DNA of 64,000 nucleotides, taken from an uncultured Gemmatimonadales bacterium (lineage in GTDB: Bacteria; Gemmatimonadota; Gemmatimonadetes; Gemmatimonadales; Gemmatimonadaceae). Under the pieces are notes generated by a model. That model was not told where the DNA came from. It saw nothing but the letters and a program-made list of their open reading frames with translations, and made no database searches. The stretch lies in contig CAWISX010000019.1 in the NCBI GenBank assembly GCA_963838855.1, forward strand, positions 57,494 to 121,493. The letters run 5' to 3'. A program made the position numbers and the translations under genes. Of this stretch, positions 1 through 64,000 are shown piece by piece (position 1 is the first letter of the stretch; every line of letters begins with the position of its first letter).

Positions 1-113
1 CGCACGGCCTCGGCGTCGGTTTTCTCTCCCCACCACCCGGTCGATACAGTCCACGTGCCAAAGCCAATCTCGCTGACGGCGACTGCGGTGCCGGGAAACG
101 TCCGATAGCGCAT
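1..113 (-). CDS. aldo/keto reductase family protein, N-terminal fragment (gene runs off the left window edge)
   Basis: Own minus-strand translation from ATG at 113-111 gives MRYRTFPGTAVAVSEIGFGTWTVSTGWWGEKTDAEAV, a typical AKR N-terminus. It is absent from the ORF track because the window edge truncates it. Confidence 0.45.
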   Translation of the reverse strand, partial: MRYRTFPGTAVAVSEIGFGTWTVSTGWWGEKTDAEAV

Positions 114-124
114 GCCTCGACTCC

Positions 125-1111
125 CTACTCCCAGCCGCTCTGAAGCGCGCGGGCGGCCTCGATCGCGAAATACGTCACGATGAAATCCGCGCCGGCTCGC
201 CGGATTCCCGTGAGCGATTCCATCACGGCGCGACAGCGGTCGATCCACCCACGCTCGGACGCAGCACACAGCATTGCGTACTCGCCGCTCACCTGGTACG
301 CGGCCACCGGGTACCCCGTTTCCTGCTTCACCAGCGCAATGATGTCGAGGTACGGGCCGGCCGGCTTGATCATGATCGCGTCTGCCCCCTCCTCGATGTC
401 GAGCTGCACTTCTCGCAGAGCTTCGCCAGCATTGGCCGGGTCCATCTGGTATCCCCGTCGATCGCCCACCTGCGGCGCAGACTCTGCGGCCTCGCGAAAC
501 GGCCCATACAACGCCGACGCATACTTTGCCGCGTAGCTCAGCACCGGCACTTCAACCATTCCGGCGTCGTCCAGCGCCGAGCGGATAGCGCGTACACGCC
601 CGTCCATCATGTCGCTGGGCGCGATGACGTCCGCCCCAGCTGCCGCGTGCGACACTGCCATGCGCGCCAACAGCGGGAGCGTGGCGTCGTTGTCGACGCT
701 GTCGTTCTTGAGCACTCCACAATGCCCATGCGTCGTGTACTCGCATAAGCACACGTCCGTGATGACCACGAGATCGGGAAACTCTCGCTTGAGTGCGCGC
801 ACGCCCTGTTGTACTGCGCCATGCTCGTCCCACGCGGCCGACCCGGTCGCGTCCTTCACGTCGGGGATCCCGAAAAGAATCATGCCCCCGACGCCAGCGT
901 CCGCCGCCGCCGACGCATCCCTCAGCATCTCGTCGATCGAGGTCTGCGCAACTCCGGGCATTGATGCCACGGGAATCCGTACCTCCGCCCCGGAGCGCAC
1001 GAACGCCGGGAGCACGAGCTGGCCGGGATCGAGTCTGGTTTCCCGCATCAAGCGCCGCAGCGGCGCGGTCCGCCGGAGGCGCCGAGGCCGGTAGCTGGGA
1101 AAGGTCGACAT
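125..1111 (-). CDS. hemB: porphobilinogen synthase (delta-aminolevulinate dehydratase)
   Basis: 328-aa ORF with ALAD hallmarks: RPRRLRR N-terminus, [13 protein letters not shown] (Schiff-base Lys region) and [10 protein letters not shown]. Confidence 0.95.
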
Positions 1112-1120
1112 TCGCGGAAA

Positions 1121-2053
1121 TTACTCGGGCTGCGGTGCTGGGATGCGGTCAGCGGCACGCGCAGCGGCGAGGAGTTCTCCAGCGCCCTGCTCCAGCAGCG
1201 CCTTGGCCAGGGCGCGGCCGGCGTGCGCGGGATCGTCGGGCGTCACCGGGTGCGACCCGCGAATGATTCGAGGACTGTCTAGGTCCGCGATCAGCCCATG
1301 AAGAACGCTGCCCATCACGAGCGAGCCGATAGGCACCTGGCACCCACCTTCCATCGCGGCCAGGAACGCCCGTTCGGCTGTCACTGCTCGCCACGTCGCA
1401 TCGTCATTGAGCTCTCGTATGACCGTTCGCGTGCCGTCGTCGTCGGCGCGCACCTGAATCGCAAGCGCGCCCTGACCCGCTGCCGGAAGCCAGTCGGGTG
1501 GCTCCAGATATCCCGCAATGCGCTCCGTCGCGTTGAGCCTGTGCAATCCCGCCGCGGCCAGAATTGCCGCATGAACCTGCCCCTGATCGATCTTGCGGAG
1601 CCTCGTTGGCACGTTCCCCCGGAGCTCAACCACCTGCAGGTCCGGGCGCAAAGCCAAGAGCTGTGCACGCCGGCGGAGACTCGAGGTGCCAACTCGCGAC
1701 CCGCGAGCGAGGTCGCCTAGACCGACTGCCGTGGCGATTCGGCTCAGCACGACGACATCCCGGGGATCCTCGCGCCGCAATACGGCCGCTATGACAAGCC
1801 GGTCGGATGACTCCGTCGGAAGGTCCTTTAAGGAGTGTACGGCGCAGTCGATCTTCCCTTTCGCCAGCGCGACTTCCAGCTCGGACGTAAATAGCCCCTT
1901 CGCGCCAATGGCGCTAAGCGGCTGGCCGGGATGTTTGTCTCCGACGGTGGTGAATGTGACGAGCTTGGCGTCAATCCCGCGGTCGACTAGCGCTGATTGG
2001 ACAATGCGCGCTTGCAGTAGCGCGAGCGCCGAACGGCGTGTGCCAACTTTCAC
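1121..2053 (-). CDS. hemC: hydroxymethylbilane synthase (porphobilinogen deaminase)
   Basis: 310-aa ORF with KVGTRRSALALLQA, GNVPTRLRK and ERAFLAAMEGGCQVPIG (cofactor-binding Cys). Confidence 0.95.
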   Translation of the reverse strand: MKVGTRRSALALLQARIVQSALVDRGIDAKLVTFTTVGDKHPGQPLSAIGAKGLFTSELEVALAKGKIDCAVHSLKDLPTESSDRLVIAAVLRREDPRDVVVLSRIATAVGLGDLARGSRVGTSSLRRRAQLLALRPDLQVVELRGNVPTRLRKIDQGQVHAAILAAAGLHRLNATERIAGYLEPPDWLPAAGQGALAIQVRADDDGTRTVIRELNDDATWRAVTAERAFLAAMEGGCQVPIGSLVMGSVLHGLIADLDSPRIIRGSHPVTPDDPAHAGRALAKALLEQGAGELLAAARAADRIPAPQPE

Positions 2054-3627
2054 GCGGTGATTGTCGTCGCGGCGACAAGCGCGACGATGGAGTCGACCAA
2101 ACCTGCGATAGTCGACCGCGCAGCTTCCGCGACGACTTCGATACCCGCGCGCCGCGCGGCGTCGCTTGTGATGGGCCCGATGGAGGCCGCGGGTACTCGC
2201 GGCGCGAGATCCGCGCCCACGGCCTCGACGTAAGCTCGCACCGCGGAGGCGGAGGCAAACGTGACGATATCGACTGCCCCTGCCCCGATCGCGTCTCTAA
2301 GGCCGGCAGCCCCCTCGTGATCGACCACGGCTTCATATATGGGAATCACATCCAGCGTCGCGCCCAGCGCGCGTAAACCCCTCGGCAGCACGTCGCGCGC
2401 GCCCCGTGCGGAGGGGTATAACACCCGCGCCCCATGCACGTCGTTTCGCTGAGCGAGTGCCTCCAGCACGCCCTCCGCGACAAAGCGATCAGGAACGATA
2501 TCGACCGCGATTCCGTGTTCCAACAACGCGTCCGCAGTAGATGGTCCCACGGCGGTGACGATGAGTCCCGAAAGCGCCCGCGCGTCCAGTGCCGCACGCC
2601 GCAAGGCGTCCCACACGACTTGTACCGCGTTCTGGCTCGAGAAGATGAGATGACTGTAGTCGCTCAGGTGTTTGAGGGCGTCCGCCAGGGGTCGCGGATC
2701 GAGCAGCTCGATTCGAGTCGCTGGAAGCTCCAGCACTGCCGCGCCAAGATCGCGCAGCCTGTTGCTCAGTGACGCCGCCTGGGCCGAGGCGCGTGTTACC
2801 ACCACCCGGTGACCCAGCAGCGGATGCGTGTCGAGCCGATCGAACCACCTGACTTCATCGCGCAGCGCGACGGCGCGGCCGATCACGATCACGACTGGCG
2901 GGCTGAGCTTCGCCGCATCGGCGCGATCGGAGATTGTTGCGATCGTCGCGACGACCGTGCGTTGCGCGGGGTGCGTTCCCGATTGTATGGCTGCGGCCGG
3001 CGTGTCTGGCGGCAAGCCGCCCGCGATGAGCGCACGCGCGACGGACTTCAGGGTGCGAACCCCCATGTACAGCACGACCGTGCCACCCGCGACACCCGTG
3101 CGCGCGAGGGCGTGCCAGTCTGTCTGCGTGACCGCTTTGGACGGATCCTCGTGGCCCGTGACGAAGGTGACCGACGTGGCGATTCCGCGATGCGTTACGG
3201 GAATACCCGCATAGGCCGGCGCCGCCACGCCGGCCGTGACGCCGGGCACGACCTCAAAAGGCACGGCCGCAGCCGCCAACGCCTGCGCCTCTTCGCCGCC
3301 GCGGCCGAAAACGAACGGGTCGCCCCCCTTGAGCCGCACTACCGCCTTGCCCTCACGCGCCAGACGTACGAGCGTCGCGTTCACATAATCCTGGCGAGTC
3401 GAGCCCTCATCGCCGCCGCGCTTGCCGACGAACAACAGCGCCGCGGCCGGTCGGCCGGGTGCGCGGGGTGCCGAAAAGAGCTCAGGGTTGGCGAGAGCAT
3501 CATAGACGATGACGTCACAGTCCGCGAGCAGGTCCCGCCCTCGCACTGTGAGTAGCCTTGGGTCTCCAGGCCCGGCCCCAACCAGATAGACGGTGCCCGG
3601 TCGCGAAGCGCGGGCGCCATCGGGCAT
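2050..3627 (-). CDS. cobA/hemD: bifunctional uroporphyrinogen-III C-methyltransferase / uroporphyrinogen-III synthase
   Basis: The N-terminal half carries SUMT motifs VYLVGAGPGDPRLLTVRG, VVRLKGGDPFVFGRGGEE and VPGVTA. The C-terminal ~250 aa is HemD-like. I chose the start at ATG 3627 (MPDGARAS) because the longer track ORF (to 3738) overlaps ccmD. The 3' end overlaps the hemC start. Confidence 0.85.
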   Translation of the reverse strand: MPDGARASRPGTVYLVGAGPGDPRLLTVRGRDLLADCDVIVYDALANPELFSAPRAPGRPAAALLFVGKRGGDEGSTRQDYVNATLVRLAREGKAVVRLKGGDPFVFGRGGEEAQALAAAAVPFEVVPGVTAGVAAPAYAGIPVTHRGIATSVTFVTGHEDPSKAVTQTDWHALARTGVAGGTVVLYMGVRTLKSVARALIAGGLPPDTPAAAIQSGTHPAQRTVVATIATISDRADAAKLSPPVVIVIGRAVALRDEVRWFDRLDTHPLLGHRVVVTRASAQAASLSNRLRDLGAAVLELPATRIELLDPRPLADALKHLSDYSHLIFSSQNAVQVVWDALRRAALDARALSGLIVTAVGPSTADALLEHGIAVDIVPDRFVAEGVLEALAQRNDVHGARVLYPSARGARDVLPRGLRALGATLDVIPIYEAVVDHEGAAGLRDAIGAGAVDIVTFASASAVRAYVEAVGADLAPRVPAASIGPITSDAARRAGIEVVAEAARSTIAGLVDSIVALVAATTITA

Positions 3628-3628
3628 G

Positions 3629-3769
3629 TCACTCACGATGGTCTTTGCCGCGCACAAGCCGGCGTAGCTTACGCCACCGAACCCAGAGCGACAGCGCGTA
3701 GCTGCAGTACACTGCAGCCGCCGCGGTGTACGCGGCATGAAAGTATGCGGCGTTGTTGGGAACGGCCAT
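3629..3769 (-). CDS. ccmD: heme exporter protein CcmD (small single-TM protein)
   Basis: 46-aa reading frame MAVPNNAAYFHAAYTAAAAVYCSYALSLWVRWRKLRRLVRGKDHRE, one TM helix followed by a basic tail. Its ATG overlaps the ccmC stop (TGATG). Position directly after ccmC is as expected. Confidence 0.5.
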   Translation of the reverse strand: MAVPNNAAYFHAAYTAAAAVYCSYALSLWVRWRKLRRLVRGKDHRE

Positions 3770-4443
3770 CAGCCATCCGCCTCGATCGCGCTGTCCTGCG
3801 CGGTGGCCAACCGGTACCGCGCCCGAAGGAATGCCAAGAACAGGAGCGCGAACGATGCTAGCGCCATCAAAAACGTGACGAGCATCTCCGGAGGCAGCGA
3901 GGGGGCGCTTGGCTTGAGCACGATTGGCTGCGGATGCAGCGTTCTGAACAGGTACACGCTCAAGTGAATGAATGGGATCAGCAGAGCAGCCAGGATCGCA
4001 AGCACGGCCGCGTAGCGCGCACGAAGTGCGCGGTCGTCCACGGCACTGCGGAGCACGAGGTAGCCGAGGATGATCAGCCAGAGAAACAACGTCAGCGTAA
4101 GTCGAGCATCCCAGGTCCACCACGCGCCCCACACGGTGCGTCCCCAGATGGGTCCGGTCACGAGGACGACCGTCGTAAACACCAGGCCAACCTCTGCGCT
4201 GCTCGCCGCCAGGCGGTCGAGCTTCTCGTCGCGAAGCCACAGATATAGTGCGCTCGCAACGGCCATGAGACCGAATGCTACGTAGAGCGCGACGAATGCC
4301 GCGGGCGCGTGAATGTAAAAGATCTTCTGCGCCGGGCCTTGCCGCGCTTCCACCGGCGTGAAATACGCGGCGCGAACGACCGTGCCTACCACGGCCAGGA
4401 CGGCCGCGCCAAAGAACGCATCAAACAATGGCTTTTGCCGCAT
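3769..4443 (-). CDS. ccmC: heme exporter protein CcmC
   Basis: Polytopic membrane ORF with the tryptophan-rich WWD signature WGAWWTWDARLT. I took the start at ATG 4443, just after the ccmB stop. The track ORF extends to 4482. Confidence 0.9.
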   Translation of the reverse strand: MRQKPLFDAFFGAAVLAVVGTVVRAAYFTPVEARQGPAQKIFYIHAPAAFVALYVAFGLMAVASALYLWLRDEKLDRLAASSAEVGLVFTTVVLVTGPIWGRTVWGAWWTWDARLTLTLFLWLIILGYLVLRSAVDDRALRARYAAVLAILAALLIPFIHLSVYLFRTLHPQPIVLKPSAPSLPPEMLVTFLMALASFALLFLAFLRARYRLATAQDSAIEADG

Positions 4444-4445
4444 CG

Positions 4446-5147
4446 CTATCGCTCGATTGTGTACGGATAGGCGAGTGTGCATGCGGTCACGAACACGAGG
4501 TCAAACGCCACCAGGAGTCGCACCCACCCCGCGAAGTCGGTATACGGCCGGCCATTGAGAACGCGCGCGCTGGCCTGGGCCGCCGCCATGACGATCGGAA
4601 CGAAAAACGGAAGCGACAACATTGGTAGCAGAAGTTCCGCCAGGCGCGTGTTCACAGCCATAGCGCTGAACAATGTGCCCACTGCGACGAGGCCTACGGC
4701 GGCCAGCATGCCAATGCCCACGATACCCCAGGCTGCGCGATCGAGAGGCACATTGTACAGGATCGCCACCGCCGGCACGGCGACGAGCTGGACGCCGACC
4801 ACGAACACAAAGTTCGACAGCGCCTTGCCGAGAAAGATTGCTTCCCGGCTGACTGGCGCGAGCAGTAGCCCATCCAGCGCACGATCCGCTTGCTCGGCCG
4901 CGAACGAGCGGTTGAGCCCCAACAGGCTCGAGAACGTGAAGATCACCCACAGCACTCCCGGCGCCAGATCGATCGATGGCACGGCGGTCGGGTCCCAGGC
5001 GAAGTAGAAAATCGCTGCCGCCAGAAGCGCGAAAACAACAGCGGAAAGAAATGCGGCCCGGGACCGGAACTCGACCGCAAGGTCTTTCCGCGCGATCAGC
5101 AGTGCCGTGCTGAACGTCCCCGGCATCGTCGTACCAGAGGCACTCAC
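4446..5147 (-). CDS. ccmB: heme exporter protein CcmB
   Basis: 233-aa six-TM-type ORF lying between ccmA and ccmC. It begins ALLIARKDLAVEFRSRAA, typical of CcmB. Its start overlaps the ccmA stop. Confidence 0.85.
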   Translation of the reverse strand: MSASGTTMPGTFSTALLIARKDLAVEFRSRAAFLSAVVFALLAAAIFYFAWDPTAVPSIDLAPGVLWVIFTFSSLLGLNRSFAAEQADRALDGLLLAPVSREAIFLGKALSNFVFVVGVQLVAVPAVAILYNVPLDRAAWGIVGIGMLAAVGLVAVGTLFSAMAVNTRLAELLLPMLSLPFFVPIVMAAAQASARVLNGRPYTDFAGWVRLLVAFDLVFVTACTLAYPYTIER

Positions 5148-5866
5148 TGTGCGGCGGCCGCGAGCTCGAGGTAGCCCTCGGCGTAGTGATCGCCATCGAT
5201 CGCCTCACGCGACTCGTAGCGCACGAACCGGCCACTCCGCATCACCGCGACGTGCGTCGCAAGTGCAAGTCCTTCCTGGAGATGGTGCGTGACGAGAATG
5301 AGGCCTACGGCCGCATTCTTGAGCTCTGCGAGAGTGTCGCCAAGCGCGGCGCTGCCCACGGCGTCCAGTCCGGTGAACGGCTCGTCGAGTAGCACGACCT
5401 TCGGCCGGTGTACCAGGGCGCGCGCGATCGAAACGCGTTGCTGGAGACCACGACTGAGGGCGCGTATGGGAACGTCGGCCCAGCCATCGACTCGGAGCGC
5501 CGCGAGCGTGTGCGCGGCCGCTTCCCGCGGTCGCGACATGCCATGCAGCTTGGCGGCGAATTCAACGTTCTCTCGCGCCGTTAAGGCGGGGTATAGCATG
5601 GAATGATGCGAAATCAGACCCACGGTTGCCCGCGCCGACGCTCCGCCAGGAAGCGTCACCCCTCCCACCCGCGCCGAGCCCTCGGACGGCTCCAGTAGTC
5701 CAGCCAGCATCCTTAGCAAGGTGGTCTTTCCAGCCCCGTTCGGTCCAAAGACTGCAAGGCAGCCCCCGGGGAGCAGTGAAAATGTGACCCTGTCGACGGC
5801 GCGGTATCGACCGAAATGGCGCGTCAGAGCCGCGGCATGAACGACGGCATCGACCCCGGGATCCAC
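5144..5866 (-). CDS. ccmA: cytochrome c biogenesis heme-exporting ABC ATPase CcmA
   Basis: Walker A GPNGAGKTT, signature LSRGLQQR, Walker B VVLLDEP. I chose the GTG start at 5866 (VDPGVDAVVHAAALTRHFG). The Arg-rich N-terminal extension in the track ORF is unlikely to be real. Confidence 0.85.
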   Translation of the reverse strand: MDPGVDAVVHAAALTRHFGRYRAVDRVTFSLLPGGCLAVFGPNGAGKTTLLRMLAGLLEPSEGSARVGGVTLPGGASARATVGLISHHSMLYPALTARENVEFAAKLHGMSRPREAAAHTLAALRVDGWADVPIRALSRGLQQRVSIARALVHRPKVVLLDEPFTGLDAVGSAALGDTLAELKNAAVGLILVTHHLQEGLALATHVAVMRSGRFVRYESREAIDGDHYAEGYLELAAAAQ

Positions 5867-5922
5867 TCGGGAAATGTACAGCCCGTGGCTTGACGGTCGG
5901 TAAGCGGACAGATTGAGGGCCA

Positions 5923-7878
5923 ATGCCTGACATAGACGTGCTGCTCGAGGAGGTTCGTCGGTTCGAGCCCTCCGACAGCTTCCGCCGGCTCGCCGGCGTC
6001 CGCGACTCCAAGATTTACGAAGAGGCCGCGAGGGATCCTGAGGGATTCTGGGCCCGACAGGCCGCGACACTGGACTGGTTCACTCCGTGGAATCGCGTCC
6101 TCGAATGGACTCCGCCGCACGTCAAGTGGTTCACGGGCGGTACTCTAAACGTTGCCGTCAACTGCGTTGACCGGCACCTCGCCATGCGTCGCAACAAGCC
6201 GGCGCTCATATGGGAGGGAGAGCCGGGCGACCGCCGCTCGATCAGCTACGGGCAGCTTTCCGTCGAAGTCAACCGCTGCGCCAATGCGCTCCGCAACTTG
6301 GGAGTCCGACGCGGCGATCGCGTGGCCATTTACCTGCCTTTGATCCCCGAGGCAGCTGTCGCCATGCTGGCTTGCGCTCGCATCGGCGCGATCCACTCGG
6401 TCGTGTTCGGTGGGTTTTCGCCGGAGTCGCTCCGGGATAGGATCAACGACGCTCGCGCCAAGGTGCTAATCACCGCCGATGGCGGCTACCGGCGCGGAAA
6501 CCTCGTGCCGCTCAAGCGGAACGCCGACCGGGCCCTGGATGGCTGTCCGACGATAGAGCGCGTGCTAGTAGTCCAACGCCGACCAGGGGTCGAGGATGAA
6601 TCGGCGACGATGAAGCGGGGACGTGACGTGTGGTGGCACGACGCCGTCGCCGCCGCGCCCGCCGATTGCACGCCCGAGCGCATGGACGCGGAAGACGTGC
6701 TGTACATCCTGCATACATCCGGAACGACCGGCAAGCCCAAGGGCATCGTGCACACCACCGGCGGCTATCTCACTGGCGTCGCGGCCACGGCACGCCTCGT
6801 GTTCGACCTACAGGAGAACGACATCTTTTGGTGTACGGCCGACGTCGGCTGGGTCACGGGGCATTCGTACGTCGTATACGGGCCACTGGCGAATGGCGCG
6901 ACCTGTCTGATGTACGAGGGAGCCCCCGACTGGCCCGAAAAAGACCGCGTCTGGGATCTGTGTGAGCGCCACGGCGTGACGATTCTCTACACGGCCCCCA
7001 CGGCAATCCGTGCATTCATGAAGTGGGGCGACCAATACCCGGCGCGACACGATCTGTCGCGGCTACGCCTGCTCGGCACCGTAGGCGAGCCGATCAATCC
7101 AGAGGCCTGGATGTGGTACCACGAGAGGATCGGCCGCGGGCGCTGCCCGATAGTGGACACGTGGTGGCAGACCGAGACTGGAGCCATAGTCATCTCGCCG
7201 CTCCCCGCCGTGACTGCGACCAAGCCTGGCAGCGCGACATTGCCGTTGCCGGGGTACGCGGCAGAGCTGCTCGACGCAAAGGGCGGTCGCATCGAGCAGG
7301 GTGGCGGGTTTCTCGCGCTGACGCGGCCGTGGCCCTCGATGCTGCGCACGATCTGGGGCGACGACCAGCGCTATGTCGATACGTACTTCTCCAAGTGGCC
7401 CGGGCGTCCCGATCTCTACTTCCCGGGTGACGGTGCCAAGCGCGACGCGGACGGCTACTTCTGGATCCTGGGGCGCGTTGACGACGTGCTCAATGTGGCC
7501 GGCCACCGTATTGGCACCATGGAAGTCGAGTCGGCTCTGGTGGAGCATCCGGCTGTGGCAGAAGCGGCCGTAGTGGGGCGTTCCCACGAAATCAAAGGTC
7601 AGGCCATCGCCGCGTTTGTCACGTTGCGTGAGGGACACCAGTCATCTCCCGGACTAGGCGAGGAGCTGCGGCAGTTCGTCTCCAACAAGATCGGCGCGAT
7701 CGCGCGTCCGGAGGACGTGCTGTTCTCGGCGGACCTGCCGAAAACGCGGTCTGGCAAGATCATGCGTCGCCTGCTGCGAGACATTGCCGAGGGACGCGCT
7801 CTGGGTGATACGACGACGTTGGCCGATCCTGATGTCGTGGCGGGATTGAAGGAACAATACGAAGCGAGAGAGTCGTAA
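5923..7878 (+). CDS. acs: acetyl-CoA synthetase
   Basis: 651-aa ORF with the AMP-binding motif [14 protein letters not shown] and the C-terminal [17 protein letters not shown] with its catalytic Lys. Confidence 0.95.
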
Positions 7879-8261
7879 TGCCATCGCGGTTTTTTCCTGA
7901 GTCGATATTCCCGCGCAGACTGAGTCCTGCGGCGGAGCGCCGTATGCGTCTGGCCCAGGCGCGCGGCGAGGAGTCGATCATTCGCGCTCACGTTGACAAC
8001 GCGCTCATGTTCGTCGACACGTTGGCGGAAGAGCTGTCGTTCGACCGCGCGATCGACACCTACATTCGGGTCACCGGGCTTTCAGAGCCACTGGCCAGCA
8101 CTGTCGCCACCCGCGCTTTGGTCGCGCTGGGGCAGGAGCTGGTACCATATCGCAAGCAGCGTCGCGAAGTCGAGCGCGCGGGCGACGAGGACACAAAGCC
8201 GCGGCTCCGCCTAAACGACGCCTCCGAGTCGCGGCCCCCGCGCTCAATCCGAAGGGCATAG
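7878..8261 (+). CDS. hypothetical protein
   Basis: 127-aa ORF whose start overlaps the acs stop. Third codon positions are G/C-rich. I recognised no motif. Confidence 0.4.
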   Translation: MPSRFFPESIFPRRLSPAAERRMRLAQARGEESIIRAHVDNALMFVDTLAEELSFDRAIDTYIRVTGLSEPLASTVATRALVALGQELVPYRKQRREVERAGDEDTKPRLRLNDASESRPPRSIRRA

Positions 8262-8270
8262 CGCCACTGC

Positions 8271-8503
8271 AGCCCCTCCCCCTGCCCCCTCCCCTAAAGG
8301 GGAGGGGGTATTCTGTTTCTTGAGAGGGCGGGCCCTCTCACTCCCGAAGTGCAAATCGCCCCACTCCTCGGTTCGGTGGGCGTGGGTGAACGTTCCCCCT
8401 CCGCTTGCGGGGGTCGAGGGGGCGAAGCCCCCTCGTCATCCAAGCGAAGCTTGAAAGAAAAAATTCCCCTCCCCTAAAGGGGAGGGGGTAGGGGGAGGGG
8501 TGG
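8271..8503. repeat. cluster of G/C-rich perfect hairpins (REP/BIME-like) between convergent genes; probably also bidirectional terminators
   Basis: The identical 25-mer CCCCTCCCCTAAAGGGGAGGGGGTA occurs at 8286-8310 and 8466-8490 (10-11 bp stem). Between the two copies lie TGAGAGGGC-GG-GCCCTCTCA (8321-8340) and CGAGGGGGC-GAA-GCCCCCTCG (8415-8435). Confidence 0.7.
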
Positions 8504-8509
8504 CACGCG

Positions 8510-9793
8510 CTACTCGCGAGAGCCAGCCAGGACGAGCGCGAAATCTCGCGAGCCCTTTCGCAGCAGGAAGTACCGTCCGGCCAGCGAATCCGCCAAGCTG
8601 ATGGTACCGTGCGCAGCGCCGAGCTTCCGGCCATTGACCGAGAGTCCCCCCTGCTCGAGTAGCCGCCGGGCCGCGCTTTTCGACGGAACAAGCTTCGCGC
8701 TGACAGCGAGATCGATCACGTCGTAGGACTCGGCGGGCTCGACCTGCGCGAATGGGATCTCCGCAGCGAGCGCGGCGAGTGCGCGTTCCGACAATCGATG
8801 CGGATCAATGCCGGCAAAGAGAATTGCCGAGACCTCCTCGGCAACTCGCGCCGCATCTTCGCCATGAACCCGCGCTGTGACATCAAGAGCCAGGCGGCGC
8901 TGGGCCTCGCGGCCCTCTGGGTGCGCGACGGCCGCCGTCTCCAGCGCTTCGATCTCGTCGCGCTCCAGCAGGGTAAATCGCCGCAGATATGCGCCCACGT
9001 CGGCGTCGTCGGTGTTCACCCAAAATTGGTAGAACCGGTACAGCGACGTGCGCTCAGCGTCGAGCCAAACGGAGCCCGCTTCGGTCTTCCCGAACTTTGC
9101 CCCGGAGGACGTCGTGAGCAGCGGCACGGTGAGCCCATGCACTTCGGCACTGGCCGCCCGGCGGACCAGTTCGATCCCTGCCGTGATGTTCCCCCACTGG
9201 TCGCTACCACCGAGCTGCAGGGTTACGCCTTCACGCCGATACAGTTCCAGGAAGTCGTACGCCTGCAGCAGCATGTAGGAGAACTCGGTGAAAGAGATCC
9301 CTCCGTCGAGCCGGGCCTTCACGGAATCCTTCGCCATCATGTAGTTCACGCTGAAGTGCTTGCCGATGTCGCGGAGAAACCCGACGGCGTCCAGCCGAAG
9401 TAGCCACTCAGCGTTGTCTCGCACCCGCGCAGCGTGTGGTCCGGAGAAGTCGAGAAAGCGGGAGACCTGCTTGGCCACCGAGTGGGCGTGCGCCTCGATC
9501 ACTTCGCGGGCGACTAACGGCCGCTCGCTGGCTTTTCCGCTCGGATCGCCGATCAGGGCCGTCCCGCCGCCGATCAGTGCCACAGGACGGTGGCCGGCAC
9601 GCTGCAAATGAACGAGAGTCATTATCGGCGTGAGGCTGCCGACATGCAGGCTCGGCCCGGTGGGGTCGAAGCCGCAATATCCCGACACGGGGCCAGCGGC
9701 CAGTGCATCGCTCAACCGCTCCGTTCGATCGTGCAGCAGGCCGCGCCACGCGAGCTCATCGAGAAGTGCAATCGTGTTGGACGTGCGGTTCAC
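8510..9793 (-). CDS. tyrS: tyrosine--tRNA ligase
   Basis: 427-aa ORF with class I signatures HVGSL (HIGH variant) and KFGKT (KMSKS variant). The C-terminus is S4-like (RRLLEQGGLSVNG). Confidence 0.95.
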   Translation of the reverse strand: MNRTSNTIALLDELAWRGLLHDRTERLSDALAAGPVSGYCGFDPTGPSLHVGSLTPIMTLVHLQRAGHRPVALIGGGTALIGDPSGKASERPLVAREVIEAHAHSVAKQVSRFLDFSGPHAARVRDNAEWLLRLDAVGFLRDIGKHFSVNYMMAKDSVKARLDGGISFTEFSYMLLQAYDFLELYRREGVTLQLGGSDQWGNITAGIELVRRAASAEVHGLTVPLLTTSSGAKFGKTEAGSVWLDAERTSLYRFYQFWVNTDDADVGAYLRRFTLLERDEIEALETAAVAHPEGREAQRRLALDVTARVHGEDAARVAEEVSAILFAGIDPHRLSERALAALAAEIPFAQVEPAESYDVIDLAVSAKLVPSKSAARRLLEQGGLSVNGRKLGAAHGTISLADSLAGRYFLLRKGSRDFALVLAGSRE

Positions 9794-9858
9794 GCGCCCA
9801 ACTTAACGCGATCTAGAATCCTTGTGCACGGTTGGCCCTGTTCTAGTTTTCGCATTAC

Positions 9859-10179
9859 ATGACGGAGGAAGAGACTTATGGCGACGCCCGTCGGCGTGGA
9901 CTCGAGGCTATGCTGCGCGCGCTCGCGGCACGCATCTCGGAGCTGGACGCTGAGGGCACGCTGCTTTCCCGTGCACCCGAGCTGATGGGACTCATGGGGG
10001 ACCTGCGTAGCGAGCTTTTTCACTACGAGGTGCGGGCTACGTACGACACGCCCGAGGTGGCCGAGAATCGGCGGATCATCGCCGAGGCGAAATCGAGCGA
10101 AGAGTGGAAGCCGACCGACTGGAAGCCGGGCGACGATGAGGGTGGTGGCAACGCGGCTCGTGGAAAGCCGAGCTGGTGA
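9859..10179 (+). CDS. hypothetical protein
   Basis: 106-aa acidic ORF. Its stop overlaps the GTG of the next gene (GTGA). No motif recognised. Confidence 0.4.
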   Translation: MTEEETYGDARRRGLEAMLRALAARISELDAEGTLLSRAPELMGLMGDLRSELFHYEVRATYDTPEVAENRRIIAEAKSSEEWKPTDWKPGDDEGGGNAARGKPSW

Positions 10180-10908
10180 GCGCTCGCGAGCCGGATCGCC
10201 GCGCCGTCCCGCGCGGACAGCAAAGTCACCGTAGCTTCTACGCGGCGATCGTACTGATCGCTCGTTGCTGGCGTAGCCGCGCTGGCTTATCTCGTTGGCC
10301 GTCCCAAGGCGGCACCAGTGTCTACCTACGTTCCGACGATGCCGGCCGGAGTTGCAAAGGGATACTCGACGGGACGGCCGGACGCGCCGGTGCAGATGCT
10401 CGAATTCGCCGATTTCGAGTGTCCGGCGTGCGCCCATTATTCCGTGGTTACCGAGCCGGACGTACGGAGCCACCTGGTAGACGCCGGCTCGCTGCGCGTG
10501 ACGTACTACGACTTTCCGCTGCCGATGCACAAGAACACGTGGTGGGCGTCTCACGCTGCCGCTTGTGCCGACGACCAGGGCAAGTTCTGGGAGATGCACG
10601 ACCGGATCTTCGCCGGGCAGAACGATTGGAATGGCGAGACGACGGACAATCCCGTGCCGATTCTGGAAGGCTACGCCAAGGCTCTCGGGCTCGACGTACC
10701 CAAGTGGCGCGCGTGCGTCGATGGCCGCGTGCATCAACGAGACATAGAGGCAAACCGCGCCGAAGCCGAGCGGCGGCAGGTCCAGCAAACGCCGACGTTC
10801 GTGATCGGCAACCGCATGATCGCGGGGTCGATTTCGTACGACGAGATCAAAGCGTACGTGGACACCGCACGCGCGGGCGCCGCCGCCAAACCGTCGGCCG
10901 CGCAGTAG
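10176..10908 (+). CDS. DsbA-family thiol:disulfide oxidoreductase, apparent frameshift near 10258
   Basis: The track ORF 10318-10908 has a thioredoxin fold with the redox motif FECPAC. The N-terminal cytoplasmic stretch and first half of the TM helix (MSAREPDRR...FYAAIVLIA) are in another frame from GTG 10176. The helix continues (LVAGVAALAYLVGRP) in the DsbA frame, which opens only after TGA 10255-10257. Confidence 0.75.
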
Positions 10909-10918
10909 ACAAGAGCCG

Positions 10919-11351
10919 GTGACGAAGCGCCGAGTGGTGGCGCTACTCGCGCTCCTGGGGTGCTTCGTCGCCTCGTATCTGGCGCTGTACAAGCTCGGTT
11001 ACATAGGTCAGCTGTCATGCGCCGTTGGATCGTGTGAGCGAGTGAACACGAGTCGGTGGGCCGTCTTTCTGGGCGCTCCGGTAGCGCTGTGGGGGGTGGC
11101 GTTTTACCTCGTAGTCTTCGCGGTCGCCGTGATCGGCTCCCTGCCCCGCTACGGCGACGAGCGCGGCGTGTCCGTCCTTCTCGGCGTCATTGTCGCTCGT
11201 CGGAGTGCTGTTCACGGCGTACCTCACATCACTCGAGTTCTTCGTCATTCACGCCATGTGCATCTGGTGTGTCGTCTCGGCGTGCATCGTAACGACAATT
11301 TTCGTGGTCAGCGCACTTGACCTCCGGGAGATCCGATGCAACACAACATGA
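10919..11351 (+). CDS. vitamin K epoxide reductase (VKOR) family protein, apparent +1 frameshift near 11190
   Basis: The first part (track ORF) reads [43 protein letters not shown] and carries the loop Cys pair. The C-terminal TM segment with the CXXC motif ([35 protein letters not shown]) is readable only in the frame that opens after a stop at 11109-11111 and ends at TGA 11349-11351. Confidence 0.75.
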
Positions 11352-11665
11352 CTACAACGACCTTGACGCTCGACGGATTCCGTGTCATCCGGACGCTTGG
11401 CGTCGTTCGCGGTATCACGGTGCGCTCGCGCTCCATTGTCGGAAATTTCGGGGCTGCCATCCAGTCCATCTTCGGCGGCAATATCTCGCTGCTGACCACT
11501 CTCTGCGAGCGTGCGCGCGAGGAGGCGTTCGACTTGATGCTCGCGCACGCCGAGCAGCTAGGCGCGAATGCGGTGCTGTGCGTTCGATACGACGCCACGG
11601 AAGTCATGCAGGGGATGTCCGAAGTTCTCTGCTACGGCACGGCCGTCGTGGTCGAGCCAGCCTAG
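11336..11665 (+). CDS. YbjQ/UPF0145 family protein
   Basis: 109-aa [42 protein letters not shown]...[11 protein letters not shown] matches my memory of the YbjQ family pattern. Confidence 0.8.
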
Positions 11666-11674
11666 CCAAGCGCG

Positions 11675-12479
11675 CTACGCGCGCGGATCCAGCGCGTCAC
11701 GCAAGGCGTCACCCAGCAGGTTGAATCCCAGCACCGCCGCGCCAATCGCCAGGCCCGGCGCCGAGCGATGTCCAAGGGGCGTGGCGGAGTTGACCGAGGT
11801 CGCGCCCGTCGGCGATCATCGCGCCCCAGCTCGGGGTTGGCGGCTGGACGCCCAAACCCTAGAAATGACAGCGCGGCCTCGGCCATGATCGCGCCGGCGA
11901 CGCCAAGCGTCGCCGCGATGATTACGGGCGCGGCCACGTTCGGTAGCAGGTGGCGGGCAACGATTCGCATGTCACGCGCGCCGAGCGCGCGCACGGCCTG
12001 CACGTACTCCAGTTGCCGCACGACCAACGCCTGACCGCGAACGAGTCGGGCCATCCCCGCCCAGCCTACGACCCCAATCGTTGCGAAGACGACGGTCAGG
12101 GACGGCTGCACGGCGGCGACGATCGCGATCAGCAACAGCAGCGTGGGAAACGCCAGCGTTACGTCTGCCAGCCGCATGATGACCTCGTCCACCCATCGGC
12201 CGTAGTAGCCGGCGATCGAGGCCCAGACAAACGCCCAGCGTGACCGCGATCAGCTGCGACATCGACGCCTACCGCCAGCGAAACACGCGCTCCGTAGACC
12301 AGCCGCGCCCACACATCGCGACCCTGGACGTCCGTGCCGAGCCAGTGCGTGGCGGACGGCGGCTCGAGCCGGTGTACGAGGTCTATGTGAACGGGATCGA
12401 CCCGCGCCAGCACCGGCGCGGTGACCGCAGCGCCTATCATCGCGACGACTACGATGGTCGCCGGCCACCGCGCGCCCAT
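11675..12479 (-). pseudogene. Dpp/Opp-type ABC transporter permease (DppC-like), at least 4 frameshifts and a truncated N-terminus
   Basis: The expected protein can be read only by hopping frames. The pieces are ...HWLGTDVQGRDVWARLVYGARVSLAVGV, then SQLIAVTLGVCLGL, then IAGYYGRWVDEVIMRLADVTLAFP...AALSFLGFG, then VQPPTPSWGAMIADGRDLGQLRHAPWTSL, then APGLAIGAAVLGFNLLGDALRDALDPRA followed by the stop at 11675-11677. Shifts lie near 12265, 12213, 11848 and 11768. An in-frame stop at 12510 lies only 10 codons upstream of the ATG. Confidence 0.8.
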
Positions 12480-12509
12480 CGCGAGCCAGGCGGCCCCACG
12501 CTCCCGGCC

Positions 12510-13435
12510 TCATGCGCTGCCGTTCGCGGCCGGCTCGGTAGTCGCGGACTGGCTGCCGCCTCCATCGTCGATGGTGCCAGAGGTACTGCTCTGGATACTC
12601 TCGCACCCACCGCTCGAGCACGGCCGTGTAGGCAGCGACAACCGAATCGACGTCCCGCTCGCGGTCGCCCGTGTCCACGATCTCAATGGGCTCCACGACT
12701 GCGCGATACCGGCCCAGACGGCAGCCTGACAGCCGTTCCAAACACCACCGGCACTCCCAGGCGAAGCGCGAACACTGCCGGCCCTCGAGGCGTCTTAGCG
12801 GGCCTCCCAAAAAATGGCACGAACGTCGACGCCATCCCCTTCAACCCTTGGTCGGCGACGAACCCGACGACGTGACCTTCGCGCAACGATCTAGGTACCC
12901 GGCGCACTGCCTCGCTGTCGGCCAGGACGGTCACTCCTGCGCGCCCACGAGATGCGGTGAGATATCGGTCGAAGAGCGGGTTTGCCATGCGACGCGCGAT
13001 TGCATCGACCGGCACTCCACGCGCCGCGATGTACGCGGCACCCAGCTCCCAATTACCGAAATGTCCCGTCACGAGAATCACGCCACGGCCGGCCGCGTGC
13101 AGGCGCGCAAGCTCTGACCATTGTGATTCCTCGTCGAACAGCGCCCGCACTCCGGAGTTTCCGAGCGATGGCAACAGCGCGGCTTCGACAGACACGCGTC
13201 CCAGATTGTCGTACGCGCCACGCGCCACGCGCTGGACTCGTGCGCGATCCCACTGCGGGAAGGCGGCGGCGATCTGATCCTCGACCACCCGTGAGCGAAT
13301 GCCAAGCGGCCGGTAGCCCAATCGCGCCACGCGCGCGCCCACCGAGACCGCGCTCGACCAGGGCATGGCTGCCAGCACCGCCATGCCGCCGCGTAAAGCG
13401 TAATACTCAGCGCGGTCGGCTACGGATGCTCTCAC
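12510..13435 (-). CDS. lipid A biosynthesis late acyltransferase (LpxL/HtrB family), apparent frameshift near 12715; 3' end uncertain
   Basis: Contains the VTGHFGNWELGAAY acyltransferase motif. The C-terminal RYRAVVEPIEIV...EQYLWHHRRWRRQP continues in the frame of track ORF 12250-12810. The GTG start at 13435 overlaps the stop of the upstream glycosyltransferase. Confidence 0.7.
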
Positions 13436-14628
13436 GCCCCGAGGCCCGCTAGCGGAGTGCCGGTGACCCGCGCAACGAACGCGAGCGTCTCCCGGGCAAC
13501 GCGATCCCAATTGTAGTGAGATTCGACCGCGCGACGCCCCGCGCAACCCATGGCCTGCCGGCGGCCCGCATCGTCCAACAGCATCCGCATGGCTTGGGCG
13601 ACCGCATCAACATCCGTCGGAGGCACTACTAGGCCGGTCTCCCGATCACGGACTGCGGAGCGTACGCCGCCGGAATCGCCCGCAATGGTCGGAACGCCAC
13701 TCGCCGCAGCTTCCACGAAGGAGATGCCGAAGCCTTCCACATCGATCTCTTTGTCAATCCGAGACAGCCCTACGTACACAGTCGATGTCGCATAGGTGTC
13801 GGCCACCTCGGCATCCGTCATCCCTCCAGCGAACACCACGCGATCCGCGATCCCGAGTTGCGCTGCCAACGCCCGCAGTCGCGATTCATCCGGGCCGTCA
13901 CCCACGACGGCGTACCGGATCGTCGGGTGCGATGCGACAAGCCGCGCCACCGCGCGCAGCGCAATGTCTTGGCCTTTGTGCGGGACCAACCGCGCCACGG
14001 TCAGCAGCAGTGGGTCGCCGCCAATACCCCACCGTCGTCGGATCACCCCGGAGTCACGCTCCCGCGAGAAAAACGTGGGGTCAGTTCCAAGGTCGATCGC
14101 CGCGACTGGGGGTGGACGGCGCACTCCGACTTGCCGCATCACATCGACGACGAGATTGGCTGAATAAGTTGAAATTGCGACGACACCCGCCGCGTCTGAA
14201 AAGATCCGTCGGGCCACCCACCGCTTCATTACGTTGCGCGCCGCTTTGCGCCGCTCTCGTAGCACGTCGCCCCCGTACACGTACACAACGTAGGGTACCC
14301 CCCGCCGGCGATGTGCCCACCAAACGGGATAGCCAGCCGGACGCACGTTTCCGCAATGCAGCACGTCACCCGCGCTGACCTGCGCCGCAACAGATGTGGC
14401 CCAGCGCGCCGCGTTGGGAAACGTCTTCGCGCCACGCATTGTGAACGGTTGTCGCAGGATCTCGTACCGCTCGCCCGCGTCGAACGCCGACGCCCGCGAA
14501 GCCTCCTCGGAAGCGACTGTCGAAACTACGGTCACTTCAGGCCGAATCCGGCGACACAGCTCGACGTGCCGTCGCGCCATCCCGCCACCAACCGGCGGGT
14601 AGTCCTGTGTCACGAAGACGTGGCGCAC
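13432..14628 (-). CDS. glycosyltransferase family 4 (GT-B, GT1/GT4 type)
   Basis: The C-terminal half carries the EGFGISFVEAAASGVPTIA motif. I chose the start at GTG 14628 (VRHVFVTQDYPPVGGG). The Arg-rich 160-aa extension in the track ORF is rejected. Confidence 0.85.
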   Translation of the reverse strand: MRHVFVTQDYPPVGGGMARRHVELCRRIRPEVTVVSTVASEEASRASAFDAGERYEILRQPFTMRGAKTFPNAARWATSVAAQVSAGDVLHCGNVRPAGYPVWWAHRRRGVPYVVYVYGGDVLRERRKAARNVMKRWVARRIFSDAAGVVAISTYSANLVVDVMRQVGVRRPPPVAAIDLGTDPTFFSRERDSGVIRRRWGIGGDPLLLTVARLVPHKGQDIALRAVARLVASHPTIRYAVVGDGPDESRLRALAAQLGIADRVVFAGGMTDAEVADTYATSTVYVGLSRIDKEIDVEGFGISFVEAAASGVPTIAGDSGGVRSAVRDRETGLVVPPTDVDAVAQAMRMLLDDAGRRQAMGCAGRRAVESHYNWDRVARETLAFVARVTGTPLAGLGA

Positions 14629-15590
14629 GGATTCTCCCAAGGCCGACCGCTGAGCAGAAAGGGCAGCCGGGCGTCGTACGTGTGATGCTCGCGCGCAAAT
14701 GCCTCGCCTGCCGCTCTTAGGCGAGCCCGCTGCTCGGGTTGGCGAAGCAGCGCGACAAGTCGGGTGGCGCAATCTTCGGCGTCGGCATACCACACGCAGT
14801 GCATGCCATCCGTGAGCATTCGGTCGAGTCCTGGCGTCCGTTGGCCTAGATAACATGCGCCGGCAAGCAGGGACATCCAGACGCGGTCGGACGCATATGT
14901 GGTCGCGCCCGCGGCGCGCGATGGGTTCACGCCAAGCACGACATCCGCGCTCGAGCACACGGCCGCGAACGCGCGTCCTTCGACCTTGCGGCCGGACCGA
15001 ACGAGTGTCGAATCTCTGCCGCGCCCCCAGCCCGGGCCCCACACATGCACGGGCATACCCGCGCGCTCGGCGACGTGCCGTAGAAAGGCGCCTCTCTCCG
15101 GATCGTACGCCGACCCAATGAATGCCGCCTCCGAAGCAAATCGCGGCTCCCTGGGAACGGGAACGATTTCACGCGCACCGGCCGCCGGGAGGAACGCTGC
15201 CGACTCGACGTGCGCGCGCCACTCTGCCTCGAATCCGGTCACGAAAAACGTGGATGCGAGCCGACCGACCGAGATGACGTGTGCAACGTCGGGCCGGTCC
15301 GTATCACGGTACCATTGTGGGTCGTGATACCACATTGCGTTGGCATGTCCCGCGATAATGCGCGCGACGGTCGCGGTCTCTAGTCCTAGGCACTTTGAAA
15401 GAAACACAAAGTCCGGGCGGAACCGCTCGGCGCGGCGGAGCGCCAGTTGTTGCGAGATCCGATGGCCCACGAGCCGCCGCGTCCGGCGGTCATCGAACAG
15501 TGAAGTCTCATGTCCTGCGCGGCGCAGAGCCCGCTCGACCGACGCCTCCATGCGCCAGGGATTGCGATGCCCGATCAGCAGCACGCGCAA
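14610..15590 (-). CDS. putative glycosyltransferase (CgeB-like / DUF3880-type)
   Basis: 326-aa ORF embedded between two glycosyltransferase genes. It begins MRVLLIGHRNPW and the overall pattern resembles CgeB-like proteins. Family assignment is from memory only. Confidence 0.5.
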   Translation of the reverse strand: MRVLLIGHRNPWRMEASVERALRRAGHETSLFDDRRTRRLVGHRISQQLALRRAERFRPDFVFLSKCLGLETATVARIIAGHANAMWYHDPQWYRDTDRPDVAHVISVGRLASTFFVTGFEAEWRAHVESAAFLPAAGAREIVPVPREPRFASEAAFIGSAYDPERGAFLRHVAERAGMPVHVWGPGWGRGRDSTLVRSGRKVEGRAFAAVCSSADVVLGVNPSRAAGATTYASDRVWMSLLAGACYLGQRTPGLDRMLTDGMHCVWYADAEDCATRLVALLRQPEQRARLRAAGEAFAREHHTYDARLPFLLSGRPWENPCATSS

Positions 15591-15602
15591 GGGCGTCCTC
15601 GC

Positions 15603-16703
15603 TCACGCCGACCAGCGGGTCCGGTCTCGTCCGGACTCCGTCGCTCGCTGCATCCCGTCGAGCATCGCACGCTCCGAGTAGTCCCGCGCGACGCGCACGC
15701 GCCCGGCGTTGCCCATGGCCTCGCGCTGCGCATCGTTCGCCAGAAGCTCGGCCACGACTGAGGCCGTGGCTGTAGCGTCGCCAGGCGGCACCGATACACC
15801 CGTGATGCCGTCGGCAACGTACCGCTGCGCCACGCTTCCCCGATCCACAAGCACGGGCGTGCGCATCGCCATGAAATCCAGGGCCGCGAAACCGGCTGAA
15901 TCCTCACCGGCAACCACCCATCCCAGCACGCCGGCTCGCAATACCGCCAGGTCATCATCGCGCTCGCCCACATGGCTGACGGCCCGCGTGATGCCAAGTG
16001 CCGCGGCGTGCATGCGCAAATCCTCGTTGCCTGAGTCCGGCCCTATCAGAACGAGATGCAGCTCGGGGTGCCGAGGCGCCAGCAATCCCATAGTCCGCAA
16101 AACCGTCGCTGCCCGCTGCTTGCCGGACGGATCGTATACGCAGACGATGACTCGCGACCCCGGCGCGGCACCGAGGCTGGCCAGAGGAGCAGCCCGCAAT
16201 TCGTCGTAACGCTCTACGTCGACGCCAAGGTCCGCGACAACGGTCTCGCGCACCCGCTCGACTCCGAGCCCAGCCGCGGCTTGCACTTCGGCCTCCGAGG
16301 CGAAGACGAATCCGCCCGTCGCGAGCCGCAGCGCGAGCCTAGTCGCACGCCCCGCGACGAATTGCCCGCCAGCCGGTGTCCGTCGCACCACGCCCCCGCG
16401 GCCAGCGAGTCGCACTGCGAGCGAGACAGCAAGCTGCTCCCGCTCGGTGTGGACGAACACGGTCTCGATGAACCGCTCCGTCAGGATGTGTTGGAGACGC
16501 CACCCCTCGACAGGAAGAGGCGCATTCGGGTCCAAAGCGATGACATCGCACCCTTCCGCGGCCGCGCGGGCCCCGACTGCGCCATCCGGCGGGCAAACGT
16601 ACGTGACCTGATAGCCCCGCTCCGCCAACCCTCGGCCGGCCGCCGCAAAGACGCGCGCAGCACCTGTGGAGCTACGCGAGGAATAGTAGAACAGGACTCG
16701 CAC
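15603..16703 (-). CDS. glycosyltransferase family 1/4
   Basis: 366-aa ORF with a GT-B layout. MRVLFYYSSRSSTGAARV forms the N-terminal Rossmann half. The C-terminal half reads ...LGWVVAGEDSAGFAALDFMAMRTPVL. Confidence 0.8.
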   Translation of the reverse strand: MRVLFYYSSRSSTGAARVFAAAGRGLAERGYQVTYVCPPDGAVGARAAAEGCDVIALDPNAPLPVEGWRLQHILTERFIETVFVHTEREQLAVSLAVRLAGRGGVVRRTPAGGQFVAGRATRLALRLATGGFVFASEAEVQAAAGLGVERVRETVVADLGVDVERYDELRAAPLASLGAAPGSRVIVCVYDPSGKQRAATVLRTMGLLAPRHPELHLVLIGPDSGNEDLRMHAAALGITRAVSHVGERDDDLAVLRAGVLGWVVAGEDSAGFAALDFMAMRTPVLVDRGSVAQRYVADGITGVSVPPGDATATASVVAELLANDAQREAMGNAGRVRVARDYSERAMLDGMQRATESGRDRTRWSA

Positions 16704-18547
16704 TACGACACCGTGGCGCCGTCTTCCACCTCGCGGAACTGCAAGGAATACAGTCGATGATACACGCCGCGTTCGGCGAGCAGCTCAGTGTGAGTACCAC
16801 GCTCCACGATACGTCCACGATCCAGCACCAGGATCACGTCCGCATGACTCACCGTCGACAAGCGGTGGGCGATGACGAAGACCGTCCGCCCAGCCAATAG
16901 GCGATCGATGGCTTCCTGCACTAGACGCTCGGATTCGGCGTCGAGTGAAGATGTGGCTTCGTCGAGAATTAGGATGGGCGGGTCTGTGAGCAGCGCGCGC
17001 GCGATGGCAATTCGTTGGCGTTGTCCGCCGGAGAGCCGCGTGCCGCGTTCGCCCAGCACCGTGTCGTATCCGTTCGGCAAGTCCCGAATGAAGGCGTCAG
17101 CGTTGGCCGCGCTGGCCGCCGCGGCGACTTGCTCGTCGGTGTACCGCCCCGAGCCACCGTAGACAATGTTGCTTCGAACGGTGTCGTTGAACAGGACGGT
17201 GTCCTGGCTGACGATGCCTGTCAGCGCGCGCAGAGCCGGCAGGGCAATCTCGCGTGTGTCGACACCGGCCAACACAATGCGGCCGTGTGTTGGCTCGGCA
17301 AATCGCGGGATCAGATCGACTAGCGTGCTCTTTCCTGCGCCGCTTGGTCCCACGAGCGCCACGATCTCGCCGCGCCGCGCCGTAAACGACACGTTCGAGA
17401 GAACCGGCTCGCCTGCCTCCCCAGACTCCCCCGGGTAGGCGAAAGACACCTCCTCGAACTCTATTGCTTCGAAGTTCGGATCGGCGGCGCGCGTGCCACG
17501 ATCTAGAGCGGCCTCGGTAGGCCTGTCCAATATCTCGAACACCCTTTCCGCCGACGCCAGCGATGCCTGAGCGACCGTAGGCAGTTGAGCGAGCTGCTTG
17601 AGCGGCTGCAGCAGCCTGAGAACAACGCTGAGAAACACGATTAGCTGTGAGCCTTGCAGCGTACCGTCTACGAGCACCTGCCGCGCACCGACCCAGAGCA
17701 GGGCGACGGCCACGACCGTTCCCAGCATCTCCGTGATCGGCTGCGACAGAAGCGCGATTCGCGTGAGCCGTAGCATGCCGCGCGAGTACTGGCCGCTGGC
17801 CTCGCGGAAACGTCCCTCTTCGTAGGCTTCGCCCCGAAAAGCCTTCACTAGCCGCATCCCCGCCACGACTTCTTGCAGCACGCTCAGCATCTCCCCGTAA
17901 TCGTTGCGCAACCGGCGATGGCCCTTGCGCAGCCGCCGGAGCAGCGGCTGCAGCATGCCTGTCACTGCGGGAGCGATCACCAGAGCTACCAGAGTGAGCC
18001 GCCACGACACCGCGAAGAGAAAGGCAACGTAGGCGACGATGAGCGTGAGGCTCTGCAACGCGGACGTGACTACTTGCGTGATCAGCGCTTTTGTTTGGTC
18101 GGTGTCCGTCAGCACGCGAGCCAGAATCTGGCCCGCCTTCGTCTGGGTGAAGTACCCGAGCGGGAGGCGCTGCAGGTGCGCATACACTGCGTTCCGCATG
18201 TCGCGCGTGACGTATTCCTGCAGCTGGGCCCCAAGCTGGCCGCTCCACCAGACGAAAAGGTTCTTGAGCGTGACGGTCACGAGAATGATGCCGATGACCG
18301 TCTCCAGGGATCCCATCTTGTCGTGTGGATCGAGCAGAGATCCGATCGTCGCACGCAGCAGGTGGGTCAGCCATCCCTGGCCCAATGGCAGCAGCGTCGG
18401 GAGCCCGAACAACGCGTTGAGAAAGGGAATCAGCAGCGCGAACGAGTACGCGTCGAGCGCGGCGCTGATGGCGCTGCACAGCACAGCCCCGGCCATCCGC
18501 CAGGCATGCGGACGCAGGAACGGCAGAAGCCTACGGTATGCGCCCAT
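16703..18547 (-). CDS. msbA: ABC transporter permease/ATPase fusion, MsbA-like lipid exporter
   Basis: 614 aa with an N-terminal 6-TM domain. Walker A GPSGAGKST, signature LSGGQRQRIAIARAL, Walker B ILILDEATSSLD. It heads the glycosyltransferase/LpxL cluster. Confidence 0.85.
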   Translation of the reverse strand: MGAYRRLLPFLRPHAWRMAGAVLCSAISAALDAYSFALLIPFLNALFGLPTLLPLGQGWLTHLLRATIGSLLDPHDKMGSLETVIGIILVTVTLKNLFVWWSGQLGAQLQEYVTRDMRNAVYAHLQRLPLGYFTQTKAGQILARVLTDTDQTKALITQVVTSALQSLTLIVAYVAFLFAVSWRLTLVALVIAPAVTGMLQPLLRRLRKGHRRLRNDYGEMLSVLQEVVAGMRLVKAFRGEAYEEGRFREASGQYSRGMLRLTRIALLSQPITEMLGTVVAVALLWVGARQVLVDGTLQGSQLIVFLSVVLRLLQPLKQLAQLPTVAQASLASAERVFEILDRPTEAALDRGTRAADPNFEAIEFEEVSFAYPGESGEAGEPVLSNVSFTARRGEIVALVGPSGAGKSTLVDLIPRFAEPTHGRIVLAGVDTREIALPALRALTGIVSQDTVLFNDTVRSNIVYGGSGRYTDEQVAAAASAANADAFIRDLPNGYDTVLGERGTRLSGGQRQRIAIARALLTDPPILILDEATSSLDAESERLVQEAIDRLLAGRTVFVIAHRLSTVSHADVILVLDRGRIVERGTHTELLAERGVYHRLYSLQFREVEDGATVS

Positions 18548-18590
18548 TCAGCACGCCCTGACGCGGGGACTCACCGCGCCGCGCCTCGCG

Positions 18591-20162
18591 TCACCGGGGC
18601 GTCAGGAGCGCAACCGGGAGGATAACCTCTTCGGGAGTGACGCCCCCATGCAGGAACGAGCCGCGGTAGCGGCTTTGGTATTCGCGCAACTTCGTCGGAT
18701 ACACAAAAAACGAGTCGCCAGCGGCCAGCAGCGTGTTCGCACCGAGCCCGCGACGCGGCAGCAGGAGCTGCTCCTCGCTCGGAAAAAGGAGCGCCTGCTC
18801 TGGGCGCTCGGCCCGCACATCCTCCCCGAACTTGTAGCGCAGATTGGCAGTGGCGTCCCGCTTTGCGTACACGGTGGCCGGAGTCTGACAGTGAATCGAC
18901 CCATGATCGCTCGTGAGAAGCACCGAGACTTTGCGCCGCGCCGCCTCGGTGAGCACCGCCAGCAGCGCCGAGCGTTGAAACCATTGGCGGGTGAGCTGAC
19001 GAAGTGCGATCTCGTCGCGCGCTACCTCATATAGGATCGCCGACTCGCTGCGTCCGTGCGTGAGCAAATCGATGAAGTTGAATACGAACGCTGTCACGCC
19101 GTCAGGAGCGATTGCACCGTTCACTCTCCGTTCGAGCTCGTCGGAGTCCGCCGACGTAGAGATCTTGTGGTACCGGACCGGCACCCTATGACCCAACTCG
19201 GTGAGATGCGCGTCGAGCAGTTCGCGCTCATGTCCGTTGAGTGTCTCGTCATCCCGCGCGGCCGGCCCCCCGGCCCACCAGTCCGGAAAACGGGCGGCGA
19301 TCTCACCAGGGAATAGCCCGCTGAAAAGAGCGTTCCGCGAGTACGGCGTCGCGGTCGGCAGGATCGAAAAGTGGTGAGTTACCTCGACGTCAAAAAGCGG
19401 GGCGAGCAATGGCTCGACGGCAAGCCACTGGTCGAGACGCAGGCAGTCCACCACGATGAACAGCGCAGCACGATCGCGTTGCAGCAACGGAAGCAGAAAC
19501 TCGCCAATCACGTCAACCGAAAGCGGCGGCCGGTCGTTATCCAGCTTCGCGAGCCATGCCGGGTAGGACGTCAACATGAACGAGGCAAACTCGCGGTGCA
19601 TGTCGGCATACAGACCGCGCAGAGACTCGTACAGGCCCGTCTCGCCCGCGGCGGCGAGCTCAACGTCCCAGTACATGTACTCGCCGAATCGCTCGACCCA
19701 GCCTCGCCAATCCAGCGGGCGTGCCCTTTCGAGCTCGATCGCCCGGAATCGCTCGACGAATCGTCGCGCGAGCGCCTGTTGGCGGATCCGCGGGCCGTCG
19801 AGAATCCGCCGAATTACCGTCAGAACCTGGCGCGGATTGATCGGCTTGACGAGATAGTCACGAACGTTGGCGCCGATCGCTTCCGTCAGCGTGGCGTCCT
19901 GGTCGCTCTTGGTAACCATGACCACCGGGACGTTGGGCGACAACTCGCGAAACTCGCGAAAGGCCTCGAGCCCGCGCTTGCCCGGCATTTGCTCGTCCAG
20001 GAGAACGACATCGAAGGCTCGGTGACGCAGGAGCTCCGTCGCGTCATCCGCGTTGCTCGTCCACTCGACGTCATACCCATTCTCGCGCAGGAAAATCCGG
20101 TGCGATTCGAGCAGGTCGGCCTCGTCGTCAACCCAAAGCACGGACTGCCGAGAGGCGCTCAT
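18591..20162 (-). CDS. response regulator receiver fused to a PglZ / alkaline-phosphatase-superfamily domain (PorX-like)
   Basis: The receiver domain reads VLWVDDEADLLESHRIFLRENGYDVEW...VVLLDEQMPGKRGLE...VVMVTKS. It is followed by ~400 aa ending in ...LLTSDHGSIH...GGVTPEEVILPVALL, typical of PglZ. The start is ATG 20162 or 20177; the track ORF extension to 20414 is rejected. Confidence 0.8.
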   Translation of the reverse strand: MSASRQSVLWVDDEADLLESHRIFLRENGYDVEWTSNADDATELLRHRAFDVVLLDEQMPGKRGLEAFREFRELSPNVPVVMVTKSDQDATLTEAIGANVRDYLVKPINPRQVLTVIRRILDGPRIRQQALARRFVERFRAIELERARPLDWRGWVERFGEYMYWDVELAAAGETGLYESLRGLYADMHREFASFMLTSYPAWLAKLDNDRPPLSVDVIGEFLLPLLQRDRAALFIVVDCLRLDQWLAVEPLLAPLFDVEVTHHFSILPTATPYSRNALFSGLFPGEIAARFPDWWAGGPAARDDETLNGHERELLDAHLTELGHRVPVRYHKISTSADSDELERRVNGAIAPDGVTAFVFNFIDLLTHGRSESAILYEVARDEIALRQLTRQWFQRSALLAVLTEAARRKVSVLLTSDHGSIHCQTPATVYAKRDATANLRYKFGEDVRAERPEQALLFPSEEQLLLPRRGLGANTLLAAGDSFFVYPTKLREYQSRYRGSFLHGGVTPEEVILPVALLTPR

Positions 20163-20300
20163 CGTAGAAGGGCCCATCGAGTGCAGAATGTACCGGCGCG
20201 CAGTAACTTCTTGAAGGTGTTCGGCAACCCCCCACCGTACGCCATTCCCGCGCCAACGTTCCTCTTTCCAGCCCTGGCGGCCCGGGCAGCGCGTGGACAA

Positions 20301-20636
20301 TTGGGTGGCGATCGCGAACTGGCGCTGGCAACATTCGTGGCCGCGCGGTTGGCCGCGGGCACGACCGGGCCAACTGCCCTGCCGCTGGCCGTCCGAGCTG
20401 AACGCGCGCAGCACGCGCGCGCGTATTTCGCCGCGCTCTCGCTTCCTTCCGCGGTCCGCGCTCCCTTCGCGCGGCTTGCTGACGCGGCCGCGGGCACCGA
20501 CGCTCCTGCCGTCGCGAAGGCACTCGGGATAGTGCTGGACTCGGTGGCACGGTCGCTCAACGCCGCGGCGCGAGCCGAGCTCGAAACGTTGTGCGCAACG
20601 CTGGATGGCACGAAGGGCGCTAGCGCGACTCGCTGA
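20301..20636 (+). CDS. possible small Ala-rich hypothetical protein (start undetermined: 20211, 20217, 20301 or 20337)
   Basis: This is the tail of track ORF 19371-20636 that lies in the otherwise empty ~500-nt gap between the PorX-like gene and yebC. Nearly every codon ends in G/C, as real genes here do. No motif recognised. Confidence 0.25.
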   Translation: MGGDRELALATFVAARLAAGTTGPTALPLAVRAERAQHARAYFAALSLPSAVRAPFARLADAAAGTDAPAVAKALGIVLDSVARSLNAAARAELETLCATLDGTKGASATR

Positions 20637-20681
20637 TTCGATCGCTCATGTCGCGCCTGGGCGCTGCGATATATTTGCAGC

Positions 20682-21425
20682 ATGGCAGGGCACAGTAAGT
20701 GGAAACAGATCAAGCACTACAAGGCCGCAGCCGACGCCAAGCGCGGAGCCCAGTTCACAAAGCTCATTCGAGAAATCACGGTTGCGGCCAGGCAGGGCGG
20801 CGGCGACCCGGCGGGGAACCCCCGCCTGCGCGCGGCGATTGACAGCGCCCGAGGGGCGTCGATGCCCAAGGACAACATCGAGCGCGCTATCAAGAAGGGC
20901 ACCGGAGACCTCGATGGAGTGCAATACACGGACATCTTGTACGAGGGTTACGGGCCTGGTGGCGTCGCCTTGATGATCCAGGCGCTCACGGACAATCCTA
21001 CGCGTACCGTCGCGGAGATTAGACACAAGCTCTCACGCGGCGGCGGCAACCTCGGCGCTGCGCATTCGGTTGCGTGGATGTTCGAGCGCAAAGGACAGAT
21101 CTACATCGACGCGGCCTCCTACGACGAGGACGTAGCGCTCGAAGGTGCTCTGGAGGCTGGCGCGGACGACGTGCAACGTGAGGATGACCGGTTCATCGTC
21201 ACGACCGACCCCACGTCAGTCGCCACCGTGCGGGCTGCCCTCGATGGAAGGGGGATCCTGGCCACGGAGAGCGAGGTCGCCTGGATTCCGAAGACGACCG
21301 TTCGCGTGGAGGGCAAGACCGCCGAGCAGTTGGTCAAGCTGCTCGAGGAGCTGGAGGACCTGGACGACGTTCAGAAGGTCGATGCGAACTTCGACATGGA
21401 CGTGGCCGACATGGCTCGCGCCTAA
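20682..21425 (+). CDS. yebC: YebC/PmpR family DNA-binding transcriptional regulator
   Basis: 247-aa ORF starting MAGHSKWKQIKH, the family signature N-terminus. Confidence 0.95.
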   Translation: MAGHSKWKQIKHYKAAADAKRGAQFTKLIREITVAARQGGGDPAGNPRLRAAIDSARGASMPKDNIERAIKKGTGDLDGVQYTDILYEGYGPGGVALMIQALTDNPTRTVAEIRHKLSRGGGNLGAAHSVAWMFERKGQIYIDAASYDEDVALEGALEAGADDVQREDDRFIVTTDPTSVATVRAALDGRGILATESEVAWIPKTTVRVEGKTAEQLVKLLEELEDLDDVQKVDANFDMDVADMARA

Positions 21426-21431
21426 GGACGG

Positions 21432-21923
21432 GTGACTGTTCTCGGGATCGACCCGGGGACTAGCATCACGGGCTACGGCGTCGTTCGCCGCCTCGCCAAC
21501 GGCCGATCACAATTGCCATCGCTCGTCGAATGCGGCGTCATTCGCACACGCACGCGTGACCCGCTTGCCACTCGCCTGCATGAGATCTACATGGGCGTGA
21601 CAGAGCTGATCGCGCGCCATCAACCTGACGTTCTCGCCGTGGAGGACGTTTTCTACAGGCGCAACGTGCGCACCGCGGTCGTGCTGGGCCACACACGCGG
21701 GGTAATCCTGCTCGCGGGCGCGTGTGCCGGCATACGCGTCCACGAGTTCACGCCAGCGTCGATCAAGAAGTCGGTCGTTGGCGCCGGCGGCGCATCCAAG
21801 CAGCAAGTGCAGTTCATGGTCATGCGATTGCTTCGCCTCAAGTCGATGCCCGAGCCTTTCGATGCCGCCGACGGCGTTGCTGCGGCGTTGACCTATTGCA
21901 TGGCGCAACCGCTCAGCCTGTGA
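21432..21923 (+). CDS. ruvC: crossover junction endodeoxyribonuclease RuvC
   Basis: 163-aa ORF with VLGIDPGTSITGYGVV (catalytic Asp) and a ...EDVFY... motif. Confidence 0.95.
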   Translation: MTVLGIDPGTSITGYGVVRRLANGRSQLPSLVECGVIRTRTRDPLATRLHEIYMGVTELIARHQPDVLAVEDVFYRRNVRTAVVLGHTRGVILLAGACAGIRVHEFTPASIKKSVVGAGGASKQQVQFMVMRLLRLKSMPEPFDAADGVAAALTYCMAQPLSL

Positions 21924-22510
21924 TCTCACAGGTCGCGGGGCGACTCGTCGCGAAGTCCGTCGACCGTGCAGAGGTCATGACGCCAGCGGGCACGGGCTAT
22001 GAGCTGGCGATACCGCTGACGCTCGCTGAGTCGCTTCCCGCCCCAGGTGCCGAGGTAGCGCTGCACACGCATTTGGTGGTGAAGGAAGACGGGTGGCAGC
22101 TGTACGCGTTCGCTACTCCGTTCGAGCGCCAAGTATTTCGCGCCATACTCGTCGCCAAAGGGGTCGGTCCCGCACTCGCGCTCAATCTGCTGTCGACCCT
22201 GACGGCCGAGAGGCTCGTGCGCGCAATTCGCGACCGTGACGTCGCGACATTGCAAACCGTACCTCGGGTCGGACGAAAGAAAGCCGAGCAACTCGTGCTC
22301 GATGTTGCGGATCGAATGGATGAGCTCTTTGCCGAGGCGGTAGCAGCGGCACCGCGCGGGCCGGGCGCCGAGGACGCAGTCCGCGGTCTCGTGCAGCTAG
22401 GCTACTCGCGCGCGGACGCCGAGCGAGCGGTTCGCGTGGCGATTAACGCCGGGCCGGGCGGGCGCCCGGTCACGGAGCTCATACGGGCTGCGCTCGCGGC
22501 CATTTCGTGA
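21920..22510 (+). CDS. ruvA: Holliday junction branch migration complex subunit RuvA
   Basis: The GTG at 21920 overlaps the ruvC stop (GTGA). Translation [32 protein letters not shown]...[20 protein letters not shown] shows the HhH motifs. Confidence 0.9.
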
Positions 22511-22553
22511 GCGGATTCATCATCTTCGGTCTCTCTACGGGGTATATTGCCGC

Positions 22554-23624
22554 ATGGTGATCGCGCGCACGCCCACCACGGAGGATACACCGGAGGCCCG
22601 CCGCAGCGAGATAACGACACCGGACGAGCTTCCCGAGGAAGGGCCGGTAGAGTTCTCGCTTCGGCCGCAACGGCTGGCCGAATTCATCGGGCAGGCCAAG
22701 GTCAAGGACAGCCTCCGGATTTACATCGACGCTGCGCTGCGCCGGCGCGAGCCGCTTGACCACACGCTTTTTTTGGACCGCCGGGGCTCGGCAAGACTAC
22801 GTTGGCCGAGCTGATAGCGCGCGAGGTCGGCGTCAACATCCACTCCAAATCCGGGCCGTCGCTCGAAAAGCCGGGTGACCTGGTCGGCACGCTGACCAAC
22901 CTGCGCGAGGGCGACGTCCTATTCATCGACGAGATCCACCGCCTTCGCCCGATAATAGAGGAGTTCCTCTACCCGGCCATGGAGGAGTTCAAGATCGAGA
23001 TCAGGCTGTCCGACGGCCCCAAGGCGCAGACCATTACCATGCCCATTGAGCGGTTCACGCTTGTAGGCGCCACCACTCGGCTTGGCTTGCTCACTGCCCC
23101 GCTGAGGGCTCGCTTCGGGATAGAGCAGCGGCTGAACTACTACCCCGATGCAGATCTCGAGATGATCGTGCGGCGCACGGCCGACGTGCTCAAAGTCGAG
23201 ATCGACGACGCGGGCGCCACCGAGCTGGCGTGCAGATCGCGGGGCACGCCGCGCGTGGCCAATCGGCTTCTGCGTCGCGTGCGCGATTTCGCTCAGGTGC
23301 GTGCCGATGGAATCATCACGCAAGCGGTGGCTATTCGCGCGCTCCAGATGCTCGAATGTCGACACTCACGGGCTGGATGACATGGATGCGCGCATTCTGA
23401 AGACGATCATAGAGAAGTTCGACGGCGGGCCGGTCGGAATTGGTACCATCGCCGCCGCCGTTGGCGAGGATTCCGGAACGATCGAAGAGGTGTACGAGCC
23501 ATTTCTCGTTCAAAACGGATTCTTGCAGCGTACCCCCCGCGGACGCCTTGCGACAGCGCTGGCGTACCGACACTTCGGATACGAGCCGAGCGGAGGCCCG
23601 CAGCAACCGGAGCTGTTTTCGTAA
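22554..23624 (+). CDS. ruvB: Holliday junction DNA helicase RuvB, two apparent frameshifts
   Basis: It is read in three pieces: track ORFs 22554-22814, 22802-23380 and 23301-23624. The Walker A region [20 protein letters not shown] is broken in a T7 run at 22768-22774, where in-frame reading needs T8. The second break is at ~23357 (LQMLE then [10 protein letters not shown]). Confidence 0.9.
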
Positions 23625-25781
<2,157 letters not shown>

Positions 25782-25782
<1 letters not shown>

Positions 25783-26108
25783 TGAGTAACACCGTGACAA
25801 GTCAGCTGATCACGTTTGGGGCAATCTTCGCGATCTTCTATTTCATCCTGATCAGACCGCAGCAGCAGCAGCGGAAAAAGCACGAACGCGCGCTCTTTGC
25901 CATGAAGAAGGGCGACGAGGTCGTAACCACGGGTGGCGTCGTCGGCGAGGTAGTTCATATCCGCACGCTGGGGTCCGATGGAGCCACGACACTCGAGGAC
26001 CGCGTCACCATCAAGTCCGGTGACGCTCGACTGGTAGTCGAGCGAGGCAAAATCACGCGTATCGTCGGCACAGAGACCGCCAAACCCGCGGCCAGCTCCA
26101 CGCCCTGA
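25782..26108 (+). CDS. yajC: preprotein translocase subunit YajC
   Basis: 108-aa ORF with one N-terminal TM helix followed by IRPQQQQRKKHERALFAMKKGDEVVTTGGVVGEV. Canonical position after tgt. Confidence 0.85.
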
Positions 26109-26115
26109 GGCAGCC

Positions 26116-26688
26116 GTGAGCCTGCTCGATATTCACGTGCTCGGCTCGCCAGTTCTGCGGCAAGAAACGACCCCGGTGACTGTCGTGACCGATGCGATTC
26201 GCCACCTCATCGACGACATGTTTGAGACTATGTACGCCGCGCGCGGCATTGGACTTGCCGCGCCGCAAGTAGGGCGCTCCGAACGCTTGACCGTGATCGA
26301 CATCACGCGCGATCGGGACTCCAAGCAACCCATGGTTTTCATCAACCCTGAAATTGTCACGTGCGAGGGCGCGATTCGTGGCGAGGAGGGTTGCCTCTCG
26401 ATCCCGGAAGTCTTCGGCGAAGTGCAACGCTCGGCCAGCGTGGTGGTCCGCGCCCTGGACCGCGACGGTCAACGTTTCGAGGTGGAGGCCACGGAGCTGC
26501 TCGCCCGCTGCCTGCAACACGAGATTGATCATTTACATGGGCGGCTGTTCATCGATCACCTGAGTCTCCTCAAGCGCCGGTCCGCGTTGGCCAAGTGGGA
26601 TGAGGAGAAGGGCAAGTATCCCGACTTTCGACGCACGGTCGTGCCAGCCGTGCTCATCGCGGAGCATCACGACGACGCGGAGCTCTGA
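26116..26688 (+). CDS. def: peptide deformylase
   Basis: All three motifs are present: GIGLAAPQVG, EGCLSIP and HEIDHL. Confidence 0.95.
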   Translation: MSLLDIHVLGSPVLRQETTPVTVVTDAIRHLIDDMFETMYAARGIGLAAPQVGRSERLTVIDITRDRDSKQPMVFINPEIVTCEGAIRGEEGCLSIPEVFGEVQRSASVVVRALDRDGQRFEVEATELLARCLQHEIDHLHGRLFIDHLSLLKRRSALAKWDEEKGKYPDFRRTVVPAVLIAEHHDDAEL

Positions 26689-26723
26689 ACTGCCGCGCGT
26701 CGGCCGACCCCTTTGAAGCGCGT

Positions 26724-27665
26724 GTGATGCGCGTACTGTTCTGGGGCACGCCGGAGTTTGCCGCACCGGCGCTGCGCGCGCTGTTGGGCGAGGGCTTCGA
26801 TGTTGTCGGCGTTGTAACCCAGCCGGACCGACCGCGCGGGCGGTCGCGCTCTCGCCTCGTCCCGTCGCCAATCAAGGAGGTCGCGCTCGCCGAGGGGCTT
26901 CCAATTCTGCAGCCCGAATCGCCGCGCGCGCCCGACTTTCTGGCCGCAGTGAAGGAGCTTGACGCCACAGCATCGGTTGTTGTCGCCTACGGTCACATCC
27001 TACCGCAGACTCTGCTCGACGCTCCGCCGCTCGGGACCTTCAATGTGCATGCGTCGTTGCTGCCGTCGCTTCGCGGGGCCGCACCAATCCAGGCTGCGAT
27101 CCGCAATGGATTGCCAGAAACTGGTATCACCGTCATCCGACTCGTGCCTGCACTCGATGCTGGACCCATGATCCTCCAGCTCGCTACGCCGATCGCTCCG
27201 GACGAAACGTACGGCGAGTTACAGCTGCGCCTCTCCGAGCTTGGCGCGGCAGCACTGATAGAAGGTCTGTCGCTGCTCGACGTCGGCGCGGCGCGCGAAA
27301 CGCCGCAGGACGATGCGCAGGCGACGTACGCTCCCAAGGTCGACCGCGAGGCCACACGCGTTGATTGGTCGGGCACCGCGCTGGAAGTCTCTCGCGTCAT
27401 CCGGGCCTACGACCCGAGGCCCGGAGCATTCGCGGGTGGGCCAGGTAGAAAGGAAGTGAAGTTGTTTGGCGCGCTGGTGCTTTCGGGCGCGCCGCCGGGC
27501 GCGCCGGGCGACGTCACCGACATAGGAGACATTGGCCTCGTAGTGGCCTGCGGCAGCGGTGCGGTCGCAATTTCGCAGATTCAGCCCGAGGGACGCCCGC
27601 GCATGTCTCCATTGGAATGGGCGCGCGGACGCGGCATAGCCGTTGGCGACCGTCTGGGCCCATGA
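26724..27665 (+). CDS. fmt: methionyl-tRNA formyltransferase
   Basis: 313-aa ORF with RVLFWGTPEFA and NVHASLLPSLRGAAPIQ. It directly follows def. Confidence 0.95.
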   Translation: MMRVLFWGTPEFAAPALRALLGEGFDVVGVVTQPDRPRGRSRSRLVPSPIKEVALAEGLPILQPESPRAPDFLAAVKELDATASVVVAYGHILPQTLLDAPPLGTFNVHASLLPSLRGAAPIQAAIRNGLPETGITVIRLVPALDAGPMILQLATPIAPDETYGELQLRLSELGAAALIEGLSLLDVGAARETPQDDAQATYAPKVDREATRVDWSGTALEVSRVIRAYDPRPGAFAGGPGRKEVKLFGALVLSGAPPGAPGDVTDIGDIGLVVACGSGAVAISQIQPEGRPRMSPLEWARGRGIAVGDRLGP

Positions 27666-28310
27666 TCATTCCGGTGCTTCACGCAATCACGACCGACGCC
27701 ATCGTGGCGGACAATGGCTTCATAGGGATCGCCTCCGCGGTCATGCGCGCCCTGGGACCCCGCGGCGCTGTCCATGTGCGCGCGCATCGCCTGCCGGCGC
27801 GGCATTCTGCTCGAGGTCGCCGACGCATTGGCTGCGCGACAAAGCGAGACGGGTGCGTGGCTGGTAGTAAACGACCGCGTCGACATCGCACTCATCGCTG
27901 GCGCGCTCGGTGCGCAGCTCACCTCGCGCTCGCTAGCCGGCCTCGACGCACAGCATGCGCGTGCGGTGGCCGGACGCTCCGTGTGTCTGGGCGCCAGTGT
28001 GCACGGCGTTGAAGATGCACGAGCGGCCTCCGACTCAGGCGCCGATTGGCTCGTGGCTGGTCACATATTTCCAACGCCCTCGCACGGTGACACGCCGGCC
28101 CATGGACTCGAGGGGCTGGCGGAGATTTGCCGCGCGAGCGCGGCGCCGGTGATCGCCATCGGCGGCGTGCGTCCAGAGCATGTGCGTGCGATTCGTGCGG
28201 CGGGCGCGTACGGCATCGCGGCATTGCGCGGCATTTGGGATGACGGCGATGCCGCGGCCGCGTGCTATCGCTATCTTTCGGCGCATGACGACAGCGGAGT
28301 TGGCGAGTGA
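27662..28310 (+). CDS. thiE: thiamine phosphate synthase, apparent frameshift near 27798
   Basis: The N-terminus MIIPVLHAITTD...VHVRAHRLPA is in the frame of track ORF 27617-28012. The remainder, ILLEVADALAARQSETGAWLVVNDRVDIAL...VIAIGGV, is in track ORF 27774-28310. The ATG overlaps the fmt stop. Confidence 0.8.
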
Positions 28311-28539
28311 GGAGCTGTCGCTCACGGTAAACGGTGAGCCACGCACCGTCGCTCGCGGATGTACGGTCGCCGATCTGTTGCGCGAGCTACGGCTCGACCC
28401 GCGACAGGTCGTCGTGGAGCATAACCGCGAGATCGTCCGCGTCCGCGATCGCCTGGCGGAGCTCGATGAGTCGCTGTCGCGCCGCGTGCTTTCAGCCGGC
28501 GATATCGTCGAGATCGTCCACTTCGTCGGGGGCGGGTAA
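28285..28539 (+). CDS. thiS: sulfur carrier protein ThiS
   Basis: 84 aa from ATG 28285, ending in ...IVEIVHFVGGG with the C-terminal Gly-Gly. It lies between thiE and thiG. Confidence 0.75.
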   Translation: MTTAELASEELSLTVNGEPRTVARGCTVADLLRELRLDPRQVVVEHNREIVRVRDRLAELDESLSRRVLSAGDIVEIVHFVGGG

Positions 28540-28541
28540 GC

Positions 28542-29363
28542 ATGAGCGCGGTCGCGACGCCGGCACGCGGGACCGCCGAGATCGCGGCGTGGGACCCGCC
28601 CCTCACGATCGCGGGCCGAGAGCTTCGGTCCCGACTCATGGTCGGCACCGGAAAGTACGCGTCACCGGTACTCATGGCTCAGGCTATCGAAGCGTCTGGT
28701 GCGGAGGTCGTCACCGTCGCTGTACGGCGTGTCCCGCTCGACCGCGCGGACGAGCAGGGCATTTTGCATTACCTCGACCCGCACGTTCACCTGCTCCTGG
28801 CCAACACGGCTGGCTGCTTCACTGTCGACGAGGCGGTGCGCTACGCTCGGCTCGCCCGCGCGGCCGGGTTCAACGATTGGGTGAAGCTCGAGGTCATCGG
28901 CGATGCAGAGACGTTGCTGCCGGACTCCGTCGGCACGGTGGAAGCCACGCGCATCCTCGTTGCTGATGGGTTTCGCGTGCTTGCATATACCAACGACGAT
29001 GTGGTTACCGCCCTGCGACTCGAAGACGCGGGCGCCGTCGCGGTTATGCCTCTCGCGTCTCCCATCGGATCCGGCCTCGGGCTGCTCAACCCCTTTGCGG
29101 TGCGCACGATCAAGGCGCGGCTCTCCGTACCTGTCATCGTAGATGCCGGAGTCGGTACCGCGTCGGATGCGTGCCTCACAATGGAGCAAGGCGTTGACGG
29201 CGTGCTGATGAACACCGGCATCGCTCAGGCATCCGACCCCGTGTGCATGGCGGCGGCCATGCGGGCAGGAGTCGAGGCGGGACGGCTCGCGTACCTGGCC
29301 GGGCGCATGCCGCGGAAAGAGATCGCGATTCCGTCGTCGCCTTCGGCAGGCATGCTCGGATGA
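28542..29363 (+). CDS. thiG: thiazole synthase
   Basis: 273-aa ORF with LMVGTGKY, WVKLEVIGD and VMPLASPIGSGLG. Confidence 0.95.
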   Translation: MSAVATPARGTAEIAAWDPPLTIAGRELRSRLMVGTGKYASPVLMAQAIEASGAEVVTVAVRRVPLDRADEQGILHYLDPHVHLLLANTAGCFTVDEAVRYARLARAAGFNDWVKLEVIGDAETLLPDSVGTVEATRILVADGFRVLAYTNDDVVTALRLEDAGAVAVMPLASPIGSGLGLLNPFAVRTIKARLSVPVIVDAGVGTASDACLTMEQGVDGVLMNTGIAQASDPVCMAAAMRAGVEAGRLAYLAGRMPRKEIAIPSSPSAGMLG

Positions 29364-30736
29364 CCGACGAGCTCTCAGCACCCGCCGGAACGCGCGCGGC
29401 GGTTCGCGCGCCGATGGGTGGAGTTACCGAGTCGCGTTTGGCCGCCGCCGAGATCTGCGCGGACCTTCGCGCCGGTGAAATGCTAGATCCCGCGTTCGAC
29501 CGCCGCGCCGGAGCGCTCGACGCGCGCGACCGCAGGTGGACGCAGGAGCTCGTGTACGGCATGCTGCGCCGTCGAGCCGGCATCGATACGCTGCTATCCG
29601 AGCGGGTGCGTGGCGGGCTTGCGCGGCTGGACCCCGACGTTACCGACCTGCTACGACTTGGCGCGAGCCAGCTTCTGTATATGCGCAGCGTTCCCGCATA
29701 CGCGGCCATCGCGCAGACAGTCGAGCTCACCAAGCGCAGGCATGGCATCGGCGCCAGCAGACTCGTGAACGCAGTGCTCCGGCGGCTCGATCGCGAGCGC
29801 GATGGGATCACGATCCCAACCCCGGCGGATCCGCTCGACGCACTTGCGCTGGTCTATTCGCACCCGCGATGGCTCGTAGCCCGATGGGTTGCGCGCTGGG
29901 GGGCCGATGAAACAGAGCAGCTGCTGGCCGCGAATAACCGAGAGGCGCCAGTGATCGTGCGCCCCTATGGCATCGTCCGCGAGCAGCTCGAAGCAAAGCT
30001 GGAATCGGCTAGCGTGCACGTTGAAGATGCGCCGCTCGTTCGGGACAGTATTCGTCTATCGTCGCCCGCGGCGTTCACGGAGCTGGGCGCATTTCGGCAG
30101 GGGCTGTTTTTCGTGCAGGATCCCGCGTCGACCCTCGTCACTCAGTACGCGAGCCTTCCGGCCGGCTACACCGTGGCTGACCTCTGCGCGGCGCCCGGGG
30201 GGAAGACTCTCGAGCTCTCGCGCAATGCCGCTCTGGTGATCGCCGCCGATCGCTCGCTGACGCGTCAGCAGCGCCTCGTCGATACCGTTCGGCGCGTGGA
30301 AGCACGCAATGTGATCGTTCTCGTGGCCGATGCCCTCGCGCCGCCAATCGGCACGGTCGACGCTGTTTTGCTTGACGTGCCGTGCACGGGAACTGGCACT
30401 TTCCGTCGCCACCCGGACGCGCGTTGGCGCCTCAAGCCATCCGATCTCGCAACCATGGCCGCGACGCAACGTGGCATACTGCGCTCCGCGGCTCGCCTGG
30501 TACGCCGCGGCGGCCTTTTGATCTACAGCACATGCTCGCTCGAGCCCGAGGAGAACGACGCACAGATAGAGGCATTTCTCGCCGAGCACGCCGACTGGGC
30601 CCTCGAGCCGCCACCTGAGGGGGTCGTGCCGCAAACCGTAGTCGACGCGGGGCGCTTGCGTGTCCGTCCCCATCGCCACGGGGCCGATGGCGCGTTCGCT
30701 GCTCGACTCAGGAGAGGGGCGGGGGGAAGCGGGTGA
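29360..30736 (+). CDS. rsmB: 16S rRNA (cytosine967-C5)-methyltransferase
   Basis: N-terminal NusB-like region, SAM motif DLCAAPGGKT, and catalytic LDVPCTGTG and LIYSTCSLEPEEN. The ATG at 29360 overlaps the thiG stop. Confidence 0.9.
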   Translation: MTDELSAPAGTRAAVRAPMGGVTESRLAAAEICADLRAGEMLDPAFDRRAGALDARDRRWTQELVYGMLRRRAGIDTLLSERVRGGLARLDPDVTDLLRLGASQLLYMRSVPAYAAIAQTVELTKRRHGIGASRLVNAVLRRLDRERDGITIPTPADPLDALALVYSHPRWLVARWVARWGADETEQLLAANNREAPVIVRPYGIVREQLEAKLESASVHVEDAPLVRDSIRLSSPAAFTELGAFRQGLFFVQDPASTLVTQYASLPAGYTVADLCAAPGGKTLELSRNAALVIAADRSLTRQQRLVDTVRRVEARNVIVLVADALAPPIGTVDAVLLDVPCTGTGTFRRHPDARWRLKPSDLATMAATQRGILRSAARLVRRGGLLIYSTCSLEPEENDAQIEAFLAEHADWALEPPPEGVVPQTVVDAGRLRVRPHRHGADGAFAARLRRGAGGSG

Positions 30737-31461
30737 ATCAGGAGGCGATCCGCCGCCTCCTCCCATACGTCATTGCTGCCACGGGCGGATTCATCCTCGC
30801 ATATCTAATCGTGGTTCTATTCATCTTTCCGCCCGGTGCGCCGCCGGTCAATGCGCCGGTGCCCGACGTTCTGGGTCTCGCGTTCGACGAGGCGTCAACC
30901 CGCTTATCTACCGCCGGGTTTTCCGGCGCCCGCGGAGAATCGCGGTACAACGTGAGTTCCCCACGTTCGACCGTCCTCGAACAGACACCCGCCGCCGGCA
31001 CGTCCGAGCCAAAAGGTACCAAAATCATTTTGGACATCAGCGCCGGCCAGCGCCGAGCGACGGTCCCCAACGTGGTGGGTCTTGACCGCCGCCAGGCCGC
31101 GGCTGCGCTGGACAAGGTTGGCCTCGAGGTTGGTGATGTCGTCGAGCGTGAGAGTCCTCTTCCACGCGACGAGGTCCTCTCGACCTCGCCGACAGCCGGC
31201 ACCGCGATGATCCTTCCATCGGGCGTGTCACTCACGATCAGCTCCGGGCCAGCGACGATATCCGTGCCGTTCGTCGTCGGTCAACCATTTGCCGCGGCAC
31301 GGACGGCATTGGAGCGGGCTGGCCTCACTGCCACGTCGACGGTGGACTCATCATCGAACCAAGCTCCCGGCACGGTCACGCGGCAAGCTCCAACCGAGGG
31401 GACGCCGGTCGGCGCGGGGACCGTGATCCGGCTATGGCTATCAGCGGGACCCAGACCATGA
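30733..31461 (+). CDS. stand-alone membrane-anchored PASTA-repeat protein
   Basis: N-terminal TM helix (LLPYVIAATGGFILAYLIVVLFIF) followed by three repeats of ~65 aa. They begin VPDVLGL..., VPNVVGL... and VPFVVGQ..., each ending in a ...G(T)xI.L..S motif typical of PASTA. There is no kinase or PBP domain. Confidence 0.7.
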   Translation: MNQEAIRRLLPYVIAATGGFILAYLIVVLFIFPPGAPPVNAPVPDVLGLAFDEASTRLSTAGFSGARGESRYNVSSPRSTVLEQTPAAGTSEPKGTKIILDISAGQRRATVPNVVGLDRRQAAAALDKVGLEVGDVVERESPLPRDEVLSTSPTAGTAMILPSGVSLTISSGPATISVPFVVGQPFAAARTALERAGLTATSTVDSSSNQAPGTVTRQAPTEGTPVGAGTVIRLWLSAGPRP

Positions 31462-32123
31462 GCGTACGCATCGCACCGTCCGTTCTGACGGCCGACTGGG
31501 GCCATCTCGCCGACATAGTCGCTGTGTGTCAGGCCGGCGGCGCGGACTGGATCCACCTGGACGTGATGGACGGGCAGTTCGTGCCCAACCTGACTTTCGG
31601 AACGAAAGTCATCGAGACGATCCGCGGCCTTACGAGCGTGCCACTCGATGTGCACATGATGGTCGTCGAGCCGGAGAAGTATTTCGAGGAATTCGCCGAA
31701 GCTGGGGCAAATCGCATGACGATTCACGTGGAAGCGGCGCCCCACCTGCACCGCCAGATCGGGCGTATCAGGCAGTTGGGGTGCGCGGCTGGCGCAGCAG
31801 TCAACCCGGGCACGCCAGTGGAGGCGATCAGCGACGTTGCGGCTGACCTCGACACACTGCTCATCATGTCCGTAGACCCGGGCTTCGGCGGACAGGAGTT
31901 CATCGCGCATTCGGTTGACAAGATTCGACGCGCCCGACTTCTTCTCGACCGCACCGCGAGCAACGCTGCGCTCGAGGTAGATGGGGGCATCGGACGCGAT
32001 ATCATCGCCGCGTGCTGGCGAGCCGGCGCGGACACATTTGTGGCGGGCAACGCAATATTCGGTGCCGCTGACCCGGGTGCGGAGATCCGCGCTCTCCGGG
32101 AGTGCTGTCGCGTGACCACGTGA
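31458..32123 (+). CDS. rpe: ribulose-phosphate 3-epimerase
   Basis: Motifs IAPSVLTADWG, HLDVMDGQFVPN, DVHMMV and MSVDPGFGGQ. Confidence 0.95.
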   Translation: MSVRIAPSVLTADWGHLADIVAVCQAGGADWIHLDVMDGQFVPNLTFGTKVIETIRGLTSVPLDVHMMVVEPEKYFEEFAEAGANRMTIHVEAAPHLHRQIGRIRQLGCAAGAAVNPGTPVEAISDVAADLDTLLIMSVDPGFGGQEFIAHSVDKIRRARLLLDRTASNAALEVDGGIGRDIIAACWRAGADTFVAGNAIFGAADPGAEIRALRECCRVTT

Positions 32124-32698
32124 CTGCTCGGCGACAGTGGATTGCCGTGGGCGTGGCGGCGGCCATCGTAGCGGCCGGCGCCGTGGCGGCGCATGTACTA
32201 CTGGGTCGTGAGTTCGCGCTTGTCACGGTGGGCTCGCATGCCCCCAGTTTCCGTGCCCAGACGCTCGACACTCCGCCCCGCACCAAGTCGCTCGCCGACT
32301 ATTCCGGCCGTGTCGTGATGCTCAACATCTGGGCCACATGGTGCGCGCCCTGCAGAGAGGAGATGCCATCGCTGGAAGTACTCCAGCGCACGTACGGTCC
32401 CCGCGGCCTCGCGATTGTCGCGGTCAGCGTTGATGACTCGGACGCGACCGCGGTCGTGCGAGGCTTCATACGCGAGTATGGCTTGACGTTTGACGTATTG
32501 CATGACGCGTCGGGCTCGGTGCGCGACATTTACCAAACGACCGGCGTACCGGAGACCTTCGTGATCGCCCGAGACGGCACGATACGCAAGAAAGCCGCGC
32601 TCGCGGAAAACTGGGCTTCACCGGGCAACCAGTCTCTCATCGAACAGTTGCTGAACGAAGGTCACGTGGATCGTGGCGCCAAGGACCACGGCGAGTGA
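32120..32698 (+). CDS. TlpA/ResA-family periplasmic thiol:disulfide oxidoreductase
   Basis: N-terminal TM anchor and a thioredoxin fold with WATWCAPCREEMP. The GTG at 32120 overlaps the rpe stop. Confidence 0.85.
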   Translation: MTARRQWIAVGVAAAIVAAGAVAAHVLLGREFALVTVGSHAPSFRAQTLDTPPRTKSLADYSGRVVMLNIWATWCAPCREEMPSLEVLQRTYGPRGLAIVAVSVDDSDATAVVRGFIREYGLTFDVLHDASGSVRDIYQTTGVPETFVIARDGTIRKKAALAENWASPGNQSLIEQLLNEGHVDRGAKDHGE

Positions 32699-32835
32699 AT
32701 CCCCACGCCCGCGCGCGCACGCTCTCGCTGCGGAAGCGCATCATCGCAGCCTTCACGGAGCGGTTGGGGTACAAGGCGGTCGCCCTTTTTCTGGCCCTCG
32801 CCCTATGGCTCTTTACGCACACTTCCCTGCGCTGA
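32695..32835 (+). CDS. possible 46-aa membrane mini-ORF, terminated by the first TGA of the heptamer repeat
   Basis: The GTG at 32695 overlaps the tlpA-like stop (GTGA). Translation is VNPHARARTLSLRKRIIAAFTERLGYKAVALFLALALWLFTHTSLR. This basic stretch plus one TM helix resembles N-termini of YbbR-like proteins; that resemblance is from memory and is weak. Confidence 0.25.
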   Translation: MNPHARARTLSLRKRIIAAFTERLGYKAVALFLALALWLFTHTSLR

Positions 32836-32875
32836 CCCCCTGACCCCCTGACCCCTGACCCCTGACCCCTGACCC
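32833..32875. repeat. tandem repeat (TGACCCC[C]) x6
   Basis: Direct reading gives TGACCCCC TGACCCCC TGACCCC TGACCCC TGACCCC TGACCC. It ends 5 nt before the tsaD GTG (32880). Confidence 0.95.
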
Positions 32876-32879
32876 GCCT

Positions 32880-33924
32880 GTGAGTCGTATTCTCGGAATT
32901 GAGACGTCGTGCGATGAGACGTCAGCTGCCGTCATAGACGAGGATGACGGCGGGACAACGATTCGTTCGCTGGTAATACTGTCGCAGGACCGTCACGCGA
33001 TATTTGGGGGTGTCGTGCCCGAGATCGCCTCGCGCGCCCATCTCACAGCGATTGCTCCCGTTGTAGCCCGAGCCCTGACGGATGCCGAGCTATTGCCGAG
33101 TGAGGTCGATGCCGTGGCGGTAACGTCGGCACCAGGCCTAGTGGGCGCACTCCTCGTTGGCGTGAGCTACGCCAAGGGCCTGGCGTTCGTGACGGGCAAG
33201 CCAGTGGTGTCGGTGCACCACATGGAAGGCCATTCTTTTCGCGGCCTCGCTAGAGCACCGGGACGCCATCCCGCCTTTTACAGCCCTCCTGGTATCGGGC
33301 GGACACACGCTCCTGCTGGACGTCGAGGCCTGGGGAGCGTACCGCCTGCTCGGTAGCACACGGGACGACGCTGCTGGCGAGGCTTTCGACAAGGTCGGAA
33401 AGCTCATGGGGCTGCCATATCCAGGCGGGCCCCACGTCGAGCGCCTTGCCGCCCAGGGCGATCCTGCACGAGCGCGCTTTACGCGACCGATGCTGCGCTC
33501 CGGCTCGCGCCCAGGCGACGATGACTACTACGACGTTTCATTCAGCGGGCTAAAGACCGCTGTCTTCTACGCCGTGCGCGATGCGCCGACGTCCGGGCTA
33601 TCGCTGGCGGACATTGCGCGCGGATTCCAGGATGCGCTGGTAGACACGCTAGTTGAGAAGACTCGGCGCGCAGTGCACGCGTACCGCCGCTCGCGGGTGA
33701 TCCTGGGCGGTGGAGTTGCATGTAATGGCGCTCTCGTGGACGCGATGCGCGCGCGGCTGAGCCCGCAAAACGTCGCAGTCTTCTCGCCGAGCCCGCGTCT
33801 TGCGACGGACAACGCCGCCATGATCGCGCGCGCGGGACTTTTCCACCTCATGCGCGGCAACACCGCCGGGCTCGATCTCAACGCATTCGCCTCCCTACCC
33901 ATTCCAGGGACCTTGGCGGCATGA
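32880..33924 (+). CDS. tsaD: tRNA N6-adenosine threonylcarbamoyltransferase, apparent frameshift near 33234
   Basis: Contains ILGIETSCDETSAAV and VHHMEGH. Track ORF 32880-33356 then goes out of frame. LFAASLEHRDAIPPFTALLVSGGHTLLLDVEAWGAYRLLGSTRDDAAGEAFDKVGKLMGLPYPGGP is readable in the frame of track ORF 33406-33924. Confidence 0.9.
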
Positions 33925-34784
33925 ATCCAATCGTGCACCATCCGTTCTCGTATCAGCTCGGGCCGTTGCAGCTGACCGGTTTCGGGATTGCCGTACTCCT
34001 GGCGTTCGTCATCGCGCAGATCACCTCCGCCGAGATCCTCGCCGAACGAGGATACGATCCTTCAATCACCTCGGACTGCCTGTTCGGCGCCGTCGTGGGC
34101 GGACTACTCGGCGCCAAGATTTACTACGCCGTGCTTACGGGCAGCGTACACTCACTTGTCGAGCGAGCCGGATTCGTGTTTTGGGGCGGGCTGGCTGGTG
34201 GTATCATCGCGACGGCGATCGTTATCTGGGCGAAAAAGTGGCCTTTCACGCGCATTAGCGACGCAGCGGCGCCCGGGCTGGCCGCTGCGTACTCCATTGG
34301 TCGCACAGGCTGTTGGGCGGTGGGCGACGACTATGGGCGCCCCTGGAACTCGCCGTTCGCCGTGGCGTTCCCAGACGGCGCGCCACCGTCCACCGCGCAG
34401 AATCTCGCTCAGCTTTTTCACCTGAGTCTGCCGCCCGGCACGCCCGCGACGCGCGTGATGTCGGTGTATCCGACGCAGCTCGCCGAGGTGGCGCTGGGAT
34501 TCGTGATGTTTCTCATCCTTTGGCGACTACGGAATCACAAGCACGCGGAAGGGTGGCTTTTTGGCCTGTACTGCGTGCTGGCGGGACTGGAGCGGTTCGT
34601 GATCGAATTCTTTCGCGCCAAGGATGATCGTTTTTTCGGCGTGCTGACAATGGCACAGGTCATCGCGATCGCGTTCGCCGTGGGCGGCGCGCTATGGATG
34701 GCGGCACGCTGGCGCGTCCGCCCGAGCGCGCCGGGGATCTATGCCGCGGAGACGACAGTCGCCGGCCAGACCGCAGTGGCGTAA
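33921..34784 (+). CDS. lgt: prolipoprotein diacylglyceryl transferase
   Basis: 287-aa polytopic ORF with GFGIAVLLAF, GAKIYY and the conserved IGRTGCWAVGDDYGRP region. Confidence 0.9.
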   Translation: MNPIVHHPFSYQLGPLQLTGFGIAVLLAFVIAQITSAEILAERGYDPSITSDCLFGAVVGGLLGAKIYYAVLTGSVHSLVERAGFVFWGGLAGGIIATAIVIWAKKWPFTRISDAAAPGLAAAYSIGRTGCWAVGDDYGRPWNSPFAVAFPDGAPPSTAQNLAQLFHLSLPPGTPATRVMSVYPTQLAEVALGFVMFLILWRLRNHKHAEGWLFGLYCVLAGLERFVIEFFRAKDDRFFGVLTMAQVIAIAFAVGGALWMAARWRVRPSAPGIYAAETTVAGQTAVA

Positions 34785-34785
34785 C

Positions 34786-34842
34786 GCCAATCACGATTGG
34801 CGACGGCGCATTCACGCTGCAATCACGATCGCTTAGCATACT
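34786..34842 (+). promoter_or_regulatory. promoter-like region of peptide gene A with three phased direct repeats (putative SARP boxes)
   Basis: AATCACGAT (34789-97), ATTCACGCT (34810-18) and AATCACGAT (34821-29). Then 7 nt, then the -10-like CATACT (34837-42). GGAGG sits at 34885-89 and ATG at 34897. Confidence 0.55.
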
Positions 34843-34896
34843 CCCCGCGTCACCGATCATAACGGGACTGAACGTTAGTCCAATGGAGGCGGGACC

Positions 34897-35043
34897 ATGT
34901 CGAAGCCACAGGATTTCGTCCGAATTGAGCTGACGAAGGCGCAGCAGGAGAACGTGAAAGCGGCGACGGGCAAGGAAGCGGAAGCCATCGAGCTAACGAT
35001 GCAGGAGCTCGAAGAGCGCATTGCGCCGCTCCGCCAACCCTAG
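34897..35043 (+). CDS. 48-aa acidic helical peptide, paralog A (candidate substrate/signal peptide of the adjacent M50 locus)
   Basis: Own translation: MSKPQDFVRIELTKAQQENVKAATGKEAEAIELTMQELEERIAPLRQP. GGAGG-N7-ATG is present. It is too short for the ORF track. It shares 39 of 47 residues with paralog B, and 8 of the codon differences are synonymous. Confidence 0.75.
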   Translation: MSKPQDFVRIELTKAQQENVKAATGKEAEAIELTMQELEERIAPLRQP

Positions 35044-35076
35044 GCGAGTCCCGTACGGCGCGGCGTGCGCGAGAAC

Positions 35077-35133
35077 GCCAATCACGATTCGCGGCCCGCT
35101 ATTCACGCTCCATTCACGATCAATCAGTATAGT
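35077..35133 (+). promoter_or_regulatory. promoter-like region of peptide gene B (duplicate of 34786-34842)
   Basis: AATCACGAT (35080-88), ATTCACGCT (35101-09) and ATTCACGAT (35112-20). Then 7 nt, then TATAGT (35128-33). GGAGG sits at 35177-81 and ATG at 35189. The 21 and 11 nt box spacing is the same as in copy A. Confidence 0.6.
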
Positions 35134-35188
35134 GTTCGCGCAAGTGATGGTTGCACGTCTAAATCGCACTTCCAACGGAGGCGGGACC

Positions 35189-35332
35189 ATGTCGAAGCCA
35201 CAGGAGCACGTCCGCATTGAGCTCACGAAGGCGCAGCAGGAGAGCGTGAAGGCCGCGACGGGCAAGGAAGCCGACGTAATCGAGCTGACGGTACAGGAGC
35301 TCGAAGAGCGCATTGCTCCGTTCCGGGTGTAA
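35189..35332 (+). CDS. 47-aa acidic helical peptide, paralog B
   Basis: MSKPQEHVRIELTKAQQESVKAATGKEADVIELTVQELEERIAPFRV, the C-terminal part of track ORF 35021-35332. I placed the start at 35189 from the SD sequence and the alignment with paralog A. Confidence 0.75.
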   Translation: MSKPQEHVRIELTKAQQESVKAATGKEADVIELTVQELEERIAPFRV

Positions 35333-35394
35333 GCAAGTCACGAGCTGAGCAAGGCACCTAGATCGCGTAATCGTCTGCTAATCGACATGGGCCG

Positions 35395-35428
35395 CGCTGG
35401 GGGCCCGAATTGATCCAGGCCCCCAGCG
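35395..35428. terminator. hairpin between the convergent peptide genes and the M50 operon (possible bidirectional terminator)
   Basis: 11-bp perfect stem CGCTGGGGGCC / GGCCCCCAGCG with a 12-nt loop. There is no clean U-tract on either side. Confidence 0.4.
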
Positions 35429-35463
35429 GAACGCACCGTCGGCCCTTTTAGGTAGGCTCCGAG

Positions 35464-37530
35464 CTACAAGAAGAGATCGGATCGGAGGCGCGCCCGCAGC
35501 GACCACCAGAGGGCGCCAAGCACCGTGGATCGTGCGAGCTCGACGCGGGCCTCCCCGGTGACGCCCAGCCGCCACGCGTCGCCCTGCGGAAGCCGAGCGC
35601 GGATCTCAACATCTCCATTGGACGTCGCCCGGCCGGCCGCAGCCACAGTGAGTACTCGCGTCTGCACGGGGCGCGCGACGTTCGCGTATGAGACAACGTG
35701 TACTGTCTGTCCCGGCTGCACCGCCCCTGCTCCCGGCCCTGTCAGTGTGATGCGCAACTCCAAGCTGTCTGGGTCACCCAACATGAGCACCGCCTCCCCT
35801 GGCGCCACGCGCCGCCCGACAAGTGCCTCGGGACGCGGTGTTACGACTTCGCCAGCGGCGAGCGCTCTCACGGTCAGTGCATCAATGTGGCGTCGTGCGG
35901 CCGCCGCGCGCGTTGATGCGCTCGCACCTGCCGCGTCCATCTCACCAGCGGCTCCCGCGTTGCCAGTCGCGAGCGCGCGCGTGGCGCTGTCTCCGAGCGA
36001 GTCTACATCATGCTCGTCGGCCACTAACTCTTGCATTGCGCGCGGATCGCTCAAGCGCAACAGCGGCGCGCCGGCGCCGACGGTCTCTCCCTCGCGGACC
36101 AGCATCTCCCTCACGATGCCTCCCTCCGGCGCGTCCACCACCACGCCGTGCGCACTTGCGGCTCGAAACACGCCAGTGGCCGTTATCGGCCACGGGATCA
36201 CTGCCAGGAGTACCACGAGCGTGGCCGCAGCCCCGGCGATAACAAGACGGCGACGACCGCGCGGGGCTAACCTACGCACGCGATCCGACCGAGCGCGCAG
36301 TGCCTTCCACGCTGCTCGACTCCAATTCACAGCCTTTTGGCGGGACATGACGGCAATGACACCGATCACCATCAGCGCGCCAAACAGCCCCCACACGCGC
36401 CATCCCACACGAACGACGAACATCGCCGTTGCGGTCAGCACCAAGCTGACGTAGGCAGTCGCCAGCGCACCGTAAATGAGAAAGACTTGCCGTTCGCGCG
36501 CAGAGGCCGGAGGCTCGGGCGCGTCGAGTCCCGTAAGCTGCCGCTGGACCCACCATCCGAAATGCGCGATCGCCCGCTGTCGCAGATTCGGAATCTCGAG
36601 CCAATCGCTGAGCGCGAAATAGCCGTCCAGAGGCAGCAGCGGATTCGCGTTGGCGAGAACCGTTGTCATGCCTCCGACGACCATCGCGACCAACGCCGCT
36701 TGCGAGATTAGCGTGTCCGGCCGCGCCACCCACCACGTGAGGGCCGCCAGCAATGCGATGAGGACCTGCACCCAAGATCCGGCGGCCGTCACCCACAGCC
36801 GCGCACGGCGCTCGGGAAAGCTCCACGCATCGTTGACATTGCAGTAAAACGCGGGCTGGAAGTACACGAGCATGAAGCCCAGCTCGTGCACTTCGCCCCC
36901 GAAATACTTGCACGCGAAGCCGTGTCCGAGCTCGTGCAACAGGACGACGGTTAGAGTGACGACCCATACGAGCACCGCACGTCCCAGCGTGAGGTCGCTG
37001 AGCGACACGAACGATGCGACTGCGTGCGAGAACGCCGACCACGACGACACGACGATGGCAACGTACATCGCCATCGCCACCACCGAGCCTGCCAGGAATG
37101 CCGGGGTAAAGCACCACGCGAGCCATGGCATGAGTCGAGCCATCCAACGGTCTGGATCGCCCATGGACCATCGCATTCGCAGTAGCTCCCCGCGGAACAG
37201 CGAACGCCGGCGATTTCGCTCCGCGCGCAAGCGCTCGAGCTGCATTGTCGAGCGCTCGGCAAGTGTCCGCTCCAAGAGTCCCAATCGCGAACACGTGCCC
37301 GCAAAGCGCTCCACCGCTGCCTCGGACACCGAGAGACCCTCGGCCGCGAGCGCGCGCGCGATTTCGGCCGGGGTGCGCGAGCCGTCAAATGCGCGCAGCA
37401 CGCGCGCCTCGGCGGGACGCATGCGAAAGTATTTCTTCGTGTCAGGATCCTTGACGACGAAGTGCGCCTCGCCCCGAACGACCTGCTCCACCACGACCAC
37501 GCCGGCCCGAGCTCGCGGATAGCGCGGCAT
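35464..37530 (-). CDS. fusion protein: PqqD/RRE-like N-terminal domain + M50 (site-2 protease class) intramembrane metalloprotease + C-terminal HlyD/membrane-fusion-like domain
   Basis: 688-aa ORF. The N-terminus HFVVKDPDTKKYFRMRPAEARVLRAFDGSRTPAEIARALAAEGLSVSEAAVERFAGTCSRLGLLE follows the PqqD pattern. The zinc site is LLHELGHGFACKYFGG, and the second S2P motif is NPLLPLDGYF, in a multi-TM core. The C-terminal ~250 aa carries lipoyl-like and barrel segments (GIVREMLVREGETVGAGAPLLRL ... VRALAAGEVV). Confidence 0.85.
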   Translation of the reverse strand: MPRYPRARAGVVVVEQVVRGEAHFVVKDPDTKKYFRMRPAEARVLRAFDGSRTPAEIARALAAEGLSVSEAAVERFAGTCSRLGLLERTLAERSTMQLERLRAERNRRRSLFRGELLRMRWSMGDPDRWMARLMPWLAWCFTPAFLAGSVVAMAMYVAIVVSSWSAFSHAVASFVSLSDLTLGRAVLVWVVTLTVVLLHELGHGFACKYFGGEVHELGFMLVYFQPAFYCNVNDAWSFPERRARLWVTAAGSWVQVLIALLAALTWWVARPDTLISQAALVAMVVGGMTTVLANANPLLPLDGYFALSDWLEIPNLRQRAIAHFGWWVQRQLTGLDAPEPPASARERQVFLIYGALATAYVSLVLTATAMFVVRVGWRVWGLFGALMVIGVIAVMSRQKAVNWSRAAWKALRARSDRVRRLAPRGRRRLVIAGAAATLVVLLAVIPWPITATGVFRAASAHGVVVDAPEGGIVREMLVREGETVGAGAPLLRLSDPRAMQELVADEHDVDSLGDSATRALATGNAGAAGEMDAAGASASTRAAAARRHIDALTVRALAAGEVVTPRPEALVGRRVAPGEAVLMLGDPDSLELRITLTGPGAGAVQPGQTVHVVSYANVARPVQTRVLTVAAAGRATSNGDVEIRARLPQGDAWRLGVTGEARVELARSTVLGALWWSLRARLRSDLFL

Positions 37531-38558
37531 TAGCGGTCTGCGCCGACAGGCGCGGGATCAACGATGCGCTCCCCTTTGGAGAGGCCAGCTACGACTGCGA
37601 CGCGACCGCGCCCCATATCGGGCCCAAGTACCACCGGCCGCAGAACGGTCCGATCAGCCTGCACCACGAGTACATAGCCATCCGCGCTCACTGCCTCGCG
37701 CGGCACGACCAGCGCAGACAGTCGCTGCGTGCCGAGGTGGACGGTGACGCTCGATCCCGGTAGCAGCGGCGGTCTGGACTCCACGCGAAGGATGACCTCC
37801 CGCGTGCCGCTCGCCGCGTCAATGGCCGGCGCGACACGAACCACGGTAGCACGCGTCGTGACGCCGCCGACGCCAACCGCCGTCGTCGCCGAGCCGACTG
37901 CCAGAGCGAGCGCTCCGGCCTCTGGAACGTGCACTCGCGCCAAGAGTGGCCCGGCTTCCGTCACCCGGAAGAGAGTGTCGCCAGCTGCGACGAGTCGATG
38001 CGGTCGCGCCCACCGGCCGGAAACGAAACCGGTAACTGGCGCGGTGACGCGCGTCAGTTCTAGGGCACGCCGCGCCTTCTCGACCGCGAGCGTCGCCTGA
38101 CGAAGCTGGAACTCCGCCTGTTCAGAATCGGCCGCGCTCACGCCATGGATTCGGGACAGCGCGCGCGACCGGCGCGCGAGACGGTCCGCGTTCTCAAAGG
38201 TCGCGACCGCCTGCTCCAGCGCCAAGCGTTGGTCTGCACTTTCTACAGTGGCCAGCGCATCGCCCGCAGCCACGCGCGCGCCGACGTCCACGAGCACCGT
38301 ATCCACGGTGCCGGAGGCTCGCGCCGCGACGATTGCGTCCCGCTCCACATACAGCTGCGCGGGGAGACCGAGCGGCAAATCGACGCTCGTGCTATCGACA
38401 ACCGTCGTTGCCGGCGCCGCGGCTCGCAGCACGGACGGCTTGCTCTGTTCCGCCGGCGTTCGGGCCGCGCCCTCGCGGCACCTGCTGCCGAGTGCGGCCA
38501 ACATGCCTGCGACCGCGAATGCGCGAACGGCGGCTGCCATTATGGATGCGGCTGGCAT
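37530..38558 (-). CDS. HlyD / RND-type membrane fusion protein (periplasmic adaptor)
   Basis: N-terminal signal/anchor, then SGTVDTVLVDVGARVAAGDALATVES, a coiled-coil hairpin, then RVTAPVTGFVSGR and beta-barrel/MP-domain segments. I chose the ATG at 38558, 5 nt after the upstream stop. Its stop overlaps the ATG of the M50 fusion (TAATG). Confidence 0.85.
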   Translation of the reverse strand: MPAASIMAAAVRAFAVAGMLAALGSRCREGAARTPAEQSKPSVLRAAAPATTVVDSTSVDLPLGLPAQLYVERDAIVAARASGTVDTVLVDVGARVAAGDALATVESADQRLALEQAVATFENADRLARRSRALSRIHGVSAADSEQAEFQLRQATLAVEKARRALELTRVTAPVTGFVSGRWARPHRLVAAGDTLFRVTEAGPLLARVHVPEAGALALAVGSATTAVGVGGVTTRATVVRVAPAIDAASGTREVILRVESRPPLLPGSSVTVHLGTQRLSALVVPREAVSADGYVLVVQADRTVLRPVVLGPDMGRGRVAVVAGLSKGERIVDPAPVGADR

Positions 38559-38563
38559 TCGCG

Positions 38564-40465
38564 TCAGGATGATAGCCTCCACCACAGAAGTCGAGCCGTA
38601 CGCACCGGCGCGCGCAGCAGGCGCCCGGCCAACGAGGCTGGCGCGGTCAACACCCGCGCCGCCGCCGCCATTCCTGGACGCAGCCCACCATCAATGTTCG
38701 GCACGCGCGCTCGAACCGGAAATGCGACGTTCCCCGCGACGTCGGCAGCGGAATCCGACGGTAAGCTGCCTATGGCAACGACATGTCCGACGAGCGTGCG
38801 CTGCGGCGCCGCATCCGCGCGCGCGTGCACTTCCTGCCCCAACCGGACGCGGGCGAGATCTTGCTCGTCGACTCCGAAATCCAGTTCCAGCGTATCTGTG
38901 CGTCCCACCAATACCACCGGATCGCCAGCCTCGACCCGCATGCCCACGCGCTCCTCGGGCCGAGGTGTCAGAACAACGCCGTCGACCGGAGATCGAACGA
39001 GAGTGAAGCGAAGCTGGTCATCTGCCAACGCGGCCACGCGACGCCTGGATTCTCCGCGCAACCGCGCGACGCGCTCCTGCGCAGCGTCGCCGTGGCTGGC
39101 CGCCAACTCCGCCTCACGGTCATCGGCGCCCGCATCGGCCAAGGCGGCGTCGCGCTGGGCCCGTAGCTCCGCGTCCGATAGCTGTGCGAGCGGCGCACCC
39201 CGCGCCACGCGTTGGCCCTCATCGACGAAGATCCGTTGAATCACCCCGCCGACTTGCGCGCGCGCCTCCGCACCGCCCAATTGCCGGAACGTTGCGTGCT
39301 TACCGTCAACACGCAGCGGCCATTGCAGCAGCGTGACCGCGCCCAAAACGACAACGGCAGCCACACCATACGCAGTGCGGCGACGGCGCGGCACGCCAAG
39401 CAGCGCCCTCCACTTGAGGCTGAAGGCCCCAAGCGTGTTGGCGAGAGGGACTTGTTCGTATAGCTGCGCATTGCGAATTGCGACCGCGGCCTGCGCTGCG
39501 AGAATGGCCGCGACCTCTCTCTGCCGCGGGGCAGCGAAATCGACGCGCGCCGCCTCGAAAAACAAAATGCCGACAATCCCTTCTTCGTCCTTGAGCGGCA
39601 TGTACAATCCGCTTTCGACGCCCGCGCGGGCCAGGTCGTCGCCGAAGATCTGAAGGAAGATGCGCTCGGCATCGGACGCCGCCTCGGTGCGGTCTGAGAG
39701 ATAGAATGCCTCGCCGGTTCCAGCCGCCCACGCACCGCGTGCCGCAAGGTCCTGCACCGCCGGATCTGCCGCGTCCACAGTGTCGGCACCCGCAACTGCG
39801 CGTATATCGCAGACACCGCCGTCGTACAAACCTATGGCGGCGCGGTCGAAGGCCATTGCGCGCGCGGCTAAGTTGACGGCCGCGCGCAACACTCGGTCGA
39901 GGTCGAGCGTAGACGTGATCTCGCGACCCATCTCCGCAAGCAGCGCGAAGTCCGCCGACCTGTCGGCGTCGCGCATGCGATTGGCCGTGCCGAAAGCAAG
40001 GCCAGCACTCGCTGCAAACGAAGCGAGTATCGCCTCGTCCGCCGCGTCAAACGGTGCAGCGCCATCTTCCTCGCGCGCGACGCGGAGTGCACCGATCGAC
40101 TCCCCGCGATCCGGCAATGCGACCACGAGGGTCGTGCCGTCGCCATTTGGCAATGCCGTCACCTCGGCCGCCGGAAGTGTCACCCCCGCTAGATGCTTTG
40201 CGTCACGGCCGGCCGCGACCTGGCACACCATTCCGCCTGCGGTGCGCAGCCACAGCGATCCTGCGTCTGCCTGTACGGCGGTCAACGCGCCTCCAAGCGC
40301 CGCTGACGAGAGCTCGTCAGGCTCCACAACGCCCGCGAGCTCACCGATGACCGTTCCAAGCGTTGTGAGTCGATCGACCCAGTTGCCGACCGCTATGCCG
40401 TCGCTCCGAGCCGCCACTCGAGGTGCCTCACCGATTCGCGGGGTGTGAAGGTGCCGTGTCGGCAA
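38564..40465 (-). CDS. tandem-GAF + TM + HlyD-like membrane fusion protein
   Basis: 633-aa ORF. Two GAF-like blocks are present (...GSLWLRTAGGMVCQVAAG...IGALRVARE... and ...REITSTLDLDRVLRAAVNLAARAMAFDRAAIGLY...IVGILFFEA...AIRNAQLYEQ). One TM helix follows (AYGVAAVVVLGAVTLLQW), then the HlyD pattern GGVIQRIFVDEGQRVARGAPLAQL, a coiled coil, and VRSPVDGVVLTP. The start (TTG 40465 or GTG 40417) is uncertain. Confidence 0.8.
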   Translation of the reverse strand: MPTRHLHTPRIGEAPRVAARSDGIAVGNWVDRLTTLGTVIGELAGVVEPDELSSAALGGALTAVQADAGSLWLRTAGGMVCQVAAGRDAKHLAGVTLPAAEVTALPNGDGTTLVVALPDRGESIGALRVAREEDGAAPFDAADEAILASFAASAGLAFGTANRMRDADRSADFALLAEMGREITSTLDLDRVLRAAVNLAARAMAFDRAAIGLYDGGVCDIRAVAGADTVDAADPAVQDLAARGAWAAGTGEAFYLSDRTEAASDAERIFLQIFGDDLARAGVESGLYMPLKDEEGIVGILFFEAARVDFAAPRQREVAAILAAQAAVAIRNAQLYEQVPLANTLGAFSLKWRALLGVPRRRRTAYGVAAVVVLGAVTLLQWPLRVDGKHATFRQLGGAEARAQVGGVIQRIFVDEGQRVARGAPLAQLSDAELRAQRDAALADAGADDREAELAASHGDAAQERVARLRGESRRRVAALADDQLRFTLVRSPVDGVVLTPRPEERVGMRVEAGDPVVLVGRTDTLELDFGVDEQDLARVRLGQEVHARADAAPQRTLVGHVVAIGSLPSDSAADVAGNVAFPVRARVPNIDGGLRPGMAAAARVLTAPASLAGRLLRAPVRTARLLWWRLSS

Positions 40466-40585
40466 CCATGCGGCAATACTGGTCCCGCCCGCCTGTCTGT
40501 CAATAAATCATCAAGGATCTGTCATGGTCTGTTGGGATTGAGGAAGCAAACTTATCTTTGGCCGGGTCCAATTGGTCGGGGGTTC

Positions 40586-42622
40586 GTGCCGCGCTTCGGC
40601 TTGACGCTTTGCGGTCGTCTGACTTTGACCGTGGATGGCGCCGTTCCGGCCGTTCCCGTCGGCGCCAAGGCGCTCGCTTTATTGGCGTACCTGGTGCTGG
40701 AGCCAGGGCCGCACGGGCGTGACGCGCTAACAGCGCTACTGTGGGGGGACTTCCCCGAGCCGCAAGCCAAAGCTTCCCTTCGTCAAGCTCTCACGCGCCT
40801 CCGTCAGGTGCTTGGCGACGCACTGGAGATCAGCCGAAACTCCGTGGCGCTCGTCGCCCCAGTTGATTGCGACGTAGCTCCCTTCGTCAGCCCTGCATCA
40901 GGCCAGGCTGGACCAAGCGACGTGCAGTATGCACTACGCGTGGACGTCCACCGTTTTCTGGAAGGCCTGCCGATCCGGCAGTGCTCAGCGTTCGACGAAT
41001 GGGCGGCCGCAACGAGACGCACACTTGTCCGGGGTTACACGGCGGCTCTAGCCGAAATGGCCAGTAATGGGCTGGCGCAACTCGATTGGCAGGCGGCCGC
41101 AAGTGCGGCCGACCGTTGGCGCTCTGCTGACCCGCTGTCAGACGAGGCAGCACTCGCGGCAATGGAAGCGCGCCTCCTCTCCGGAGACTACGATGGCCCG
41201 CTCAGGATCTTCCAGGAGCACGTCGCTGGCCTGACCGACGAAGGTCGACGTCCAGGTCGTGCAGTGCAGGCCCTGGCCGAACAGGTGCGACGGCAAGGCC
41301 CCGGCGGCGGTGACGCACGCAATCTGCCTGCGGCTGAGGCCACCCGCCCGCTTCGCGCCCGATTGCGGTGCCGCGAACGTGAGTGGGCTGCGCTGCAATC
41401 CGCATGGCGCGCCACCGCGATCGGGACCGCGCGCGTGGTGCTGGTTGAGGGCGAGCTCGGTGCCGGAAAGACGCGATTGGCCAGTGACTTCGCCGCGTGG
41501 GTGACGTCGCACGGCGGGTGCGTGCTCAAGGGTCGTGGGACTGAGGCCGGCGCGGCAATTCCATTCGCCCTCATATCCGAAACCCTGCGCTCTGGCCTCG
41601 ATGCTCCGGGGGTTGCTGGCACGGATGGCCAGTGGCTCGCCGAGATCGCGCGATTCGTCCCCGAGCTTCGTCAGCGCCTACCCGGAGTGCCGGCAGCAGC
41701 CCCGCCTGCGCCCGCAGAGGCTTGGCGCCTATTCGAGAGCGTTGCGCAAATGCTCGGGGCAATCGCGAGCGAGCAGCCCGTATTCGTTCTGCTCGATGAT
41801 CTTCGCTGGTCGGACGGCGACAGTGCGGCGTTGCTGCAATTTCTGGTTGACCGCTTGGCTCAGACACCCGTCCTGTGGTGCGCCACGTTGACACCTGGCA
41901 CGGACGATCGCGGCTCGCGCACCGGACGGCTGACTCGCGCGCTTCGGGAGGCACCGCACGCCCAAGTGCTCCGTCCCGCACGGCTCGGCGAAGCCGACGT
42001 CGCGGCAATGCTCGAGGAACTCGTGTGCGTATCCGCAACGGCTGGGCTGCAGCGCCTCGCTCGACGCATTCACGAGCAGAGCGCCGGCAACCCTGGCTAT
42101 GTCACCGCCCTCGCGGAGGCCCTGATCGCACGCGGCGGGATCGTGCGGACCCCGGATGGGCAGTGGGCACTCTCCCCGGCCGCCGACGGGGACAGCTTCG
42201 AGGGGTCGCTGGCGCCAGGAGACTTGGCTGTGGTGCGCGCACCAATTTTGGAGCGCGTTGAGCGCCTTCGAGACGACGCACGCGCCATTCTCGTTACGAT
42301 TGCAATGGCAGACGGCGAGCGGTGCGATCCCGACGTGCTGTCGCACGTCCACGGCATGTCGCGATTGCGTGCTGCCGCGTTGGCCGAGGGGCTGCTGGAC
42401 CGCGGGCTTGTTGCCGAAATCGACAATGGTTATCAGTGCGCGCACCCCGTTATTGCGCAGGTGGTCCGTGAGGGAGTCAGTGCGTCTTGGCGGCGCGCGG
42501 CGAAGCAGACGCTCGCGGAAGTGCTGTCCGGGCCGAAGCAGCCGGACGGGTCTCGCCACCAGAGCGTCGGATCGGTCCCGTCCGCGCCGCGCACGCATCG
42601 CGGTCTCCAACCGCGACCGTAG
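40586..42622 (+). CDS. SARP-family transcriptional activator (OmpR-type wHTH + BTAD) fused to a P-loop STAND/AAA_16 NTPase and a helical C-terminal domain
   Basis: The wHTH region reads FGLTLCGRLTLTVDG...KALALLAYLVLEPGPHGRDALTALLWGD...SLRQALTRLRQVLG. The BTAD-like region includes DVHRFLEG...AMEARLLSGDYDGPLRIFQEH. Walker A is VLVEGELGAGKTRL and Walker B is VFVLLDDLRWSD. A GTG start at 40586 is proposed; the track ORF starts at 40445. Confidence 0.8.
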   Translation: MPRFGLTLCGRLTLTVDGAVPAVPVGAKALALLAYLVLEPGPHGRDALTALLWGDFPEPQAKASLRQALTRLRQVLGDALEISRNSVALVAPVDCDVAPFVSPASGQAGPSDVQYALRVDVHRFLEGLPIRQCSAFDEWAAATRRTLVRGYTAALAEMASNGLAQLDWQAAASAADRWRSADPLSDEAALAAMEARLLSGDYDGPLRIFQEHVAGLTDEGRRPGRAVQALAEQVRRQGPGGGDARNLPAAEATRPLRARLRCREREWAALQSAWRATAIGTARVVLVEGELGAGKTRLASDFAAWVTSHGGCVLKGRGTEAGAAIPFALISETLRSGLDAPGVAGTDGQWLAEIARFVPELRQRLPGVPAAAPPAPAEAWRLFESVAQMLGAIASEQPVFVLLDDLRWSDGDSAALLQFLVDRLAQTPVLWCATLTPGTDDRGSRTGRLTRALREAPHAQVLRPARLGEADVAAMLEELVCVSATAGLQRLARRIHEQSAGNPGYVTALAEALIARGGIVRTPDGQWALSPAADGDSFEGSLAPGDLAVVRAPILERVERLRDDARAILVTIAMADGERCDPDVLSHVHGMSRLRAAALAEGLLDRGLVAEIDNGYQCAHPVIAQVVREGVSASWRRAAKQTLAEVLSGPKQPDGSRHQSVGSVPSAPRTHRGLQPRP

Positions 42623-42628
42623 GCGCCG

Positions 42629-43012
42629 TTAGGGCGCTTCCAGCACGACCACCGCGGCGGCCGTGGTGTCGGTGTGTGTTAGCGAGAGGTGGACTGTGCG
42701 CGCGCCAAGTTGCTGAACCCGAGTGAAGGCGACGCCGTGAAGCTCGATCGACGGACGTGAACCCTCCTGCGCCACGACTTCCAGCTCCGTCCAACCAATA
42801 GCGCGGGCGAGCTCGTTGCCGGCCAATGCCTTGTAGGCAGCTTCCTTCGCCGCCAGTCGAACTGCGTAATGCATCGCCGGTCGAGCGCGGGCCCGGGCGT
42901 ACTGTATTTCGCCCGGTGTGAATAAGCGCCTGAGCGCACGGTCGGCGTGACGCGCTATCAGACGCTCGACGCGGGAAACATCCACGAGATCGATGCCCAG
43001 CCCGACGATCAC
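42629..43012 (-). CDS. acpS: holo-[acyl-carrier-protein] synthase
   Basis: 127 aa from GTG 43012, with VIVGLGIDLVDVSRVERL and AAKEAAYKAL. The GTG overlaps the upstream stop. The track ORF extension to 43138 is rejected. Confidence 0.85.
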   Translation of the reverse strand: MIVGLGIDLVDVSRVERLIARHADRALRRLFTPGEIQYARARARPAMHYAVRLAAKEAAYKALAGNELARAIGWTELEVVAQEGSRPSIELHGVAFTRVQQLGARTVHLSLTHTDTTAAAVVVLEAP

Positions 43013-43758
43013 GCGCGACGCCGCCAGAGCCGTCGCCAAAATCCCACGTGCTCTTCCTGCTCGTCCGCCAGCGCCAAAGCCGCGGCCGCCCAGCAGCTGT
43101 CCACCTCTGCGAACATCGCGCGGCACGCCGCAGCCCACTCGCGCCAGCGTACGAATGACGCGTCGTCGCCCTGCTCCGCGAACGTGCGCGCTGCTTCGTG
43201 CAGTCTGTCCAACGCGGCAAACGCGGGAGCGGCTAGCTCACCCAGTTTGGTTTCGAGAGCCCGTCGCTCCGGCGCGCGCCGCGGATGGTGGTCCGCAGCC
43301 AGCGCCTGCAGCACGCCTTCGAGCTGCCCGCGCAGCCGCGCCGCATCGAGAGCCGTCAGCCGCGCTGCCGCATCGCTCGCACGCTGAGCCCCGCGGCGCG
43401 CGGCAAGGAATGGCGCATAGAATCGGTCGTGCTCAGCTCCCGGGCTGCCTCTCGTGGAGCCAAGCGCACGCAATGCCAGCGTCAGCTCCGGAACATCGCA
43501 CGCTGCGGACTTGATTCGTCTTCCGAGATCTGGCAGCGCGTCGTTGTCGGTCAGCTCGACGACGTCGCCCGTGTCGAGATACAGCGTCAGCGCGCCCGGC
43601 GCGGCTCGAAGGCCATCGAGTGTCGCCACCGGAAACACGGTAATGGCCTGGCCTTCAACCGCGACCCGTACGCCTTCGTCGACGAAGTCTATTGTGGCCG
43701 GGCCCGCGACCTCCTCCCCCCGCAGGAGCCCCCACGCAGCGACAGATAACGCTGCCAC
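43009..43758 (-). CDS. hypothetical protein
   Basis: 249-aa ORF, translationally coupled to acpS, with coding-like G/C at third positions. No motif recognised. Confidence 0.5.
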   Translation of the reverse strand: MAALSVAAWGLLRGEEVAGPATIDFVDEGVRVAVEGQAITVFPVATLDGLRAAPGALTLYLDTGDVVELTDNDALPDLGRRIKSAACDVPELTLALRALGSTRGSPGAEHDRFYAPFLAARRGAQRASDAAARLTALDAARLRGQLEGVLQALAADHHPRRAPERRALETKLGELAAPAFAALDRLHEAARTFAEQGDDASFVRWREWAAACRAMFAEVDSCWAAAALALADEQEEHVGFWRRLWRRRA

Positions 43759-43761
43759 GCG

Positions 43762-44370
43762 TCAGGCGTCCGCAACGCCGTAGCGGAAGTCACCCTCGAG
43801 CTCGCGCGCGCATAACGCCGCGCGCTCACCCGTGCGCGCTTCGTACCGCGTCACAAAGTCCGGCAAGCGGTCGGCCGTGAACCCGTCTCGTGGCAGACCC
43901 GTCGCCGCAATCGCGCGCTCGATCGCCTCCGGCGAACCTTCGATCTCGAGCAACGTGTCCATCCTCGGGTAGTGCTCGAATCGCAGGGTTGCGCCATCAA
44001 GCACGAACTGGACAATCTCGCGGTCGATCTCTCGAGTAACCTCGAATCCGATACGGGAGAGGATGCCGGCAAGCGCGTCAGGGTCGGACGCACCGGTCGA
44101 CAGCTCCTCGCGAACCTTGTACCCCTGCTCGTATGCCGTCGCACCTTTCCAGTCGAGCTCCGCACGCAGCGTCGAGCCAGGAGCGCCATGGTACGCGCGA
44201 AGCCGTAGGACCTCGTCCCGCTTGGTGAGTGCTCGGCGCGGGCAGTCGTACCGCCGATCCTCGAGCCTGCCCGCAAAGACCAAGCGCGCGCCAGCCTCTT
44301 CGACCCGGCCGCGAACGAGGTGCTCATCATGAACAACGGACTTGACCTCCACCTCGCGCATTGCGCTCAC
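43762..44370 (-). CDS. CYTH-domain protein (class IV adenylate cyclase / triphosphatase family)
   Basis: 202-aa ORF starting REVEVKSVV (the ExExK motif) followed by alternating charged beta-strand patterns (RLRAY..., ELDWKG..., LEIEG). Confidence 0.7.
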   Translation of the reverse strand: MSAMREVEVKSVVHDEHLVRGRVEEAGARLVFAGRLEDRRYDCPRRALTKRDEVLRLRAYHGAPGSTLRAELDWKGATAYEQGYKVREELSTGASDPDALAGILSRIGFEVTREIDREIVQFVLDGATLRFEHYPRMDTLLEIEGSPEAIERAIAATGLPRDGFTADRLPDFVTRYEARTGERAALCARELEGDFRYGVADA

Positions 44371-45074
44371 TCTCCCAGGATTCCATTCACGACGACCGCC
44401 GTATCGCGGAAATCGTCAAACACCGCGTTTGCCCCGTGGCGCATGAGATCAGTCACGGAATAGCGCCCGGTCGCGACACCAATCGTTCGGGCGCCGACAC
44501 CTCGTCCACACTCAATGTCCGCCGGCGTATCGCCCACGACCACGAGCGCCTGGCCCGTAACATCGACGCCGAGCATTTCTCGTGCGCGACGCCGCGCCAC
44601 GGCTGGCAGATCCGGCCGACACTCGTGGTCTGACCCGAATGCGCCAACCGTAAAGAGCGCTGGATCGATTCCGGCTGCGGAAAGCTTCGCATTCGCGCCG
44701 GCTGCGAGGTTTCCAGTGAGCAATCCCAGCACGACCCCGCTGCGCTTGGCCAACGCGGCCAGCAGCTCTTGAACACCCGGATACACGTGGGCCACGTGCT
44801 CGGGATCTCGTAACTCCTCGTGCAAGCACTCCACATATCGGGCCAGTAGCCCAGCCATGCGCGCGTCAATCACGGCATCGGCGTGGCCCTCCGCCTGCAT
44901 CAGTTCACGGACGATCTGTTTATCCGTCTTCCCATCGAACCAGTAGTCGGCCGGTCCTGTCGTCCCGAATATCTCCATCAGCGCAGAGTGAATCGCCCGC
45001 CGGCCTGCGCCGGCGGCCGACAGCAGCGTGCCATCAATGTCGAACAACACAAGTCGCACCGCGGCGAGCCGCAC
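44367..45074 (-). CDS. HAD-superfamily hydrolase (phosphoglycolate phosphatase-like)
   Basis: Motif I LVLFDIDGTLL, motif II GLLTGN, motif III/IV ...VVVGDTPADIECG. Confidence 0.8.
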   Translation of the reverse strand: MRLAAVRLVLFDIDGTLLSAAGAGRRAIHSALMEIFGTTGPADYWFDGKTDKQIVRELMQAEGHADAVIDARMAGLLARYVECLHEELRDPEHVAHVYPGVQELLAALAKRSGVVLGLLTGNLAAGANAKLSAAGIDPALFTVGAFGSDHECRPDLPAVARRRAREMLGVDVTGQALVVVGDTPADIECGRGVGARTIGVATGRYSVTDLMRHGANAVFDDFRDTAVVVNGILGE

Positions 45075-45094
45075 AGCGGCGAAATGTATGCTGG

Positions 45095-46000
45095 TTACAG
45101 CACCCGCCGGGCGAAGCGAAAAAACTCACGAAGCCGATTCACGTAGGGATCGCGAGTCGCCGTGAGTCGGTCAACCGCATGGCCACCGCGGCCCAGCGCG
45201 ACGTGCACAAGCGAGGCGTCCCCAAGGCCGATTCCTACATGCGTTATGCGGCCATCGGCCGCTTCCGAGAAGAAAAGTAGATCCCCGGGCTCGGCCGCCG
45301 CGGGGTCGCAGCCCGCATCCGACCCGACACCAGCTTGTTGCCACGCGTCGCGCGGCAGTGGGATTCCGTGGAGGGCGAACACCGTCTGCACGAACCCCGA
45401 GCAATCGGCGCCCCAGGGCGTCACGCCCCCCCACATGTAACTGGCACCGGCAAACAACTCCTGCGCCGAATGGACGATTGCGCGCGCATCGAGTGGAAAC
45501 CTGCGAGGTAGCTCGCCGAAAGCCACGGTTCGCCCGGCAACGCAGGAATCGCCCGGCGCCAACAGCGCGCGGAGAGGAAGTGCGCGGTGCCCGTGGATCG
45601 AATCTCCGCCGCGCGCTACTACACATCCAAGCGACACGAGCGCGGTCGCCTCCACCGGCCGCGACCCCGCCGTTAGATAGCCGCGATGCACCCAGCCCGG
45701 ATACGCGTCGTCCCCGGCCACGTGCAGCCATGCCTTACCCGAGGCTTCGTCTTGGGCGTCGTCCTCCAGCGTGTCGAGGGTTTGCCCAGCCACGCGCTGC
45801 GACACGAGCGGTGTGGCTGGCGAAGGTTCGGCATGCAGCGGCGCGATTGCGGCGCGGACCGTCAGCCGGGCGGTACTTCCTCCTCGCAGCGCGCGCACAG
45901 CTGAAACCCCCGAAAGCTGCAAATCAGGCAGAGAAAGGTCCCGCACCTCGCGCAGGGGTAGCCTTCGGAGGCGCGCTCTTCTTTCCCGCATCTGCGACAC
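45095..46000 (-). CDS. NlpC/P60 (C40) peptidoglycan peptidase with N-terminal SH3-like region
   Basis: The catalytic Cys context is YMWGGVTPWGADCSGFVQTVF and the His context is ITHVGIGLG. Confidence 0.8.
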   Translation of the reverse strand: MSQMRERRARLRRLPLREVRDLSLPDLQLSGVSAVRALRGGSTARLTVRAAIAPLHAEPSPATPLVSQRVAGQTLDTLEDDAQDEASGKAWLHVAGDDAYPGWVHRGYLTAGSRPVEATALVSLGCVVARGGDSIHGHRALPLRALLAPGDSCVAGRTVAFGELPRRFPLDARAIVHSAQELFAGASYMWGGVTPWGADCSGFVQTVFALHGIPLPRDAWQQAGVGSDAGCDPAAAEPGDLLFFSEAADGRITHVGIGLGDASLVHVALGRGGHAVDRLTATRDPYVNRLREFFRFARRVL

Positions 46001-46034
46001 ACCATCGCGTCGCGTTCGTGAAGCTCAGTCTCGC

Positions 46035-47363
46035 TCACAGGCCATATTGTCTAATCTTCTTGATTAGCGTCGCGCGCGAGATTGCCAGCTCGCGCGCGGC
46101 GTGAGTGCGGTTTCCTTCGTGCACGTGCAATGTTCGTTCGATGTGCAGACGCTCGACCTCTACTAGCGACTTGGGGATGTGATGGTCCACGCTCGTACTG
46201 GTCGCCTCGCGTACATCCTGTGGCAGATGCGATAGTCCAATTGTCGGCTGGCCGCGCGCCATCATCATGGCGCGCTCGAGCACGTTTCGCAATTCGCGGA
46301 TGTTTCCTGGCCACGGGTAGTGCAGAATCCGATCGAGCGCATCGTCGCTGACCTTGACCGGCGCGTCCGGAAGCATCGGTTGCAGCTCGTCGAGCACGTG
46401 TGCAACCAGCTCGACCAGGTCTTCGCGCGAGCGCGCGCGGAGGGGCGGGAGATACACCGGCATGATGTTCAGCCGGTAGTATAGGTCCTCCCGGAACGCA
46501 CCCGCGGTTACTTCGTTCACGAGGTCTCGGCCCGTGGCTGCGATGACGCGCACATTGGCCGCGATATCTCGAGTGCCGCCAGCTCGTCGAAAGCCTTTCC
46601 CCTCGAGCACGCGCAACAGCTTGGGTTGCAAGTGGGTGTCGAGGTCCGCTATTTCGTCGACGAAAAGCGTTCCCCCGAGCGCGACATCGAGCAGGCCCGT
46701 CGTCTCCCCCGCCTCACCACGATCCGTGCCGAACAGCTCGGCATCCAGCAAGCCATTGGATGATTTCGCGCAATTCACGTCCACGAGCGGATTGGGCGCC
46801 CTCGCCGAGTGCGCGTGAATGAGCTCCGCCACTCGCCTTTTCCCCGACCCGCTCTCCCCGATCAATAGAACGGTCGTCTTGTCCGCTGCCGCCAGCATCT
46901 CTATCTGGGACAGCAACTCGCGCATCGGAGCAGAGGACCCGAGCAGCACCGGAGCGGTCGCATGGCCGAGCCGCGAGGCCAGGTATGCGTTCATTTGCCG
47001 AAGGCGGGCCTTCTCGAAGGCACGCTCGGCCACCGCGCCGAGATGTGGCAGCTCGATCGGCTTTATCAGGAAGTTTTCGGCCCCGCGCTGGATCGCCTGC
47101 ACCGCGAGGGGCACGTCGCCATACGCCGTCATCATGACGACGGCAGCGTGTCCGTGACAGATCTCGTCGAGCACGTCGAACCCGGTCATGTCGGGCAGTC
47201 TCACGTCCAGCAGCACGAGGTCTGGGCGGGCGCGCTTGACGGCGTGTAGTCCCTCGGTTCCGGTGTGCGCTGCCACGACGGTATGTCCGCCGGAGCGCTC
47301 GAAGTACAGACCGAGCGCCGACGTGATCGCGGGTTCGTCGTCGACAATGAGAACTGATGCCAT
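46035..47363 (-). CDS. NtrC-type response regulator (receiver + AAA+ bEBP core + Fis-type HTH) with a degenerate GAFTGA loop
   Basis: Receiver VLIVDDEP...LVLLDVRLPDMTG. Walker A GESGSGKRRVA. GGTLFVDEI, VRVIAATGRDL and WPGNIRELRN are present. The C-terminal HTH is RTHAARELAISRATLIKKIRQYGL. The GAFTGA position reads ELFGTDRGEAGETTGLLDVA. Confidence 0.85.
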   Translation of the reverse strand: MASVLIVDDEPAITSALGLYFERSGGHTVVAAHTGTEGLHAVKRARPDLVLLDVRLPDMTGFDVLDEICHGHAAVVMMTAYGDVPLAVQAIQRGAENFLIKPIELPHLGAVAERAFEKARLRQMNAYLASRLGHATAPVLLGSSAPMRELLSQIEMLAAADKTTVLLIGESGSGKRRVAELIHAHSARAPNPLVDVNCAKSSNGLLDAELFGTDRGEAGETTGLLDVALGGTLFVDEIADLDTHLQPKLLRVLEGKGFRRAGGTRDIAANVRVIAATGRDLVNEVTAGAFREDLYYRLNIMPVYLPPLRARSREDLVELVAHVLDELQPMLPDAPVKVSDDALDRILHYPWPGNIRELRNVLERAMMMARGQPTIGLSHLPQDVREATSTSVDHHIPKSLVEVERLHIERTLHVHEGNRTHAARELAISRATLIKKIRQYGL

Positions 47364-47382
47364 GTAGGCGGGACCGATTTCC

Positions 47383-48355
47383 TCACGACGTGAACCGTGG
47401 AACCAGAAGGCGAGCGGCGAGCGGCTCGACCGTCACCTCGAACGGTGTCGGTCCGAGCAGCTCCCCGTCCGCTTGAGCCGGACGAGGCGGGTCAGTCTCC
47501 ACACGGATGTGACGGCCCGCCCGATATATCATGCAGGGGTCGGCCCGAAAGTCCTTGCGCAGCAGCTTCGCCGCCACGCGCAAGGCATCCCGCGCCGTCC
47601 CTCCGGAGAAGACGCACAAGTCCAGTCGTCCGTCATCTTCGCTGATTCCGGGGCCGAGTTTTATCAGGTTGTTCAGCACAGCGCCAAAATTGGCCACCAT
47701 GACCGCGGTCGCCTCGCCTTCGAGAACCTCGCCATCCACGACTGCCCGCACATGGAATGCGTCTCGCCGCATGACCGCCCTGGTCCAACTGAGCACGTAG
47801 GCGAGGACTCCGGCGTGTCGCTTCAGCGCCACGAGATGCCTCGGCGATCATGGCAGCGTCGATCCCCGCCCCGGCCGCGAAGGCAAAGTGACGTACTGTC
47901 CCGCGGCCATTGGTCGAGAGCCGGCCCAGATCGACGTGCGCCTCGCCGCCGTCGAGCAGGGCCCGGACCGCACGCCCAACGCTGAGAGGTATGCCGAGCG
48001 TGCGGGCGAGCATGTTGCCGGTGCCACCGGGCAAAATGCCCACTGCCCGCCCCGTGCCGGCCAAGGCACCAACCACCTCCATAGCCGTCCCATCGCCGCC
48101 TAACGTGAATACGGCGTCGTAGCGGGGGGCAAGCGCGTCGGCCAGGTCCGCCCCGTGCCCCGGATGCTCCGTGAGCACGGCGTCACATTGCACCCCACCA
48201 GCCCGAAAGGCGGCCATTGCAGCGCGTCGGTATCGCGCCCCGCTTCGCGAGGCCGGGTTGACCACCAGAAGGGCCCGCCGACGTGAGCCGGTCAGAGCGC
48301 GCTCAGAACTGCCAGGTGTGAAAGAGATCGAGCCCCCACTGCCGTGGGGTGGCAA
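47383..48355 (-). CDS. diacylglycerol/lipid kinase family protein (YegS/BmrU-like), apparent frameshift near 47825
   Basis: N-terminal piece: ALLVVNPASRSG...FTLGGDGTAMEVV...ILPGGTGNMLAR (track ORF 47633-48355). C-terminal piece: LKRHAGVLAYVLS...DGELLGPTPFEVTVEP (track ORF 47383-47832). The start is uncertain. Confidence 0.75.
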
Positions 48356-51300
48356 CGAAGCTGCGCGAGATCGCGTTGCCGCAGTACAATGCCGTGGTGG
48401 CTGGCTCAGAGGCGCCGGCGATCGAGAAGTGAGACGTAAGCTGGTGCTCTACTCTCACCCCTATCTGGTCGGCAAACGTCGGAGTCGACGCGCCGCCGCC
48501 GCCCAGATTACACACGCCGAGGTCAGCACTCACGAAGGTCCGGTCGCCAATTTGCTTTCCGGCACCGATGCGCGACCCGCTCAAAGAGCTCAACAGCGTC
48601 GTATTCGCCGTCGGCGTGAGCTGCGAGTATCCGCCGGTCTGCACCTGTACGTAGTCGAAAAGCCCGCCAGATAGCTGTGACCCGATCGCCGTCCCCAGCG
48701 TGGGAAGGAACACGGAGGTCAGCGCCGATGTGTTGGTCCCATTGCCGACGTCGAATGACTGCTGGCCCGTGACCAGATAGCTGACGAGATCGGACTGCGA
48801 GAGCTGCTGCAAGCTGTCGGCGCTCGACAGCGTAACGGTCGGACGTTCCAGCGTACCGCCAAGCAGGACGCGGATGCTGAGTTCCGGCTTGACGTCAGCC
48901 GCGTTGCTTTGGGGCTGCCGCACCGTGTGTATCGCCGAGATGTTGAGCTCGGGTTGAGTTCGGACTCCCCGTGAACCGCAGCGTTCCCGGTTGATCGACG
49001 ATGAACGTCCGCTGAACGATTCCCAGATCGAGCCGGTAGTCGCCCCGAGTCGCGACGAGCGTGCCCGCCAGGGTTAGCGCGCGGCTGGAATCCCGCCCGG
49101 TCGGCGCCGTCGTGACCGTTAGCGGACCCAAGGCGGTCGAAAGATTGATGTTCGCTTCAGACGACTTCAGCCACACATCCTGTCCTAGTGTCACGCTCAC
49201 GTTGTCGAGCGTCAGGCCTTGCACGAGTCGAGGGGGCGCCGCGGGCAACAACTCGCGATTGATCAAGAGCGAGGTGTCTACGACGTTGAAAAATTCAGGA
49301 TCGTCGAGATTGATCACCTGCTTCTGCGAGATGTCCGGGATGAAAATGCTCCCGCGCACCACCTCGACGGACGCCGGTCAGCCTGGACCGACTCTCCTGT
49401 CCCACTGAGATGCAGTGGCGCGTCGGCGGGCACAGATACTTCCAGGTCCGCGAGCCGGGCCTTGTTCAGCGCGTGAAACGCCGAGGCCGTCAGCGTCACA
49501 TCAAACCGCGGGTCGGACGGATCGGCGAACGTCAGCCACCCGTGGAGCACGGCCTGCCCCTGACGGTCTTGCGTAACCGTCGCCGCAGAGAGATTTCGGA
49601 TGGCGAGACTGTCTCCCGTGAGATGCAGATCCGCGTTCATTTTCACCAGCCGAACCCCCAATCCGGAAAAGCCCGCCTCGGCGTTGCTCACGCGGATGTC
49701 GCCCGCGAGGGCCGGATGTTTAGGCGTGCCGCCAATGTCCACATTCGCGAAGAAACGGCCTTTGGGATTGCGCAGCGTCGGGAAGATCGTCGCGAGCGCG
49801 CCAAACTCGGTGCTGTCTGCGTGCACATTTCCCGAGAGCGAGTCGTCCAGCGCCGCACGCGGCATTGACACGAGCGTAAGGTCTATCGGGATAACGACCA
49901 GGGCATGAATCGTGGTGTCGCCGCGCTGCAGGAGATCGCCGTGCAGTTGAAGGCGCTGCCGGTCGTAGGCCCCATGGGCCAGGACGGTCTCGAGGCGCAC
50001 ATCACCGAATTGCGCGCCGGAGAGCCGTCCCTCCATTCGCATTGATGGCGACTCGCGCGCACCGGCGATGGTCCAATCGAGCGACGCGAGTCCGCCCCAC
50101 GGCGAGCCCGATTGCACGAGCCTTCCGACATCCGCGAGCGGCACGCTGTCGGCAAAGAGGCGCACGAGCGAGGACCCAAGCACGGGGATGGTCCCGCGAA
50201 CGGTCACGACGCCGCTGACCGCCGCACGAATCGTCAGCGGCTCAATGACGACACCGGCCGAGTCACTGTGCACGCGTCCGGGTCCAACCAGATGCCAGGC
50301 GTTGGTCGGTGTGTACAGAGCGAACGTGTCGAGCGTTACATCTCGCGTGCCCGGGCCAAGCACCATGCCGCCTGTTGCGGCCAGACGCGGCCCTTCGTTC
50401 GGGCTTGTCGCGGTCACGCTGAATTGCGCGCGGCCACGGCCTTGAAAAAGCGCGGTTATGGACGCGCTGTCGAAGGCAACTCCGTGCGCGAATGCGGCGG
50501 CGTCGAGATCCGCGCGCGCGCTACCGCGCGCGTCACCCAGGATGTCCGCCACGTTGAACGTCGACGCGAGTGTGCGTACGCGGGTGCCACCGCTGCGCAG
50601 GTTGGCGCCATCGAGCGTGCCCGACAGCGACAAGGAATCGAGCCTGCCACCTGCGGTTGCGGCCACTCGTAGCGTGCCGCTCAGCGTGTCGCGGGCCAGC
50701 GTGTCGATCATCAAGAGGTGGCGTAGGCCGCCCAACGAATCCGCCACGAGCGTGAATGCGAGCGAATCGTTCGTCCCCGTGACCAGTCCCAGGCCGCCGC
50801 CAGATGTCACGTCAAAGGATCCAACCGCGGACTCGACGCGCATCGTATCGACGGTTACGCGTCCTCCGCCGAACTGCAAGCGTGCCCGCGCGCTCGTCAC
50901 GCCAATTCCGTGGACCGAAGACGAATCCACGGATATCGCAGCGTGTCCGGTGAACGTTGAAAGCGAGGTCCCGCGATAGTCGCCGGTCAAACGCGCCGTG
51001 AGATCAGATTGCGGGAGCGTGGAATGGCCGGTTACCGCACGCACGTCCGCGTGAGCCAGAGTCACTGTTCCGCTTGCGTAATGCCACGGTCCTTCCAAGC
51101 TCGCCTTTCCGTCAAAGCCGATCGTCCCAGCGTCGCCGTCCAGATCTGTGGAGACATCCATGTCGGCAAGCGTCCCACTAACCGCCACCGGCCCGCTGAA
51201 AGAGCCGCGCAGCCACAAGTCGGGATACGACCGAGCGAGCGTGCTGAACGCTACGGGATCTGCGCGTGCGTTGATGTCGTACGTGGTCCCGTTGTCGCCC

Positions 51301-52832
51301 AGCGTGATGTGTCCGCTTCCTATAAGTCGCGTCGGGTCGCCGTCCCCGTCGTAGTGCGAGAGGTCGGCGTCCCGAATGCGCACGTCGTCCCATGTCGAGT
51401 CGAGGGTGGCCGTGCCCGCAACGGTCCCCTGGAGATGACCGAGATCAGGGTTGACGTACTCCGGTGTCCGGAGGTCCAGCCGGTGCAGCGTCAAGTGAAA
51501 GCTGTGGAACTGCGTCTCGCCGGGATTGAGGACATCGAGCTCACCCGAGCCGGCGGCGCGGGACACTGCTCCGGGTACGTGCGCGTCGTGCAGTGTGAGA
51601 TCGACCGTGTCGGTGCGAAATCTCGGAAGCGGTCCGCCGGGACCTCGCACAAACCCCGTGAAATGGCCCGCCCAGTCGTACGGAAATGGCTTTCCGCTGA
51701 GCGTTCGGATGAGGGCGAAATCAACCGGGTCGGCCTGCACCGCCACATCGCGAATGGCGAGCGTCGGGCCACCTACCGTGAACATCATCGTCCCACGTAG
51801 TCGGGAATCGGTCGTCCGTACGTCGATGTTGGTGAGTCGATAGTCGATAACGTGAGGATTGCGCTGGCTTCGGATATCAATGGTCGCTCGTCCTCCGCCA
51901 GTGCGGGGCAGCGTCGGGTACACCCACGCGATGTCGGCCAGCGATACGGTGTCCCCAACGAAATGCAGCGCATAGGCGAGAGGCCGGCCTCGTCCCCACC
52001 AAACCTTTCCGCCACCGTGCGCCGCCGACCCGGGCATTTCCACGTGTGGCAGCGCGGCAAATGCCGTGTCACCAATGATGTGCACATTGCCACGCGCCGC
52101 GCGAAACCGGAAAGGCGGATCGGAGATGTCCACATCCATGTGCGCCAGCTGAAGACCGATCCCCACGCTGTCAGGATCCGCAATTCGCACGAACGGGCTG
52201 CGCAAGTTCACGTTAGTGAAGCTCAGGGTCCGCATGAGGCCTTCGGTCCAGCGGCTGACGCCGCGATTCGGATCGCGCATGACGACGGCTATCTGGCTAT
52301 CCCGTTGAGCAATCCGCAGCGTGTCATCGGGATCCCACGGAGCGCTGTACTGCAGCGCAGCGCCTCTCACATCTACCGAGTCGAGCACGACGTAATCGCC
52401 CAACCCGCGTGCGGCCGAGTGGCTGCGCGGCCCCAGGCTCACGACGTGGTTGAGGTTCCACGTGTCATCTCGGTGGTGGATGAGCTGGACGTACGGGTGC
52501 TCGATCGACACGCGCTGGACCAGGATGCGGCGGTCGAGAATGTCGCGCGGGTCATATCGCGCGCTGATAGGACCGCTCGCGAGCAATACGAAGCCCTGCG
52601 GGTCGACGACCTCCAGCGAGTCGATGCTGATGTTGGTGAACAGATTGCCGGACAGCCGCCCGATGTACAGATGGCCATGGATCAGATGGCCAAGCTCGGT
52701 CATTGCCAGCGTACGAAGGCGCTCGCGTCCAATTGCGGTCTGCGTAAACGCCGCCACGCCGCCGATGATGGCGACACCGATCGCAAGTAGCACGATCGCG
52801 CTGACACTTGCGACGACGCGCCGACGGCTCAT
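48303..52832 (-). CDS. tamB: translocation and assembly module subunit TamB (~1500 aa), two apparent frameshifts
   Basis: N-terminal anchor (VVASVSAIVLLAIGVAIIGGVAAF), then a very long beta-rich body (track ORF 49314-52832). It continues in track ORFs 48895-49362 and 48303-48923, which hold the DUF490-type C-terminus. Breaks lie near 49370 and 48953. It is adjacent to tamA. Confidence 0.85.
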
Positions 52833-52848
52833 TGAGTTGGCTGTTTCA

Positions 52849-55177
52849 TCAGAACGCCTGACCGATGGACAGGTTCAGAGTCAGGCGTTGAAAAAATCCC
52901 GAAAATGGCAGCGGGTGATAGGTCGCCGGACAGGGTGGGCTTGTATTACTCTGCAGTTGATCGGCCGGCGGCACGCCAGGGCTCACGCAATACAGGTTGG
53001 CCTTGCGGTCGGGTCCAACAGGAGGGTTGTAATACGCCGGCCCGCCTGGCCTGCCGTAGGGATCGTAACCGACATCCACGCGAATGGGACCGACGGGCGA
53101 GAACGCTCGTAGACCAAGTCCCGGCGTCCACTTGAGCTCATGCAGGACGAACCGGACCCCGCCTGTCGTGTCGTTCCAGACCTCTCCCCCGTCGTAAAAC
53201 AGCGTCCATTGGAGCAGTCGCGAGAGAAATGGGCTGCGCACGCGATACTCGATATTAGCGACGATCGAAGAATTGCCGCCTTCGGGAATGACGTGCTCGC
53301 CGTGCGCAGCGTTGGCCACGTACCCCTGTCCTTTCACGCTGTCCACGACATTCGGCAAGTAGGCAACGGGACCCAGCTCGTTCTGGGGAAATCCACGAAC
53401 AGTTGTCGGGCCGCCGGCGTACAGACGCTCCTCCGGCGGAATGAACAAGCTCGATCCGGCGACCCGGGTACCCACGACCGCGCCGATCCGAAGTCGCGCC
53501 GCGAGCACACCCGTGCCACCAGCCGGAACGTACACTGCAGCATCGCCAACCCCCTTATTGAACTGCTGTTGGGGATCGGACCCGATTATCGTCGATGCGT
53601 GCCGCAGCTCGATGCTCGCCAGGGATCCCTGATCGGGGTTCTCGAAATCGCGCCGCCCGTCGCGCACAATCGTTCCGCTCAAGACCGCGAGCCGCCGCTC
53701 TTGCTCCGCCCGCATCTCGGTCGTCTTGAGTACACAGACTGAAGACGACGCAGAAGAACGCCGGCTGCGCCGTGGTCTTTCCGAACTCCAGTCGATACCC
53801 GGGAGTGAAGGTCACGGTACGGCTAAGCTGCCTTGTGAGAGTGGCCGTGGCGCCGATGGGCGTGGACCGCACGTAGGCATTGAATTCCGACTGCCGCGCG
53901 CTGAACAGAGTGAGCGTTGGCGCCAAGGGCAGGCCGAACAACAAAGGTGACCGCAACGACGCGCTCACACCGTAGTTGAGCGTGTCGCTGTATAGATCGG
54001 TCCGCGCCTCCGGACATAGCCCCGGCGCAAAGTTGAACGGGTAGCCTATTCCAATCTTGGTAACGGTCCCGTTCAGGCGAAGCTCGCGGGCCTCGTGCAG
54101 GAAATTGCGATCCGTGTATTGCGCTTGGGTGCGAAAGCAATCGAGAGTGCCCCACCCAGCGCCGACGCGCGCCGAATGCGTGTATCCCTCTACCAGCTGC
54201 GCGGCAAGATCGACGGTAGTGTCCGGTCGCGAGTTGGCAGCCGTCGTGTCGCCACGCGCCACGTCCGCAAGCACTGCAGAGTCGGCAATCGCGCCGACCG
54301 CTACATGCTCGTAATTCTGGGTCTGATTCAAATTGCGCTGAGCGGATGCCAGATCGTTGAGGCGAAAGGGGGCGCCTTCCTTGAGGCGCATGAGTCGCCG
54401 CACGACGTTGTCTGGAATCTGCTGAGTCTCGCCCCGGCGGGGCGTGACCGCGACGTCGATCTTCCCGATGCGGGCGCGGGGTCCGGTCACCGCGACAAAC
54501 TCCACGGTGGCCACTCGACGGGCCGAATCACTGGAAAACGTGCGCAGCACATCGGCGTAGGGGTATCCATTGTTTCGAAGCCGAAGGCGCAGCGTGTCGC
54601 GCGTCGCGTCGATCGCGTATTTGTCGAACCGACCGCCCAGTCGAACGGGGAGGCCTTTCGTCAGCCGGGCCCTGTCGTCGAGCGGCACGGAGCTAAGACC
54701 TGCTATCGTGAGCGAGTCGATCAGCGTCGGCGGCCCTTCTCGTATGCGAAACGTGAGGTCGGCTACCAGGGAGCGCACGCTGCGCGTGGACGTATCGACA
54801 GCCACGCGCGCAAAGCCGTGGTTACGGTAAAAAATGATCAGGCGCAGTCTATCCCGCGCGAACTCGGTTCGATCGATGCACCGCCGCGTGCCGATAAAGC
54901 CGAATACGCGCCTCGCCCAGCTCGACGGGCTCGTAACAATGGCGTTCTCGAGGTCGTCGTCACTGAAAGAGCGGTTGCCTCGGAACCGCACCCTGCGCAC
55001 TTCTGTATCGCCTGGCCCACACCTCGTCGCTTGTGCGAACAATGGAGCCGCGGTCGCGGCGGCACTCGCAGCGGCCGCGAGTGCGAGAGCGAGGTAGAGT
55101 TTGGTGAGCGGGCGCCCGGCGCGGATTACTTCACATCGCGTTGACGAGGACCGTCCCCGCGCCCTCGCGCTTCGCAC
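52849..55177 (-). CDS. tamA: Omp85-family outer membrane protein, TamA-like (POTRA repeats + beta-barrel), apparent frameshift near 53722
   Basis: Track ORF 53555-55177 holds the signal peptide plus POTRA-like repeats (VRRVRFRGNRSFSDDDL..., IDSLTIAGL..., IGKIDVAVTP...). The barrel continues in track ORF 52849-53715 and ends in the aromatic terminus ...LNLSIGQAF. Confidence 0.85.
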
Positions 55178-56073
55178 GCCGCTTGGCGTCGGCCGCCAAT
55201 GCCCCTAAATGGCTGATCGAGACCCAATGCTCGGGGCGCACTGCTACGACGGCGGCCGACATCTGCGCGATTGGAAAGCACCGGATCACGCCGTCTCGAT
55301 CAACGCCGGCGAAGGCTCCGCGCTCGAGCGCTTCGTACCCGACAACCCGGGCGATGACCTCGCGAAAGCGTTCGGTGCTGTTGCGCACAACGAGCTCGGC
55401 ACGGGTCGTCCTCGTAACGACGAGAAAATCGTCGCCGCCCACGTGCCCGACAAAATCCAGCGCCTCACCTGGGATCTCGGGCTCGTTCGTGCCGGTCGCG
55501 ACGGCGTCCAGGATTGCCGACCCCGTGCCCTTGATGACCGCATCGGCAGCCGCGAATCCAAAAGTGTCGGCGAAGGGCTTGAAATGGTCGATGTCCAGAT
55601 AGCAGACCGCGAACGTGTCGTCCCGCTCTATGCGGCGCAGAATCTCTTCCTCGATGGCGCGCCCGCCTGGCAGCCCGCTGGTGGGGTTCCGATCGGCCTC
55701 CCGACGCACGAGTCGCAGCAGCGCCGTCACGCGCGCCCGTAGCTCGCGTGGATCAAACGGCTTGGCGAGGTAGTCGTCCGCGCCCGCTTCGAACCCCTCG
55801 ACCTTGCTCTCGATCTGCCCCTCGGCAGTGAGCATGAGCACGGGGACCCGAGCCGTGAACGGGTTTGACTTGACTACTCTACAAGCGTCGAGCCCGTTCA
55901 TTCCTGGCATCATTATGTCAAGAATGAGCAGGTCCGGCTCGCGCGCCTGCATAGCGGCAAGGGCAGCACGGCCGTCCGCAACGGATTCTACTTCATGGCC
56001 CGACGATCCCAGAAGGGCGCGCACCATATCGCGCATCTCCCGGTGATCGTCTGCGTAGAGCGATGTAGCTCAC
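55131..56073 (-). CDS. response regulator receiver + GGDEF-family domain (motif GGDDF); possible frameshift near 56060 at the 5' end
   Basis: Receiver ...LLILDIMMPGMNGLD...LMLTAEG. The output domain reads AVCYLDIDHFKPFADTFGFAAADAVIK...FVGHVGGDDFLVV. The track ORF starts at 56036 inside the receiver (..LYADDHREMRDM is in frame upstream but blocked by a stop). GTG 56073 (VSYIA) is in another frame. Confidence 0.75.
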
Positions 56074-56124
56074 GATTGACGCGTCGTGTACAAGGATTCT
56101 AAGTTCTCCCGCCCGCCCTTCGGA

Positions 56125-57765
56125 ATGTCAACCAGAAAACTACTCAGAACGCGTGAGACAACAGCGCGGCTGGCCGGCGCCCCGGCTGCCGTCGCTCTCG
56201 GGGGCTTGTTGGGTCTCGCCGCCGGCTCTTGCCGGGGCGGGGATGCCGGCCCCCAACGGCATACGATAATCGACTCGCGCGATACGTACGACCCTCGCTC
56301 GCTGGACCCCGCGCACGCGAACGATATCCCCAGCGGCCGCCTGGTCGCCTACCTGTACGACGGGCTCCTGCGATTTGACCCCGACGGCTCGCTCCAACCC
56401 GACCTGGCATCACGCTGGGAGACATCGGCCAATGGCCGAACCTACACGTTTCACCTGCGGCACGGCGTAAAGTTCCACAATGGCACGCAGTTCAACGCAG
56501 ACGCCGTGGTCCACAGCTTCGCCCGCGCGCTCGCGCCGGAAACTCACGGCGTCCCCCTGTGGCCGCTGCTCCCCATTGCCGGCGCCCGTGAATTCGCCGC
56601 AGGGGCCGCGAGCAAGCTATCCGGCGTCGTCGCGCAGGATGACAGCACCGTGACGATCACCCTCGGTGAGCCACTTGGCGTGTTTCCCAAGCTGCTCGCC
56701 ATGCCCGTAGCGTCCATCGTTCCGCCCTCCGTACCGCCCGGCGACGGCAGCGCGCTCAGCGAGCACCCGATTGGCACCGGACCCTGGCGGCTCGCGTCGT
56801 GGAAACATGATGACTACGTCCGCCTCGCACGCAACGCTGACTACTTCGGCGGCGCGCCGAAGATTGATTCGCTGGAGGCGCGAATAATCCCGGAGAAGAG
56901 TACCGCCGTTGCCGAATTCGAGAGCGGCAACGTCAATGTGCTGTACATCCCGGAGTCGGAAACGCGGGACTGGATCCAGACGGACGAAAAAAAAGCGCTG
57001 ATTCAATCGACACCCCCGCTGCGGCTCTGGTACATGGCCATCAACACGACACATGGTCCGCTGGCGGATGCGCGCGTACGGCGAGCAATGAACGAGGCAA
57101 TCGACCGACGGACGATTCTCGATCGAATGCTTTCTGGAAGAGGAGCTCTCGCCGCAGGAGTGATTCCGCCCTCGCTCCCGGGCGCCGATTCAGCGCGGAG
57201 AGCCTACCCGTATGACCCCGCGGACGCCAAACGGCTCCTCGCCGCCGCAGGACACGCGGGCGGCATCAACGTCGAGCTGTGGGTCTCGCAAGAGCCACCC
57301 TGGCCCCGCCTCGCCGAAACTCTGCAAGGATACCTGCAAGCCGTGGGCATCCGGGCGCGAATCGTCCAGCGCAATGCCTCGTCCATGCGAGAAGCCGCAC
57401 GCAACGGGAAGACCGACCTGGTGCTCAAGGACTGGTACGCCGATTACCCGGATGCGGAGAACTTTCTCTACCCGCTACTGCACTCGGCGAACGCCGGCGT
57501 CGGCGGCAACGTATCGTTTTACGCCAATACTGAATTCGACCGGCTCGTCAGCGCTGCCCGCAGCCAGACCGACGAGGCACGGCGCAGGGCGCTGTATCGG
57601 CAGGCGGACGAGATCGAATTTCACGACGCGCCGATGGTCTACTTGTTCTTCTACAATGAGTTGTATGCCGTGCAGCCGTGGATCACCGGATTTCAGGTTC
57701 CCGCGGTTTTCAACGCACAGCGCTGGATCGACGTCAGCTTTGGCGGAAATCCCGGTGCTCAGTAG
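56125..57765 (+). CDS. ABC transporter substrate-binding lipoprotein, family 5 (Dpp/Opp/Nik type)
   Basis: The signal peptide has a lipobox-like LAAGSC. YDGLLRFDPDGSLQPDLA and a ~500-aa SBP_bac_5-like body follow. I chose ATG 56125. Confidence 0.85.
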   Translation: MSTRKLLRTRETTARLAGAPAAVALGGLLGLAAGSCRGGDAGPQRHTIIDSRDTYDPRSLDPAHANDIPSGRLVAYLYDGLLRFDPDGSLQPDLASRWETSANGRTYTFHLRHGVKFHNGTQFNADAVVHSFARALAPETHGVPLWPLLPIAGAREFAAGAASKLSGVVAQDDSTVTITLGEPLGVFPKLLAMPVASIVPPSVPPGDGSALSEHPIGTGPWRLASWKHDDYVRLARNADYFGGAPKIDSLEARIIPEKSTAVAEFESGNVNVLYIPESETRDWIQTDEKKALIQSTPPLRLWYMAINTTHGPLADARVRRAMNEAIDRRTILDRMLSGRGALAAGVIPPSLPGADSARRAYPYDPADAKRLLAAAGHAGGINVELWVSQEPPWPRLAETLQGYLQAVGIRARIVQRNASSMREAARNGKTDLVLKDWYADYPDAENFLYPLLHSANAGVGGNVSFYANTEFDRLVSAARSQTDEARRRALYRQADEIEFHDAPMVYLFFYNELYAVQPWITGFQVPAVFNAQRWIDVSFGGNPGAQ

Positions 57766-57784
57766 CGGCTGAGCGCTCACGACC

Positions 57785-58697
57785 GTGTTCTTTGCGCGAC
57801 GATTGGCCCTTGCCGTGCCGACCTTGGCTGGCGTGCTCATCGTAACGTTTCTCCTGTTGTACGTTGCCCCGGGGGATCCTGTGCTCGAGAATGGTTGGCG
57901 AGCGCGCTGACTCGGCCACCATTGCAAGACTCCGAGCCGAGCTGCATCTGGACGATCCGCTCCCGTTGCAATTCGCGCACTATGCCGGAGGGGTCTTGCG
58001 GGGAGATCTCGGCCGGTCGTACATCACCGGCCGGGCGATCTCGGCCGACATCGCAGAGCGATTTCCCAAGACTATGCTGTTGGCCGTCGCAGCAATGGCT
58101 TTCGCGGTCGCGACCGGTATTCCGCTGGGTGTTCTCAGCGCCCGTTACCCGGGCGGCTGGATCGACCGGATGGCCTCGCTGGTGGCATATCTGGGCGTAT
58201 CGTTCCCGGTGTACTGGGTCGGGTTGGTGCTCATACTCGTGGTGTCCGTCATGCTCCGCTGGCTTCCGCCCTCCGGCTACGGCGGACTGCGCTATCTAGT
58301 GCTGCCTGCTCTGGCCTTGGGCTCTCGCTCCGTCGCTTTCCTGTCTCGGGTGACGCGCTCCGCAATGCTGGAGGTACTGGGCAGCGATTTCGTCCGCACC
58401 GCACGAGCGAAAGGGTTGTCCGAACGGGCGGTCGTGCTCCACCATGCGCTGCGCAATGCGCTAATCCCCATTCTTACAGTCTTGGGGCTGGATGTTGGCT
58501 ACTACCTCACCGGAAGCATTCTGACCGAGACCATCTTCAGCTGGCCCGGGCTCGGGCGCTACGTGGTGAACGCAATTTCGCGCCGCGATCTTCCGGCGAT
58601 TCAGGGTTCCGTGCTATTCCTGAGCGTGGTGTTCGTGGTCGTTAACCTTCTCACTGACCTGGCCTACGCCAAGGCCGATCCCCGCGTGACGCTGTAA
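57785..58697 (+). CDS. Dpp/Opp-type ABC transporter permease (DppB-like), apparent frameshift near 57890
   Basis: The N-terminus VFFARRLALAVPTLAGVLIVTFLLLYVAPGDPVLE, from GTG 57785, is my own translation. The remainder, MVGERADSATIARLRAELHLDDP...LTDLAYAKADPRVTL, is in track ORF 57864-58697. Confidence 0.8.
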
Positions 58698-58757
58698 AGG
58701 CGGTGGGTCCGCAGCGCACGATGCCGCTGGCGAGTCGCTCTCAGACTGCTCTCCGCG

Positions 58758-59826
58758 TTAGTTCCCGAAGAACCTCGCCAGTAGCCCCCGTCGCGGGCCG
58801 CGGGCGTTCGGCGGCCCTGAGGCCCGTCTCGCCGATCGCTTGAGATTGGAGAAAGACGTCTGCTCTGAAGCCCGATCCGTGAGCGGCTGGTAGGCCGTCG
58901 GAAACAGCCGCGCAAGATGATGCTGCAGCACGTCCGGCGATCCCGGATGGCGATGCACGGAGCACCAGCGATCCAAGTCATATCCCATTGCGGCCGCCGT
59001 TGGGCGGCGGGCCGGGTCCTTGGCCAGCGCCAGTGAAATGATCTGCTCCAGCTCGGGATCGATTCCCGGAATGCGTGTGCGGATTTCCGGTATGGGATTG
59101 ATCGTGACCTCATCGATTGCCAACTGTGTCACGTCTTCTGTGAAGAGCGGCTCGAGGGCTAGCAGCTCGTATAGAACCAACCCCATCGCGAATACGTCGC
59201 TGCGCGCGTCGAGGGGAAGTCCAAGGATCTGCTCGGGACTCATGTAGTGCTTCTTCCCCATCAACAACGACCGGCCCGCGGCCGGGTCGATCAATGTACG
59301 GGCTTTCGCAATGCCGAAATCGGCAAGCTTGAATGTGGCCATCCCAGCTTGCCATGATGTTTCCCGGCGACACGTCGCGATGTACGATGTCGAGCCGACG
59401 CTTGTCTGGGCCGACAAAATTGTGCGCGAAATCCAGAGCTCGACATACACGGCTTGCGATATACGCCGCCAAATGCGCGGGAATTGGTTGCCCCAGTTCC
59501 CAATGTCGATCGATAATCGACCGCACCGTCGGACCTTGAATGAACTCCATGGCGATGAAGAATTCGCCGGAGACCTCGCCCAATTGATAAATCTGGACGA
59601 CGTTGCCGTGCATCAAGTTGGCCGAGAGTTTCGCCTCGTCTATGAATAGCTGCAGCCACTCGCGCTGCTCCGCGTACTGCGGGTGGATGACCTTGAGCGC
59701 GATGCGCTTGGCAAACCCCGCGGGCCCGAGCTGTTCGGCCTCATATACCGTGGCCATGCCTCCCACGGCGACTTTGCGTACAAGCCGAAACGAGCCACCG
59801 TATTCGAGGTAGCGTTCAGCGGTCAC
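58758..59826 (-). CDS. Hanks-type serine/threonine protein kinase, apparent frameshift near 59335
   Basis: Gly-loop/Lys region VAVGGMATVYEA...IALKV and catalytic loop IVHRDVSPGNIM are in track ORF 59110-59826. FKLADFGIAKA...YMSPEQ is in track ORF 58758-59450. Confidence 0.85.
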
Positions 59827-59886
59827 AGGGTAGCCCTCGCTCTCTCATGTCTTGCCGCCGTGGGCGGCCAAGTCGAACTTTCGACG

Positions 59887-60906
59887 ATGACAGACAGTAC
59901 GCGCGACATCACGATCATCGGCGGTGGTCCGACTGGACTTTTCGCCATGTTCTATGCCGGTATGCGGGGCGCGACGGCCCGAATCGTCGACGCCCTGCCG
60001 CAACTCGGTGGGCAACTAACTGCGTTGTATCCGGAGAAATACATTTTTGACGTCGGCGGTTACCCAAAAGTGCTGGCCAAGGAACTCGTCCGGCAGCTCG
60101 TAGACCAAGCGGCCCAGTTCAATCAGCCATCGTACCTCAACCAAGAGGTCCGCAGCCTAGAACATGACGGCGGCCACTTCACGCTCGTCACTGACAGCGA
60201 TCGTTTCGTCTCGCGCTCCGTCGTGATTGCGGCTGGCATCGGCGCCTTCACACCGCGCCGGCTGCCTCAACCCTGCGCAGACAAGTGGTACGGCCGCGGG
60301 ATCTACGACGTCGTGACCAATCCCGATGATTTTCGCGGTCAACGCGTGGTGATCATAGGCGGCGGCGACTCGGCGTTCGACTGGGCCACCCAGCTTGTGG
60401 GACGCGCGGCTTCGGTCACCCTGGTCCACCGAAGCGACCGCTATCGCGCGCATGCGGCAACCGTGCGCGAGCTCGAGTCCGCCGCCGCCGCAGGTCGCGC
60501 CCAGGTCCTGCCATTCCACGAGCTTGCAGACGTCACCAGTCATGACGGAGCCGATCGCATTAGCGGCATCGTGGTGCGGGACATCAAGCACAAGACGACG
60601 CGCCACCTGGATGCCGACGTCGTGCTGCCCATGCTCGGCTACGTGAGCGACATGAGCCCGCTCGCGGACTGGGGAATCGTTCTCGTCAACGATGAGATCG
60701 TCGTCTCGCCGACGATGGAAACGGGACGTCCGGGCATATACGCCGCGGGCAATGTCACGACTTATCCCGGAAAGCTGAAGCTCATCGCAACCGGATTTGG
60801 CGAGGCGGCGATCGCCGTCAATCAGGCCGTCCATTGGATGTATCCCCAGAAGAAGGTCGAACCCGGGCACAGCTCCAACATGGCCATCTTCGGACAGTCA
60901 GAGTGA
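59887..60906 (+). CDS. thioredoxin-reductase-type ferredoxin--NADP(+) reductase
   Basis: From ATG 59887: ITIIGGGPTGLFAMFYAGMRG, QLGGQL, VVIIGGGDSAFDWA and YAAGNV. No CxxC redox pair is present, which fits the FNR (YumC-like) subgroup. Confidence 0.8.
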   Translation: MTDSTRDITIIGGGPTGLFAMFYAGMRGATARIVDALPQLGGQLTALYPEKYIFDVGGYPKVLAKELVRQLVDQAAQFNQPSYLNQEVRSLEHDGGHFTLVTDSDRFVSRSVVIAAGIGAFTPRRLPQPCADKWYGRGIYDVVTNPDDFRGQRVVIIGGGDSAFDWATQLVGRAASVTLVHRSDRYRAHAATVRELESAAAAGRAQVLPFHELADVTSHDGADRISGIVVRDIKHKTTRHLDADVVLPMLGYVSDMSPLADWGIVLVNDEIVVSPTMETGRPGIYAAGNVTTYPGKLKLIATGFGEAAIAVNQAVHWMYPQKKVEPGHSSNMAIFGQSE

Positions 60907-61451
60907 CCCGGATCTACACGCGCACCGGGGACACAGGAACCACCGCACTCTTCGGCGGCGAACGGGCGCCCAAGGACGATCCGCGGGTAGAGGCGTATGG
61001 CGACGTAGACGAGCTCAATGCGGTATTCGGATGGGCGCGGGCCGTGGAACTAATGCCGCGTATCGATGAAGTGCTGGTTCCCGTGCAACGCGACCTGTTC
61101 AGCCTCGGCGCCCTGCTCGCCACGCCGGAGCGCGATAAGATGCAGGCGCACCTTGCCAAGGCGCGCATCGACGACACGCGCATTGCAGAGCTGGAGCGCG
61201 CGATAGACGATGGCGAAGCCGAGCTCGAGCCGCTCCGGGCTTTCATCGTGCCTGGTGGCACGCCCAAAGCCGCGGCCCTGCACGTGGCTCGGACAGTCTG
61301 CCGCCGGGCCGAGCGGCGCGTGATCCACCTGGCCAGCACGGCGGAGCTGCCGCCAGTGGTGCCCGTGTACCTCAACCGTCTGTCGGATCTGCTGTTCGTC
61401 CTTGCCCGCGTCGCCAATCGCGTAGCCGGAGCGGGCGAAGTCACGTGGTGA
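60903..61451 (+). CDS. cob(I)yrinic acid a,c-diamide adenosyltransferase, PduO type
   Basis: VTRIYTRTGDTGTTALFGG...RVEAYGDVDELNA, and later ...FIVPGG...AALHVARTVCRRAER. The GTG at 60903 overlaps the upstream stop. Confidence 0.85.
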   Translation: MTRIYTRTGDTGTTALFGGERAPKDDPRVEAYGDVDELNAVFGWARAVELMPRIDEVLVPVQRDLFSLGALLATPERDKMQAHLAKARIDDTRIAELERAIDDGEAELEPLRAFIVPGGTPKAAALHVARTVCRRAERRVIHLASTAELPPVVPVYLNRLSDLLFVLARVANRVAGAGEVTW

Positions 61452-62488
61452 CGTCCGACCCGTCGCTCGCCGGAATAATCGTGGCGCCCGGCGCACTGGA
61501 TGCGGCGGGCTCGCACGCGCGCGCCGCGGCGCCAGCGTATCGGTACGCAATAATTACCGACGAAACGGTGGGTTCTCTGTACGCTTCTCGCCTCGTCGCG
61601 TCGTTTGAAGACGCCGGCGCGACTGAGCTCTTCACCATTAGTGGAGGGGAGACGGCAAAGACGCGAGAGACATGGGCTGCGCTGACCGATGCGATGCTGG
61701 CTCGTGGGCTCGGCCGGGACACCACGGTAGTCGCGCTTGGCGGCGGAGTGGTCGGCGACCTCGCGGGGTTCGTGGCGGCGACGTATCTGCGAGGTGTCCC
61801 AATCGTGCAGGTGCCGACCACCCTGCTCGCCATGATCGACGCCGCCATCGGAGGGAAGACGGGAGTGGATACGCCCGCGGGGAAGAATCTGGTTGGAGCG
61901 TTTCATACACCCGCAGCGATAATCGTCGACCCCACAGTACTCGACACCCTTCCACCGCGACAACTCGCCTCCGGGATGGCTGAAGCCGTGAAACACGGGG
62001 TTATCGCCGACGCCGCGTATTTCGCTTCGCTGGGTTCCCTTCCACTGGCCGCTCTCGTTGCACGCAGCATCGAGATCAAATCGGCCGTCGTCGCGCGCGA
62101 TTCGCGCGAAGTCGGCCTTAGGAAAATCCTGAACTTTGGCCACACGGTCGGCCACGCGATCGAAGCAGCGAGTGGCTATGCGCTACTCCACGGCGAGGCA
62201 GTCGCAATCGGGATGGCAGTCGAATCCCGACTCGCGGAGCTCGCGGGCGTGGCTGATTGCGGCATCACGGACGACGTAATCGCCGCGCTCGAGCGCGCGA
62301 CGCTGCCAACCAGGATACCCGTCGGTCTCGATGCGGATGACATCGTGCGGCGCACGCATACGGACAAGAAGATGCGAGCCGGAGCGGTCGAGTACGCCCT
62401 GCCAAAGGCCATCGGCGTCATGGCCGGTGCAGAGAACGCGTGGGGGATTGTGCTACCGGATGCGTTCGTACGAGAGGCACTAGTGTAG
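61445..62488 (+). CDS. aroB: 3-dehydroquinate synthase
   Basis: 347-aa ORF with VALGGGVVGDLAGFVAATYLRGVPIVQVPTTLLAMIDAAIGGKTGV and LNFGHTVGHAIE. Confidence 0.95.
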   Translation: MVTSDPSLAGIIVAPGALDAAGSHARAAAPAYRYAIITDETVGSLYASRLVASFEDAGATELFTISGGETAKTRETWAALTDAMLARGLGRDTTVVALGGGVVGDLAGFVAATYLRGVPIVQVPTTLLAMIDAAIGGKTGVDTPAGKNLVGAFHTPAAIIVDPTVLDTLPPRQLASGMAEAVKHGVIADAAYFASLGSLPLAALVARSIEIKSAVVARDSREVGLRKILNFGHTVGHAIEAASGYALLHGEAVAIGMAVESRLAELAGVADCGITDDVIAALERATLPTRIPVGLDADDIVRRTHTDKKMRAGAVEYALPKAIGVMAGAENAWGIVLPDAFVREALV

Positions 62489-62498
62489 AAATTGGCGG

Positions 62499-62527
62499 TT
62501 GACCGAATCGGCTCTCCCTGTTACACT
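62499..62527 (+). promoter_or_regulatory. sigma-70-like promoter upstream of the sigma factor gene
   Basis: TTGACC (62499-504), a 17-nt spacer, then TACACT (62522-27). It lies ~150 nt upstream of ATG 62675. Confidence 0.4.
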
Positions 62528-62674
62528 GCTGCGACTATACCAGAACGCGTCCAGCACTGAGCCGTGCGGGTCGGTTCTCGCGTGTCTTCAAGAAGAATTC
62601 ATGGGGTTGCAGCCGCCGCCAGTACCTGGCGCACGCGCCCTTGTGTGACATCCCTAGGTGAGTGAGGGGCGCGT

Positions 62675-63568
62675 ATGCAGCCGCTGGCCGAAAGCAGGTC
62701 CAAAGGGTTTTTCCGAAATTCCCCTTCAACCGCTTTCGACCAGTACCTGCAGGATATACAGAAGCTCCCGCTGATCCAGAATGCCGAAGAAGAGCGCCGG
62801 CTCGCACGCCGGGTGCAGCGGGGTGACGAGAAAGCCGCCGAACGGCTGGTGACGGCCAACCTCCGATTCGTGATCTCGTACGTCAAGAAATACCAGGGAC
62901 ACGGACTGGACCTGAGCGAGCTCGTCGCGATCGGGAATGAAGGGCTTCTCAAGGCGGTGCGAAAGTTCGATCCCGACCAGGGCGTGAAATTCATTTCCTA
63001 CGCCGTGTGGTGGGTTCGCCAAGCCGTGCTCAAGGCGCTGGCGGAACAGACGCGCTCTGTGCGAATTCCGCTCAACCAGAACTCTCAACTCATCAAGCTC
63101 GCGCGAGCCGAGACTGTCCTTGCGCAGGTGCTTAAGCGCGATCCCACGGATCACGAGATCGGCCGGCTGATCGAAGAGACTCCGGAATCCGTTCGTTCAG
63201 CGCGCCAGATGTCGTCCACGGAAGTGTCGCTCGACGCGCCTATCGACCGCTCCGACCGCGAGGCGTGCACGCTCGGCGAGCGCTTTGCGGGCGTCGACGG
63301 AGGCGAGATCGAGGACGTGACGGATTTCAAGCTGATGCGCGAGTTCATTGACCGCGTCTTCCGGAAGTACCTGACACCCCGCGAGCGAAAGATTCTCTAT
63401 CTTTATTACGGGCTGGAAGAGGGTTCAGAAGCAATGACCCTCGAAAAGATCGGTGCGCTGCTGGGCGTCACTCGCGAGCGGATTCGCCAGATTCGCGAGC
63501 GCGCGTTCGAAAAGCTCCGCGAGTCCCCGGACGGGTCTGCCTTGGCCGGTTTTTGGAACGTCGCGTAA
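62675..63568 (+). CDS. RNA polymerase sigma factor, sigma-70 family (RpoD/RpoS-like groups 1-3, short form)
   Basis: Region 1.2 FDQYLQDIQKLPLI. Region 2 ANLRFVISYVKKYQGHGLDLSELVAIGNEGLLKAVRKFD...FISYAVWWVRQAV. Region 3 is present. Region 4.2 LEKIGALLGVTRERIRQIRERA. Confidence 0.9.
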   Translation: MQPLAESRSKGFFRNSPSTAFDQYLQDIQKLPLIQNAEEERRLARRVQRGDEKAAERLVTANLRFVISYVKKYQGHGLDLSELVAIGNEGLLKAVRKFDPDQGVKFISYAVWWVRQAVLKALAEQTRSVRIPLNQNSQLIKLARAETVLAQVLKRDPTDHEIGRLIEETPESVRSARQMSSTEVSLDAPIDRSDREACTLGERFAGVDGGEIEDVTDFKLMREFIDRVFRKYLTPRERKILYLYYGLEEGSEAMTLEKIGALLGVTRERIRQIRERAFEKLRESPDGSALAGFWNVA

Positions 63569-63718
63569 GTCGATCTTCGCGCTGGCCGTCGTGGCGCTGC
63601 CTTGCGAACGCAACTACGCCTGCACCTGCCGGCCGGTCCGCCCTGCCCACAGGCTAAACGCCAGCTGACACACGCCGCACCCACGCAGTAGCATGCAGTA
63701 CGCAGCGGGCTGAACGCA

Positions 63719-64000
63719 GTGCGAGTCCTTGTGGTTGACGACGAGCCATCGATACGTCTGGCCCTCCGTCGTTTTTTTGTGCGAGATGGGTGGGAGGTTG
63801 AGGAAGCGCACGACGGGCGCGTAGCGCTGGACAAGCTTGTGCCGGCGCATGGCCCGGCCCCGCATTTCGACGCCATCATTTGCGATCTTCGGAATGCCCG
63901 GATGCACGGGGCCCGAGCTGTATGAGCGCTTGAGGGTTTCTCAGCCGGAGCGCTTGTCCCACATGATTCTTGCAACCGGCGATTCCCTATCGGCCGAGGT
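63719..64000 (+). CDS. response regulator receiver domain (partial, runs off right edge), apparent frameshift near 63893
   Basis: MRVLVVDDEPSIRLALRRF...FDAIICDLR, then out of frame. MPGCTGPELYERLRVSQPERLSHMILATGDS is readable in the next frame. Confidence 0.7.

Follow-up and report, generated by a model that had tools for sequence, protein, structure and literature searches.

A fusion of RRE, M50 protease and periplasmic adaptor domains beside small leader-type peptide genes in Gemmatimonadota: a candidate core for peptide processing and export

Introduction

In a 64-kb stretch of DNA from an uncultured Gemmatimonadales bacterium (hereafter the window), one open reading frame raises the question of how a single polypeptide could combine recognition of a peptide, its cleavage in the membrane and its hand-over to a conduit across the cell envelope. 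A sequence-only reading of this gene had assigned to it a PqqD/RRE-like domain, an M50 intramembrane protease and a periplasmic HlyD-like (MFP) domain, and had taken this arrangement to be uncharacterised, which implied as much for an RRE on a site-2 protease. The implication does not hold, as in MpaP, the daptide leader peptidase, a site-2 protease with a fused RRE has already been characterised (Ren et al. 2023, doi 10.1101/2023.03.08.531785); what stands of the novelty is the further fusion to an MFP domain, which is absent from the literature that we searched. Searches for the fusion, for the leader motif described below or for such RiPPs in Gemmatimonadota returned nothing relevant. RRE-M50-MFP fusions are not mentioned in papers on graspetides, cyanobacterial bacteriocins and pamtides, nor are M50-MFP fusions mentioned in the available part of the Chem Rev tripartite pump review (PMC8277102). 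Neither the form fused to an adaptor nor the very small, apparently unmodified peptides that are its candidate substrates appear to have been described so far.

Several M50 proteases of RiPP pathways serve as points of comparison. MpaP removes a leader carrying ELExMEAP by a cut after AP, which leaves Pro at position -1, and RRE binding depends on two further leader residues, L(-7) and M(-4); daptide clusters have been reported from Actinomycetota and Bacillota, and employ separate ABC transporters (doi 10.1101/2023.03.08.531785). Besides MpaP, EpeP/YydH and TglG/TmoG are known; EpeP matures a small RiPP, with both cleavage and export proposed for it, and TglG/TmoG are membrane M50 enzymes that trim a very small C-terminal moiety off a conserved scaffold peptide (PMC10885120).

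Results

The fusion gene is intact and belongs to a large family

The coordinates given for the gene in the sequence-only reading are exact and its strand, which had been left unstated, is minus (Table 1); the peptide quoted there, EAHFVVKDPDTKK...SRLGLLE, corresponds to residues 21-87 of the product. Starting from ATG, the 688 codons form a frame without interruption and with coding-type GC by codon position, as scored from GC at each codon position (GC3 is here only ~0.75). Proteins of this kind are not rare, and are labelled in databases as HlyD/RND adaptors or as 'hypothetical'. A relative is encoded in 342 species genomes, and at E<=1e-30 the family numbers 2,266 clusters (50% identity), being abundant in Gemmatimonadota and found too in Acidobacteriota and Planctomycetota. 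Since independent assemblies have yielded more than 1,600 full-length homologues, in addition to the breadth across species genomes and the invariance of the catalytic residues in an alignment of 33 homologues, the three-domain architecture is neither chance nor mis-assembly. Some database entries of ~400 aa without the HlyD part might suggest that gene calling or assembly has joined separate RRE-M50 and HlyD genes, which we reject as practically inconceivable given the breadth of the full-length homologues and the intact frame, several of the short entries being fragments of 710-763-aa proteins. Fragments are in fact so frequent among the short entries that a comparison of HlyD-less relatives showed no clear link with monoderm hosts.

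Table 1. Features of the locus, with positions in the window.
Feature	Position	Strand	Evidence
Triple TCACG-N16-TCACG-N6-TCACG, copy 1, ~70 bp upstream of peptide 1	34791..34827	plus	candidate SARP boxes
Precursor peptide 1, 48 aa, MSKPQDFVRIELTKAQQENVKAATGKEAEAIELTMQELEERIAP followed by the tail LRQP	34897..35043	plus	tblastn + HMM; conservation break after AP
Triple TCACG-N16-TCACG-N6-TCACG, copy 2, ~70 bp upstream of peptide 2	35082..35118	plus	pattern scan
Precursor peptide 2, 47 aa, MSKPQEHVRIELTKAQQESVKAATGKEADVIELTVQELEERIAP followed by the tail FRV	35189..35332	plus	tblastn + HMM; conservation break after AP
GC-rich inverted repeat, 16-nt arms, between convergent peptide-2 and fusion genes	35395..35428	.	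sequence
RRE-M50-MFP fusion gene, product 688 aa	35464..37530	minus	ORF, domain matches, AF2 + Foldseek, >1,600 full-length homologues
Periplasmic HlyD/MFP domain, residues 448-688	35467..36189	minus	Pfam HlyD_3, Foldseek
Seventh TM helix, MFP anchor, residues 429-447	36190..36246	minus	hydropathy peak 2.44, positive-inside count
Six-TM M50/S2P core, residues ~126-400	36331..37155	minus	motifs, Pfam, NCBIfam, hydropathy, AF2
Cytoplasmic RRE/PqqD-fold, predicted leader-binding, residues ~8-88	37267..37509	minus	AF2, Foldseek, sub-threshold Pfam PqqD
HlyD2, RND_mfp-type periplasmic adaptor, 351 aa	37530..38585	minus	TIGR01730 161 bits vs cutoff 94.9
GAF-HlyD, start codon uncertain	38564..40465	minus	Pfam GAF + HlyD_D23
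SARP/AfsR-like regulator (BTAD + AAA_16 ATPase), divergent	40445..42622	plus	Pfam BTAD, AAA_16

Domains and predicted topology of the fusion protein

All three domains proposed for the protein are borne out by profile matches, by AF2 models compared with Foldseek and by invariant motifs. For the N-terminal domain, comparison of folds was needed because PDB searches by sequence were non-significant, with nothing significant for the single sequence and TfuB1 at E=0.14 in a profile search. The AF2 model of residues 1-105 (pLDDT 83.5) has the beta3-alpha3 topology of a winged helix-turn-helix fold, with strands at residues 12-18, 21-28 and 33-37 and helices at residues 39-47, 54-63 and 70-83. Its top seven Foldseek matches in the PDB are all RREs (TbiB1 5v1v, TfuB1 6jx3, PqqD 5sxy), at probability 1.0 and TM 0.60/0.69, and thus the expected PqqD/RRE fold was recovered rather than an unrelated one. 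Pfam PqqD (PF05402) matches residues 25-84 with 19.5 bits (E=1.3e-3), below the gathering score of 23.4, and is also sub-threshold in two of the ten relatives scanned (21.8 and 22.1 bits).

The protease core carries HELGH at residues 199-203 (H199, E200, H203), at the end of TM2 (hydrophobic segment 180-203), and NPLLPLDG at residues 296-303, at the end of TM4 and just after the TM segment 274-296. HExxH is invariant across the 33 homologues, as are N296, P297, L298, P300, L301, D302 and G303, and a beta-hairpin lies at residues 214-230 in the AF2 secondary structure. Pfam Peptidase_M50 (PF02163) matches residues 191-266 at 25.9 bits against a gathering score of 27.2, and exceeds this threshold in seven of ten relatives scanned (27.3-31.2 bits). 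The closest curated family is NCBIfam NF041824, 'daptide biosynthesis intramembrane metalloprotease', which aligns over residues 8-405, RRE included, with E=1.8e-67 and 228.1 bits, under its equivalog cutoff of 300; NF058609 (EpeP/LiaK) matches residues 156-313 only, with E=8e-12 and 45 bits against a cutoff of 225. A PDB sequence search with the M50 core gave mjS2P (3b4r) as its best, non-significant match (E=0.66). Among the 50 Foldseek matches listed for the full-length model (pLDDT 80) are MFP structures only, with no fold support for the M50 core.

These matches relate the C-terminal ~250 aa to MacA, MexA, AcrA and ZneB (E~1e-13, probability 1.0). Pfam HlyD_3 matches residues 553-650 with 41.8 bits, above the gathering score of 22.2, and HlyD_D23 matches residues 449-632. 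The domain runs from one lipoyl half through an alpha-hairpin (496-521 / 525-550) to the second lipoyl half, a beta-barrel and a C-terminal helix, and it is paralogous to the MFP part of the neighbouring GAF-HlyD protein (E=4e-18). The Pfam matches to the lipoyl and beta-barrel parts stand much further apart in longer relatives, which would reflect a longer hairpin, like that of true MFPs.

Hydropathy and the positive-inside rule give seven TM helices. Lys and Arg residues number 28 in the N-terminal 132 aa and 11 in the loop 399-428 that precedes the last TM helix; therefore the RRE is predicted to face the cytoplasm and the HlyD-like domain the periplasm, an orientation that agrees with the one proposed earlier and that would place both catalytic motifs where TM2 and TM4 meet the cytoplasm.

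A conserved gene module without a dedicated pump

The fusion gene belongs to a conserved module consisting of the SARP-type regulator, the peptides, GAF-HlyD, HlyD and RRE-M50-HlyD, of which the latter three are syntenic in 78-83 of 84 Gemmatimonadota loci and also in Acidobacteriota. HlyD2, whose stop overlaps the start of the fusion gene, has one N-terminal hydrophobic anchor (residues 15-33) and is present in 83/84 related loci. GAF-HlyD consists of ~365 cytoplasmic residues with GAF domain(s), a TM helix at residues 366-386 and then a periplasmic MFP domain; it is present in 78 of the 84, the misses lying at contig ends. The SARP-type regulator, whose true start is probably near 40589, is the divergent partner in 60/84 loci, and no OmpR-type wHTH match was found in it with Pfam.

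There is no tailoring enzyme within the conserved module. Across the 84 loci no ABC, RND or MFS pump is conserved in it, the downstream neighbours vary by locus, and Pfam and NCBIfam detect no energy-coupling domain in any of the three MFP proteins. The nearest ABC exporter in the window lies ~17 kb off, among glycosyltransferase genes. In the most compact relative (locus L088, whose protein is 30% identical), genes for GAF-HlyD, RRE-M50-HlyD, a short MFP and an OEP/TolC protein (PF02321) stand in a row, so that the OEP gene follows the MFP genes with no pump in between. No OMF was found in the 64-kb window by tblastn with this OEP protein, a weak test.

Small peptides with an invariant leader adjoin the fusion gene

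Two small genes, each with a GGAGG Shine-Dalgarno sequence ahead of it, lie next to the fusion gene and encode peptides that share an invariant leader, ...ELxVxELEERIAP, and differ in their hypervariable tails (LRQP and FRV). They are likely to be substrates of the fusion protein, and their location and shared leader indirectly support a predicted binding of the leader by its RRE. A peptide HMM recovered 132 small ORFs in 66/85 loci, one to six per locus and always beside the module, and no Pfam or NCBIfam family was matched by the peptides. ELEERIAP itself occurs in 76/128 peptides and close variants of it in the remainder, with L(-7) and P(-1) invariant. Information content reaches 4.3 bits at positions -8, -7, -6 and -1 and drops to ~1 bit at +1, and the tails that follow are 3-24 aa long (median 7). 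A divergent peptide subclass, as well as the peptides of locus L086, retains only the segment (V/I)EELEE(R/K)IAP, and in another locus (L090), a radical-SAM RiPP cluster with an RRE-M50-HlyD gene, the core that follows an ELEERIAP-type leader is rich in W/C/Y. Judged by sequence, the motif ELEERIAP appears related to the daptide motif ELExMEAP.

The triple TCACG element occurs exactly twice in the window, against 0.04 expected, and only upstream of the peptide genes; it also precedes peptide genes in 19 further loci. SARP sites are direct repeats with a helical-turn periodicity of 11 or 21-22 bp that lie immediately upstream of the -10 region in the promoters of target genes. The BTAD domain of the regulator and the TCACG repeats upstream of the peptide genes conform to this pattern, which makes the repeats candidate sites. 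In the window, no TCACG boxes are found upstream of the MFP operon or in the intergenic region between the regulator and GAF-HlyD genes; the peptide genes are convergent to the MFP operon and not upstream of it, and therefore co-regulation with the operon is not evident. Around the peptide genes, consensus scans detected neither a sigma-70 promoter nor an intrinsic terminator. The inverted repeat between the convergent genes is a possible bidirectional terminator, and lacks a T-run, hence it was not called in the terminator scan.

Discussion

A proposed route for small peptides

The results allow us to propose a series of linked steps, in which small ribosomal peptides would be secreted by a module that depends on their leaders, and the fusion protein is, on balance, probably the core that processes and exports them. 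The regulator, a SARP-type activator with BTAD and AAA_16 domains, would bind the triple TCACG boxes and switch on the two peptide genes. In the cytoplasm, the RRE would dock the acidic leader motif ...EL-x-V-x-ELEERIAP, and the M50 active site, at the cytoplasmic face of the membrane, would cut immediately C-terminal to the invariant Ala-Pro, the position used in daptide leaders, and would thereby free the short tails, which in the source genome are LRQP and FRV. Each tail would then leave through an envelope-spanning assembly of the fused MFP and the co-transcribed GAF-HlyD and HlyD2 proteins, which may dock to a TolC-like outer-membrane channel encoded elsewhere. The logic of recognition, cleavage and hand-over that had been read from the protein itself fits its context, as leader peptides adjoin the gene, two MFP genes are co-conserved with it and an OEP gene is present in a distant relative. 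Because the tails are apparently unmodified, hypervariable and 3-12 aa long, and the module has a dedicated regulator, extracellular signalling is the most likely biological role of the peptides. Against this best explanation, tails of three or four residues are unusually small for secreted products; there is, too, no conserved pump, no OMF gene was found in the window by the weak tblastn test, the Pfam PqqD and M50 matches are just sub-threshold and NF041824 is under its cutoff. The convergent placement of the peptide genes, with no evident co-regulation with the MFP operon, also counts against it, and the tails may yet be modified by enzymes encoded elsewhere.

Which protein energises export

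A different division of labour has a minority share of the probability, namely that the RRE-M50 part is a leader peptidase and that the fused MFP behaves like any other adaptor, bringing in an OMF and an energised transporter from an unlinked locus; MacB-type ABC pumps, for instance, abound in these genomes. Cleavage and transport would in that case fall to different inner-membrane proteins. All characterised MFPs pair with ABC, RND or MFS proteins (PMC8277102), transport in daptide clusters is left to separate ABC proteins, the module has MacB_PCD/FtsX genes at its flanks in one locus (L001), and the three MFP proteins themselves lack an energy-coupling domain. However, 84 loci without a conserved adjacent transporter, with downstream neighbours that vary, speak against such a pairing, as does the pump-less row of genes that ends with OEP in L088.

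The processing and export core could also be taken further, to a pump-less trans-envelope 'cleave-and-secrete' peptide quorum-sensing system native to diderm soil Gemmatimonadota and Acidobacteriota, an extension that we hold only tentatively. In it, the S2P core would form an inner-membrane gate below a hetero-oligomeric three-MFP ring, with one MFP fused to the protease and another bearing cytoplasmic GAF sensor domains, docked to a TolC-like channel. The unmodified peptides of 3-12 residues (LRQP, FRV) would act as strain-specific extracellular signals in a SARP autoinduction loop. Taken as a whole, this extension is speculative, and on present evidence rather unlikely.

Peptides as leaders or as regulators

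The small proteins might instead be cytoplasmic regulators, with C-terminal trimming by RRE-M50 as a signalling switch of the regulated-proteolysis type. It would then be their conserved 44 aa that carry the function, with the SARP regulator or the GAF protein as possible targets, and the MFP domains would serve for periplasmic sensing or anchoring like the PDZ domains in RseP. Far better conservation of the N-terminal 44 aa than of the tail in Gemmatimonadota, tails as short as 3 aa, and a module that includes its own regulator and a GAF sensor domain are in its favour. We nevertheless regard it as quite improbable, since outside Gemmatimonadota the conserved part shrinks to only ~12 aa, with cores that are 35-60 aa long or lie in radical-SAM RiPP clusters, which is the signature of a leader and not of a functional domain. 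Furthermore, the motif and that of the daptide leaders are homologous, and three co-conserved MFPs together with the OEP gene of L088 are hard to explain without transport.

Relation to known systems

The fusion protein resembles MpaP/DapP in its N-terminal RRE and M50 core, over which NF041824 aligns end to end, and in its multi-copy precursors with a leader ELE-x-x-x-A-P ending in Pro(-1), and the daptide protease model is its best NCBIfam match. Yet a gene cluster for daptides or another known RiPP class, in which the protein would simply be MpaP/DapP, is highly improbable, and as far as sequence goes we reject a daptide cluster, as the class-defining enzymes and the C-terminal Thr are missing. 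The match of 228 bits falls short of the equivalog cutoff; the oxidative decarboxylase (MpaB/C), aminotransferase and methyltransferase are absent from the conserved module, as is a dedicated ABC transporter; and the tails, which end in many residues, have neither the invariant C-terminal Thr nor the long aliphatic helical core. Beyond its RRE and M50 parts, the protein continues with a further TM helix and 240 aa of periplasmic MFP domain, and its hosts are diderm Gemmatimonadota, Acidobacteriota and Planctomycetota, whereas daptides were reported from Actinomycetota and Bacillota.

PCAT systems (CvaAB-TolC, ComAB) share with the route proposed here a leader cut at the inner membrane and delivery of the cargo to an MFP/OMF conduit, and L(-12), E(-8) and L(-7) are shared with the double-glycine consensus as given in the review (PMC8277102). 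However, the protease is there a C39 cysteine protease fused to the pump, whereas here it is a predicted RRE-guided M50 metalloprotease fused to an MFP. With no C39 or ABC domain, and no ABC ATPase, in the module, and a leader ending in Ala-Pro, not in GG, GA or GS, a PCAT system is rejected. A pearlin-type scaffold is rejected as well; TglG/TmoG are carboxypeptidases acting on a PEARL-added amino acid, whereas the module lacks a PEARL/LanB-like gene. In the case of EpeP (YydH)/LiaK, the likeness stops at the M50 core, with none in the RRE or MFP parts, and the substrate of EpeP is modified by a radical-SAM epimerase and its host is monoderm.

Homology to Eep/RseP is seen here no further than the M50 core. 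Site-2 proteases of this type free a short C-terminal pheromone from a small precursor (SHP/XIP, cAD1), and the short hypervariable C-terminal products beside a dedicated transcription regulator are common to both; however, they carry PDZ domains instead of an RRE, cut within signal-peptide-like hydrophobic segments and rely on a separate ABC exporter.

Significance

A very large, misannotated family from at least three soil-dominant diderm phyla can thus be re-read as leader peptidases, predicted to be RRE-guided, that carry a periplasmic adaptor. The leader signature ...ELxVxELEERIAP provides a search handle for thousands of unannotated small peptide genes, some of which sit in radical-SAM RiPP clusters. 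To our knowledge, every known tripartite system contains an energised pump; its absence from the module would mean either that the protease core serves as the inner-membrane component or that an unlinked pump is recruited. As the module has no tailoring enzymes, the tails are short and hypervariable, and in Gemmatimonadota a SARP-type activator is accompanied by conserved boxes, signalling can be tested directly, and peptide-based cell-cell signalling in these poorly studied, mostly uncultured soil bacteria becomes testable.

Architecture of the fusion protein

The 688-aa protein, here termed RRE-M50-HlyD, joins an N-terminal PqqD/RRE-like domain, an M50 protease core and a C-terminal MFP/HlyD domain in a single polypeptide, and the open reading frame, residues and motifs named in the sequence-only reading are all present (PqqD-like stretch at residues 21-87, HELGH at 199-203, NPLLPLDG at 296-303). 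Pfam matches PqqD at 25-84 (E=1.3e-3, under the gathering score), Peptidase_M50 at 191-266 (25.9 bits, where the gathering score is 27.2) and, within residues 449-650, HlyD_3 (41.8 bits, over the gathering score) together with HlyD_D23. All 33 aligned full-length homologues keep H199, E200, H203, N296, P297, L298, P300, L301, D302 and G303 unchanged. For residues 1-105, the AF2 model (pLDDT 83.5) consists of three strands followed by three helices, and its seven best PDB matches by Foldseek are all RiPP recognition elements (RREs): TbiB1 and TfuB1, each bound to a leader peptide, and PqqD; CteB, TglI and MibB rank lower. The last ~250 residues of the full-length model (pLDDT 80) match MacA, MexA, AcrA and ZneB (Foldseek, E~1e-13). 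Hydropathy indicates seven TM helices; 28 of the N-terminal 132 residues are K or R, and the loop at 399-428, before the last TM helix, contains 11 K/R and a single D/E. From this pattern the RRE is expected in the cytoplasm and the MFP domain in the periplasm. Both terminal domains and the orientation claimed from the sequence are thus upheld, and neither an unrelated N-terminal fold nor a reversed topology was found. In this hydropathy-based topology TM2 and TM4 each carry a zinc-binding motif at the cytoplasmic end, and in the AF2 model a beta-hairpin (214-230) separates TM2 from TM3.

Gene neighbourhood and synteny

RRE-M50-HlyD is the last gene of a minus-strand operon, behind GAF-HlyD and the adaptor gene HlyD2, from which a regulator with BTAD and AAA_16 domains (SARP/AfsR-like) diverges. 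The MFP parts of RRE-M50-HlyD and GAF-HlyD are paralogues (31% identity, E=4e-18); sequence comparison detected no similarity between the former and HlyD2. Relatives occur in 342 species-representative genomes, and the best 80 of the 342 are all from Gemmatimonadota. Among 84 loci compared, HlyD2 adjoins the relative in 83, GAF-HlyD in 78 (the misses sit at contig ends) and the regulator is found in 60; the genes downstream of the module differ between loci, and no pump is conserved in it. On long contigs the canonical order is divergent regulator, two ~48-aa ORFs, GAF-HlyD, HlyD, RRE-M50-HlyD.

Several further features of the window were recorded. The listed starts of GAF-HlyD (TTG 40465, minus) and the regulator (GTG 40445, plus) overlap, so that at least one is probably wrong, and a perfect TTGACA hexamer nearby could serve as the -35 element of the MFP operon. 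An MsbA-like ABC exporter beside two glycosyltransferase genes, with a response-regulator-PglZ protein alongside, lies ~17 kb from the module, and nothing links either protein to it. A TsaD/Kae1-type tRNA t6A gene is split over two ORFs in different frames, the first matching Pfam TsaD positions 2-100 and the second 148-263; the split reflects a frameshift, pseudogenisation or a fault in the assembly.

Coordinates of features in the window and in loci of relatives (L-handles)
Feature	Locus	Position	Strand	Remarks
RRE-M50-HlyD	window	35464..37530	minus	688 aa, ATG start
HlyD2	window	37530-38585	minus	RND_mfp-type
GAF-HlyD	window	38564-40465	minus	~365 cytoplasmic residues with GAF, one TM helix, MFP part
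Precursor peptide 1	window	34897-35043	plus	ends ...IELTMQELEERIAPLRQP
Precursor peptide 2	window	35189-35332	plus	ends ...IELTVQELEERIAPFRV
Inverted repeat	window	35395-35428		16-nt arms, 2-nt spacer
TTGACA hexamer	window	~40497-40502	minus
ABC exporter and response-regulator-PglZ protein	window	16703-18547, 18591-20414	minus
Split TsaD/Kae1-type gene	window	32880-33356, 33406-33924	plus
Second gene order	L007	10138-12515
Second gene order	L042	3619-4666
Second gene order	L068	10881-12205
Second gene order	L006	5073-5715
Tandem precursor genes	L020	3319-4256		four genes
Permease genes	L001	1-2016, 12100-14805, 16368-19097		MacB_PCD/FtsX-type
Repeat ORF	L091	11359-11547	minus	at contig end

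Precursor peptides and their promoters

Querying the window with the ~48-aa ORFs of canonical-order relatives identified two homologues of 47-48 aa on the plus strand, just past the 3' end of the RRE-M50-HlyD gene and each preceded by a GGAGG ribosome-binding site; compared with the canonical order they are relocated and inverted. Between the convergent genes for peptide 2 and RRE-M50-HlyD lies a GC-rich inverted repeat, which may be a bidirectional terminator, though it has no T-run. The arrangement in the window belongs to a second recurrent gene order, in which the M50-HlyD gene is followed by up to six peptide genes on the other strand; a tail ...SIDxSIGTFF or QIGTFF recurs among the four such loci tabulated.

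A peptide HMM picked up 132 small ORFs, one to six per locus, from 66 of the 85 sources. Counting back from the putative Ala-Pro cut site, with +1 as the first tail residue, E(-8), L(-7), E(-6) and P(-1) carry the most information across the 128 unique peptides, 4.3 bits each, followed by R(-4), I(-3) and A(-2) at ~4 bits; conservation then breaks, falling to ~1 bit at +1. The tails are 3-24 aa long (median 7) and weakly prefer K/R/T at +2 and I/L/V at +3. Only the motif is retained in a divergent subclass (MSKHDEQSR...VELGVEELEEKIAPMKI). The leader of the Gemmatimonadota peptides, in the window and across all peptide loci, contains an internal quasi-repeat (vRIELTpEQ at -36..-28, aVELSVEEL at -15..-7), which could represent two recognition segments. 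One relative (L020) encodes four tandem precursors with near-identical 12-15-aa tails (K/RLA(A/S/V)NH(N/S)ETLLV...), an amplified cargo in contrast to the diversified tails of most loci.

In the 64-kb window the element TCACG-N16-TCACG-N6-TCACG has exactly two copies, at 34791-34827 and 35082-35118, where 0.04 would be expected from shuffles; each precedes a peptide start codon by ~70 bp, on the same strand. Exact copies are present in 19 further loci, all within the regulator-peptide intergenic region; the MFP operon in the window lacks boxes of this kind. Classical SARP sites consist of direct repeats one and two helical turns apart that sit immediately before a -10-like hexamer. A consensus scan found no sigma-70 promoter upstream of the peptide genes, as expected if these promoters are activator-dependent.

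Comparison with known systems and proposed mechanism

The best NCBIfam match of RRE-M50-HlyD is NF041824, 'daptide biosynthesis intramembrane metalloprotease' (residues 8-405, 228 bits, E=1.8e-67, cutoff 300), and the second is the YydH/LiaK epipeptide protease model (E=8e-12). NF041824 represents MpaP, the RRE-fused site-2 protease (S2P) that removes the daptide leader as an 'RRE-dependent intramembrane peptidase' (doi 10.1101/2023.03.08.531785). Precursors co-occurring with MpaP carry a conserved ELExMEAP motif, residue -1 of the daptide leader is Pro, and RRE-dependent processing needs L(-7) and M(-4) (doi 10.1101/2023.03.08.531785). With this precedent, the RRE-S2P pair and the leader motif are of an already known kind, ELEERIAP being a variant. 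The architecture, topology and logic of the sequence-only reading therefore stand, but its view of RRE-bearing site-2 proteases as uncharacterised is wrong; what appears to be new is the MFP-fused form with its peptide family, of which no description was found in the searchable literature. EpeP, for which both cleavage and export have been suggested, and TglG/TmoG are further M50 proteases acting on RiPPs (PMC10885120). The consensus of double-glycine leaders, as given in PMC8277102, coincides with L(-12), E(-8) and L(-7) of the peptides described here. Membership of the locus in the daptide family itself was rejected, as the score is under the cutoff, the conserved module has none of the daptide enzymes and the tails lack the C-terminal Thr.

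On this analysis, RRE-M50-HlyD most likely works as a leader peptidase of the MpaP kind to which a periplasmic adaptor is attached. The SARP-type activator would turn on the precursor genes, the acidic leader would be docked by the cytoplasmic RRE, and the M50 site, on the cytoplasmic side of the membrane, would cut after Ala-Pro. The tail (LRQP or FRV), released from its 44-aa leader, would then be handed to an outer-membrane channel (OMF) via an MFP assembly of the fused domain, GAF-HlyD and HlyD2. The analysis establishes the domain identities, the genomic linkage, the conservation break and the promoter boxes; leader binding, the cleavage site, the export route, its energy source and the biological role are inferred. 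The lack of a conserved pump is the main weakness of the mechanism. For this reason the principal rival is that the MFPs of the module recruit an unlinked transporter, which we consider less likely; the three permease genes flanking the module in L001 are relevant to it, but they are not kept in other loci. Under the peptidase-adaptor model we favour, speculatively, a signalling over an antibiotic role for the tail peptides, since the module has no tailoring enzymes, the tails are very short and hypervariable, and the regulator is dedicated.

Wider family

When residues 1-430 were searched exhaustively, 11,121 representatives reached E<=1e-3, of which 2,266 also passed E<=1e-30. The top 150 are mostly proteins of 680-950 aa, and all seven long members sampled contain M50 and HlyD domains; in the longest of these the spacing between lipoyl and beta-barrel matches is much greater, pointing to a longer hairpin. 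Those members that are named belong to Blastocatellia (Acidobacteriota) and Planctomycetota, and their annotation goes no further than adaptor subunit. L091, in the same 90%-identity cluster as the named Blastocatellia protein P0149, has an operon that reads GAF-HlyD, HlyD, RRE-M50-HlyD as in the window; the same locus ends in an ORF of tandem GIDEQRANPL decapeptide repeats. A GAF protein follows RRE-M50-HlyD in a planctomycetotal locus (L089), and at 30% identity (L088) the gene row is GAF-HlyD, RRE-M50-HlyD, a short MFP and an OEP/TolC gene. L086 encodes a tandem row of seven peptides in which a minimal leader (LKIEELEERIAP) precedes N/P/G-rich cores of 35-60 aa, and after them a PCMT-type methyltransferase; in L090 the RRE-M50-HlyD gene lies amid four radical-SAM genes, with a precursor ...LEVEELEERVAT-RPWLCYMPVP. 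These varied distant contexts suggest that the fusion protein is a common leader-peptidase/exporter module for different peptide cargoes.
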